Part shown: positions 1 through 45,052 of the stretch, in pieces
Layout of the letters: each line of letters starts with the position of its first letter
Numbering within the stretch: the first letter of the stretch is position 1
NCBI GenBank assembly: GCA_044869275.1
Contig: JBIOXB010000154.1
Span: forward strand, 1 to 45,052
DNA length: 45,052 nucleotides
Reading direction: 5' to 3'
Origin: a bacterium
GTDB lineage: Bacteria > Zhuqueibacterota > Zhuqueibacteria > Zhuqueibacterales > Zhuqueibacteraceae
Notes under the pieces: generated by a model
Seen by the model: only the letters and a program-made list of their open reading frames with translations
Told to the model about the DNA's origin: nothing
Database searches by the model: none
Made by a program: the position numbers and the translations under genes

Positions 1-2
1 TG

Positions 3-131
3 ACACCCGCAGTCGAAACGATCGCATCGCGCAGCCTTTTTGGTGAAGGCAGCGAGCTATTGGCGGCTATAGTTGATGCAACAAAAGCTGAAAAAAGTCA
101 ATTCAAATGTGACATAGTCAAGTTAACTTAA
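3..131 (+). CDS. Possible 3' end of an upstream gene (partial)
   Basis: Frame open from the window start (TPAVETIASRSLFGEGSELLAAIVDATKAEKSQFKCDIVKLT*) and stops 7 nt before the next ATG; no recognisable motif. Confidence 0.3.
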   Translation, partial: TPAVETIASRSLFGEGSELLAAIVDATKAEKSQFKCDIVKLT

Positions 132-138
132 CGGCCAC

Positions 139-3100
139 ATGAAACAGTTCATTCTTTTCTTGTTGCTGAGTGTACCGCCGGCCGCAATGGCACAAGCCCC
201 CAGCGATACGTTGAAGCATCCCAATCCCACCGCAGGCTCTCAATTCGGCGCGAACATTGTCGTACTCGGAAATGACGTCTTTATTAGTGCGCCCCGCATC
301 GGAGAGGTCTACCGTTTCGATGGCGCCACCCGGCGTCTGCTGAATACGTATCGCCATCCCGCACCGGCACCAGATGACGGCTTCGGCGTCGCTATCGCCA
401 CTTTTGGTGAATTTGTCTACGTCGGCGCGCCCTCGGACGACGCGTTTGGGCCGAATGCCGGCGCGGTCTATCGGTTCGATCGCAATTCCGAATCCATGCT
501 CGACAGTTTGTCCAAGCCGCAACCTGCTGCCAACGACAGTTTTGGCCAGGCAATAGCGGTTGCAGGTAATGTGATCGTCGTGGGTGCGCCCAATGACGAT
601 ACAGACGCAAACAATGCCGGCCGGGCCTATTTTTTTGATGCTGCCAGCGCCCAATTCGGCGGCACGATTGAACACCCCGCGCCAAATCAAACGGAATTTT
701 TCGGTTTCGCCATTGCTGCCAGCGGCAGGCGAGCCTACATCGGCGCTTATTCCCACGGCGCTGTACGCGCGGACGCTGGAGCTGTTTTCGTATTCGAAAG
801 CCTTGGTTCTGAAAACCCCGACCTGGTACAGGTTGATGTCCTTTTGGGCTCGGATTATGACTCAACGGGTCAAACCCATGGCTTTGGTTATGCACTTGCT
901 CTGGGAGACTCGCGCTTGGCAGTTGGCGCGCCTTTCAGACAAGAGGTCTTGCTGCTAGATGTGGAAGGCAATCTCCTCCAACGTTATCGCAAGGACTCAA
1001 GCGAGGGCAGCCAAGATTTCGGCCGGATTATCGCCGCCTCCGGCAATCGCGTGCTGGTATCAGGCTTGGGTGATCGCGACTTCGTTGACGGCATCGCGGT
1101 CCTGTTTGACGATCAGTCCTTTGTGCCGCGCATGACGTTCGAAAATCCCTCCACAACAATTGGCGACGATTTCGGCCGCGCCGTAGCATTCGCAGGCGCA
1201 AATCTCCTGGTGGGCGCACCCTTCGCCAACAACGATTCCGGCCTGGTGTATGTTTTTGCCTTGCAGCAACCGCCGCAAATTACACCGCTCGCAGACGCCA
1301 AGATGTTCGCCGGCGCCTCGTTGTCGCTGGCACTTTCAGCCACTGCTCCGGGCAATGACGCGATCGTTTTCGCCGGTCAAAATTTGCCTCCCTTCGCGCG
1401 GCTGGAAAATCGCGGCGGCGGCACTGGTGCGTTGATTTTCAATCCGACCTATGCTGATACCGGTGTTTATGCTGATATTTCGATCACAGCCACAGACCAG
1501 GGCGAGACACCATTGTCCAGCAGCACGACCTTTTCGCTCTCGGTGTTTGCGGCAGACAATGCCGTGGTGATCAATGAAATCTTGTCCGATCCCAACTACG
1601 ACGATGCCGGGCAGGAACGTATCGAGCTGAAAAATCTCGGCGGCAGTCCGGTGTCCTTCGCAAATTGGAAGTTGTGGGTGCACCGGGATACGCTCGATAC
1701 TTTTTGGCAATTTCCCGGCAGCTTCACCCTGGCGCCCGATAGCCTGGTCGTCATCCACTGGCTGAGGGAGGGAACAAACGACGCGGGCAACCTTTTTACC
1801 GGCGAACCTCAGGATGATGATGATGGTGGTGAAGGTGAAGGTCGAGGAGTTGTTGACGACTTTACTGGAAACAACAGTTCATCTCTCACCGAAATGCAAC
1901 TCGGCGGCCCGCAGGACCAGCAACAATCTGCGTTTACGGCTGCGCTGATTCAGGGTGGAACCGTCGACCTTGCAGAAGAGGTGATGGTTGAGTTCGTGCA
2001 AATCGGCGGCGTGGTGCCAATCAGCCAGGCGCAAGCTGCCAGCCTGGGATTGTGGCGGCCAGGAACATTTTTGGAGCAGGTGCGCGAAGGTCTTTCATAC
2101 GAGCGGCTCGCCTTGCCAGCAGATTCCTTGCGTACTGAGCGGGAACATTACTTCGCGCAACCCAGCCCGAGTTTGGGATTTGACAACGTGCTGGCGCTGC
2201 CGCCGGCCGAACATTTGCTTGTTTCGGAAGTGTGCCTCCGGCCCAACACAGGTGAATTCGTGGAGATTTACAATCCTGCGGATTCGGCCATTTCTCTGCG
2301 CCATTACTATCTCACCGATCACGTCGAAACCGGTTTTGCTTACACCACCCTCGTGCAAGGCTTGCCGGATAGTTTAGGCGAGGGCGATTTTGTGGCGCAG
2401 TTTCCCGACACCGTGATCCAGCGCAAGCAATACTTGACTGTCGCCTTCGACGCGGTGCGGTTCAAACAGCGCTACGGCTCAGGGCCCAATTTTGAAATCG
2501 GTGACAGCGACGGCGACGCGCGCAATGATATGATCGTTACCAAGAGTGGCCGCGGAAAAGCCGGCCTGGATAATCAACAAGAAGCGCTGGTCCTATTCAA
2601 CTGGGACGGGCGCGGCGATTTGGCGCAGGATGTGGATTATATCGCGTGGGGTCCGGACGCGAGCGACAAAGTACAAAAAACCTCACAGGGCTTCGATGGC
2701 CCGGACGCCGGAGCGGCACGCACCTACTATGATGTCGATACCAATATCGACCGCCAGAGGAAAGTAAAAGACGCCGCCCACGAACCACTCCGATCCTGGC
2801 AGCGGCCGCGCCAGCCGCGTGAATTCGACGAGCGGACTGCGGGCGGGAATGGCATCAGCGGGCATGACGAGACCAGTGAGAATCTGGCCAGGGCATTTGC
2901 GGAAGCCGCGCCCACGCCCGGCCGGCGCATCGGGGAATTGGATTTGGAGCCGGATTTTGCCTTCGTACTCGATACTCTGGCGTTTGCGAATCGCGATGGC
3001 ATTCTTGATCGCGGGGAAAAAGCGCATCTGCGCCTGCGCTTGCGCAATGTCGATACTTTGGGCACGGGCAACCTCATCTCAATTCTGCGCTCCGAGACCC

Positions 3101-4296
3101 CGGAAGTTACGGTCGGACCAGATAGCTTGGCTGCCTTCAGCAATATCGAGCCCGGCGCTACCGGACTTTCGTTGGACTTTTATGAGATCACGGCAAAAGA
3201 CGAGCCTTTGCCCGTCATCGTCCATTTGACGCTCTCCGTCATTGACAAGGATGGCGGCAGTGTGTTGGTGGCAGTCGTGCCGATACAAATACTCACCAGC
3301 ATCAAAGTTCATTCCATTTTCTTTACGGTCTCAACGACGCCGCAGGATACCACATTGCTTGCCTTCTTCAAGCTGCGCAATGAAGGCAGAACCACGGCCA
3401 GAAATCTGCGCGTCGAGATGAATCTGCCTGACATTGGGCAGTCCGAATCGGTGAACATTGCCCGCATCGATTCCAATGGCGCGGTGATGCCGAGCTTTCT
3501 CACCCATAAACTCCGCGTCCGTGCAAATGCCAGCCCGCCACTGGATGTTCTCAATCGCACGCAATTGGCCGGATGCTTGAAAATCGCCTCCTCGGAAATT
3601 TGTCCCACGGCGAATTGTCTGCACCAAAATGCCAATCTACTTGTGACTTTCAACCTGCCGCGCGTGGCCGTGACCGTCGAATATTTCCACAGCCGGGTGC
3701 TCGTGCCGGGTATGACGGTGAACCTGGTGGAAGACACCGCACCGGCAGGCACAGAGCCGGTCAGTGTTCTCACTGATACTTTTGGCCGCGCGGAATTCAG
3801 TGCCAGCTTGATCGAGCCGGCGAAATCCTATCACCTCGAAGTGCTCCAGCAAAATGATATGGATACACCGGAGTTTCTGCACCGGCGCATCGACCTGGTT
3901 GATATCAACGATTGCGATTCATTGTTGTCGCCAGCCCTGGCCTTCAAGCTTTCCGCAGCCAAGGCGGCGCGCATCGGACTCCTGGGCAACGTGAGCGCCG
4001 ATGCACAGTTCTCCTCCGCAGATGCCGAGATGATCGATATTTTCGCCGATGGACCGGCCCTTGCGGAAGAAGCCATGATTGGGCAGTCGGGGAAATGGCG
4101 CGTCCTCCCGGCCGAAAGCTTCGCACTGCCGGCGGGATTCACGGGTCGAAAATTCTTGACCGTCCAAGCCTATCGCCTCGGTGACGTCAACGCCGACTGG
4201 ACGTATCCTAGAAACGAATTTCAAGTATTGCAAATCAGCCCAGTATCCGGGCAACAATCCGCCAGCACATGCAGCATCAACGCGGATGAGTTCTGA
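139..4296 (+). CDS. Large secreted multidomain protein: FG-GAP/integrin-like beta-propeller repeats, Ig/cadherin-like domain, two lamin-tail domains, degenerate dockerin-like C-terminus
   Basis: Signal peptide MKQFILFLLLSVPPAAMA; repeated FG.AIA...VGAP..D...AG.VY motifs; VVINEI..DP....ERIELKN and LLVSEV....GEFVEIYNP (lamin-tail); C-terminal GNVSAD...DA and LGDVNADW. Confidence 0.8.
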   Translation: MKQFILFLLLSVPPAAMAQAPSDTLKHPNPTAGSQFGANIVVLGNDVFISAPRIGEVYRFDGATRRLLNTYRHPAPAPDDGFGVAIATFGEFVYVGAPSDDAFGPNAGAVYRFDRNSESMLDSLSKPQPAANDSFGQAIAVAGNVIVVGAPNDDTDANNAGRAYFFDAASAQFGGTIEHPAPNQTEFFGFAIAASGRRAYIGAYSHGAVRADAGAVFVFESLGSENPDLVQVDVLLGSDYDSTGQTHGFGYALALGDSRLAVGAPFRQEVLLLDVEGNLLQRYRKDSSEGSQDFGRIIAASGNRVLVSGLGDRDFVDGIAVLFDDQSFVPRMTFENPSTTIGDDFGRAVAFAGANLLVGAPFANNDSGLVYVFALQQPPQITPLADAKMFAGASLSLALSATAPGNDAIVFAGQNLPPFARLENRGGGTGALIFNPTYADTGVYADISITATDQGETPLSSSTTFSLSVFAADNAVVINEILSDPNYDDAGQERIELKNLGGSPVSFANWKLWVHRDTLDTFWQFPGSFTLAPDSLVVIHWLREGTNDAGNLFTGEPQDDDDGGEGEGRGVVDDFTGNNSSSLTEMQLGGPQDQQQSAFTAALIQGGTVDLAEEVMVEFVQIGGVVPISQAQAASLGLWRPGTFLEQVREGLSYERLALPADSLRTEREHYFAQPSPSLGFDNVLALPPAEHLLVSEVCLRPNTGEFVEIYNPADSAISLRHYYLTDHVETGFAYTTLVQGLPDSLGEGDFVAQFPDTVIQRKQYLTVAFDAVRFKQRYGSGPNFEIGDSDGDARNDMIVTKSGRGKAGLDNQQEALVLFNWDGRGDLAQDVDYIAWGPDASDKVQKTSQGFDGPDAGAARTYYDVDTNIDRQRKVKDAAHEPLRSWQRPRQPREFDERTAGGNGISGHDETSENLARAFAEAAPTPGRRIGELDLEPDFAFVLDTLAFANRDGILDRGEKAHLRLRLRNVDTLGTGNLISILRSETPEVTVGPDSLAAFSNIEPGATGLSLDFYEITAKDEPLPVIVHLTLSVIDKDGGSVLVAVVPIQILTSIKVHSIFFTVSTTPQDTTLLAFFKLRNEGRTTARNLRVEMNLPDIGQSESVNIARIDSNGAVMPSFLTHKLRVRANASPPLDVLNRTQLAGCLKIASSEICPTANCLHQNANLLVTFNLPRVAVTVEYFHSRVLVPGMTVNLVEDTAPAGTEPVSVLTDTFGRAEFSASLIEPAKSYHLEVLQQNDMDTPEFLHRRIDLVDINDCDSLLSPALAFKLSAAKAARIGLLGNVSADAQFSSADAEMIDIFADGPALAEEAMIGQSGKWRVLPAESFALPAGFTGRKFLTVQAYRLGDVNADWTYPRNEFQVLQISPVSGQQSASTCSINADEF

Positions 4297-4302
4297 GGAG
4301 AG

Positions 4303-5577
4303 ATGATGCGCACAAAAGCACACATAATCTGCAGCCTCCTCCTGGCGCTGCCCGCATGGTCGCACGTGCAAGCTCAGGAGTTTTCCCTCGGCCTGGGGGC
4401 CCTGCAGCAGCAAGAGGAACCCGGTGGAGTCACGATCCATTATCCGCTCCTCGCCCATTCTTCCGAAAAACTCAAAAGCCTTCGCTTTGTGGTGCAATTC
4501 GATACGGCGGCCATCAGATTCAAGCGCATGGATGGCAGCGCGGCCGAACCTGCTGCAAGCTGGAAGAGGTTCAGTTTTGAAAGGTTGCCGGATGGCCAAG
4601 TATCATTCTTGCTGCGGCGCACGGCTGCCGGTTCCGAAGAATTCAATGACAGTGAAATCGCGCGCCTGGTATTCGAACGGAAACTACTCGGCAACGATGC
4701 GGTTGCGATTGACACTACCGGCACGCCGCCGGGTTTCGTCATCCTCAACCCCGGACCGCAAGAGGTCGTGCCGAAAATCATCAAATCGCGTGAAATATCC
4801 CTCCAACTTTCCGAATGGAGGCTTGATCATGGCCGGATGATTGGTGCGGTGCTCATCGAGGCCCAACTCGCCGTGCGCAAGATCAAATTCATCGTGGAAT
4901 ACGACGACCGGGCGCTGGCGTCGCCCGGAGAGCAGAGCACCGGCATCCTTGCCGGCAGTGGATTGCGTGCCACGGATTTCGTTTTGAAAATCAATACCGC
5001 GCCGGCGGTTCCACCCTCGGGCTGGGCCAATCGCAATGTGGAGATTGAAATCGAAAGCCCGACGGCGCAAAAGCTCTCGGGCCGTAATATAGAGATTGTG
5101 CAACTCATCTTTGTGCCGCGCGATACGATGCAGCAGCCAAGAATAGAGGTCAATCATGATTGCAGTGCCGGCTTTTTCGTGGTCGAGGATGGACGCGGCC
5201 AGTTGCAACAAAGATGCTTGGACGGCCAAGCCTCCGGAAACCCAACAGAAGCCACAAGTGCCGGCGGAACCAATCTACCCACGGCGTTTGCGCTGCTGCA
5301 GAACTATCCCAATCCGATCATGGCCTCGGGAAATTTCAATGCGGCGACCTCCATTCGCTTTGACGTGCCGCGTCCGGAAAAGATCACGATCCAAGTTTAC
5401 AACATTCTCGGCCAGCTCGTGAAAAGTATTTATGACCAAACGGCCATGCCCGGGTTCCATCGCGTACTCTGGCAGGGCGACAATGCCTCCGGCCATCCGG
5501 TGCGCGCCGGCATTTATTTCGTGCGCATGCGCGCCGGGAATTTCGTGCAAACCAGGCGATTGCTGGTGCTCAGATAA
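4303..5577 (+). CDS. Secreted protein with cohesin-like domains and FlgD-Ig/T9SS-like C-terminal sorting domain
   Basis: Signal peptide; cohesin-like LKSLRFVVQFDTAAIRF and IKFIVEYDDRAL; C-terminal FALLQNYPNP...IQVYNILGQLVK...WQGDNASG..VRAGIYFVRM. Confidence 0.75.
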   Translation: MMRTKAHIICSLLLALPAWSHVQAQEFSLGLGALQQQEEPGGVTIHYPLLAHSSEKLKSLRFVVQFDTAAIRFKRMDGSAAEPAASWKRFSFERLPDGQVSFLLRRTAAGSEEFNDSEIARLVFERKLLGNDAVAIDTTGTPPGFVILNPGPQEVVPKIIKSREISLQLSEWRLDHGRMIGAVLIEAQLAVRKIKFIVEYDDRALASPGEQSTGILAGSGLRATDFVLKINTAPAVPPSGWANRNVEIEIESPTAQKLSGRNIEIVQLIFVPRDTMQQPRIEVNHDCSAGFFVVEDGRGQLQQRCLDGQASGNPTEATSAGGTNLPTAFALLQNYPNPIMASGNFNAATSIRFDVPRPEKITIQVYNILGQLVKSIYDQTAMPGFHRVLWQGDNASGHPVRAGIYFVRMRAGNFVQTRRLLVLR

Positions 5578-5601
5578 TTGCATAGTTTTTAGACCACCTC
5601 C

Positions 5602-8580
5602 ATGAAGCGAGTGATCACCTTTTGGCTGTGCTGGGCCGCCACGGCGAGCCAGGCACAACTGTTGACGCCTTATCTGCAGGGCAATTCGGTGCAAGCGATC
5701 GCCGATGAAGCGGCTACCGGCTCGCTTTGGTTTGCCACCGCCAGCGGCCTTTGGCAATTCGATCAAAGCTCCTTCCATGAAATCCCCGTTGTTCCCGGCG
5801 ACGGCTCGCCTCAGCCTTTTGACTTCGAATGCTTGATTTTTGCCGAATACGACCACGCGACGCGCCTGCTCGTGGCCTCCGCCACACAAGGCCTCTATGC
5901 CAATTATGGCAACACCTGGAAGCATCTGACCAGCGACTCGGGCTTGCCCTCGAACCGCATCTCGGCGCTGGCCACCGATCAGCTCGACCGCTTGTGGGTC
6001 GCCACTTTCGACCACGGTGTTGGGATATTCGATGGCGCGCAATGGCATCGCATTCAGCGCACGGTATACGAGATTTTCGATCCGGATTCGCTGAAATGGG
6101 ACGTGCAACAATACCTGAACAGCACCGGTCTGCCTGAGATCGATGTTCGCGCCCTGCATCAAGATTTGAACGGCAGAATGTGGATGGGCACCACACGCGG
6201 AGCCGCGCGGTTCACCGGAGATTTGAACCAGATCGACAACCGCGAGCTGTGGTGCTATTTTTTGGAAGCGGACGGCCAAACCGTACAAGCGTTTCAAAAT
6301 GATCTTGCCGGCAGCCTGTGGGCGGGCACGCTCAGCAAGGGCGCTTACAAGCTCAACGAAAACGGCTGCCCGTTCTCCGGTAATGCCGCATCGTTCGGAC
6401 TCATCCCGAACACCAGCGACGTGCGCCACATCGCGCGGGCCTTCGACGGCCTGCTCTGGTTTGCCACGAATCTGGGCGTTTACATTTACAATCCCAAAAC
6501 CGGCGCGCTGCGCACGCTCAGCGATAGCGCGATCAAATTCATTCACACCATTTTCGTCGATCGCGACAATAACCTCTGGCTGGGGCAGACCCAGGCGCAA
6601 GGCGTTTTACGCCTGAACAACAACTGGCAGACGCCAGATACCGGAAAACTTCCCAGCGCATTTATTTCCGCCTTGCAGATCTCACACGACACGCTCTGGG
6701 TTGGAACGAGTGCGGGATTGCAGAGAATCAAAGAGGAAGAAAAAATCGGTGCGGTTATTTTGCCGGGAAAAGCCATCAGCGCGCTGGCGCCCGATCCCGA
6801 TGGCAATGTTTGGGCCGGCGTTTTCGGGGAAGACTTGAACGGCGAAGGCGTTTATCTTTTCAGCAGAGAGGGGCGTGCACTCCAGCACATTTGTGTCGAT
6901 TCCTGCGCCGGCAGGCCTGCAAACTCGTGCGCCGGTTTGAATGACGATCGCGTCAACGCCATCGTACAACGCGGGGACACTTTATGGGTGGCGACTTTTA
7001 AAGGCTTGAACCGCGGCATCCTAACCAGACCGGATTCCTGCTGGCGCTACTATACCACCTCTTCCGCACCGGCCGGGCTGCGGGACAATGTCATCAACGC
7101 CATGGCATTCGATTCTGCTGGGCGCCTATGGTGCGGCACCAGTGCGGGTATCGATATTCTCGATCCGCGCGCCGAGCGCTGGATTCCGGCAGCGGAGATC
7201 GATCAAAGCCTTGCCCAAGTCACGGGCGTCAGCGCCATCAGCGTACATCCCCAAAAGGATGAGATCTGGCTGGGCACGAGCAGCACCGGTGCTTATGTCT
7301 ATGCCAACGGGGGCTTGGTGAATTTCAATCGCAGCACGGTATTGCCGGATAATTTCGTCACCGCCATTGCGTTCTCCGAACTGGATGAAGTCTGGGTAGC
7401 GACGCGCAACGGCGTTGCGCGCCGCGAGGCGCAGGGTATTTGGAGCACGTTTACGCAATCGTCCGGCTTGGCAGGGAACTTCGTCCAGTGTCTTGCACTG
7501 CAGGACACTGCTGCGGTTTGGTTCGGCACCTGGGGCGCCGGTGTCACGCGTTATCGCCCGCCGGCAAGCTTGCCGAATACTTTTATTGAAACCCGGCTCG
7601 ACGTCACCGACAAATCCAAAGTTATTTACCGCTTCAGCGCCGCTGATTTGAACACCGCCCGCCATGAGTTTCGCTACCGTTATTGGCTCGACCACGATCC
7701 GCCGAGCTTACCCATTGCGGATGCCTTCGCCGAGGTGCAAGTGCCGGAGCCGGGGCCGCACACGTTTAACGTGCAAGCACTCGATCGCGACGGCCGTCTG
7801 GATCTCACACCGGCAACGGATTCTTTCACGCGCCTCGTTCCTGAAACCGGTGGTCTCACCAGCCAGGAGATTTATTTTTCAGCCGTGCCGGCCGGCGGTA
7901 CGAACGCCGTGGCACTTGATTCGGTCGTCACCATCGCCATTTACTGGCCTCCGAACGTGCTCACCGAAGACACGGAGATCACCATCGAACCCGTCGATTC
8001 GTTGTGGCTCAAACCGCCGCGATTGTTCGCTTTCGAATTGAAGAAAAATGCCGCATTCAATCTTAACAAGTTCAAAACCCTCTCGGTTGCATTTCGATTG
8101 CAGGAAGGCACGCTCGCTTCCCCGCTGGGGATTTATCAGGAGCAGCCCATGCAGATGAGACTGGGCGGCACCACGACCAGGGAGGGCGAGCGGATCGCGA
8201 TCAAAACAGCGATTCAAGACGTGGGAGTTTATTCCGTTCGCATCGAAGATAGCGCCATACAGCAACAGCCCACTACGGCACAAGCCTCCGCTGAGCCGCG
8301 CATCTTTTCTCCCCACGGCGGCGGCCATGGTGCGGAAACCACTTTGTCTTTTCAATTACAGAGCCCGGCAGTGGTACGAATTAAGGTTTACAATCTTGCC
8401 GGCCGTCTCGTCAAAACTGTTTGGGACCAATACCTGAATGCCGGCCTCAACGCGGTCGCTTGGAATGGCCGGGATGAAAACAATCGCGTCTGCCCCAGTG
8501 GGCTCTATCTGATCGCGCTGGAAAGCAGTGGATTTGAAACCACGCCCAAGCCGGTAAAAGTGATGGTTTTGAATGAATGA
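5602..8580 (+). CDS. Secreted two-component-regulator-propeller (Reg_prop-type) repeat protein with FlgD-Ig C-terminal domain
   Basis: Signal peptide; many GLPSN.I.AL..D...LWVAT..G repeats; C-terminal IFSP..G...KVYNLAGRLVK...WNGRDE...SGLYLI. Confidence 0.8.
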   Translation: MKRVITFWLCWAATASQAQLLTPYLQGNSVQAIADEAATGSLWFATASGLWQFDQSSFHEIPVVPGDGSPQPFDFECLIFAEYDHATRLLVASATQGLYANYGNTWKHLTSDSGLPSNRISALATDQLDRLWVATFDHGVGIFDGAQWHRIQRTVYEIFDPDSLKWDVQQYLNSTGLPEIDVRALHQDLNGRMWMGTTRGAARFTGDLNQIDNRELWCYFLEADGQTVQAFQNDLAGSLWAGTLSKGAYKLNENGCPFSGNAASFGLIPNTSDVRHIARAFDGLLWFATNLGVYIYNPKTGALRTLSDSAIKFIHTIFVDRDNNLWLGQTQAQGVLRLNNNWQTPDTGKLPSAFISALQISHDTLWVGTSAGLQRIKEEEKIGAVILPGKAISALAPDPDGNVWAGVFGEDLNGEGVYLFSREGRALQHICVDSCAGRPANSCAGLNDDRVNAIVQRGDTLWVATFKGLNRGILTRPDSCWRYYTTSSAPAGLRDNVINAMAFDSAGRLWCGTSAGIDILDPRAERWIPAAEIDQSLAQVTGVSAISVHPQKDEIWLGTSSTGAYVYANGGLVNFNRSTVLPDNFVTAIAFSELDEVWVATRNGVARREAQGIWSTFTQSSGLAGNFVQCLALQDTAAVWFGTWGAGVTRYRPPASLPNTFIETRLDVTDKSKVIYRFSAADLNTARHEFRYRYWLDHDPPSLPIADAFAEVQVPEPGPHTFNVQALDRDGRLDLTPATDSFTRLVPETGGLTSQEIYFSAVPAGGTNAVALDSVVTIAIYWPPNVLTEDTEITIEPVDSLWLKPPRLFAFELKKNAAFNLNKFKTLSVAFRLQEGTLASPLGIYQEQPMQMRLGGTTTREGERIAIKTAIQDVGVYSVRIEDSAIQQQPTTAQASAEPRIFSPHGGGHGAETTLSFQLQSPAVVRIKVYNLAGRLVKTVWDQYLNAGLNAVAWNGRDENNRVCPSGLYLIALESSGFETTPKPVKVMVLNE

Positions 8581-8609
8581 TGCTGAGTGCTCGTTCCTGG
8601 TTGCTAGTT

Positions 8610-9134
8610 CCTGAGTTTTTCACATGAAGATGGCTTGCAACGAAAAAAGAACCGCAACGAAATCGAAACTTGCGAATCTTGATGTAGGGGGGCTTAAAAT
8701 GGAAATCTTGTATAAGGACTTGAGTTATTGGATTACAGGGTGTGTTTTCGACGGTTTTTCTGAAATCGGTCCGGGATTTGATGAGTATACTTATCATCAA
8801 GGCTTAAAGACGCGGTTTGAAAATGAAAGTCTGCCATTCCAAAGCAAACCTCACATCAAGTTGTATTATTGCGGTATGGAGATAGCTCAATTAGAACCGG
8901 ACTTCATTGTGGACGATGCCATTGTCTTAGAGCTCAAAGCGATCCAAACTGAATTCTTGCCCGAGAACTATGCTCAAATTATCTCCTACTTGCGTGCAAC
9001 CAGCAGACTGTTGGGAGTTGAGCCTTGTCAAAACTCACCTTGTGGGTGGTTTTGTGTTCTCAAGAAGTGTTTACGAAAACCGCGATTTTACAGGATTTTT
9101 TTGTTGAGGTTCTCTTTTCGTTGCAAAATTCAGG
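8610..9134 (+). mobile_element. Inverted-repeat element copy 1 (525 bp) carrying a GxxExxY gene
   Basis: Ends CCTGAGTTTT... and ...TGCAAAATTCAGG; internal TTGCAACGAAAAAAGAACCGCAACGAAA and inverse TTTTGTTGAGGTTCTCTTTTCGTTGCAA; about 9020-9134 aligns by eye with about 14392-14507. Confidence 0.7.
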
Positions 9135-9190
9135 TAGTTACAAGTTTGCTTGCGGCCAACGGCCAACGGCCAACGGCAAAAATTGTCTGA
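8699..9190 (+). pseudogene. GxxExxY protein (PD-(D/E)XK-like), C-terminally truncated and reading through into repeat DNA
   Basis: MEILYKDLSYWITGCVF...IGPGFDEYTYHQGL (GxxExxY), PDFIVDDAIVLELKA, AQIISYLRAT..LLG; the usual final LLINFG...KR segment is replaced by repeat-derived sequence; likely start ATG 8699. Confidence 0.8.
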
Positions 9191-9208
9191 CTAAAAACAG
9201 TTTCACGA

Positions 9209-11968
9209 ATGAATCCTAAACATCCCGACAACCTCTTCTCTACGCTTGCGCTCGCGATTCTGCTTTTGTTCACAGACGGCATTCTTGGCCAGCCCACTTA
9301 TCAAGTGCCGGTTGGTACACGGCCGCGCAGCATGGGCGAAGCTTTTGTCGCCGTGGCTGATGACGGCAACGCCATTTTCTGGAACCCGGCCGGGCTGGCA
9401 AGACTGGAGCGCATCCAAGCCAGCTTTGCCTATGCGGATCTCTTTGGCCTGGACATCGACAACTACTCTGCCACTTTCGTTTCGCGCATGTATTTCATTC
9501 CACCGCTCGACGATTACGTGAGTTTCGGCGTGGGATGGTCGGGCATTCACACGCGCGACGAGGCCCTCTCTCCCCAACCCCTGGGCCAGACCACGGAGGC
9601 ACTGGACTTCCAACAAGATCAATTCAACTTTTCCTTGGGCTTGCGCCTGCCCGCTTTCACCTGGTCTGTGCTCAAACCCCTAAACCCTGTCCTCCGGCAT
9701 CTGAGTCTCGGCTTCACCGCCAAATATTTGCAGCAAAAGGGCAGCCTCGACGGCATGCTCGAAGGCAATGCCAGCGGCTCGGGCAGAGGTGCCGGAGGTT
9801 TGGTGAGAGATTTTGGCTTGCTTTACACTTTAGGAGCTTTGCCACATTTGCTCAACGGCCTGTATTTCGGGCTGATGATCAATGACCTTGGCGGCACACA
9901 GATCCGGCATGACGATGCCGGCCGCACGAGCGAAACCATTTTACCGCAAAACCTGCGCTGGGGTCTCAGCTACAAGCCTTTCACCGACTGGCCGGGCGGA
10001 AAAATTCCAATTTCCGATCCCGTGGTCGCGATCGACGTCGATGATCGCGTGCACCTGGGCTTGGAGTTTTGGCTCAGCCGCATCCTGGCGCTCCGGGCGG
10101 GCTGGCAAAAGGATCGCCATACCGATGAAAGTCCGACACTGTCTTTCGGCCTTGGTTTCAAAGCGCGCCTCAATGCGGCCCCGGGGCTGCAAGCCGATTA
10201 CGCGCTCACGGATTCCCCCGGCCTGCCCAATGCACCGGCGCAATTCGGCGGCACCTTCATTTTCAAAGACAACCCGCGCCTGATTCGCATCGAAGAAGCA
10301 CATATCAACAATGTCTACGCTTCTCTTTATCTGCACTATGGCGAGCCCGGCGCAAACGTGGGCACGGTAAAGCTCAAAAACGTTGCGGAACGCGACACTT
10401 TGAAAGCTCGAGTCACGTTTCTCGCCAGCCAGTATATGCTGCCGCAGCAAGCAGACACGGTGGTAATCGAGCCGGGCCGCACGCTTGATTTTCCCCTGCG
10501 CGCCGTTTTCGCGCCGGAGATTCTCCAGGCGCGCGACGGCCGGCTCACCGGCGAAGTGCGCGTGGCCTATGATTATCAAAGGGCGGAGCACGCCTCTCGC
10601 GTCGCGGTGGATTTTGCGATTTACAGCCAAAACTATCTCACTTGGGATGACCCCTGCAAAGCCGCCGCGTTCGTGACGGCCAATGATCCGCTCGTGAGTG
10701 AATTCGTTGACGCGGTGCGCGCGACCAAGAGTGACAGCACGAAAGCCTCCTGGTTCACGCGCTACGAACGCGGGGAAGCGATCAAGCTCTATCATGCTCT
10801 GCAAGCTTGCGATATCGCCTACCGGCTCGATCAAAAAACGCCCTTTCCTTCCCTGCGCGGCGCGCCTTACCGGCGGGATCAAATCACCTATCCCGCCCAA
10901 TTCCTGAGCCGGGAGAAACGCCACGGCGATTGCGACGATCTCGCTGTGCTCTATGCCAGCCTGCTGCAACACGCCGGTTTTTCCACAGCGCTGGTGAGCG
11001 TGCCCGGCCATCTGTTCATGATGTTCGACACGGAAATCGACACGGCGCAACGGCACACGGTGCCGCTCGACCCCGGGCTCTTCGTTTCCCATACCGGCAC
11101 CTTATGGATTCCGGTTGAAACCACCATGATCCCAGACTCCAGCTTTGTCGCAGCCTGGCGGACAGCGGCACAGAGCTTTGGGGGCGCGGGAAATTGGGAA
11201 GTTTTCGAAGTGGCCGCTTGTCAGAGTTCCTATCCCCCGCCGAGAATTTCCGTGGCTGAAAAAAGAACCCCCTCCCCCGCGGATTTTTCTTATCTGCTGG
11301 AAAAGAGCCTGCTCGCACTGGACAAGATGAAGCACGATTACTTTCAGTCCTTTGAAGATTCTCTGCAGGCTGTGCCCGCGCTCTCCTCCGCGGAGGAGAT
11401 CAAGCTGCGCAATCGTTACGGGGCCCTGCTCGCGGAATCCGGCAATTATGAACGCGCCGTGCAGCAGTTTGAAGCGATTCACCGGCTGGATCCGGCCTTC
11501 GTGCCGGCGTGGAACAACCACGGCAACGTCGAATTCATGCTCGGACATTTCGCGCGCGCGCGCGGGCATTATCATGCCACGCTGAAGCGCAATCCTTTCA
11601 GCCGGGGCACCTACCTGAACCTGGCTATCCTGTATCAAACGATGATCGAGGGCGCGCCCAAAGATTCGGCAGATTCCTATCAGCGCCAGAGCGATGCCGC
11701 CCTGTTGCGCGCCGCGCAGCTTTTGGAAGGTGAGACCGAAGCTGCTTGCGCCCTGCTCGGCATTCCAGCAGAGCACCTGGACGGCAAAGCCGGGCCGGTG
11801 GATTGGGTCAAAGCGCGCATGCGAAAAGCGAGAAAGTTCGTCGACACTGCTTTCCGCATGTACGTGCAGAAGAAAGAAATTCGCAACGTGCCATTGGACC
11901 GGCACGGGCCGAAAGGCCACGATGAAGTGGATGCGGATCGAGGCTCGTCGCTGTATTGGAGTTTCTAA
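9209..11968 (+). CDS. PorV/PorQ-like beta-barrel fused to transglutaminase-like domain and TPR repeats
   Basis: Signal peptide; GTRPRSMGEAFVAVADDGNAIFWNPAGL (PorV/FadL-like N-terminus); GDCDDLAVLYASLL..AG...PGH...WIPVETT (transglutaminase-like Cys/His); TPR-like NRYGALLAESGNYERAVQQF and AWNNHGNVEF. Confidence 0.75.
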   Translation: MNPKHPDNLFSTLALAILLLFTDGILGQPTYQVPVGTRPRSMGEAFVAVADDGNAIFWNPAGLARLERIQASFAYADLFGLDIDNYSATFVSRMYFIPPLDDYVSFGVGWSGIHTRDEALSPQPLGQTTEALDFQQDQFNFSLGLRLPAFTWSVLKPLNPVLRHLSLGFTAKYLQQKGSLDGMLEGNASGSGRGAGGLVRDFGLLYTLGALPHLLNGLYFGLMINDLGGTQIRHDDAGRTSETILPQNLRWGLSYKPFTDWPGGKIPISDPVVAIDVDDRVHLGLEFWLSRILALRAGWQKDRHTDESPTLSFGLGFKARLNAAPGLQADYALTDSPGLPNAPAQFGGTFIFKDNPRLIRIEEAHINNVYASLYLHYGEPGANVGTVKLKNVAERDTLKARVTFLASQYMLPQQADTVVIEPGRTLDFPLRAVFAPEILQARDGRLTGEVRVAYDYQRAEHASRVAVDFAIYSQNYLTWDDPCKAAAFVTANDPLVSEFVDAVRATKSDSTKASWFTRYERGEAIKLYHALQACDIAYRLDQKTPFPSLRGAPYRRDQITYPAQFLSREKRHGDCDDLAVLYASLLQHAGFSTALVSVPGHLFMMFDTEIDTAQRHTVPLDPGLFVSHTGTLWIPVETTMIPDSSFVAAWRTAAQSFGGAGNWEVFEVAACQSSYPPPRISVAEKRTPSPADFSYLLEKSLLALDKMKHDYFQSFEDSLQAVPALSSAEEIKLRNRYGALLAESGNYERAVQQFEAIHRLDPAFVPAWNNHGNVEFMLGHFARARGHYHATLKRNPFSRGTYLNLAILYQTMIEGAPKDSADSYQRQSDAALLRAAQLLEGETEAACALLGIPAEHLDGKAGPVDWVKARMRKARKFVDTAFRMYVQKKEIRNVPLDRHGPKGHDEVDADRGSSLYWSF

Positions 11969-11969
11969 A

Positions 11970-14312
11970 GTGTTGCCGCTCAACAAAAAATTGCACCTGG
12001 TGCTGATCGGCCTGGCCAGCAGCTTGACCTTCGCGCTGGCGATCAATACCGTTTTTGCGCGATGGCAGAGAGCCGGGGAGCTGGCCGGCACCATCGATCT
12101 CTATTTCTACAAACTTTTCTTCAAGCCTCTGCGTAGCCCCCACCCCAAATTACTCATTATTGACAGCAACGATCGCGAAGAAAGGCGCGCACGTGACCAC
12201 TACGCCCAAATGATCGACACACTGCGGCAAGCCGGGGCCAAAATTGTGGCAATTGACATTCGCTTTCTGGGAGTGAGAGACCGACCCGGCGACAGCGCCC
12301 TCGTGCAAAGCGTAGGGCGCTTCCCGGGCGTGATCTTGAGCATGGACTTCGGCAGCCCCCATTCTCCTTCGGATTGGGCGCTGGCAGAAATGGGCCGCCT
12401 TGCGCTCCCGCCCGCGGCATGCGATACGCTCATCCCCAAAATTGTGGCCGAAAGTGGCGTGGATTTGCCCTTCGATAGCTTGCTGGCCGCAGCCCGACAT
12501 CTGGGGCACATCAATTCTACCAGCGGCCAGTATCACCATTTTCCCGCGGTGATTCGCTTCGGTGATTCCTGTTACGCTTCTCTGCCCCTGGAAATTGCAC
12601 GACTCTATTTCTCTTCCAGCTCCGGCGCTGGTGGCGATACGTCCTCAAATCACGGCATGACGGACGCGGAGGAAGATCACAGCGCCTTCCGCCAGGCGCA
12701 ATTGCCTTTGGACAAAGACGGGCAAGTTTTGGTGAATTTCATTGAGGCCTCGATTTGGCAGAAGAACCGCCAGAATTTTTTCACCTGGGAGGGGGCATTC
12801 GAAGTCATTCGCCATGACCAGGCCCATCGCTTTCGCGGCGCGGCGGTGCTGCTCATCAATTCCGCCGCCGAAACCCTGATCGACAGCCCGATGGGCCCGT
12901 ATCCTCGCTGGGCCATGCTGGCCTCGCTCGCCAGCCAGATGTTATCCCATCGTCACCTCGACACTTCCGTTCTTTTCGTGCCGGCGCTGCTCAGCGCCCT
13001 GATCTCAGGCGTGGGGATTTTTTCCTTTTTGTTCGTGGCACCGAGGTTCGGCAGAAAGTGGCGCAAGACTCGCATCGTCTTCATCAGCGGGAGTGCTGTG
13101 TTTTTGTTGTTGATTCTCTTCGCGCTGCGCGCCTCCCAGCTCTGGGTGGGTGTGGTTGTGCCGTTGCTGGTCTATAACACCAGTCTGCTGGTGGTACGAC
13201 AGCGTTACTATCGCATGATCAGGCCGGCGCGTTACGTGGGTTTCGGCCTGGCGATTTTGGAGCGCAAAGCAGACGTTTATCCGATTAAGATTTTCGAAGC
13301 GCCGGGAGGGTCCGAAGAGGGAGATTTGAATTTCAATGCCGAATTCCTCCACCACAAGGGCTTCCACGCCGCACTCGATCGCATTTGGGCGCTGCAGGCC
13401 AATGAGAATGACCTCAAATTGGTCGGCAGCAAATTGTTTGACGCGCTCTTCCCGCAGGAAGCATTTCATATTCTAAAAAACAGCCTGGAGCAAATACAGC
13501 GCGAGGGTAAAAATTTGCGCCTGGTTCTGCACATCGACCCACCGGAATTGGTGCGCTTGCCTTGGGAGCTGATGCGCAGCGCCAAGCTGCCTCCGGGGCG
13601 CGTGGTCATGAACCGCCACCTTTCGCTGGTGCGCTATCTGCCGCTGGCACGGCCTTTTCGAAGAAAATCATATCGTGTGCCTTTGAATATCTTGGCGATG
13701 GTGTCGAGCCCCGCGGAGCTGCCGCCGCTGGACCTCGCCAGCGAACAAGCAAGAATTAAAAAGGCGTTGCGCCTCATGACGTGGGGTGGAGACGTGCGCC
13801 TGCGCTTTTGCGAACATGCGACCTTGGACAAATTGCGCAACGAGCTCGAGCGCGGCCCGGATGTGTTGCACTTCATCGGACACTGCGATTATGATGAGAA
13901 GGGTCAGTCCTCGTTCCTGGAATTCGAAACGGAAGACGGCGGGCGCGACACCGTGAGTGCAGAGACGCTGGGAGAAGTCTTGCACGATTCCTCGGTGCGG
14001 CTGGTGGTGTTGAATAGCTGCGAAAGCGCAGCGGCCTCGCCGCACAATGCCTTCACCGGAGTCGCGCAGAAACTGGTGAATATCGGCGTGCCTGCCGTGA
14101 TCGCGATGCAGTTCAAAATTCTCGATGCCACGGCGCAGTTGTTCTCTGAAGCTTTTTATTCTGCCTTGATTACAAATTATTCGATTGAGGCAGCCCTGGC
14201 TTCCGCGCGCCTGCGCCTCATGTCCGGCGAGCGCAAAGACCTGCTCGGCTGGGCCACGCCGGTGCTGTACATGCGCGCCAGTGATGGTGAGATTTTTAAG
14301 ATGGAAAAATAG
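11970..14312 (+). CDS. Membrane CHASE2 sensor fused to cytoplasmic CHAT (caspase-like) protease
   Basis: Likely GTG start at 11970; N-terminal TM; CHASE2-like R..YAQMIDTLRQAGAKIVAIDIRF...D.AL; three TM helices; CHAT motifs LPWELM, PDVLHFIGH and LVVLNSCES (His/Cys dyad present), W..PVLY. Confidence 0.85.
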   Translation: MLPLNKKLHLVLIGLASSLTFALAINTVFARWQRAGELAGTIDLYFYKLFFKPLRSPHPKLLIIDSNDREERRARDHYAQMIDTLRQAGAKIVAIDIRFLGVRDRPGDSALVQSVGRFPGVILSMDFGSPHSPSDWALAEMGRLALPPAACDTLIPKIVAESGVDLPFDSLLAAARHLGHINSTSGQYHHFPAVIRFGDSCYASLPLEIARLYFSSSSGAGGDTSSNHGMTDAEEDHSAFRQAQLPLDKDGQVLVNFIEASIWQKNRQNFFTWEGAFEVIRHDQAHRFRGAAVLLINSAAETLIDSPMGPYPRWAMLASLASQMLSHRHLDTSVLFVPALLSALISGVGIFSFLFVAPRFGRKWRKTRIVFISGSAVFLLLILFALRASQLWVGVVVPLLVYNTSLLVVRQRYYRMIRPARYVGFGLAILERKADVYPIKIFEAPGGSEEGDLNFNAEFLHHKGFHAALDRIWALQANENDLKLVGSKLFDALFPQEAFHILKNSLEQIQREGKNLRLVLHIDPPELVRLPWELMRSAKLPPGRVVMNRHLSLVRYLPLARPFRRKSYRVPLNILAMVSSPAELPPLDLASEQARIKKALRLMTWGGDVRLRFCEHATLDKLRNELERGPDVLHFIGHCDYDEKGQSSFLEFETEDGGRDTVSAETLGEVLHDSSVRLVVLNSCESAAASPHNAFTGVAQKLVNIGVPAVIAMQFKILDATAQLFSEAFYSALITNYSIEAALASARLRLMSGERKDLLGWATPVLYMRASDGEIFKMEK

Positions 14313-14322
14313 ACACATAGCA

Positions 14323-14507
14323 CCTGAATTGTGCTCCTAAAAACTGCTTGCAACGAAAAAGGAACCGCAACGAAAGAGGTTTTTCAATTTAAAAGCTTTG
14401 CCGAAACTCACCCAATAGGTGGCTTGGTGTTTTTAAGCATGCTCGATGAGGATCGCGGTTCTAAAGGCTTTTTTCGTTGCGGTTCTCTTTTCGTTGCAAA
14501 ACTCAGG
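14323..14507 (+). mobile_element. Inverted-repeat (MITE-like) element copy 2, 185 bp, no ORF
   Basis: CCTGAATT...TTGCAACGAAAAAGGAACCGCAACGAAA ... TTTCGTTGCGGTTCTCTTTTCGTTGCAAAACTCAGG. Confidence 0.8.
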
Positions 14508-14590
14508 TAGCAATAATCCAAAGATCAAAGTCCGATACTCAAAATCAAAAAAAGACAACAGATTAAAGGCTCTGTTGCGGGGAGAGTGTT

Positions 14591-15574
14591 ATGAAAATGA
14601 CCATAGCGTTGCGGCAAGCGCACAAATTTTCCCTTGCCGCGATCATCACCAGCATCGCGCTGAATTTTTGCGGCGCGGGTGCTGATCAGCAAGCACGGGC
14701 GCAAGCACTGAATCCCGTGGTGCTGCTGGCCGGCGAGATGCGGCGCTCCGAGGAGGTCCAGCCGCGCGACGATTACGTAACCCTTTATGGCAAAGAAAAA
14801 GTAAAAACTTACATCTATTCTCAGCTGAGCCAATTGCCTTTCTCAAAATTCACATTGCGGGTCGAAGCCGCCGGGCAAAGCGGCGAAGGCCGGTGGCCCC
14901 AGCTTGGGATTGCGCTGGATGACACCGGCAAAATCAGCAATGAGCTGGAAATCAATCATGCCGAATTTCAATTCTATGATTTTGGCATTTTTGATGTGGC
15001 CGGCGCCGCCACGCTCTATCTCGTTTTTACCAACGATTACTACAACGCCGCGACCGGAGCAGATGTCAACCTAAGAATTCGCCAAGCGACCTTCACGCAG
15101 CTTGCAGGCGCAGAGCCCAAATCCTCTCCTCCCGACACTTTTGTCGTAAAAGGCGGATCTGCCTATCTTGAATGGAATCTGAATAGCGAAGCAGATTTGG
15201 CAGGCTATCGTGTGTTTAGCGGCCTGGAATCCGGAACATACTTGTCGCCCATTGAAGTAGGCAAGGCGACGAGTTATAAATTCGACTTGTCACCGCTTTA
15301 CAAATACTATTTTTCTGTCGCCGCCTATGACACGGCCAATAATCAAAGCCCGCTCTCGAAGGAAGTCTTGGTTTTGGTTGAAGCAGCAGGCGGTGGCGCT
15401 TCTCCGAGTGATTTGAACGGCGACGGCAAGTGCGACGCGGCCGATCAAGCGATCATCAATCTAGCCATGGGTTCATCGTGCAATGGACGCCGCTACAATC
15501 GCAAAGCCGACCTGAATCAGGATTGTAAAGTTGACGGCCTGGATGTGGTGCTGTTCAGTTCGAATTGCGAATAA
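14591..15574 (+). CDS. Secreted protein: carbohydrate-binding-like module, fibronectin type III domain, type I dockerin
   Basis: Signal peptide; LVFTNDYYNAATGADVNL (CBM-like); LEWNLNSEADLAGYRV...YYFSVAAYD..NNQS..S (FN3); duplicated DLNGDGKCDAAD / DLNQDCKVDGLD (dockerin). Confidence 0.8.
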   Translation: MKMTIALRQAHKFSLAAIITSIALNFCGAGADQQARAQALNPVVLLAGEMRRSEEVQPRDDYVTLYGKEKVKTYIYSQLSQLPFSKFTLRVEAAGQSGEGRWPQLGIALDDTGKISNELEINHAEFQFYDFGIFDVAGAATLYLVFTNDYYNAATGADVNLRIRQATFTQLAGAEPKSSPPDTFVVKGGSAYLEWNLNSEADLAGYRVFSGLESGTYLSPIEVGKATSYKFDLSPLYKYYFSVAAYDTANNQSPLSKEVLVLVEAAGGGASPSDLNGDGKCDAADQAIINLAMGSSCNGRRYNRKADLNQDCKVDGLDVVLFSSNCE

Positions 15575-15594
15575 TGCAAAGCTAAATTCATTTA

Positions 15595-15797
15595 GTCATC
15601 CCGGCGCTGGTCGTGGTCTCCTCGCCACAGACAGACTGTGTGAAAACTTGTCAATGCCGCACCCTGAGCTTGTCGAAGGGTGCTAAGTTCAAGAATCCGG
15701 CTTCGACAAGCTCAGCCGGCGTTGAAACCAAGCGTTTTCACACAGTCTGAGATCTGAAACGAGGAGAGTCCGTCCCGGCGTTGCGGGACGGAATGAC
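15595..15797. repeat. Nested REP-like palindromic elements
   Basis: CTGAGCTTGTCGAAG (15664-15678) and CTTCGACAAGCTCAG (15701-15715) lie inside a perfect 16-bp inverted repeat CAGACTGTGTGAAAAC (15632-15647) / GTTTTCACACAGTCTG (15734-15749), which lies inside GTCATCCC...GGAATGAC. Confidence 0.75.
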
Positions 15798-15819
15798 AGT
15801 GTGAAAATTTGAATTTCAA

Positions 15820-16003
15820 CCTGGATTTTGCAACGAAAGGAGAACCGCAACGAAAAAAGCTTTTAGAACCGCGATTCTCATCGAGCATGCTTGAAAACAC
15901 CAAGCCACCCATTAGGTGAGTTTCGATAAAGCTCTTGAATTGAATACACTCTTTCGTTGCGGTTCCTTTTTCGTTGCAAGTCATTTCAGGTGCAAAATTC
16001 AGG
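15820..16003 (-). mobile_element. Inverted-repeat (MITE-like) element copy 3, 184 bp, reverse orientation
   Basis: Reverse complement aligns along its length with 14323-14507 (e.g. GAACCGCGATTCTCATCGAGCATGCTT vs AAGCATGCTCGATGAGGATCGCGGTTC). Confidence 0.8.
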
Positions 16004-16037
16004 TTCTACAAAACAACCGTTTTCATGGAGGTGAAAT

Positions 16038-16523
16038 ATGGATCTCGGCCTGAACACCGAATTTTGGTTTAAAGTCAAAATCGAAAGTGCGAAGAACGTT
16101 TACGGCGTGCAATGCCAAATCGTTTATCCACCGGAAATTCTGGAAGCGGTATTGGATGAGGCAGGTAATGTCAAGTCGCAAATTGGGGCTTTCTTGACGC
16201 AAGAGAACGCTCCGGCGATGCTGAGCGCGGCCCTGGAGAATGACGAACAGGGCAAAATTGTGATGGGTTACTGCAAAATGGGCAAGACCACCGCGAGCTC
16301 CGGCACGGGCTCATTGTTCGACATTCTCTTTCGGTGCGTGGGGATTGGCAAAGGCGAGCTGCGTTTCGAGCAAGCTCAAATTTACGACGCCGCGGTCAAA
16401 GCGCAGCCGAGCAAATGGCTTTCCACGAGCGTCGAAATCATTGGTATCAATGTGATTTCCGCGGACATAGAGCCGCGCAGTATCGAAAAGCGCGCCGTCG
16501 AAACGATTCTACGCGCCCGGTGA
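16038..16523 (+). CDS. Stand-alone cohesin-domain protein
   Basis: FKVKIESAKNVYGVQCQIVYPPEILE...SGTGSLFDILF....G.GELRF; GGAGG SD upstream; no signal peptide evident. Confidence 0.7.
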   Translation: MDLGLNTEFWFKVKIESAKNVYGVQCQIVYPPEILEAVLDEAGNVKSQIGAFLTQENAPAMLSAALENDEQGKIVMGYCKMGKTTASSGTGSLFDILFRCVGIGKGELRFEQAQIYDAAVKAQPSKWLSTSVEIIGINVISADIEPRSIEKRAVETILRAR

Positions 16524-16565
16524 AATTCGACGCCAATCTTCATCACCTGGTGTTCAAAAAAGCGC

Positions 16566-16594
16566 TTGCATGCCAGCATGATTTTATCTATCTT
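16566..16594 (+). promoter_or_regulatory. Probable sigma70 promoter of the tRNA
   Basis: TTGCAT-N17-TATCTT ending 15 nt before the tRNA. Confidence 0.5.
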
Positions 16595-16609
16595 ATTTAG
16601 CTTTAGGAT

Positions 16610-16685
<76 letters not shown>

Positions 16686-16692
16686 CCGAGTT

Positions 16693-16740
16693 AAGGAGCC
16701 ATAATTCCTCGTTTGAGAGTGAGTTAGGGCTCCTTTTTGT
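16693..16740 (+). terminator. Intrinsic terminator after tRNA
   Basis: AAGGAGCC...GGCTCCTTTTT stem followed by a T-tract. Confidence 0.6.
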
Positions 16741-16826
16741 TTCTTAGAAATTGCTTCGCAGATTGCTTCCCATTACGATTTCTGTTTCGGAACTGACACG
16801 GCTCGTGTTATCACAGTTTTTTTAAC

Positions 16827-16856
16827 TTGACATTGATCTCATATATAAGATATATT
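16827..16856 (+). promoter_or_regulatory. Putative sigma70 promoter of the cas operon with an overlapping palindrome
   Basis: TTGACA (16827-16832)-N18-TATATT (16851-16856); near-perfect palindrome ATCTCATATATAAGAT at 16836-16851. Confidence 0.5.
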
Positions 16857-17182
16857 TTTTTCCAACAGAACCATTCTCATGAAATTGTCTCCCTTTGCGT
16901 GCGATCAATCACGTTGGGGAGAACGACTTGGGGAAGACAGAAGCGCCCGGTGCCTCTGTAATTGCCGCCGCCCGCTTGTGCCATCCCGACCGAATCTAGA
17001 ATACCTGATGGTAGTGAGGTCGGAATGCTCATTTGTCTTTTTGTTGTGATTCTCCCAGCTTTATGCTGGCTTCCAGGGGATACCTCGGCCTCGCCTGAAA
17101 TTCCTCCGCAAATTCTGAAACAAACACTCCTCCGCATATCACGCATCCTTTTAATAATTTTCACCAAAATCTTTCAAGCAGA

Positions 17183-17380
17183 ATGTCCAAACACCAGCTG
17201 GAAATCCGGCATTTGTTGGTCGCGCTGCTGGGACGCACGTCACAGGTCTTGACCGAGCCGTTTTATGCCCTGTGGGTGAAGGCCGGCATACGCATTTCGG
17301 AAGTCTCGGCCATTCGGCTTCTGAGCAGTGCTTGCGTTCGAATGATAATCGCATATTCGACAGCGCGCAGGAGCAAGTAG
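17183..17380 (+). pseudogene. Truncated N-terminal fragment of an NE0113/Csx14-type CARF protein
   Basis: RHLLVALLGRTSQVLTEPFYALWVKAGIRISEV aligns with KHHLLALLGLHPKVLTETLYGLCVKRGVAISNV of the next gene. Confidence 0.65.
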
Positions 17381-17446
17381 AGTTGGTTCAAGTTTCGTGT
17401 TATTCTCCCTGCTTCACAACGATCACCGCAAATTTTGGATTAGTTG

Positions 17447-18604
17447 ATGAAACATCATCTGCTGGCACTATTGGGCTTGCATCCCAAGGTACTGACCGAG
17501 ACTTTGTACGGTTTGTGTGTGAAGCGAGGCGTCGCCATTTCGAATGTGATTGGCATTGCGAGTGCGGTGGCGAAGCAGAAGATCGTTTCTGAACTATTGC
17601 ATCCCGTCAGGGGTGAATATTACAAACTGTGCCGCGAGTACCCCGAGTGTTTCGACGGCATTCAGTTCGCGCCAGATAGTGTGCGGGTGGCCCACCTCGA
17701 AGGGGAAGAGATTGCCGACATCGCCAACTCGCGCCAAAGCCAGGCCTATTTGGATTTGATCATGGCGACCGTGATGGAAATAACGGCACACAAAGAGGTT
17801 TGCTTGCACACCGTCGTTGCCGGCGGCAGGCGCACAATGAGCGTATATCTCGCCATGGTGATGCAACTTTTGGCACGGCCGCAGGATCGTATGTATCACT
17901 TGTTCGTCGAGCCCTGGGAGGCGGAAACAAATTCAGGATTCTATTTTCCAACTGCAAAGTCGCATCCCATGACCACATACGAAGGCATGGCGTTCGACGC
18001 CAAAACCGTCTTAGTGGAGCTGGTGGAAGTGCCTTTCTTGCGCTTGCGGCCGCGCGTGCCCGCAGAAGTGCTAGCCTCGTTCAACTATCGGGACATTTTG
18101 CAATGGGTTCAACGCGAAGTGGAAGTCGCACCGCCTTTGTTGCCGCTGCGCATTGACCCCGATCATCATCGCATCACGATTGGTGCGATTCCCATCTCCA
18201 TGCAGCCCGTGGAACTGGCGGTTTACTGGTATTTTGCCGAGAAGAGCGGCCGGCGACCCAAGAGTGCGCCGCGTGAAGCATATTCCAGTTATTTCGAGAA
18301 GCCCATAGCAGATGGCTGCTTTTCCCGTCAGATGTCCGCGCGCCTGAAGAAATTATATGATACTTTGTTGCCACGCGACCAAATGCGCCAGCGTTTTTCC
18401 AGCGCTTTCAACAAAGAAGGCCGCATCGATTTGGAGTATCTGCGCCCGCATTTCAGTAACATCAAACGCAAAATCAGCGAGAAATTTCCGGAAGAGGATT
18501 TCAATCGCTGGTACCTCATCTCCGCCATTGGCCCGCGCGGAGATACGTGCTATGGCATTCGGCTGGACCGGGAGTTTATCCGGCTGCCAGAGGCAAGGTT
18601 GTGA
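17447..18604 (+). CDS. CRISPR-associated CARF protein, NE0113/Csx14 (ring nuclease-like) family, with C-terminal winged-helix domain
   Basis: LLGLHPKVLTETLYGL; LH..VAGGRRTMS.YL...MQL.ARPQDRMYHL.V; FYFP; VELVEVPFLRLR; C-terminal LRPHFSNIKRKI...YGIRL (wHTH-like). Confidence 0.85.
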   Translation: MKHHLLALLGLHPKVLTETLYGLCVKRGVAISNVIGIASAVAKQKIVSELLHPVRGEYYKLCREYPECFDGIQFAPDSVRVAHLEGEEIADIANSRQSQAYLDLIMATVMEITAHKEVCLHTVVAGGRRTMSVYLAMVMQLLARPQDRMYHLFVEPWEAETNSGFYFPTAKSHPMTTYEGMAFDAKTVLVELVEVPFLRLRPRVPAEVLASFNYRDILQWVQREVEVAPPLLPLRIDPDHHRITIGAIPISMQPVELAVYWYFAEKSGRRPKSAPREAYSSYFEKPIADGCFSRQMSARLKKLYDTLLPRDQMRQRFSSAFNKEGRIDLEYLRPHFSNIKRKISEKFPEEDFNRWYLISAIGPRGDTCYGIRLDREFIRLPEARL

Positions 18605-18713
18605 TAAGGTTGGGAGGGTTGGCGCTAATCCTTCGACGAGATAAATTGGCCTGATGGTCTCGTGACAGAGGCAGTGATAATCATTTGTCTTATTCATTTC
18701 AAACGAGGCAGAA

Positions 18714-20570
18714 ATGGCACGTTATGGAGAGAAAGAGCTCGGGGCGAAAGAGCTGACGAGCATTCTTGAAGCAACTGCACAGTATTGGCGAGACTGGAAT
18801 CCGAAAGCATTCGTTGGGTCGCTGGAAAAATATATCACAACCCTGCTCCCTCTTGAGCTTGAAGCAGTGCGCAAAATTGAAGCGGCTCGCAAGGAGGAGG
18901 GCAAGCGCCTGCCAGATGATTCTGAAAAAGCAGACACGTTGGTGCTGCTGGTTGGCTTCTCATTCGAGCCATTGTTGCAGTCCGTGTGCGCTTACAAACC
19001 GAAAAAGGTTTTACTGGTGCTGAATGAAAACTACTCGGATACTGTTGATGGCCAGATGTTCGGTGATTGGCTTACAAAATCGATCAGAAAATTGCCTGCC
19101 GATCTGTTGCCGGAGCAGCCGGAGGAGATCGGAGCGCTGGAGATAAATGAAGCGACAGGAGAAGAACAGTTTATCACTCAACCGGCGCAGCCCGAAAAAG
19201 TCTTTCAATTCTTGATTGACCAGTTGCTGCGCAAACCCGGCAATGACGCCCCGCAAAACGGCAGAATCGCTATCGACATTACCGGCGCTAAGAAGAGCAT
19301 GGTGACCGGCGCATATCTCTTTGGCGCGCTCACCAACTGCACGATTTCCTACGTTGATTTCGACGCGTACGAGCCGGAGCGTTTTCGCGCCTATGGTTAC
19401 TCTTGCAGAATTGGCAAAATCGGTAACCCCTATCATTCCTTTCGCATTTCCAATTGGCATCGAGTGCAAGAACGGTATAATCACTATGCGCTCGGGGAGG
19501 CCGCAAAGTTGCTCGGTGAAATTATTTCAGATTTTAAGAAAACAAAATTGTTTGAACGGGAAGATAAAAAAGACGAGATAAACGAGCTGCTCAAGCTCAG
19601 GCAACTGCAAAGAGTCATCGAGTTCTATTCCAGTTGGGATGCTGGCGATATTCCCAATGCTTATGAGCAATGGGTTTCTGAAATCAAAAAGATGGGAGTC
19701 GAAGCGCCGAAGGTTATTCAGGTGCTTGGGCCGGAGTGGGAAAAAGCCAAGAAGTCGGCATCTTCCTCACTGGCAGCCGGTGACTTTGCTGAAGCGCATT
19801 GGGCTATGGACAAATGGGCGACTCTGCTTGGAACCAATCATTGGCAGGCCATGCTGACTTATGCGCAGGATGAACTCGCGAAAATCCAACGCATCTTTAA
19901 GTTGCAAGGCGACGCACGCGCGGCCTTCATTCGGGCTGCCAATCTGCACGAATATACATTGAAAGTTAGACTGCTTATTCTAGAAAGCATTGCGGACGGC
20001 TTTAACGTAACAACCGGGGACAAGAGTGATCTCTTCGGGGTTGCCTTTTTCTTAGCAAGCCAAGCGATTCTCTACGCTGTGAATCCAAGGAATCCCAAAC
20101 CGCTTGCAAAATTTAATGAAAAAAGTAGGGTCAAAATTGAGGCTGCCCGAGGTCTTGAGAGCCTAAATCTCAGGATGTTTCCAGGATGGGAAGAGGTGCT
20201 TTTCGTCAAGAGAAAAAATGAGCGAGCAGAAGAGGTCAGGTTGGTAGATCAGTTCCGCGAAGTTCGCAACAGCGCCGTTCACAGTTTGTCCGTCATCTCG
20301 GAGAAAGATGCCAAAAGTGCCGTTGAATTTATCGAGAAGGACTGGGATAATTTGCTGGACTCATGGGCGAAATTGCTCATCGCAAAACCTTCGGACAAGG
20401 TTAATATTGATCAATTTGAAAAGGCGGAAGCGCTTAGGAAAAAAGTCAGAGGCGATACGCGATTCGGACTTCCATTATGGAGAGAGTTGTTGAGCAAGAA
20501 CCTGTGCAACGTGGACTTTCTGCCGATTTTCGATGACACAGAAAAACCAATACAGGAGCAAACATCATGA
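18714..20570 (+). CDS. CARF-HEPN ribonuclease effector (Csm6/Csx1-like)
   Basis: CARF motifs LVLLVGFSFEPLLQSV and IDITGAKKSMVTGAY...YVDF; HEPN RxxxxH in EVRNSAVHS; 4-nt overlap with cas10. Confidence 0.8.
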   Translation: MARYGEKELGAKELTSILEATAQYWRDWNPKAFVGSLEKYITTLLPLELEAVRKIEAARKEEGKRLPDDSEKADTLVLLVGFSFEPLLQSVCAYKPKKVLLVLNENYSDTVDGQMFGDWLTKSIRKLPADLLPEQPEEIGALEINEATGEEQFITQPAQPEKVFQFLIDQLLRKPGNDAPQNGRIAIDITGAKKSMVTGAYLFGALTNCTISYVDFDAYEPERFRAYGYSCRIGKIGNPYHSFRISNWHRVQERYNHYALGEAAKLLGEIISDFKKTKLFEREDKKDEINELLKLRQLQRVIEFYSSWDAGDIPNAYEQWVSEIKKMGVEAPKVIQVLGPEWEKAKKSASSSLAAGDFAEAHWAMDKWATLLGTNHWQAMLTYAQDELAKIQRIFKLQGDARAAFIRAANLHEYTLKVRLLILESIADGFNVTTGDKSDLFGVAFFLASQAILYAVNPRNPKPLAKFNEKSRVKIEAARGLESLNLRMFPGWEEVLFVKRKNERAEEVRLVDQFREVRNSAVHSLSVISEKDAKSAVEFIEKDWDNLLDSWAKLLIAKPSDKVNIDQFEKAEALRKKVRGDTRFGLPLWRELLSKNLCNVDFLPIFDDTEKPIQEQTS

Positions 20571-22318
20571 CTCGCTATCTTGTCGCGGCGGAAGCCGATA
20601 AAATTCAGGATTTCATTTTTCGCTCGGCGCGTTTACAGGAAGTGGTTGGTGGCAGCAATCTGCTCACACGATTTTGCCAGGACGGCATTGAGGCTTTGTT
20701 TGCCGCAAAAGCATCTTTTTACGGGGTGGCAGGAGTAAACTGGGAACTCGTCGTCAGTGATGGCGGCAATTTTCGGATTTGGTTCGATGAGCCGGAAAAG
20801 GCTGAGGCTTTCCAATACGACCTCACCGAGTTTTATCGCCGCGTGGTGGACAGCACGCTAACCGTCGCGGCCAAGCCGGAGGAATATGACGATGAGGTGG
20901 TAAAGGAAAAATTTGGTGAGGCCAATGATAAGGTCACCGATGCGCTCAAAAAAGCGAAGTCTTCGTCCCACGACGCTCGCGTTGTTTCGCACATTCCGCA
21001 AATGGCCTTCTGCGCTTCTTGCGGTTTGGCTATCGCCATAAGGCACGAGGCATACTATGAAGAAGAACGGGGAAAATATTTGTGTGACGCTTGTATCAAA
21101 AAGCGTGATGAGCGGCTGGAGTATTTCGTGGGGCCCGAAGAGTATGACCCGGATAAAAAGGAATTCTTTATCAACCAGTTTCGAGATAAGATACGCACGC
21201 AACACTCCGATTTGGCAGAAGTAAAGCTCTGGGTGCCGGCTGATGCCGTCGATGCCATCGGCGAGTTCGATTCGCGGCGATACGTTGCCTATCTCATTGC
21301 CGATGGCAACAGCATGGGAGAATTCTTTCACAAATGCCGAACGGACGACGACCTCAGAATGCTTTCTAAGCAATTGCCAGAAGTCGTGCAAGAGGCGCTC
21401 GCCCACCCAATGGGCTTGCTCAAACAATGCACGAACGAAATTGCGGGCAACAACAGAGAGATCAAAATTAAACGCAAGGGAAAACTCGCTCCCGATAAGT
21501 TGCCGCTCAAAGATGTTCTTCCAGTCGTGCCGCTCATCCTTGGCGGCGATGACATTTTTGCGCTTCTGCCCGCGCCTTATGCGGTGGATTTTACGCGATT
21601 GTTCATAGAAGAATACCAAAAGCAGATGGCCGTTGTGCTGCAGGGTTTGAACATCTCAGACAAGCCGACTCTCTCTGCCGTCGTGGTGATTTGCAAGAGC
21701 AATTATCCCTACAAGCTCGCGCACCATCACGGTCACGAGCTGCTCAAGCGCGCAAAGAAAATGGCAAAGCTTCATGATGAACAGAAACGCTCGGTTATCG
21801 ACGTCGACGTGATTTTGAGCAGTGAAAGGCGAAACGCGAATGATGCCAGTGGCGAGGCAAAGCAGCTTTATCATTCGAGCCTGCGGCCGTTTTGGGCAGA
21901 TGGCGCCAGTACTGATTCCGGCATTTTCATCAAGCAGCTTATCGAAACACGCTGGCTCTTGAATGATCTCCCGCACAAACGCCTGGCGCAGTTGCGCCGG
22001 TTGTATTCTCGAGAAAAATTACCCACAAGCGACGACCAATCCCTCGCGCATTGGAACAAAAGCTTGGAGCGCTTGCTTCAGCGCATAGCTCGCATGGATT
22101 ATGACGATGCAACGCAACCCGAAAGCAGCGGCCTAGCCGGAAAGGTCAAAAAAGCGCTCATCGAGCTTGGCGATGGCGAGGCGAACGGCAAAAACGGGCA
22201 TTGGAAGAAAACATCAAAGCGCAGCACCGAACCCCATGACGCCCATGCCCTGCCAGATTTGCTGAGGATGTGGGATTATTGTTACGCACTCGATAGGCCC
22301 TTTGAAAAATATCAGTGA
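20567..22318 (+). CDS. cas10: Cas10, type III-D (no HD nuclease domain; Palm/cyclase GGDD intact)
   Basis: DKIQDFIFRS.RL.EVVGGS.LL; Zn finger CASC...CDAC; ADGNSMG; ILGGDDIF; 583 aa without an N-terminal HD domain. Confidence 0.92.
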   Translation: MTRYLVAAEADKIQDFIFRSARLQEVVGGSNLLTRFCQDGIEALFAAKASFYGVAGVNWELVVSDGGNFRIWFDEPEKAEAFQYDLTEFYRRVVDSTLTVAAKPEEYDDEVVKEKFGEANDKVTDALKKAKSSSHDARVVSHIPQMAFCASCGLAIAIRHEAYYEEERGKYLCDACIKKRDERLEYFVGPEEYDPDKKEFFINQFRDKIRTQHSDLAEVKLWVPADAVDAIGEFDSRRYVAYLIADGNSMGEFFHKCRTDDDLRMLSKQLPEVVQEALAHPMGLLKQCTNEIAGNNREIKIKRKGKLAPDKLPLKDVLPVVPLILGGDDIFALLPAPYAVDFTRLFIEEYQKQMAVVLQGLNISDKPTLSAVVVICKSNYPYKLAHHHGHELLKRAKKMAKLHDEQKRSVIDVDVILSSERRNANDASGEAKQLYHSSLRPFWADGASTDSGIFIKQLIETRWLLNDLPHKRLAQLRRLYSREKLPTSDDQSLAHWNKSLERLLQRIARMDYDDATQPESSGLAGKVKKALIELGDGEANGKNGHWKKTSKRSTEPHDAHALPDLLRMWDYCYALDRPFEKYQ

Positions 22319-24783
22319 GGGAAAGAATGAACTTCTCATTAAAATTTCAACTCGAGTTGTCCTCGGATTATCACCTGAGCTCCGGCCATCGCAGCGAAGA
22401 GGTGGATTCGGCCTTGTTTCGTGATGCTGACGGTTTGCCCGCTCTCCGAGGAACGACCGTCGCTGCGCTCTTGCGCGACGGCATGCGCCGGCTGATTCTC
22501 ACCGGCGCGCTCAAGAACGTCACGTGCAATTGTCAAGCTTCCGGATTACCTGAGAAAATAGAAGGCAAAGAGCCGCCGGAATACTGCGGCCAATTTGAGA
22601 AATTGCTTGAAACCAAGTTCTGTCCGGTGTGCAAAATTTTTGGCTCGCCCAAATCTTTCAAAGCGTGGTCGGTTTCCTCGGCGCGGCCTTCAGGTTTGAA
22701 TGCGCCTGACACGGGGCAGGGTGTTATGGCAGAATGGGGAGCGCAAGAGGTGATGCGCGTGCGCATTGACCCTCGCACCCGTCGAGCTGAAGCGCGCAAG
22801 TTGTTCAGCCAGGAAGAAGGCGATAGCCGGTTGATTTTTGAATTCACCGTCACCAGCGCTACGCAAAATGAACATGAGAACGCGCAGGCTGCTTTGATCG
22901 TGGCTGCAGCGCGCATGGTGCGCAATTTCGGCGGCGCGCGCCGGCGCGGACGCGGCGAATGTCTTTTCACCCTCATTGAAGCGAAAGGCAAACCCGCAAA
23001 CAACGACGCCTGGCTCGATGATTTCCAATCCATTTGGATTGAGGGAAAGCCGACAACGAACGATGAAGATGAGGAGAAGTCGAACATCGTTAAACCGCAT
23101 CGTCAAGCGGCTTCGGGAACGGCATTGCGCTTGCGCTTGATCGTGCGCGCTGATGAGCCTATTCTCGTAGCCCGGCGTGCCGAATCCGGCAACGAGTTTG
23201 AAGGTTTGCGTTCCATTCCAGGAACCGTGGTTCGCGGCGCTTTTGCTCAAAAGGCCGCGGCAAAATGGGGCGGCTTCGATGACGACCTTCGCACTCTGTT
23301 TTGGGAATTGTTCTTTTCAGGTAAGCTATGCTTCACTCCGCTTTATCCCGCCCTTCAAGACGGCACCAATATCCGTCCGGCATTTCCGGCGCCGCGAGAT
23401 TTTCACACCTGCAAATTGCATTGCGGCCTCGATGAAACCGACGCCGACGTGATCTGGCATTTGCGCAGAGGCTCATCACTGAGCGAGGCCGAATGTTTGC
23501 GGTGCGGTGAAGCTCTTGAGCCTATGGAGGAGTTTCTCTATATCTCAAAAACCGGCGAATTGAAAAACATGCGTATCCGCAACGGTTTGGAAATGCACAA
23601 CACCATCAATCCCAATACCGAGCGAGTGGAGGAGACGAACCTGTTTGCCTACCAGCCGCTGGAAAGCGGGCAATACTTCATTGGTGAGATTGTTTGCGAC
23701 GATGAAAACCTCTGGTCTCTGCTCAAAGATTTTGCCGGTTTGCTGGAGTTGGACAAAGCTTTTTCGCTTAGTTTGGGGAAAGCTTCGCGCCGCGGTTATG
23801 GCCGTGCAACCGCAGTGCTTGTAAAGCCCAAAAGCGCAGACAGCCCGCCATTATGGATCGGCCGGCCACTCGTAACGCGTGTATCCAGCGCAAATGACAA
23901 CGAAACGCTCGTGCTCACTTTGTTGAGCGACGCCATCATCCCCGATTGTTGGGGAAGATTTTATACGGGGTTCGAGGAGGCGTCGCTCAGAAAAGAATTG
24001 GGCATAGAAGTGACCATCGTCGAACAATTCGTGGCGGCGCGCGAGGTTGATTCCTTCAATGCCCATCTCGGTTTGCCGCGCTGGCGCGATGTTGCCATTG
24101 CCGCCGGGTCTTCCTGCAAAATTCAAATACGCTCACGGGAAATCGAAAAGCTCAAAGCTCTTTGGGCGCAACAGACTGGGAATAACGAAGCCTCGCCGGA
24201 CGCCGCGCTGCACGCTCTGCACTGGCGTTTGAACAAACTCGAAGTTGAAGGTGTTGGCGTGCGCCGCAATGAAGGCTTCGGCGGGATCGCATTCAATCAC
24301 CCGTTGTATGAAAATGCCGCGATATTAAAGGATTGGTGGTTCCCTTTGCCGCAAGCATTGCAACTGCGAGATGACGCACAAAAGACCGGCTTTTCCTTTG
24401 AGCCAAGATTTCGAAAAGACTGGAATGAGATTCTCGATGAATTAAACCTCGAAGCGTGCCACGGCTCGAAGTTTGGTGCAGTGGCGCGTCTCTTTCGCGC
24501 CGAGAAGTACACTGGAATCGCAGTGCTGCAAGAGCGGCTCACCAAGTTGGGCGAGCGTGATAATCTCGACGGTGGCTTGCCGAAGAACGAGAGCAATTGG
24601 TTCAAAAAGAAGGGCGGCAAAGGCGTTGAGTTGATTGACACCGCTTTGAATCGGCTCGCAAGCCACATCGCAATGGTCACCGGCTCGCAAGAAATAGATA
24701 AACGCCTGTCGGCAATCGGCATCGAGTTGCTTGCCGAGCGCATCGCTGAGGAAGCGCTTAAAGATCAAGGAGAAAAACGATGA
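22315..24783 (+). CDS. Cas7-Cas5(Csx10)-Cas11 fusion RAMP of type III-Dv-like effector
   Basis: N-terminal Cas7 (SDYHLSSG...VDSALFRD.DGLP, Cys cluster, FGG.RRRGRG); central Cas5/Csx10 (IPGTVVRGAFA, LGKASRRGYG, GVGVRRNEGFG); helical C-terminal tail consistent with Cas11 (inferred from order and size); alternative ATG at 22327. Confidence 0.8.
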   Translation: MRERMNFSLKFQLELSSDYHLSSGHRSEEVDSALFRDADGLPALRGTTVAALLRDGMRRLILTGALKNVTCNCQASGLPEKIEGKEPPEYCGQFEKLLETKFCPVCKIFGSPKSFKAWSVSSARPSGLNAPDTGQGVMAEWGAQEVMRVRIDPRTRRAEARKLFSQEEGDSRLIFEFTVTSATQNEHENAQAALIVAAARMVRNFGGARRRGRGECLFTLIEAKGKPANNDAWLDDFQSIWIEGKPTTNDEDEEKSNIVKPHRQAASGTALRLRLIVRADEPILVARRAESGNEFEGLRSIPGTVVRGAFAQKAAAKWGGFDDDLRTLFWELFFSGKLCFTPLYPALQDGTNIRPAFPAPRDFHTCKLHCGLDETDADVIWHLRRGSSLSEAECLRCGEALEPMEEFLYISKTGELKNMRIRNGLEMHNTINPNTERVEETNLFAYQPLESGQYFIGEIVCDDENLWSLLKDFAGLLELDKAFSLSLGKASRRGYGRATAVLVKPKSADSPPLWIGRPLVTRVSSANDNETLVLTLLSDAIIPDCWGRFYTGFEEASLRKELGIEVTIVEQFVAAREVDSFNAHLGLPRWRDVAIAAGSSCKIQIRSREIEKLKALWAQQTGNNEASPDAALHALHWRLNKLEVEGVGVRRNEGFGGIAFNHPLYENAAILKDWWFPLPQALQLRDDAQKTGFSFEPRFRKDWNEILDELNLEACHGSKFGAVARLFRAEKYTGIAVLQERLTKLGERDNLDGGLPKNESNWFKKKGGKGVELIDTALNRLASHIAMVTGSQEIDKRLSAIGIELLAERIAEEALKDQGEKR

Positions 24784-26648
24784 AGCAATATATCGCCATC
24801 ACTGGTCAAATCGAATTTACCACGGCTTTGCACATTGGCAGCGGAAAAGGCGGAGAGACTACCGATGCGCCGATGCGCCACGACGCGCAGGGACGAATCG
24901 TTCTGCCCGGCACGGCCCTCGCGGGCGCGCTGCGCAGTACTGCAACAAGGCTCGCACCGAGAATGAATCTCGATATTCAAAACCCATTCTGTGTAGCGCT
25001 CGATAACGGCAAAAAGGAAATCGAACCCTGCGCGTGCCCGGTTTGCCATTTGTTCGGCGATCTTCATCCCGGCACGGAAGAAAACGTGCAAAGCGCAAAG
25101 ACACACGCTTCTCGTTTGTGGATTTACGACGCGACTTTGGCTAAAGACCAAGCGTGCGCGCTCGTGCGCGATGGCGTGGGCATCGACCGCGAAAGCGGCG
25201 CTTCCGCCAACGCTGGCGCTGCCAAATTTGATCTCGAAGTTTTGCCCGTAGGAGCAAGTTTCGATCTGCGCATAGAGGTGCAAAAATCCTCTGAGCAAGA
25301 TATCATGTTGCTGGCAGCGGCTTTGGCTGAATGGCAGTCCGGACGCGTGCGGCTCGGCGGCAGAACAGCGCGAGGGCTCGGCGTTTTCATTTTGAAAGGA
25401 CTGCAATGCAGCACGATTGATCTGCAAGATCATCTCATCAAGTTTCTCAAATCCAAGAAGCCGTGGGAAGCAGGTGCGGCAGATGCAAAATGGTTGGAGA
25501 CCAATTTGAAGAATGTAGAAACTCAGGCGATCCCACAACACCAGATTAAGTCTGAGGGCAAACAAAGCGTGATCGACTCCGTTGCCCAAAGCTGGGTCAC
25601 GGTCAATTTCGACCTGCAATTCCAAGGCCCGTTTCTCATGCACGACGCCACGTTGGCAGGTTTGATTGGTTATGACCATGCGCCCTTATTAGAAAAATTG
25701 CCGCCACCAAACCGCGATGACAAATGGCGGGCGCAACCCGTGCTATCCGGCGCAGGCTTGCGCGGCGTGTTGCGCTCTCATGCCGAGCGCATTGCGCGCA
25801 CGCTGGCGACACATCTGGCTTGGGGCAAAGATAATCAGCAAGAGTATTTTCTCCATCATTGTCCGGCATGCAATCCCACGCAATCGAATTGGCAGAAAGC
25901 GCTCGCGAATTGTGATAGGCTGCTTGCAGACCACCCTGATTCGACGTTGACAACGCATCAAGAAGCAACCGATAAACACCTCTGCCTCGCCTGTTGGCTG
26001 TTTGGCAGCACACGCCGCGGCAGCCGTTTCGCGATTCACGATGCGCGCATGATTCAAGATAATCCCCCAAAGCGATTGCCTTACAAACCGCAGGATTTCC
26101 TTGCCATCGACCGCTTCACCGGCGGTGGCCTCGACGGCGCGAAGTTCGATGCACTCGGTCTATTCGCGCCGCGCTTCCGCGTCTGCCTGCATCTCGAAAA
26201 TCCCGCGGACTGGGAATTGGGCTGGCTCACGCTCGTGCTACGCGATTTGCGCGATGAGCTGGTGACTTTCGGCTTCGGCGCGGCAAAAGGCTATGGCTTG
26301 GCAAAGGCAGAAAACTTCGACGTACAGCTTGGCTTTATCACCGCGGAGGATATTCCGCTTGCGAGAAAAGACAAAGAGACTGATCAAGCACGACAAGCCA
26401 GAAAGGAAGCACTAGCCGCAACTGCGCCCAAAGACCGGCAGTCGTTATATGCCGTGTTGCCTTTTGAGGCATCGTCATTCACAGCGCACAAGGTGCTTTT
26501 GGAAGATTGGATAGCTGCTTTCAACAAACAGGTTGAAGATTTTGACCGCAGCAAACCCGAAATGAAACCGCCAGCGCCGGTGAGCGACACGTACTTTGGA
26601 CGCTTGCATGAGTTGTATCCGGTCAATCCGCTTGCGGAGAGCGCGTGA
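24780..26648 (+). CDS. Cas7-Cas7 double-RAMP fusion (Csm3-group)
   Basis: Two RAMP domains: LHIGSG...TDAP...LPGTALAGALR...LGGRTARGLG and LSGAGLRGVLR...AIDRFTGG....KFD...FG.GAAKGYG. Confidence 0.88.
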   Translation: MKQYIAITGQIEFTTALHIGSGKGGETTDAPMRHDAQGRIVLPGTALAGALRSTATRLAPRMNLDIQNPFCVALDNGKKEIEPCACPVCHLFGDLHPGTEENVQSAKTHASRLWIYDATLAKDQACALVRDGVGIDRESGASANAGAAKFDLEVLPVGASFDLRIEVQKSSEQDIMLLAAALAEWQSGRVRLGGRTARGLGVFILKGLQCSTIDLQDHLIKFLKSKKPWEAGAADAKWLETNLKNVETQAIPQHQIKSEGKQSVIDSVAQSWVTVNFDLQFQGPFLMHDATLAGLIGYDHAPLLEKLPPPNRDDKWRAQPVLSGAGLRGVLRSHAERIARTLATHLAWGKDNQQEYFLHHCPACNPTQSNWQKALANCDRLLADHPDSTLTTHQEATDKHLCLACWLFGSTRRGSRFAIHDARMIQDNPPKRLPYKPQDFLAIDRFTGGGLDGAKFDALGLFAPRFRVCLHLENPADWELGWLTLVLRDLRDELVTFGFGAAKGYGLAKAENFDVQLGFITAEDIPLARKDKETDQARQARKEALAATAPKDRQSLYAVLPFEASSFTAHKVLLEDWIAAFNKQVEDFDRSKPEMKPPAPVSDTYFGRLHELYPVNPLAESA

Positions 26649-26667
26649 GTATTTTATCGACGACGGT

Positions 26668-26697
26668 CGTAGCGCAGGCGGGGACGCCTGCGCTACG
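26668..26697. repeat. GTAG-type REP-like hairpin within the cas operon
   Basis: Perfect 13-bp stem CGTAGCGCAGGCG-GGGA-CGCCTGCGCTACG. Confidence 0.7.
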
Positions 26698-26765
26698 TTT
26701 TCTCCGTAAGTGAGGCATTACTCATATTGCGTATTATCCCTTGAATTTCAAACCGAGGTTTAACC

Positions 26766-27527
26766 ATGGGTGATCAAACCAAAGCCATCGATTTCAAAGC
26801 GATTATCCAACAGATGGTCAAGGCTGAGAAAGATAAAGCCACGGAAGATAATATCGTCATCGTCGGTGGCGTGTTCGATTTGAGCGCATCAAAAGAATCG
26901 ATCTTTGCCGATGAAACACTTGACCCCGAGATCGAGCAATCGGTGAGTGACAAGCTCCGCAAGTTTGTCGAAACTTGGCAGCCGGAGAATTGCGGCATGA
27001 CGCGAGCGATCTTAGAGACGGTCGGTAGTATCGACATGGATTATACGAGTAAGGTCCTCACGACAGAGACCGCGTACAACGAGCTCATGCGCGCGCGTTT
27101 TTTCGGCGAGGGCGGTGATCTTTCGCTGCGCCGCGACTGCGATTGGTTATATTGGCATTTTATTGGTGAACGCAAAACCAAGACCCCAAACCTCAAAAAT
27201 CGTTGCAGCTATTGGGGTGAGCAAAAAAAACTGCCGGAGAAGGAACGGGTCACTGCATTGCGCCGCCAAAAAGGCGTTGATTCTTTGCTCTGGGGCGAGC
27301 GTATTGTGCCGAAGAATGGCGGGGTGTTCTGGCGCGAAGATCGCGTCGGGGCAAAAGATTTGTTCTATCCTGTTGATAATCTAGAAAACAAGACTGCGCA
27401 AAAGCAACGCATGAAAATCATCTATGATGTTTACTGGCACAACGGCCAGCCGGCGTTTGTGTGGTTGAAAGATTTGATAGAAGTGTTGCCGAAATCTGAG
27501 AACAGCGAGGACAATAACCATGCCTAA
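26766..27527 (+). CDS. csx19: Csx19 (type III-D subunit)
   Basis: RARFFG.GGDLSLRR, LLWGE, LFYPV, AFVWLKDL; canonical position between Cas7-Cas7 and Cas7-insertion. Confidence 0.7.
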   Translation: MGDQTKAIDFKAIIQQMVKAEKDKATEDNIVIVGGVFDLSASKESIFADETLDPEIEQSVSDKLRKFVETWQPENCGMTRAILETVGSIDMDYTSKVLTTETAYNELMRARFFGEGGDLSLRRDCDWLYWHFIGERKTKTPNLKNRCSYWGEQKKLPEKERVTALRRQKGVDSLLWGERIVPKNGGVFWREDRVGAKDLFYPVDNLENKTAQKQRMKIIYDVYWHNGQPAFVWLKDLIEVLPKSENSEDNNHA

Positions 27528-29928
27528 GGGTAAAATCATTGTTTGGAAAGAAGAAAAAGGCTACGGCTTCATTCAGCCTGAAGGCACGGAAGCGCGCGAA
27601 GATCAGTTGTTTTGTCATATCAGTGATGCGACCGAGGTTCCTCAAGATAGATTGCGTGCCGGAACAGCTGTGGAATATACTCTTGGCATTGGAAAGCAGG
27701 GTAAGCCAGCGGCCAAGAGCGTTCGCTTATTCGGCACGTCGGGCTCTGTAACAGCAATGGAAAACCCGAAAACTGAATCAAAAAAGAACCGGTCTGATGA
27801 GTTATCGAGTCCCTACAGTTTTCTGAACCCTTATAACTTCGTTCGTTTTCTTACCCCTGTTGACTCTGCAAAGGGGCTCGCTAAAGCAACTGGCACAATG
27901 GCAGAAAAACTCTTGTCTCTCGGCTTGAAAGACATGCCGGAACAAGAGATGCCAATGGCGGCAAAAAAACTACTTGGCAATTGCATACCTCCGCCACATG
28001 ACCGATATATTGGAATTACGGGGAGGATTGTTTGCTCATTGGAAGCAGCCACTCCATTGTTCGTATCAGACTCTGAAAACGTCGAACCACGCGAAGAGCA
28101 CAAAAGCTTTGAGTTTTTCAAGATGAACGGCGAATACGCCCTGCCAGGATCGAGTTTGCGCGGCATGGTAAGAAGCGTGTTTGAGGCAGCGACAAATTCC
28201 TGTATGTCAAAATTAAGCGCCGCCCGATTAAGTTACCATTTGCCTCCAGTGGATGCTTTGCAGCTCGTGCCGGCGCAAGTTGAACATAGAAACGGCAACT
28301 GGAATCTGCGGTTGCTAACGGGCACAACATCCCTAAATGTTGGGCGTCGACCAAACGGGCCTCAATATGCTGCTTGGGTTCCTCGCTACCTGAGTGCTAT
28401 GCTGCAAAGAAGCCGGAACATTCCAGGTTCTCCTCTCTATGGAACGCGAAAAGACGTTACGCTTGGTGGCAAGGGCCACAAGACGAAATGTTGGGCCCTT
28501 CTCAAGTTGATCAAACATCCTCGAAATAAATTCGATTTTTGGAATGTGGAACAGATTGCCGACACGCAACCACAACTTCGATCTCCACAATCAGGTGAAC
28601 TTCAGGCAGAGGGTTTCCTCTGTATCACGAACCAAAACATTGAGAACAAGCATGATGAGCGTTTCTTTTTCCAAGGTTCGGGCTTGCCGCGTGCAGCAAC
28701 TGTTTCATTAGAGGAACGAGTCATTGATGACTATTGCGTTCTGATTCGTGACTATCAACAACGCCATCGTGAGCACGTCGAAAGACGCCGCAATCATGGC
28801 AAAGATCCGGAGAAACCAGATGGCAAGGAGCCTGGCTTCAGCCGGTTTATTGTGCATGAACACGAAACAGAGTTAAGTGACGGCGACTTGGTTTACGTCA
28901 TGTTGAAAGACATGAATCAAGTTGAATTTATCGTACCAGTCTCGATTCCACGGGTGGCTTATAAAAGCCGTATCAAAGACCTGCTGCCCGATGAAAACCT
29001 CGCTACTTGCAACGACCAAGAAAACCTGTGTCTTTGTCCGGCCTGCCGTGTTTTTGGCTGGGTTTATCAAGCCGAAGACGGCGAGGTGATCGACTCAAAG
29101 AAACGGGTGGCTTATGCTGGACGCGTAAGATTTTCGCATGCTACCTTGCTGCAAGGCTCCGGGACCTTGCCAGCAACGCCATTGGCAATTTTATCCTCAC
29201 CAAAACCAACGACGATACGGTTCTATCTTAAATCCAAAGACGGAAACATTCCTGAAAAATGGACAGGTGAAAGTGTAAATCAAGGCTATGATGGTGACAA
29301 TTTTTTACGCGGCAGAAAATTTTATCGCCACCATCAGAAAGTGAGTGAAGGGTCCTATTATCGTGCCGGAGGGCGCTGCGATGACCAGAATCGTACGGTT
29401 CGAGACGCCCTTATGCCCGGTGCTCGTTTCACGTTTACTGTGTGCTTCGAGAATCTTGCCTCCCTTGAATTGGGCGCCTTACTTTGGGCGTTGGAAATGG
29501 ACAATAAATGCTTTCACCGGCTGGGTTATGCCAAACCGCTTGGTTTCGGAAGTGTGAAAGTCAAGATCGACGAACTCGCCGTGCTTTCACCTGAGATACG
29601 ATATTCATCTCTGGATAATTCCGGATGGAAGCCGGTTAGAAATTGGCAGACGGAGTATGTGGAACAGTTCCAGACCATGCTCGCGAGATACCATAAATCC
29701 AGCGATTTTGAGTCTTTGCCGAACATCCAAGATATACGTGCAGTCTTGGGAGAATCCACACGAGATTTGCCGATCCATTATCCGCGTACGGATCGGCTGC
29801 CCGATCCGGAAGGCAAGAACTTTGAATGGTTCATGGGAAACAATCGATATCTGGGATACGCCCTGGGCCCTGCTGCTGACGATAAAGGCTTACCACTGGT
29901 TGCTCGTGATGGGACTGAAATTCCATGA
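27520..29928 (+). CDS. Cas7-with-insertion RAMP (TIGR03986-like) with N-terminal cold-shock domain, paralog A
   Basis: CSD GKIIVWKEEKGYGFI...LFCHIS; FLNPYNFVR, PPPHDR, PGSSLRGMVRSVFEA, CPACRVFG, GRVRFS, LSSPKPTT.RFYL, RGRKFYRH, LG.AKPLGFGSV. Confidence 0.88.
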   Translation: MPKGKIIVWKEEKGYGFIQPEGTEAREDQLFCHISDATEVPQDRLRAGTAVEYTLGIGKQGKPAAKSVRLFGTSGSVTAMENPKTESKKNRSDELSSPYSFLNPYNFVRFLTPVDSAKGLAKATGTMAEKLLSLGLKDMPEQEMPMAAKKLLGNCIPPPHDRYIGITGRIVCSLEAATPLFVSDSENVEPREEHKSFEFFKMNGEYALPGSSLRGMVRSVFEAATNSCMSKLSAARLSYHLPPVDALQLVPAQVEHRNGNWNLRLLTGTTSLNVGRRPNGPQYAAWVPRYLSAMLQRSRNIPGSPLYGTRKDVTLGGKGHKTKCWALLKLIKHPRNKFDFWNVEQIADTQPQLRSPQSGELQAEGFLCITNQNIENKHDERFFFQGSGLPRAATVSLEERVIDDYCVLIRDYQQRHREHVERRRNHGKDPEKPDGKEPGFSRFIVHEHETELSDGDLVYVMLKDMNQVEFIVPVSIPRVAYKSRIKDLLPDENLATCNDQENLCLCPACRVFGWVYQAEDGEVIDSKKRVAYAGRVRFSHATLLQGSGTLPATPLAILSSPKPTTIRFYLKSKDGNIPEKWTGESVNQGYDGDNFLRGRKFYRHHQKVSEGSYYRAGGRCDDQNRTVRDALMPGARFTFTVCFENLASLELGALLWALEMDNKCFHRLGYAKPLGFGSVKVKIDELAVLSPEIRYSSLDNSGWKPVRNWQTEYVEQFQTMLARYHKSSDFESLPNIQDIRAVLGESTRDLPIHYPRTDRLPDPEGKNFEWFMGNNRYLGYALGPAADDKGLPLVARDGTEIP

Positions 29929-29971
29929 TTCCTGCTGACAAGACTGAAAAACGGAGACGCGGGACAGGTAT

Positions 29972-30934
29972 ATGGCAGCATTGGATGAACTTGTTGATTC
30001 CACGGAAATCATCGGGAAAATTGAACAACGCGCCAGAGCGTTGCTTCCCAATTTATTGACCGAGCAAGATAAAGCCGAACATCGTTGGCAGGATGCCGTG
30101 CGGGAGCGGCTTGAGGTCGAAGTCGAAGCGTCAGAACAAAAACGGCTGCTTGAAGAACAGAGTATTCCAACTCGAGATGTCACTTCGATTCTGATTGAAA
30201 GTGAACGAAGAATTGAATTTTACCAAGATTTGCTTCTGGGATATCAAGGCAAAGTACAGGCCTTAGAACGCAAATTTACGAAAACTGAGGAAACGGCATT
30301 CATCTGGGCGCGAGAGCTACGTCGCCGGTCAGTTATCGCATACTGCACGGCATTCGAAAATTTTCTGCGGGACTTTTTGATTGAGCAGATCGTTTTTCAA
30401 CCTGCAAGGTTGGAAAGACATTTACAGAAGAAATCGAGAATCTCGCTGAAGTTGGAAAATTCGATTAATGTCATCGAAATTGACGACTGCATCTCAGTGG
30501 AGTGCCAAGCCTTCCCAAATCTCAGAGATGATGGCCAAGTTCAAAGACTTTACCATTCAATCTTGGGAAAGAAACCGTTTGCCAGGTTTTATTGGCCCAA
30601 TCGGTGGTTCACAAGCAAAAATGAACTCGTAGATGGCTACACCGATGTTCAAATACTTTTTGCCTTGCGCCATGAATTTGTCCATCGAAAGGGTTTGGCA
30701 GGTCGTCAATACCAATTGCAAATGTCAGGCGACGAAAAAAGAAAAGGTATCTCTTATCAGAATCGTATTGATCCTGTATTAATTTCGTGGTATCCTAAAT
30801 CGGTGCCGCCCAACCCTGATGAGGTTTTAGATTCAAGGCCGATTTCAGTAGATTATCGAAACAAACTTGATGAGATGGCTAATTCGCTATTACAATACGC
30901 AAAATACATTCAGGAAGTATGTGCGATAAATTAA
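29972..30934 (+). CDS. Coiled-coil plus HEPN-like protein (putative RNase, no CARF/SAVED sensor)
   Basis: E/R/Q-rich helical N-terminal third; HEPN-like VIAYCTAFENFLRDFL and RxxxxH motif LRHEFVHRKG. Confidence 0.6.
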   Translation: MAALDELVDSTEIIGKIEQRARALLPNLLTEQDKAEHRWQDAVRERLEVEVEASEQKRLLEEQSIPTRDVTSILIESERRIEFYQDLLLGYQGKVQALERKFTKTEETAFIWARELRRRSVIAYCTAFENFLRDFLIEQIVFQPARLERHLQKKSRISLKLENSINVIEIDDCISVECQAFPNLRDDGQVQRLYHSILGKKPFARFYWPNRWFTSKNELVDGYTDVQILFALRHEFVHRKGLAGRQYQLQMSGDEKRKGISYQNRIDPVLISWYPKSVPPNPDEVLDSRPISVDYRNKLDEMANSLLQYAKYIQEVCAIN

Positions 30935-30949
30935 ATTCAGGAGCCACTC

Positions 30950-33451
30950 ATGCCCACCGGCAAAATCAAATTCATCAACCTCGAAAAAAAGTTCGGATTC
31001 ATTGCCACCGAAGATGGCGGTGAACTGCATTTCAAACTTCAGGTCGTGCGCAAGCCCACACGCTGGGAAGATTTGCAACAAGGAATCGAGGTTGAATTCG
31101 AGGTGACGCAAGGTGACAAAGGACCGACCGCTAGCTGGGTTGCTCGTGCAGGAGTCGAGGCAAAATCCACAAAGCCGTCTGCGCAGAAGCAAGTTCAAAC
31201 TGGCTCCACCGTCGCGCCGTCAACAAATAACCACCGCTTCCTCAACCCCTACAACTTCGTGCGTTATTTGCAGCCGCGTGCTTTGGAGCCGCAAGATACT
31301 CCTGAAGTGCAGCTTCTCGGCCATTGCCCGCCACCGCCGCACGACCGCTGGGTGGGATTGAGCGGCATCATTCATTGCAAAGCTGTTGCCGAGACACCTG
31401 TGTTTGTCGCAGACGCCGAGAACGTGACGCAGGACAAGGACGAACCAAAACACAAGCACTATCACTTCTTCAAATATAGCGGCGAGGAGGCCATCCCGGC
31501 CACCAGTTTACGCGGGCCAATTCGCAATGTATTTGAAGCGGCAACGAACTCCTGCTTCTCAAACCTGACAGACAAGCGCCTGAGCTATCATCTGGAGGCC
31601 ACTGATGCACCCAAATTGGTGCCGGCGCGTGTGGATTATGACGAACAGAACGACAGATGGCGGCTCCAGTTGTTCACCGGCACTACGCCGCTGCGTTCCG
31701 GGGAACAGGTTTCAGAACCGCAGTATGCTGCGTGGATTCATCGCTATTGGCCTCTTGAACCCAGCAATACGTTAGAGCCCGATCCCACGAAGGTTCCAAG
31801 ATATCCCATGAAGGATGATTTACGTGAGCGTACATTGGCATTTCGCAACAGCAGAGCCAAAGGCGCGGAAAGGGAAGGTGACGGGCTTAAGCACGGCAAA
31901 GAGTGCTTTGCGCTGCTGCAGAAGTCTGACCACCCTCATCCCAGAATTAAGTTCTGGGACGTAGTCGAAATCGGCAATGACGAGAACGCACTGAGAAAAA
32001 AGATTCGTGATCCTCGCTTGCAACGCGTTGAAAAGGGCTGGCTGTGCCTCAACAACCAGAACATCGAGTCCAAACACAGCGAACGCTTCTTCTTCCGCGC
32101 CAAAGACAACCACAACGGCCCGAGCGAAATCGAGTTACCAGATAAAGTCCGACAAGACTATGAGGCATTGATTCATGACTATCAGGAACGGCATGCCAAG
32201 GAAGTGGATGAACGTCGGGAAGAGCGCGGGCCGGGGCATGATCATGAGCCTTGGCCAGGAAAGAAAAAAATGGAAGCAGCCCCGAGCCGTTTCGTTTACC
32301 GGATTGAGGAGAAAACCCTGCAGGGCGGTGAGCTGGTCTATGTCCGCCTCACTGGTTCTGCTCAAGCGCCGGAGGTCAAGTTCATCGTGCCGGTCTCTGT
32401 GCCACGGGTGATGTATGAACATAGCATAGCACAACGGCTACCGCATGAACGATTGAAGCGTTGCACAAACCCCGAAGCCCTTTGTCCCGCCTGCCGCACT
32501 TTCGGCTGGGTACGCGGCGAGACCGGGCAAGAGGGCGCTTATGCCGGTCGTGTACGCTTTTCGCATGCAGTCGCGACAAAGCCAAATAAAGTGAAGAACG
32601 AAATTTTACTTTCAATTCTGTCTTCACCGAAACCCACAACCACTCGCTTCTATCTCGTTCACAAAAGTTGGCAAAGCAAGAACCGCAGTGCAAAGGAAGC
32701 GGGCTATGACAATCCTGACAACGTATTGCGCGGCCGCAAATTCTATCGCCATTTCGGCGCGAAGCTCGATTTAAAAGAATACACACGCGCAACCGATGCC
32801 GAACATAACGGCAAGGACGATCAAAACCGTACTCTGCACGGCACGCTCGACAAAGGTTCCGAATTCGCCTTCACCGTGCGCTTCGAAAATCTTGCGCCCG
32901 TCGAGCTTGGCGCTTTGCTGTGGTCATTGGAAATGGACACCCGTGGCATTCAACGATTAGGCCTTGCGAAACCACTGGGCTTTGGCAGTGTACGCATTCA
33001 GATCGATGATAGCCAGGGTGCCGGATTACAGTTGCTCGATTCAAAAGCTCACTATGCCGCAGATACGTGGTTGCTACCGCCATATCAGAGAGAACTGGCC
33101 GAAGGACGCCGACGATATTTGCGGGCATTCAAACGTGCAATGGTTGAACGGTTTGCATGGAATCGCGCTCAAAGTATTCATGAAGAAAATGACAGTGCTT
33201 GGGAGTCCGCGTTCGAAGCACTCGACAACATCGCTGACTTGCGCGCCTTGCTAAATGCTCCGCCGGCCGATCTCGCCATTCACTATCCTCGTTTGGATTC
33301 AAAACCCTTGCCGGATGGTGAAAATTTCAAATGGTTTATGGCGAACAACCGAGAAGCGGGACGCAAACAGGGACTCTTACTTGAGCTGGAAGTGCCTGTG
33401 GAAGAAGTGAAGAGTCGCAAAGGTCTGCAACTAAATCCTGCAAAATTCTAG
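30950..33451 (+). CDS. Cas7-with-insertion RAMP (TIGR03986-like) with N-terminal cold-shock domain, paralog B
   Basis: CSD GKIKFINLEKKFGFI...VEFEVTQGDKGPTA; same motif series as paralog A (FLNPYNFVR, PPPHDR, CPACRTFG, SPKPTTTRFYL, RGRKFYRH, KPLGFGSV). Confidence 0.88.
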   Translation: MPTGKIKFINLEKKFGFIATEDGGELHFKLQVVRKPTRWEDLQQGIEVEFEVTQGDKGPTASWVARAGVEAKSTKPSAQKQVQTGSTVAPSTNNHRFLNPYNFVRYLQPRALEPQDTPEVQLLGHCPPPPHDRWVGLSGIIHCKAVAETPVFVADAENVTQDKDEPKHKHYHFFKYSGEEAIPATSLRGPIRNVFEAATNSCFSNLTDKRLSYHLEATDAPKLVPARVDYDEQNDRWRLQLFTGTTPLRSGEQVSEPQYAAWIHRYWPLEPSNTLEPDPTKVPRYPMKDDLRERTLAFRNSRAKGAEREGDGLKHGKECFALLQKSDHPHPRIKFWDVVEIGNDENALRKKIRDPRLQRVEKGWLCLNNQNIESKHSERFFFRAKDNHNGPSEIELPDKVRQDYEALIHDYQERHAKEVDERREERGPGHDHEPWPGKKKMEAAPSRFVYRIEEKTLQGGELVYVRLTGSAQAPEVKFIVPVSVPRVMYEHSIAQRLPHERLKRCTNPEALCPACRTFGWVRGETGQEGAYAGRVRFSHAVATKPNKVKNEILLSILSSPKPTTTRFYLVHKSWQSKNRSAKEAGYDNPDNVLRGRKFYRHFGAKLDLKEYTRATDAEHNGKDDQNRTLHGTLDKGSEFAFTVRFENLAPVELGALLWSLEMDTRGIQRLGLAKPLGFGSVRIQIDDSQGAGLQLLDSKAHYAADTWLLPPYQRELAEGRRRYLRAFKRAMVERFAWNRAQSIHEENDSAWESAFEALDNIADLRALLNAPPADLAIHYPRLDSKPLPDGENFKWFMANNREAGRKQGLLLELEVPVEEVKSRKGLQLNPAKF

Positions 33452-33480
33452 ACACTCAATGCATGACTAAGGAATTCTCC

Positions 33481-34083
33481 ATGAATCTCCTCCCCCTCGC
33501 CAAAGACGCCCTCGCCGCCCTGCAGCAAGCCGATCCGGCATTATCAGCATTGGTCAATGCCGGTACGATTCTGAACGCCGTCGGCAAAGCCGCCGTCACC
33601 GTCGTCAAGAAAGGCGCACAGCTCATTACTTATCTGATCACGCGGCGCGAGGATGAGCAACCAGCACCCGGCGAACCGCTCACCATCACCCGGCCACACG
33701 TCGCCATTCTCGTGGATATCAACCGCCGCATGCTGCAAGATGTCGCGCGCTATCTCGATGAGCAAAACCTCGACGCCGACATGCTCGTGGTCACCAATGA
33801 CCCGGCTTACGGCGACAAGGTGAAGTTTCTCGATCCCAATAAACCCGAGGAATGGTCCGAGTTGGTGCAGGAATTCACCGCAACGATGAATGCGATCAAA
33901 CATCAGCTTGGCGGCGCGCAGGTGCATATTTTTCTTTCCACGCCCCTGCCGCTGGCGTTCGGACTCGGCGCGGTGTGGGGGACGGTGGATTTGGCTATAG
34001 TCTATCATTATCAGGAAATCAAAACGGAAAACCGCTCAACTTACTATCCTGCGATGAAGATTTCGCGCAGGCTACGGCAGTGA
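33481..34083 (+). CDS. Small SAVED-domain protein (C-terminal lobe only) with N-terminal amphipathic/hydrophobic helices
   Basis: VAILVDI...VHIFLSTPLPLAFGLG...IVYHY...YYPAMKI matches the SAVED C-terminal lobe; likely start ATG 33481 after AAGGA. Confidence 0.7.
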   Translation: MNLLPLAKDALAALQQADPALSALVNAGTILNAVGKAAVTVVKKGAQLITYLITRREDEQPAPGEPLTITRPHVAILVDINRRMLQDVARYLDEQNLDADMLVVTNDPAYGDKVKFLDPNKPEEWSELVQEFTATMNAIKHQLGGAQVHIFLSTPLPLAFGLGAVWGTVDLAIVYHYQEIKTENRSTYYPAMKISRRLRQ

Positions 34084-34099
34084 AAATGGGGGAAAGGCG

Positions 34100-34237
34100 G
34101 GCTGGTCGTTGGTTGGTGGTCGGTGGTCAGTGGTCAATGGTCAGTGGTCGGTAGGCGCGGGGCAATAGATGGGATGCGCACAACCGACAACTGACAACTG
34201 ACAACCGACAATCGACAACTGACAACCAACAACCAGC
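34100..34237. repeat. Inverted heptamer-repeat array
   Basis: (GTGGTCA/G)n arm followed by complementary (ACTGACA/ACCGACA)n arm. Confidence 0.85.
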
Positions 34238-34268
34238 CCGACTTCCCGGAAATCAAGGAGGAAATACC

Positions 34269-34895
34269 ATGCATTCAGACTACACTCCCGCCGAGCTCAA
34301 GCTGTGGATCACGAAACTCAATGATCCGAAGACCTCCACAGATGAGCTGCAAAAAATCGCCATGACCCTGGCGCATGTCGATCATCCCGAAGCGCTGCAG
34401 GCGTTGGAGCAATTTCGAGAATCCGAAAGAGCAAAGGAAGTGGACTGGATCGATTGCGCCATCGAGGAATGCACCTTTGGCGTGCTCTCGCCCAGAAACG
34501 AACGCGAGCAGAAAGACTATATTCGTGTCGAGCTGTGGCAGGAGTACGAAGCGGAACTGTTCGACAAAATGGCTCAACGCGACGCAGCGGAAGTCCACAA
34601 ACAACAACTCGAAATCGAGAAGGAGTTTCTCGAAAAGGCCATGGCCGCGGCGCCCAATGAAGGCATCCGCTTGCGAGTCATGATGTACCATAGTGGTATC
34701 GACCATCTCATCCTCATGGCCGAGAACGACCGCATGAATCTCGATGACGAAATCGCCGGCCTGGAGTTCATCGTCGAACAAATCGAGAAAGCCGTCGAGT
34801 CGCCGCTGTACCGCAAACAGGGTAAAGGTGAGATCGGCGTGCATATCCATCGCGATTGCGAGGAGTGGTTGAAGAAGCGGAGGAGGGGAATATAA
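34269..34895 (+). CDS. Hypothetical helical protein (HEAT-like N-terminus, coiled coil)
   Basis: Strong SD AAGGAGG; 208-aa acidic helical ORF; LQKIAMTLAHVDHPEALQALEQF is HEAT-like; function unknown. Confidence 0.7.
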   Translation: MHSDYTPAELKLWITKLNDPKTSTDELQKIAMTLAHVDHPEALQALEQFRESERAKEVDWIDCAIEECTFGVLSPRNEREQKDYIRVELWQEYEAELFDKMAQRDAAEVHKQQLEIEKEFLEKAMAAAPNEGIRLRVMMYHSGIDHLILMAENDRMNLDDEIAGLEFIVEQIEKAVESPLYRKQGKGEIGVHIHRDCEEWLKKRRRGI

Positions 34896-34896
34896 T

Positions 34897-35279
34897 TGGT
34901 CGATAGTCGTTGGTCGATAGTCGATAGTCGTTGGTCGATAGTCGATAGTCGGTGGTCGTTGGGCGGTACGACCAACAACAAACGACCACCGACCAAAAGC
35001 CAACAACCAAAAACAAAAAGGGGGAAAGCCATAAATAGGAGCAATCCACAAAGCCATCGCGATTTGAAAATATGGAAACTGGCACACGAACTGGCGGTGA
35101 GTGTGCATAAAATGACACTGGTACAATTGCCCAAGTTTGAAATGTACGAAGAGGGCAGCCAAATCCGCCGGAACTCCAAAGACCAGATCGGCCCATAACT
35201 CCCCAATGACGACACCGATACCGACGAATAACTTACGATCACTGACCAACGACCAACAACCAACAACCAACGACCAACC
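34897..35279. repeat. Heptamer-repeat arrays enclosing a four-helix-bundle gene remnant
   Basis: (GATAGTC/GTTGGTC)n at 34897-34961; (CGACCAA/CAACCAA)n at 34969-35015 and 35240-35279. Confidence 0.85.
35031..35198 (+). pseudogene. Truncated four-helix-bundle protein (23S rRNA intervening-sequence protein family)
   Basis: [43 protein letters not shown] matches the family N-terminal half; ATA instead of ATG after GGGGA; stops before the NIxEG motif. Confidence 0.75.
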
Positions 35280-36122
35280 ATGTCCAACCTCGCCTCCATC
35301 GTCTTCACCCTGACCGCCGCGCAAGCCACCTCCATCCCGCGCTACTCCGCGCGCGTGTTGCATGCCTCGTTTCTGCGCTGGCTGGAACGCGATCACGCGG
35401 AATTGGTGGGGCAGCTGCACGACGCCAATCATCCGCGGCCCTACACGCTTTCCAATCTGCAAGGTGAGCTAACACTGCAGGGCGAGCGCATGCGCATGGA
35501 TTCGGGCGCGAAGGTGTGGTTTCGGCTTACCACGCTGGAAGAATCATTTTTGCAGTGTGTGCTGGCTTCAGTCGAGAAACAAAACGCCGGCCCCCAACCC
35601 GATGACCGCCGCCTAGTGCCTGGCCCCGTATTTTGCGAACTCGACCAGCACCCCTGGGCTGCCGTGAGCTCCTTTGCTCAGCTCGCGCAGGCGATCGAGC
35701 GAGAAGGCCGCGCACAGCCTCTGCGGCCGCATGTTACCCTGCGCTTTCATTCACCTACCTGTTTCATCGAAAACAATCAAGCACTGCCTTTGCCCGTGCC
35801 GACTTATGTTTTTGGTTATTTGCTCAACAAGTGGCAAATGGCAAGTCCCTTTGTCCTGCCGTTGGAAGACGTGCAACACTTCGTGCAAAGCATACATGTA
35901 AGCGCTGCTAGAGTTGAAACTGGGCAAGTCGATCTGCAAAAATATCAGCGCACCGGCTTTTTCGGCGAAGCGCGTTTCGCGCTGCATCCGGCACTGCCGG
36001 AAAATTACAAACAAGCCCTGCATGTCTTGGCAAAATTTGCCTTCTTTAGCGGCGTGGGGTCGCATACCACCATGGGCATGGGGCAAGCGGTGCAAGTCGC
36101 AAACGGTAAAGAGCAAGCTTGA
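35280..36122 (+). CDS. cas6: Cas6 crRNA-processing endoribonuclease
   Basis: LHD...RPYTLS; LRFHSPTCF; LP.P..VFG.L..KW; G-rich loop AFFSGVGSHTTMGMG. Confidence 0.93.
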   Translation: MSNLASIVFTLTAAQATSIPRYSARVLHASFLRWLERDHAELVGQLHDANHPRPYTLSNLQGELTLQGERMRMDSGAKVWFRLTTLEESFLQCVLASVEKQNAGPQPDDRRLVPGPVFCELDQHPWAAVSSFAQLAQAIEREGRAQPLRPHVTLRFHSPTCFIENNQALPLPVPTYVFGYLLNKWQMASPFVLPLEDVQHFVQSIHVSAARVETGQVDLQKYQRTGFFGEARFALHPALPENYKQALHVLAKFAFFSGVGSHTTMGMGQAVQVANGKEQA

Positions 36123-36682
36123 AGGGAAAGTTACCTCGCGATTGTCGCTGGTAGTTAGTTGCCTCTTGTCTATCCGCTTTTTATCACCTGTCTTCCCTCC
36201 TTGGAACTTTTTGCCTCCACCTTAGTTTATAAAGTAAACCTCACGAAAGTTTATATTTCTTAAAGAAGAATGGCATTCATTCCTGCTTTCGGCGATACTT
36301 TTTTCTTCTCGACTTTCTTTTACTCAAGTTGTCTGCGCCATCCGAAAACTCACATCTATTCTTCGATTTGATTTCGTTGCAGCGTCTGTCAGAGTAGTAA
36401 GGCAGCTTCGCACCAATCCTGGCCATACCTTTCGCAGTTGCCCTTCTTGATGCGCATGGCCGGAATGGTGTATATGTGTTGGGGGTGCTGAGATGGCACC
36501 TCTCGGGCTCATTTTGCAACAACCAGGCAGGCCGCTAAAAAACTTTGAGACTTAACCCCACGCTGCCTCGCACCGTGCGCGCAGCTCGGCCTCTCACACA
36601 AGCGCCATCTAAGCGAGGAAGGAAGTGCTTGTGTGTTGCCTGTCATCACCTGTTGCAAAATGAAGCTCAGGAGATCCCACTC

Positions 36683-37465
36683 ATGCTATCTCACACTTCT
36701 GCCGACCGGCGTTTCGTCGAGCCGCTGTTGCAATGGGCGAAGATTTCGCAAGATCACCGCCAAGTCAAGCGGAATTTATTGAATACGAATCATGAATTCT
36801 GGCCCTGGCTGCGCAGTCGCGTACGAGCTTACTATTGCTTCTACTTCGGGCCGCCCACCGAGTTTGTTGAAGAGTGCGCCACGCGACTGATGTTTTGGGC
36901 GCGCGCCAACGTGGCCGCGCTGGAGGATCCGGCATTCAACGACAATTCACTGGAAGGCGTGTTGCGCACCATCGCGAGTCATTGGCGCGCAGATTTGCGG
37001 CGCGAGCGCCGTAAACGCCTCCGCCGTTTGGAACGGCTGGATCGTTATGCCGAGGAGTGGGACACGCGCCGTGGTTACCTGAGCGTGTCTTTGCGCGCGC
37101 CCCCTGAAAGCTTGCGGGTGCCGCCGCAGGAGTGGAACCCCGCGCCCTATCCGCGTTTGGAAGAAGAGTTTTCTCGCGCGCAACTGCTCTTGCCGAGCTT
37201 TGGTCGCGCGCTGCGCGGCAAAAGCCGCATGCGGCAATTGCTCGCGGCTTTGCTGTGTTTGGGACGCCGCTTGGGCAAAGCCCGGAACTTTCCCGGCCAT
37301 TGGTTCGTCTTCCGGCTGTTGTCGACGCGCGCCAAACACCTGCCCAAATTTGTGCGCTCGTTTTTGCGCAAACGCTTCCCGGCTTTGGATTACAAAGTCA
37401 TCAATGCCAGGCTGGGCTATTTGCGGCGCGCGTTTCAGCGCTTCATGTATTCCGTCTATCTATGA
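36683..37465 (+). CDS. Hypothetical protein resembling a divergent ECF/sigma-70 factor
   Basis: SD AGGAG before ATG 36683; region-2-like FVEECATRLMFW...LEGVLRTIASHWRADLRRERR; region-4-like LDYKVINARLGYLRRAFQRF. Confidence 0.45.
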   Translation: MLSHTSADRRFVEPLLQWAKISQDHRQVKRNLLNTNHEFWPWLRSRVRAYYCFYFGPPTEFVEECATRLMFWARANVAALEDPAFNDNSLEGVLRTIASHWRADLRRERRKRLRRLERLDRYAEEWDTRRGYLSVSLRAPPESLRVPPQEWNPAPYPRLEEEFSRAQLLLPSFGRALRGKSRMRQLLAALLCLGRRLGKARNFPGHWFVFRLLSTRAKHLPKFVRSFLRKRFPALDYKVINARLGYLRRAFQRFMYSVYL

Positions 37466-37882
37466 TACTGGTTCAAGCCCTGAAGCAGAATTCTCAAGAG
37501 AATTCAAAGGGCTTCATTGCTTTCTTTCAAGCGCACTGGTTATTGCCAGTCGCTGGCGGTAGCCCGTTATGCACTCGTGGCTCGCTCTCCGGGCCGGCCT
37601 CTTGCCGGCTTTTTCTGGCTAAAGCGCGCCGCACCCGACCAAGAACATGAATTCGAGTTCCATTTCGACATCGTTTCAACTTTCTATGGCTGCAGAGAAA
37701 ACGCGGGAGGCGCGGGCATCGAAACTTCCTCATCTGGGCCCGATTTTCCATCTCAAGCCCGTGGGAAAATCGGGAGTCGCTTGCGGCGTTGGCCTGGGCA
37801 CAATAGTTTAAGGCCGCTTGGCAGCTCTACACTGGGGAGCCAAGCCGGAAAATGCAGAGAAAAATCATAAAAAGGTGAAACC

Positions 37883-38902
37883 ATGAAAGCTCGAACTAAG
37901 GTCTTTGGTTTCGAGGCGGAGTGGATTGGGGGAATTGAGGTCATGGATCTCTTGGAGCTATGGAAATGGGTCAAAGAATTGTGGCAAAAACTGGCAACCA
38001 CGGGCGGACCATTACTCTTGCTATACTCGCCTGTTGCCGAACGCGCGGCGCTGCGCACGCTCACGGCTTTTGCGCGGCTCAGCCGCCGCCAGGAACCGGA
38101 ACGCCTCGTGCAATATCACTGGCCGCACCACGTCGCCTTGCTGGAAGCCCCACCGCGGAATACCCCGACTTTGCTGCTCCTGCATCGTAGCAGCCGCTTT
38201 TTGAATCTAACGGATTTTTGCCGCCTGTCTTTGCAGAACCAACGTCACTGGCGCGTGGTGCTTGCCATGCCGGAGCCGGAATATCAGGCTTTATCCCTGC
38301 CCGCCGGCGTGGTAACGTTTGAAGTACCTGCCGAAGAGGCGGATTATTGCGCGCGCCGGCAACAGGAAATTCTCGCGCCACATTTTGGCGGGAAGGATCA
38401 ACCTGTTTTGAGCGCTTGGGAAAAGCTCCTGCTCGCTGCGGGACTCATGGAAGTCGAAGTGCCGGTCACGCTGCTGGGCCGTTCTGCGCAGAACACACCG
38501 GCCAAACTGGTGCGCGAGCTGCGATCCAGCCGCTGGCGCGACCTGCTGCTTCTGCCGCCCCATGGCAGCGCGGCAGCCGGCCATATTGCTTTCCGCGGCC
38601 GCTGGCTGGCGCAGGGCCTTGCTGCCAAAACCCGTGATCGCAGTGAAGTTTCGCTCTCTGATTTGATCGCAATGGTCAATCCCGTTTCGGCGAACGAACG
38701 GCACTTTTGCCTGCAGGTGTTGGCGGCGTTGCGCGCACAGGGCCGCGAACGCCGCCTGAAAATTACGCTGGCGCGTCATGCTGCCGTGCTGCAATCCGCC
38801 CTGGCCCAGGCCCGCGGCTGTCCGGAGCGCATGGCCTGGTCTTATTTCTTTGCCCAGCCCTGTTGTCAAAGAGCGCGCGCGCCCAAGCCGCGTCATGCTT
38901 AA
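37883..38902 (+). CDS. Hypothetical protein resembling an inactivated STAND/AAA+ NTPase with winged helix
   Basis: GGPLLLLYSPVAERAA (Walker A position, no GKT), PTLLLLHRS (Walker B position, no DD), WRVVLAM, and winged-helix-like VPVTLL...DLLLL...GHIAFRGRWLA; alternative start 37943. Confidence 0.4.
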   Translation: MKARTKVFGFEAEWIGGIEVMDLLELWKWVKELWQKLATTGGPLLLLYSPVAERAALRTLTAFARLSRRQEPERLVQYHWPHHVALLEAPPRNTPTLLLLHRSSRFLNLTDFCRLSLQNQRHWRVVLAMPEPEYQALSLPAGVVTFEVPAEEADYCARRQQEILAPHFGGKDQPVLSAWEKLLLAAGLMEVEVPVTLLGRSAQNTPAKLVRELRSSRWRDLLLLPPHGSAAAGHIAFRGRWLAQGLAAKTRDRSEVSLSDLIAMVNPVSANERHFCLQVLAALRAQGRERRLKITLARHAAVLQSALAQARGCPERMAWSYFFAQPCCQRARAPKPRHA

Positions 38903-38988
38903 AGCTTGCAACAAGAAAAGCCTCCGCGGATCACGCAGAAAGGCGCGGATATCTCCAAACCTATACGGAGTAGCTCTAGACAAAATGC

Positions 38989-39054
38989 TCTCCAACGGAT
39001 TAAAAAACGTCCAACGGATTCTGAATCCCTTGGTCGCTTCTCATCCGTTGGAGA
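38989..39054. repeat. Long intergenic hairpin (double direct plus inverted repeat)
   Basis: TCTCCAACGGAT (38989-39000) / ATCCGTTGGAGA (39043-39054), with inner TCCAACGGATT / AATCCCTTGG. Confidence 0.7.
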
Positions 39055-39371
39055 AAAGAATTTCTGAATTTTATTCTGACTTTGAGTGCTTTATGGCACA
39101 ACGCGAACGAGCCGCAACCTAAAAGTAAGAATGCCTCACGCAAAGATTACGCGGAGACTGCGCAGAGCTGTTCTTGGCTATCCTTTGCGATTTTGTCATA
39201 GCCTGGAATTTCTTTGCTTCTTTTCAAGCGTTGCAAGTCAATCTAGTTTCCATTTCCCTTTGGCCTTCCAGTTAAATTGCTTCTCCATGCTCTTCGTTAG
39301 CTCTGCGCGCCCGGTGGCGGTCCTTTCGCCTGCGAAATATTTCGATCTCGCGCGCGACCTCGTCTTTCACC

Positions 39372-40292
39372 ATGACAAACCCTCATCGTGTCTGGCTACG
39401 GAGCGTATGCGCCATGGCATTTCTGTTTCTGCATCCGCTTTACGCGCAAATGTGCCTCGACCAAAACCTGCTCGCGGCTTGGCGTGCGGTGCGCCGGCAT
39501 AGTGAAGCGCCCGGCTTGGACGGCATGACTGCCGCGCATTTTGAAAGCCGTTCCTTTGTGCTGCTTAAAAAATTGCAAAGCGATTTGCGGCATTTCAAAT
39601 ACGCGCCGCAGGCGGTGAAGCGCATTTTCATGAAACGCGAAGTCGGCCCGCCGCGGCCACTGGGCATCCCCATTTTCATCGACCGCATCGTACAGCGCGC
39701 GCTGGTCCAAATTCTCATTCCGATCTTTGAGCCGTGCTTTGACGATTGCAGCCATGCCTATCGCACCGGACGCTCCCCGCAAACCGCGCTGGCCCAGGCT
39801 CGCGATTACGCGCGGAGCGGCCGGCCCTGGGTGGTCAAAATCGATTTGCAGGATTGCTTCGGCAGCATTCCCCATCGCCCCTTGCTGCGCGCGGTGTATC
39901 GCCACCTGCGCGATTCCGCCGTACGCAAGTTGCTCCAGCAATTTCTCGCCGTGGCAGTCGTCACCGAATCGCGCAGCGGTTTGCGCCAGGTGAGCCGGCC
40001 GCAGCAGGGACTGCTGCAAGGCAGCCCGCTTTCGCCCTTGCTCGCCAACATCTATCTGCATGATTTTGACCAGGACATGCGCCACCTCGATTTGCGCTTC
40101 GTGCGTTACGGCGACGACATTGCAATTTTTGTGCGCACCCGCCAGGAATCTGAACAAGCGCTCGAGGCAGCCGCGCGCATGCTCGCCGCGCTGCACATGC
40201 CCATTAATCGCGACAAAACCCGGCTCTATCATCTCAACCGCGGATTCAAGTATTTGGGAGAGTGGCTTTCTCTGAGTAGGGCCAGATCGTAG
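39372..40292 (+). CDS. CRISPR-associated stand-alone reverse transcriptase (group II intron-like RT, no maturase domain)
   Basis: RT0 LLAAWRAVRR...APGLDG; RPLGIP...DRIVQRA; SHAYR.GRS; KIDLQDCFGSIPH; GLLQGSPLSPLLANIYL; RYGDD; FKYLG then stop; directly upstream of cas1; possible start 39414. Confidence 0.92.
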   Translation: MTNPHRVWLRSVCAMAFLFLHPLYAQMCLDQNLLAAWRAVRRHSEAPGLDGMTAAHFESRSFVLLKKLQSDLRHFKYAPQAVKRIFMKREVGPPRPLGIPIFIDRIVQRALVQILIPIFEPCFDDCSHAYRTGRSPQTALAQARDYARSGRPWVVKIDLQDCFGSIPHRPLLRAVYRHLRDSAVRKLLQQFLAVAVVTESRSGLRQVSRPQQGLLQGSPLSPLLANIYLHDFDQDMRHLDLRFVRYGDDIAIFVRTRQESEQALEAAARMLAALHMPINRDKTRLYHLNRGFKYLGEWLSLSRARS

Positions 40293-40294
40293 AG

Positions 40295-40521
40295 CGATGA
40301 TAGAAGATCGAGGATAGAAGATAGATGATGGAAAATGGAAGATGGAGGATTGTGAAGAATCGTGATTGGCCATCTTTTTCTATCTTCCATCCTCGATCCT
40401 CAATTCTCGATCATCCGTCTTCTGTTAGAGATTCTCAACCAGCAACCAGAAACTAACGGCCAACGATTAACGACCAACGATCTACGACTAACAACCGACT
40501 ACTAACAACTGACAACCAACC
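40295..40521. repeat. Heptamer-repeat arrays between RT and cas1
   Basis: (GAAGATA/GAGGATA)n arm, complementary (TATCTTC/CATCCTC)n arm, then (CAACGAC/CAACCAA)n running up to the cas1 ATG. Confidence 0.8.
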
Positions 40522-41505
40522 ATGCCCTCCCTCTACATCAACGAATACGGTGCCACGCTTGGCGTGACGAACGAACGCCTGCAAGTGCGGCGCAACGGCA
40601 AAATCGTGCAGGAAGTGCCGGCCCTGCACGTGGAGCGCGTGGTGCTCATGGTGCCGGCCAACGTCACCCAGCCCGCGGTGCGCTTTCTTATGGAGCGCGG
40701 CATCGACATTGCCTATCTCTCCCCCAACGGCACTTTTTACGGCCGCTTCACCGCGAGCGAAGGCAAATCCGTCGAGCAGCGCCTGGCGCAGTTTCAAAAG
40801 TTTTTCGATCCCGCATTTCGATTGTCCCTGGCCAAAGCGTTTATCAAAGGGAAGGTGCAAAACATGATGGCCCTGTGGCGCGGCCTGCGCCGCCAGCGCG
40901 AAGGCGCCAGGGAGTTGTCCACGATGGCAAAAATTCAGGACAGCCTGGACGCCGCGTCCGGCCTGGAAAATCTTCTGGGTTTGGAAGGCGCAGCCAGCGC
41001 CGCGCACTTTGAGCTGCTGCGGCGCCTGCTGCCCGCCGGGTGGATTTTCCAGCGCCGCCAGCCTCATCCGCCGGCCGATCCGGTCAATGCCATGCTCAGC
41101 CTGGGTTACACCCTGTTGTACTCGCGCATGTCCGGCCTGCTGCACATGCATGGACTCGATCCCTATCTGGGATTTTTTCACGAGCGCAAACACGGGCACG
41201 CGGCGCTCGCCTCGGACATGATCGAGGAATGGCGTGCCACTCTCGTCGACGCGGTCGTTCTGAATTTGGTCAACCAAAAGCAAATCGCGGCCGGCGATTT
41301 CGATAGAAAGGGTGGTGCCTGTCGCATGGCTAAGCCCGCACTGCAAAAATTCATTGCGGCGTTTGAGCAGCGCCTGCAACAATCTCAAAGCTGGTTCGCC
41401 CGGCACGATTCCGGCGATCCCATCGGTGGGCTCGAAGGCCAGGTACGCCAGCTCATCCGCGTGTTGCTGGGCAAGCAAAAGCAGTATGTCGCGGTGAAGG
41501 TGTGA
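40522..41505 (+). CDS. cas1: Cas1 integrase
   Basis: LYINEYGATL; LLGLEGAASAAHF; RR..HPPADPVNAMLSLGYTLL; GLDPYLGFFH; LASDMIEEWR (catalytic E/H/E present). Confidence 0.95.
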   Translation: MPSLYINEYGATLGVTNERLQVRRNGKIVQEVPALHVERVVLMVPANVTQPAVRFLMERGIDIAYLSPNGTFYGRFTASEGKSVEQRLAQFQKFFDPAFRLSLAKAFIKGKVQNMMALWRGLRRQREGARELSTMAKIQDSLDAASGLENLLGLEGAASAAHFELLRRLLPAGWIFQRRQPHPPADPVNAMLSLGYTLLYSRMSGLLHMHGLDPYLGFFHERKHGHAALASDMIEEWRATLVDAVVLNLVNQKQIAAGDFDRKGGACRMAKPALQKFIAAFEQRLQQSQSWFARHDSGDPIGGLEGQVRQLIRVLLGKQKQYVAVKV

Positions 41506-41506
41506 G

Positions 41507-41657
41507 GGATGATCGTTGATTGTGGATCGTAGATCGTAGATTGTACATCGTGAATCGTGAATTGTGGATTAAAAATCGCGCTGTCACACTCTACGATCCA
41601 CTATCCACGATCTTCGATCCTCAATCATCGACCAGCATCGAGCATCCAGTATCAAGC
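41507..41657. repeat. Inverted heptamer-repeat array between cas1 and cas2
   Basis: (GATCGTA/GATTGTG)n arm and complementary (TACGATC/CACGATC)n arm, then (CCAGCAT/CGAGCAT)n. Confidence 0.8.
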
Positions 41658-41957
41658 ATGAAACACGAGCCCAGCAGAAAAACCTTCATCGTCGTCGCCT
41701 ACGACCTCAGCGATGACCGCCGCCGCACGCGTTTGCATAAAAGGCTTAAATCCTATGGCTTGGGCGTGCAATACTCCGTCTTTGAGTGTTTGCTCACTCC
41801 GGCGCAGTTCAAAACCATGAAACAAATGGTGCGCGCCCATCTCAAAACCAAAGAAGGCGATCGCGTGCGCTACTACCAGTTGTGCGAAAGTTGCCGCCGC
41901 CGTATTGAGGCCACGGACGGCGTGGCGGAGCAGGATACGCCCGTGGTGTTTGCGTGA
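41658..41957 (+). CDS. cas2: Cas2
   Basis: IVVAYDLSDDRRRTRLHKRLKSYGLGVQYSVFEC...DRVRYYQLCESC; the ORF-track 5' extension is repeat DNA. Confidence 0.95.
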   Translation: MKHEPSRKTFIVVAYDLSDDRRRTRLHKRLKSYGLGVQYSVFECLLTPAQFKTMKQMVRAHLKTKEGDRVRYYQLCESCRRRIEATDGVAEQDTPVVFA

Positions 41958-42122
41958 AGGGGCATAGGGCAGAGGGCGTAGCGCAGTGGGCAGAGCGCAG
42001 AGTGCAGAGCGCATGGCGCAGAGACAACAACAGCAATAATTAGAATCGCTATGCGCTATGCCCTCTGCGCTCTGCCACTCCTGCCGCAACCAACAACTAA
42101 CAACCAACGACCACCAACCACC
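41958..42122. repeat. Inverted heptamer-repeat array after cas2
   Basis: (GGCATAG/GGCAGAG/CGCAGAG)n arm, complementary (CTATGCG/CTCTGCG)n arm, then (CAACCAA)n running up to ATG 42123. Confidence 0.8.
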
Positions 42123-42650
42123 ATGCCCCTCGCAACCTACTTCACCCGCGCCGCCCTCGGTCCCGTGTGGCCGTTCATGCTGCTTGCTGCCCTGTTTATG
42201 GCCGCCACTACCGGCTTTCTTTTGTTTGTATGGCTCCGGGCCCCAGTCCATGCCTATTCTCTGCGCGAATACGGCTTTCTGCAGCGCCTGTACGACGCCC
42301 TTGAAATGATTGGCAGTCTCACGCTTATTTGCGGCATTCTCGGGGCCTGCTTGGGTCTCGCGGAAATTCTGCCGGCGTTGAGCCGCGCGCAAGACCCCGG
42401 CCAGGACGGGCTTTACCAGCAACTGCTCGCCTCTTTGCCGCGAATATTGGCGCCCGCTGCTGCTGGCTTGATCCTCGGCGGACTGTGGGCCGAAATCTTG
42501 CGCTTCTTTCTCCGGCCCTATGCGCGCGCTGTGAGCGTGCCTCCCGGCCCGCCGCCAGAAGCATCTTCGCCCGAGGCAGGAAAAAAGCCGCTGCCGGCAC
42601 AAAACTTCGACGACGACTGGCGCGCCAAGGATCCGATGGGCATGTATTGA
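42123..42650 (+). CDS. Three-TM membrane protein resembling the MotA/TolQ/ExbB proton-channel family
   Basis: N-terminal TM (PVWPFMLLAALFMAATTGFLLFVWL); LEMIGSLTLICGILGACLGLAEIL and LLASLPRILAPAAAGLILGGLW resemble ExbB TM2 (PLLGLLGTVLGMI) and TM3 (ALITTAAGLIVA). Confidence 0.55.
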   Translation: MPLATYFTRAALGPVWPFMLLAALFMAATTGFLLFVWLRAPVHAYSLREYGFLQRLYDALEMIGSLTLICGILGACLGLAEILPALSRAQDPGQDGLYQQLLASLPRILAPAAAGLILGGLWAEILRFFLRPYARAVSVPPGPPPEASSPEAGKKPLPAQNFDDDWRAKDPMGMY

Positions 42651-42651
42651 A

Positions 42652-42800
42652 GCTCGCGGATGGAGGATCGTAGATAGTAGATCGTGGATTGTAGTTCGTG
42701 GATTGAAGGACAGCGCACATTTTTAATCAATCTACCATCCACGATCCACAATCTACGATCCTCTATTTTCGATCGTCAACCAGCAACCAACAACCAACAC
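42652..42800. repeat. Inverted heptamer-repeat array
   Basis: (GATCGTA/GATAGTA/GATTGTA)n arm and (CACGATC/TACGATC)n arm, then (CAACCAG/CAACCAA)n. Confidence 0.8.
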
Positions 42801-42809
42801 GGAGGTCCC

Positions 42810-43103
42810 ATGCGTCGCACTATTCAAATCCTTCTCGCCGTTGCCGCCATCGTCCTGGTTCTCCTGGTCGATTGGCCGCAGCGTCAGCGCCAGCTCGCCC
42901 GCTTGACCAGGCGCCTTCGCGCCGCTTTGTCGCAGTCGCAAGATGACGGCGAAGCAGCGCCTCCACCTGCGCCGGTATTGCCGTTCCACCCGCATACCGA
43001 CGGAGCAACCGAGGCGAAGTTGCTCACCCTGCCGCGTTTGTGGCTGGCTTCGGCCGTCTTGATTATTTTGGCGGCCATTGTCCTGCGGCCCCTGCTGCCG
43101 TAA
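42810..43103 (+). CDS. Small membrane protein with two TM helices (97 aa)
   Basis: GGAGG SD at 42801; TM segments ILLAVAAIVLVLLV and LWLASAVLIILAAIVL with a Pro-rich linker. Confidence 0.6.
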   Translation: MRRTIQILLAVAAIVLVLLVDWPQRQRQLARLTRRLRAALSQSQDDGEAAPPPAPVLPFHPHTDGATEAKLLTLPRLWLASAVLIILAAIVLRPLLP

Positions 43104-43189
43104 GCACGCCACAAAACGCCTGCAACAGCGCGGAGCTGCCCGGATACTCATCCCGCGCGCCCCCCCGCAGCTCCGCGCCTCCACCACCA

Positions 43190-43954
43190 GAGTATTGTTT
43201 GATACAAATCATTTCCATTGCTTGCATCTTTACAGAAAAATTGTTTCATTCCATTCACGTCTATCATCTATCATCTATCGTCTATCGCCTGTCGTCTGCA
43301 TATTCACCTCTGTGGCATAACTACAGAGTCTGATTTTTCGTCAAAAATGGCGCCCACTTAAAAAATTATTGTGTTTGATTGACGAGTTTATTATGCTATT
43401 CCCATTGAAATTAGATCATTAAAAAGTGGCGCAAGACGAAAAGCCTGTATGCCGCTGACAAAAATGATGCTTTGCTTTGCATGGCCATGATCCCATGCTT
43501 CTGATAATATGTGAGTTGTTCGATGTAGATAATTTACACACACTGACATCTTTTGAAATGATCTACCATAACCGAGAGACTTAAGCTTCTGATTTAAAGA
43601 TAGTAAAGTGGTAGAGACGGCTTAACTCATTTCTTGGTTAGTCACTTCAGGTCCACCGGTAAAGATACCATGCTGCAAGCTATTATGAAAAATAAGGAAA
43701 GCAGATTAACTTTTGATTTTTCGCGCACCTGTAAGCCACAATTGCATATTCATGCAGATGATGATTATTGTGATTAAACGAATGAATAATAGCTGGTTGT
43801 GGCAGATAGAACGATTACCTATTGAAAACTTGTGAATTGCGCCATGAATTCCACTTTCCTAAGAAAATTAAGTGGGGAAAAAATCGGGGCTTTGCATCTG
43901 CCCTTAAAATGGCTTAATAGAAATAGTGGATTAAAGTGGCGGAATTTGACCGCG
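43190..43954 (+). promoter_or_regulatory. AT-rich non-coding region including the CRISPR leader
   Basis: Visibly AT-rich, no convincing ORF, abuts the first repeat; repeat orientation (3' ATTGAAAC) puts the leader on this side. Confidence 0.7.
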
Positions 43955-45052
43955 GATGAGAAGTACCCCAAAGCACGAAGTGCATTGAAACGTGCCCACA
44001 TTTTTCCTCCTTGACCGTGTGCATCCGATGAGAAGTACCCCAAAGCACGAAGTGCATTGAAACTTGTGTGTGCCCGGGGCCACAGACGTGTGCATCCGGA
44101 TGAGAAGTACCCCAAAGCACGAAGTGCATTGAAACGGTGGCCACCCCTGTCCTCACCAGCCATACCATTGGATGAGAAGTACCCCAAAGCACGAAGTGCA
44201 TTGAAACAGGAAACCGCTTCCTCTCGAGTGCGCCACCATCCGGATGAGAAGTACCCCAAAGCACGAAGTGCATTGAAACAAATCTGTGCGATGACTTCTT
44301 CCCGTGCCCACATTTGATGAGAAGTACCCCAAAGCACGAAGTGCATTGAAACGTACTTCCTGCCACGCGAGGTTGTTTCGCCAATGGATGAGAAGTACCC
44401 CAAAGCACGAAGTGCATTGAAACCAGGTTCGTGTTGCCACGAAACCTGCCTTTTTTGGATGAGAAGTACCCCAAAGCACGAAGTGCATTGAAACCCGTAA
44501 TCGAATCCTGGGGGACCGCTTGGGGGGCGTACGATGAGAAGTACCCCAAAGCACGAAGTGCATTGAAACATAGCTACTTCCACCTGAGCAGTTACATGTT
44601 TTGCGATGAGAAGTACCCCAAAGCACGAAGTGCATTGAAACTCATGTCTCCTTATAACGGCCAGACAGGGGCCTATGATGAGAAGTACCCCAAAGCACGA
44701 AGTGCATTGAAACTCAACTTTGTGTCCGAAGAATAAGCTTGGACGGAGATGAGAAGTACCCCAAAGCACGAAGTGCATTGAAACTTCACCACAACAACAC
44801 TTTCATTGCCAACAAAAACGATGAGAAGTACCCCAAAGCACGAAGTGCATTGAAACCCACCGCAAGGACATGCCATAAAAGCTCCTTTTTTAGATGAGAA
44901 GTACCCCAAAGCACGAAGTGCATTGAAACCCGCCACCTTTTAGTGGCGGCAGAGTTGGATTGTGGATGAGAAGTACCCCAAAGCACGAAGTGCATTGAAA
45001 CCAAAAAATCATCACCGTGTGCAGTGCCGGGGTGTGTGATGAGAAGTACCCC
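43955..45052 (+). CRISPR. CRISPR array: 37-bp repeat GATGAGAAGTACCCCAAAGCACGAAGTGCATTGAAAC, 15 complete repeats plus 1 partial, 15 spacers of 34-38 bp; continues beyond the window
   Basis: Identical repeats start at 43955, 44027, 44099, 44171, 44243, 44316, 44387, 44458, 44533, 44605, 44677, 44748, 44820, 44893, 44965 and 45038 (partial); GCAC-GAA-GTGC stem precedes the ATTGAAAC 8-nt handle. Confidence 0.99.

What the first reader, a model, noticed from the sequence alone, without database searches (positions are those of the whole stretch)
27520..33451. Two diverged cold-shock-domain-Cas7-insertion paralogs in one type III-D operon
Seen: 802-aa and 833-aa paralogs share all RAMP motifs but differ widely in the insertion and C-terminal regions; both start with a cold-shock (OB) domain. 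Known: III-Dv complexes contain a single Cas7-insertion subunit, the relative of the type III-E gRAMP insertion region. Inference: interchangeable terminal subunits giving two effector variants (anti-CRISPR escape or different partners), with the CSD helping to melt structured target RNA.
Basis: partly seen in the sequence, partly recalled or inferred. Interest (0 to 1): 0.7.

Follow-up and report, generated by a model that had tools for sequence, protein, structure and literature searches.

The report
CRISPR operon with two swappable caps
An RNA-targeting CRISPR system carries two intact versions, from different lineages, of the subunit that caps its guide RNA, the extra one having arrived together with a probable RNA-cutting toxin gene; the same doubling recurs in other bacteria and suggests that this cap is an exchangeable part.

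Summary
Real. An intact type III-Dv operon encodes two full-length Cas7-insertion (TIGR03986) proteins, A (802 aa) and B (833 aa), 41% identical, each with an N-terminal cold-shock domain (CSD).

A and B are not a local duplication (AU test p=1e-7). B tracks the resident core. A belongs to a clade always followed by this HEPN family (3 of 3 genomes in the phylum), so an A+HEPN cassette most likely inserted in front of B.

Doubles are not unique: 4 of 26, 7 of 56 and 0 of 16 positive genomes in three scans. In relatives both copies are under purifying selection, and bodies, CSDs and cargo swap between cores only about 45% alike. The CSD is ordinary for the family (93 of 120 homologs) and often degenerate or absent.

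Best reading (0.55): an exchangeable cap slot yielding two alternative 1:1 complexes. Bolder reading (0.2): A regulates its HEPN partner directly. Expression, assembly of both and anti-CRISPR escape are untested. Eight literature searches found no description of the doubling.

The parts
17444..18604 (+). CARF-family ring nuclease (Cas_NE0113 type)
   Evidence: TIGR02584 136 bits over cut-off 80.65, PF09623
18714..20570 (+). CARF-HEPN (Csx1/Csm6-like) cOA effector
   Evidence: PADLOC CARF1--CARF_HEPN E 6.6e-96
20567..22318 (+). Cas10, 583 aa, GGDD motif intact, no HD-domain hit
   Evidence: PF22335, PADLOC Cas10 E 8e-62; GGDD aligns with Synechocystis Cas10
22315..24783 (+). Cas7-Cas5-Cas11 fusion, 822 aa; Asp matching Synechocystis D26 kept
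   Evidence: RAMPs plus Csx10/Cas5_IIId; 22% over 678 columns to the Synechocystis subunit. The Cas11 part is inferred from that alignment and gene order.
24780..26648 (+). Cas7-2x fusion, 622 aa; Asp matching Synechocystis D33 and D246 kept
   Evidence: two RAMP stretches; alignment
26668..26697 (+). 13-bp GC-rich hairpin with T tail between cas7-2x and csx19, single copy in the genome
   Evidence: function untested
26766..27527 (+). Csx19; its stop overlaps the start of copy A (8-nt overlap)
   Evidence: PADLOC Csx19 E 2e-24; TIGR03984 under its cut-off
27520..29928 (+). Copy A: CSD (1-70), flexible linker (74-94), Cas7 with insertion; GC3 0.47; incoming clade tied to the HEPN gene
   Evidence: model pLDDT 89.9; Foldseek 8s9t_E E 2.7e-51, TMt 0.81, and CspE 3i2z TMt 0.86; trees
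29972..30934 (+). 320-aa protein: N-terminal coiled-coil hairpin plus HEPN-like domain (E129, R233-H238); no CARF or SAVED hit; GC 0.43, GC3 0.42
   Evidence: PF18735 E 0.0077, under the cut-off, and 9 of 36 family members hit it; invariant E129 and H238, near-invariant R233; Atlas row 10 RiboL-PSP-HEPN, score 0.91; model pLDDT 94.8
30950..33451 (+). Copy B: CSD with altered RNP2, linker, Cas7 with insertion; GC3 0.56; probable resident copy
   Evidence: orthologs P0002-P0007 at 59-79%
33463..34083 (+). Stand-alone SAVED-domain protein
   Evidence: PF18145 E 5e-15
35280..36122 (+). Cas6
   Evidence: PF10040
39372..41957 (+). Reverse transcriptase, Cas1 and Cas2 (adaptation module)
43955..45052 (+). 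CRISPR array, 15 complete 37-nt repeats, spacers 34-38 nt, runs off the contig end; 7 more repeats on C203

Best explanation
The last gene of the III-Dv operon, the Cas7-insertion subunit, is an exchangeable cap. SHOWN IN PRINT for Synechocystis (PMC11026444): the complex holds one copy, which grips the crRNA 3' seed and gates target pairing, at a position proposed not to cleave. SHOWN HERE: both genes are whole, keep most seed-contacting residues, come from different clades, and A travels with a HEPN-like gene. INFERRED: B is the resident copy, and an A+HEPN cassette from another III-Dv lineage integrated between csx19 and B without replacing it. Both are translated from the operon and compete for the single cap site on a common Cas10/Cas7-5-11/Cas7-2x/Csx19 core. 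This gives two 1:1 complexes with the same cleavage and cOA chemistry but different exposed heads (insertion, CSD). The likely benefit is a hedge against inhibitors or poorly seeded targets, plus the toxin cargo. The CSD is a tethered OB-fold RNA-binding accessory that swaps independently of the body and is dispensable in many relatives.
For: (1) Different origins: A and B fall in separate clades with SH-aLRT 100 each, and holding them together is rejected, p-AU 1.15e-7. GC3 is 0.47 for A and 0.42 for the HEPN gene, against 0.56 for B and 0.59-0.60 for cas10, cas7-5-11, cas7-2x and csx19. (2) B is resident: the Cas7-2x ortholog P0214 (77%) and the B ortholog P0002 (78%) share a longest-contig length of 17,954. 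P0215/P0072 (21,608) and P0213/P0383 (23,390) pair close cores (74%, 80%) with a B-type CSD (92%, 82%) on a third body type. (3) The layout is conserved: the A ortholog P0122 (86%), HEPN ortholog P0332 (81%) and B ortholog P0377 (78%) all list 8,019. Points 2 and 3 are inferred from equal contig lengths; the contigs were not seen. (4) Recurrence on one contig within about 5 kb: 4 of 26 genomes over the cut-off among 167 of the own phylum (G000, G052, G140, and G062 with one copy cut by the contig end). 7 of 56 among 401 Anaerolineae-class genomes, one being the centre G167, chosen for having a double. (5) Swapping: L002/L007 and L005/L012 have Cas7-2x cores 48-50% alike but first copies 78-83% alike. 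L012 and L068 share a core (72-78%) but differ in first copy (48%) and HEPN family. Eight of the Chloroflexi second copies compared form one clade, and L071 uses that clade as its only copy. L068a and L002a are 80-100% alike in CSD and linker, then 18-59% in the body after the NPYNF-containing window. (6) dN/dS 0.055-0.22 in 7 of 7 unsaturated pairs of first or second copies in relatives. (7) Synechocystis I355, D616 and F767 are kept in both copies; I453 is I/V; one basic residue of the K396/R400 bridge is kept in each.
Against: No expression or complex data for this locus. Selection was measured in relatives, not on A and B themselves (the A vs L048 pair was saturated). B has Ile where Synechocystis F307 caps the crRNA end, as do its orthologs. 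A terminator-like hairpin lies upstream of csx19, so read-through into the distal genes may be partial. No tandem double in 16 positive genomes of 401 in the phylum of G168, and only 2 of 59 loci outside this lineage. The scans scored few candidates per genome, and kin are not independent. Nothing here tests anti-CRISPR escape.
Confidence: 0.55

Rival explanations
1. Copy A is a dedicated partner of the HEPN protein. The A-capped complex holds the sensor-less RNase inactive or recruits it, and releases or activates it on target binding or when the complex is attacked (a guard or toxin-antitoxin link that needs no cOA). B remains the ordinary cap.
For: All 3 hits of this HEPN family in 167 genomes lie directly after an A-clade gene. 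In Anaerolineae 10 of 12 hits of two related HEPN families follow a Cas7-insertion gene. The model was built from such genes, and the 2 new, weaker hits are stand-alone. Body clades follow HEPN families. A tail motif [DN][KR][YF]G precedes family F13 in 9 of 9 distinct loci over three clades and is absent from L064 and L067, 79-88% relatives of L069 that lack F13. In the other lineage 10 of 13 copies with a C-terminal CSD are followed by one AAA-ATPase family. L047 fuses Cas7-insertion to a PARIS AriA-like ATPase, followed by AriB.
Against: Linkage and recombination near the gene's 3' end explain the same patterns. The tail is ordered and confidently modelled as part of the body. A-type conservation of the tail (excess 0.16-0.18) is only slightly above other segments (0.05-0.14). 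First copies persist without the HEPN gene (L064, L067). The HEPN call itself is under the Pfam cut-off.
Confidence: 0.2
2. One copy is a passenger. A was carried in with a self-sufficient HEPN toxin in a cargo hot spot; only one subunit is used and the double is a transit state of allele replacement.
For: The position after the gene holds varied cargo (HEPN, AAA+PIN, TIR, SAVED). Singles of both kinds exist (L048 has A+HEPN only). One second copy ends after 199 aa near a contig end (L069).
Against: Three ORFs apparently stayed intact together over 14-22% protein divergence (inferred). Low dN/dS of both copies in Chloroflexi doubles. The second-copy clade is kept behind at least three different first-copy clades.
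Confidence: 0.17
3. Both subunits stack in one elongated complex on a longer crRNA.
For: Both are in one operon; spacers of 34-38 nt leave some length beyond a 37-nt mature crRNA.
Against: The Synechocystis complex has no repeated subunits, a fixed 37-nt crRNA, and its insertion domain caps the 3' end (PMC11026444 and preprint passages). Spacer lengths show no second class.
Confidence: 0.05
4. Recent local duplication, or a chimeric assembly of two strains' operons.
For: Metagenome-assembled genome; no laid contig bridges 29568-29588.
Against: 41% identity and AU rejection; even depth and no skipping joints; the same three orthologs on an apparent 8,019-nt contig; recurrence in other genomes.
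Confidence: 0.03

Closest known systems
Type III-Dv system of Synechocystis sp. PCC 6803 (PDB 8S9T; PMC11026444, passages read)
   Same: Gene order cas10, cas7-5-11, cas7-2x, csx19, cas7-insertion; catalytic aspartates and GGDD; fold of copy A; CARF-family ancillary genes nearby.
   Different: One cas7-insertion gene there, two here with a HEPN-like gene between. Its unresolved N-terminal 112 residues are not hit by a CSD profile (hhalign 3%) and link only weakly through degenerate CSDs (48%).
Type III-E Cas7-11/gRAMP and III-D2 Cas7x3 (Cas7.4 with INS domain)
   Same: Homologous insertion-bearing Cas7 (NF041225 E 7e-54; PDB hits). III-E also couples the complex physically to a neighbouring effector, Csx29 (PMC13294483, passages).
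   Different: There the domain is fused and cannot be swapped as a gene; here it is free-standing, doubled, and Cas10 and Csx19 are present.
Type III-B Cmr6 with a CSD (PDB 9ARW chain H, 'CSD domain-containing protein Cmr6')
   Same: A CSD fused to a terminal Cas7-family subunit; it matches residues 3-70 of A, E 1.2e-8.
   Different: III-B, no large insertion. I found no paper on it, so its function is unknown to me.
RiboL-PSP-type HEPN proteins; Csx1/Csm6 HEPN RNases
   Same: E...RxxxxH pattern in a helical domain.
   Different: No CARF or SAVED sensor; a long coiled-coil hairpin instead; no PADLOC match.

Membership tests
Type III-Dv CRISPR-Cas | cas10, cas7-cas5-cas11 fusion, cas7-2x, csx19, cas7-insertion in order | tested here: met
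   definition from PMC11026444
Type III-Dv CRISPR-Cas | Cas10 with intact GGDD; catalytic Asp in three Cas7 domains | tested here: met
   aligned to Synechocystis D26, D33, D246 and GGDD
Type III-Dv CRISPR-Cas | Complex with one copy of each subunit and a 37-nt crRNA | not testable with these tools
   needs native MS; the locus has two candidate genes for one slot
TIGR03986 Cas7-insertion | Score over the curated cut-off, whole length, both copies | tested here: met
   422.6 and 398 bits against 161.35
TIGR03986 Cas7-insertion | Seed-contact residues (Synechocystis F307, I355, K396/R400, I453, D616, F767) | tested here: inconclusive
   A keeps all but K396; B keeps I355, K396, D616, F767, has V for I453, Ile for F307 and Glu for R400
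Cold-shock domain (PF00313) | Score over gathering threshold and OB fold | tested here: met
   (the fold was modelled for A only)
Cold-shock domain (PF00313) | RNP1 and RNP2 aromatic RNA-binding surface (motifs recalled from CspA) | tested here: inconclusive
   A has KGYGFI and LFCH; B has KKFGFI but LHFK at RNP2; binding not tested
HEPN RNase (ORF 29972-30934) | Conserved E and RxxxxH in a helical domain | tested here: met
   E129, H238 invariant and R233 at 90% or more in 36 rows; helical model
HEPN RNase (ORF 29972-30934) | Family score over cut-off or structural match to a solved HEPN | tested here: inconclusive
   best PF18735 E 2.4e-5, 9 of 36 members; fold searches were filled by the coiled coil
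Recent in-paralog pair | A and B form one clade | tested here: not met
   p-AU 1.15e-7
Type III-E | Single Cas7-11 polypeptide, no Cas10 | tested here: not met
   separate genes and Cas10 present; NF041225 183 bits against 700

The most novel reading that the evidence does not exclude
Free-standing Cas7-insertion subunits are plug-in adaptors that physically couple a type III-D complex to a cognate, sensor-less toxin encoded right behind them (HEPN RNases in the III-Dv lineage, AAA-ATPase/nuclease pairs such as PARIS in the other). This would give a second-messenger-independent or guard output. Doubles let a cell run the plain cap and the toxin-coupled cap side by side.
Probability: 0.2. Interest if true: 0.85.

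Novelty: new variant of a known kind. Interest (0 to 1): 0.55.

Why it matters
III-Dv is described as a fixed one-of-each complex and as the step towards single-protein III-E effectors. A recurring second cap gene, and caps that move between cores under 50% alike, would make the seed-gating head a modular part: a natural library for testing what the insertion and the unresolved N-terminal domain do, and for engineering. If the adjacent HEPN or AriA-type proteins are wired to the cap, that is a new output route for type III immunity, testable with one co-expression series.

Tried and rejected
Complex prediction of A (97-802) with the HEPN protein (30-320): no verdict, score 0.00, no evidence either way; the CSD was left out by the size limit. 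No RNA holder was listed among sequencing runs, so nothing on expression. Fold searches of the HEPN model returned only coiled coils. The metagenome scan with B found one distant locus. The contigs of the close orthologs could not be read, so their co-location rests on equal contig lengths. A direct CSD match to the Synechocystis N-terminus failed. No spacer matches the own genome outside the arrays. Promoter-like sites were about at chance level, 19 against 14.0 +/- 4.2. A single crossover inside the CSD as the origin of the double is disfavoured, because B keeps the core-linked CSD type and A shares its CSD with its own orthologs. L111's downstream 320-aa ORF was tried as a HEPN relative; it lacks the motif and was dropped. 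Four look-ups of earlier findings were empty. Literature searches gave no listing or passage describing a doubled cas7-insertion gene or a CSD on it; most subscription papers are not covered, and I opened no supplements (those of PMC12669027, PMC6546367 and PMC10910872 could list such loci).
Full report
THE OBSERVATION. The window is a whole contig (G000:C154) of a 6.7-Mb metagenome-assembled genome; names printed for homologs suggest candidate division KSB1 (inference). On the + strand lie a ring nuclease, CARF-HEPN, Cas10, Cas7-5-11, Cas7-2x, Csx19, copy A (27520-29928), a 320-aa ORF, copy B (30950-33451), SAVED, a 208-aa ORF, Cas6, RT, Cas1, Cas2 and a CRISPR array. A and B both pass the TIGR03986 and CSD cut-offs and are 41% identical; no third copy exists in the genome. 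Divergence is spread over the whole body (39-43% in most segments, 53% in the conserved C-terminal Cas7 half, 28% in the CSD and at 691-760), not concentrated in the insertion. The model of A is confident (pLDDT 89.9), with a CSD, a disordered linker at 74-94 and the fold of Synechocystis 8S9T chain E. The core keeps GGDD and the three catalytic aspartates.

ASSEMBLY. Contigs of run X1, possibly the source, cover 18346-29588 and 29568-34385 without differences and at similar depth. X2, another sample of the same study, bridges csx19-A. No joint skips either gene. The one unbridged point lies inside A, where orthologs are 87-94% identical on both sides. Orthologs of A, the HEPN gene and B (86%, 81%, 78%) all list a longest contig of 8,019 nt, enough for the 5.9 kb they need; I did not see that contig.

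THE MISSED GENE. ORF 29972-30934 is a coiled-coil hairpin plus a helical domain with invariant E129 and H238 and near-invariant R233 in 36 rows (35 of the 41 hits were aligned with the query, short fragments left out). PF18735 is hit under its cut-off by 9 of 36 members, and the Atlas lists a RiboL-PSP-HEPN cluster at 0.91. Fold searches were uninformative. It has no CARF or SAVED hit. I call it a probable HEPN RNase. In 167 genomes of the phylum the family occurs 3 times, each directly after an A-clade gene.

ORIGIN. In a 44-row tree A groups with P0122, P0123, P0100, P0060, L048 and L018 (100*), and B with P0002, P0004, P0005 and P0007 (100*) inside another clade (66 rows by FastTree agree). 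A and the HEPN gene have low GC3 (0.47, 0.42) against 0.56-0.60 for B and the core. By shared contig lengths, a 77% Cas7-2x ortholog sits with a 78% B ortholog, and 74% and 80% orthologs sit with proteins bearing B's CSD (92%, 82%) on a third body type. So B and its CSD are resident and A+HEPN is the likely incomer. In same-family genomes the ring nuclease is 77-78% identical while the effector genes are 29-42%, so the whole module also turns over.

HOW COMMON. Tandem doubles on one contig: 4 of 26 genomes over the cut-off among 167 of the own phylum (one with a copy cut by the contig end); 7 of 56 among 401 of the class of G167, including that centre; 0 of 16 among 401 of the phylum of G168. 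These are lower bounds (fragmented contigs, few candidates scored per genome) and kin are not independent. In my pooled loci, which are biased because 12 were found with A and 1 with B, 11 of 36 III-Dv-lineage loci and 2 of 59 others have two copies. Three duplicate loci were dropped, and most short loci were replaced by longer cuts or left out as weak hits. Layouts are first copy-cargo-second copy, or the two adjacent. In 17 of 35 III-Dv-lineage loci the gene after the first copy is one of three HEPN-motif families.

EXCHANGE. Chloroflexi second copies form one clade, lack a CSD, follow at least three first-copy clades, and serve alone in L071. First copies 78-83% alike sit on cores 41-50% alike, and similar cores carry different first copies with different HEPN families. 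CSD and linker swap at the NPYNF region. dN/dS is 0.055-0.22 in 7 of 7 unsaturated pairs; the eighth, A against L048, was saturated.

THE CSD. It is ordinary: 93 of the 120 best homologs of B carry it by my profile (the query favours this). It occurs canonical, degenerate (hhalign 96.8%), at the C-terminus in the other lineage, or absent. A keeps RNP1 and RNP2; B has an altered RNP2 (motifs recalled). The unresolved 112-residue N-terminus of the Synechocystis subunit may be a further degenerate form, but the link is weak (48% via degenerate CSDs, 3% direct). A role in capturing or melting target RNA is plausible from general knowledge of cold-shock proteins and untested. The preprint's sentence on removing 104 residues is ambiguous.

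MECHANISM. In Synechocystis the complex has no repeated subunits, the insertion domain caps the 37-nt crRNA and presents the seed, and this position is proposed not to cleave (PMC11026444, passages). With one slot and two intact genes that keep most seed contacts, the simplest outcome is two alternative complexes (0.55, inferred). Rivals: A regulates its HEPN partner (0.2), one copy is a passenger (0.17), both in one particle (0.05), duplication or mis-assembly (0.03). For the coupled reading: strict adjacency, clade matching, a tail motif tied to one HEPN family in 9 of 9 loci, C-terminal CSDs followed by one ATPase family in 10 of 13, and a Cas7-insertion-AriA fusion before AriB. Against it: linkage explains all of these, and first copies persist without the HEPN gene.

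WHAT IS KNOWN. Seen as passages only: PMC11026444, PMC10168453, bioRxiv 2022.06.13.496011, PMC13294483, PMC12669027, PMC6546367, PMC10910872. 'Cold shock' or 'cold' had no occurrence in the six main texts where I searched it. Eight searches showed no description of the doubling; supplements and most subscription papers were not seen. A CSD on a terminal subunit has a precedent by name in PDB 9ARW chain H.

VERDICT. A real, recurrent and apparently undescribed variant of type III-D(v): a doubled, exchangeable cap gene with toxin-like cargo. Interest 0.55; the coupled-toxin case has probability 0.2 and interest 0.85.

Noticed in passing
L047:12753-17181 (G155:C62): A Cas7-insertion protein fused in one 1086-aa frame to a PARIS AriA-like ATPase (PADLOC E 8e-48), followed by AriB/DUF4435 (E 2e-40). 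One locus only; the assembly was not checked.
   Followed up: partly
L043, L045, L050, L079, L085, L097, L101, L110, L112, L123: In the III-D lineage with mostly unfused core genes the CSD is C-terminal, and 10 of 13 such genes are followed by one AAA-ATPase family (PDC-M55A/NsnB/HEC-03B-like) plus a PIN or unknown partner. Other members end in domains that look S1/OB-like by eye.
   Followed up: partly
window 26668-26697: Perfect 13-bp hairpin with a T tail between cas7-2x and csx19, inside the operon and unique in the genome; it may attenuate or stabilise the transcript.
   Followed up: no
window 33463-34083: SAVED domain without an effector domain; a 47% homolog also follows the second copy in L043.
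   Followed up: no
window 34269-34895: 208-aa ORF without a convincing family match; a 92% copy lies on contig C94, and 74-78% homologs follow III-D operons in same-family genomes.
   Followed up: no
window 17444-36122 against L048, L049, L046, L053: Ring nuclease (77-78%) and Cas6 (58-74%) are conserved in same-family genomes while the effector genes between them are 29-42% or belong to another III-D lineage: whole-module replacement.
   Followed up: partly
window 34090-35290, 40300-40540, 41490-41660, 42090-42800: Degenerate 7-nt tandem repeats in intergenic gaps around cas6, RT, cas1 and cas2, in both orientations; high depth and loose ends at 34.1-35.3 kb suggest copies elsewhere.
   Followed up: no
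window 8605-9137, 14318-14510, 15828-15979: A repeated element with inverted TTGCAACGAAAA-type ends, three copies, one around a GxxExxY gene.
   Followed up: no
window 36545-40292: Two unknown ORFs (306 and 339 aa) and a stand-alone RT precede cas1; homologs in the same order lie in L045.
   Followed up: no
L124:10605-10940: The unresolved N-terminal domain of the Synechocystis Cas7-insertion may be a degenerate OB/CSD; weak profile link only.
   Followed up: partly
window 9209-14312: PorV-like/TPR protein and a CHASE2-CHAT protein upstream, among proteins with T9SS-like C-terminal domains; no link to the CRISPR locus was examined.
   Followed up: no
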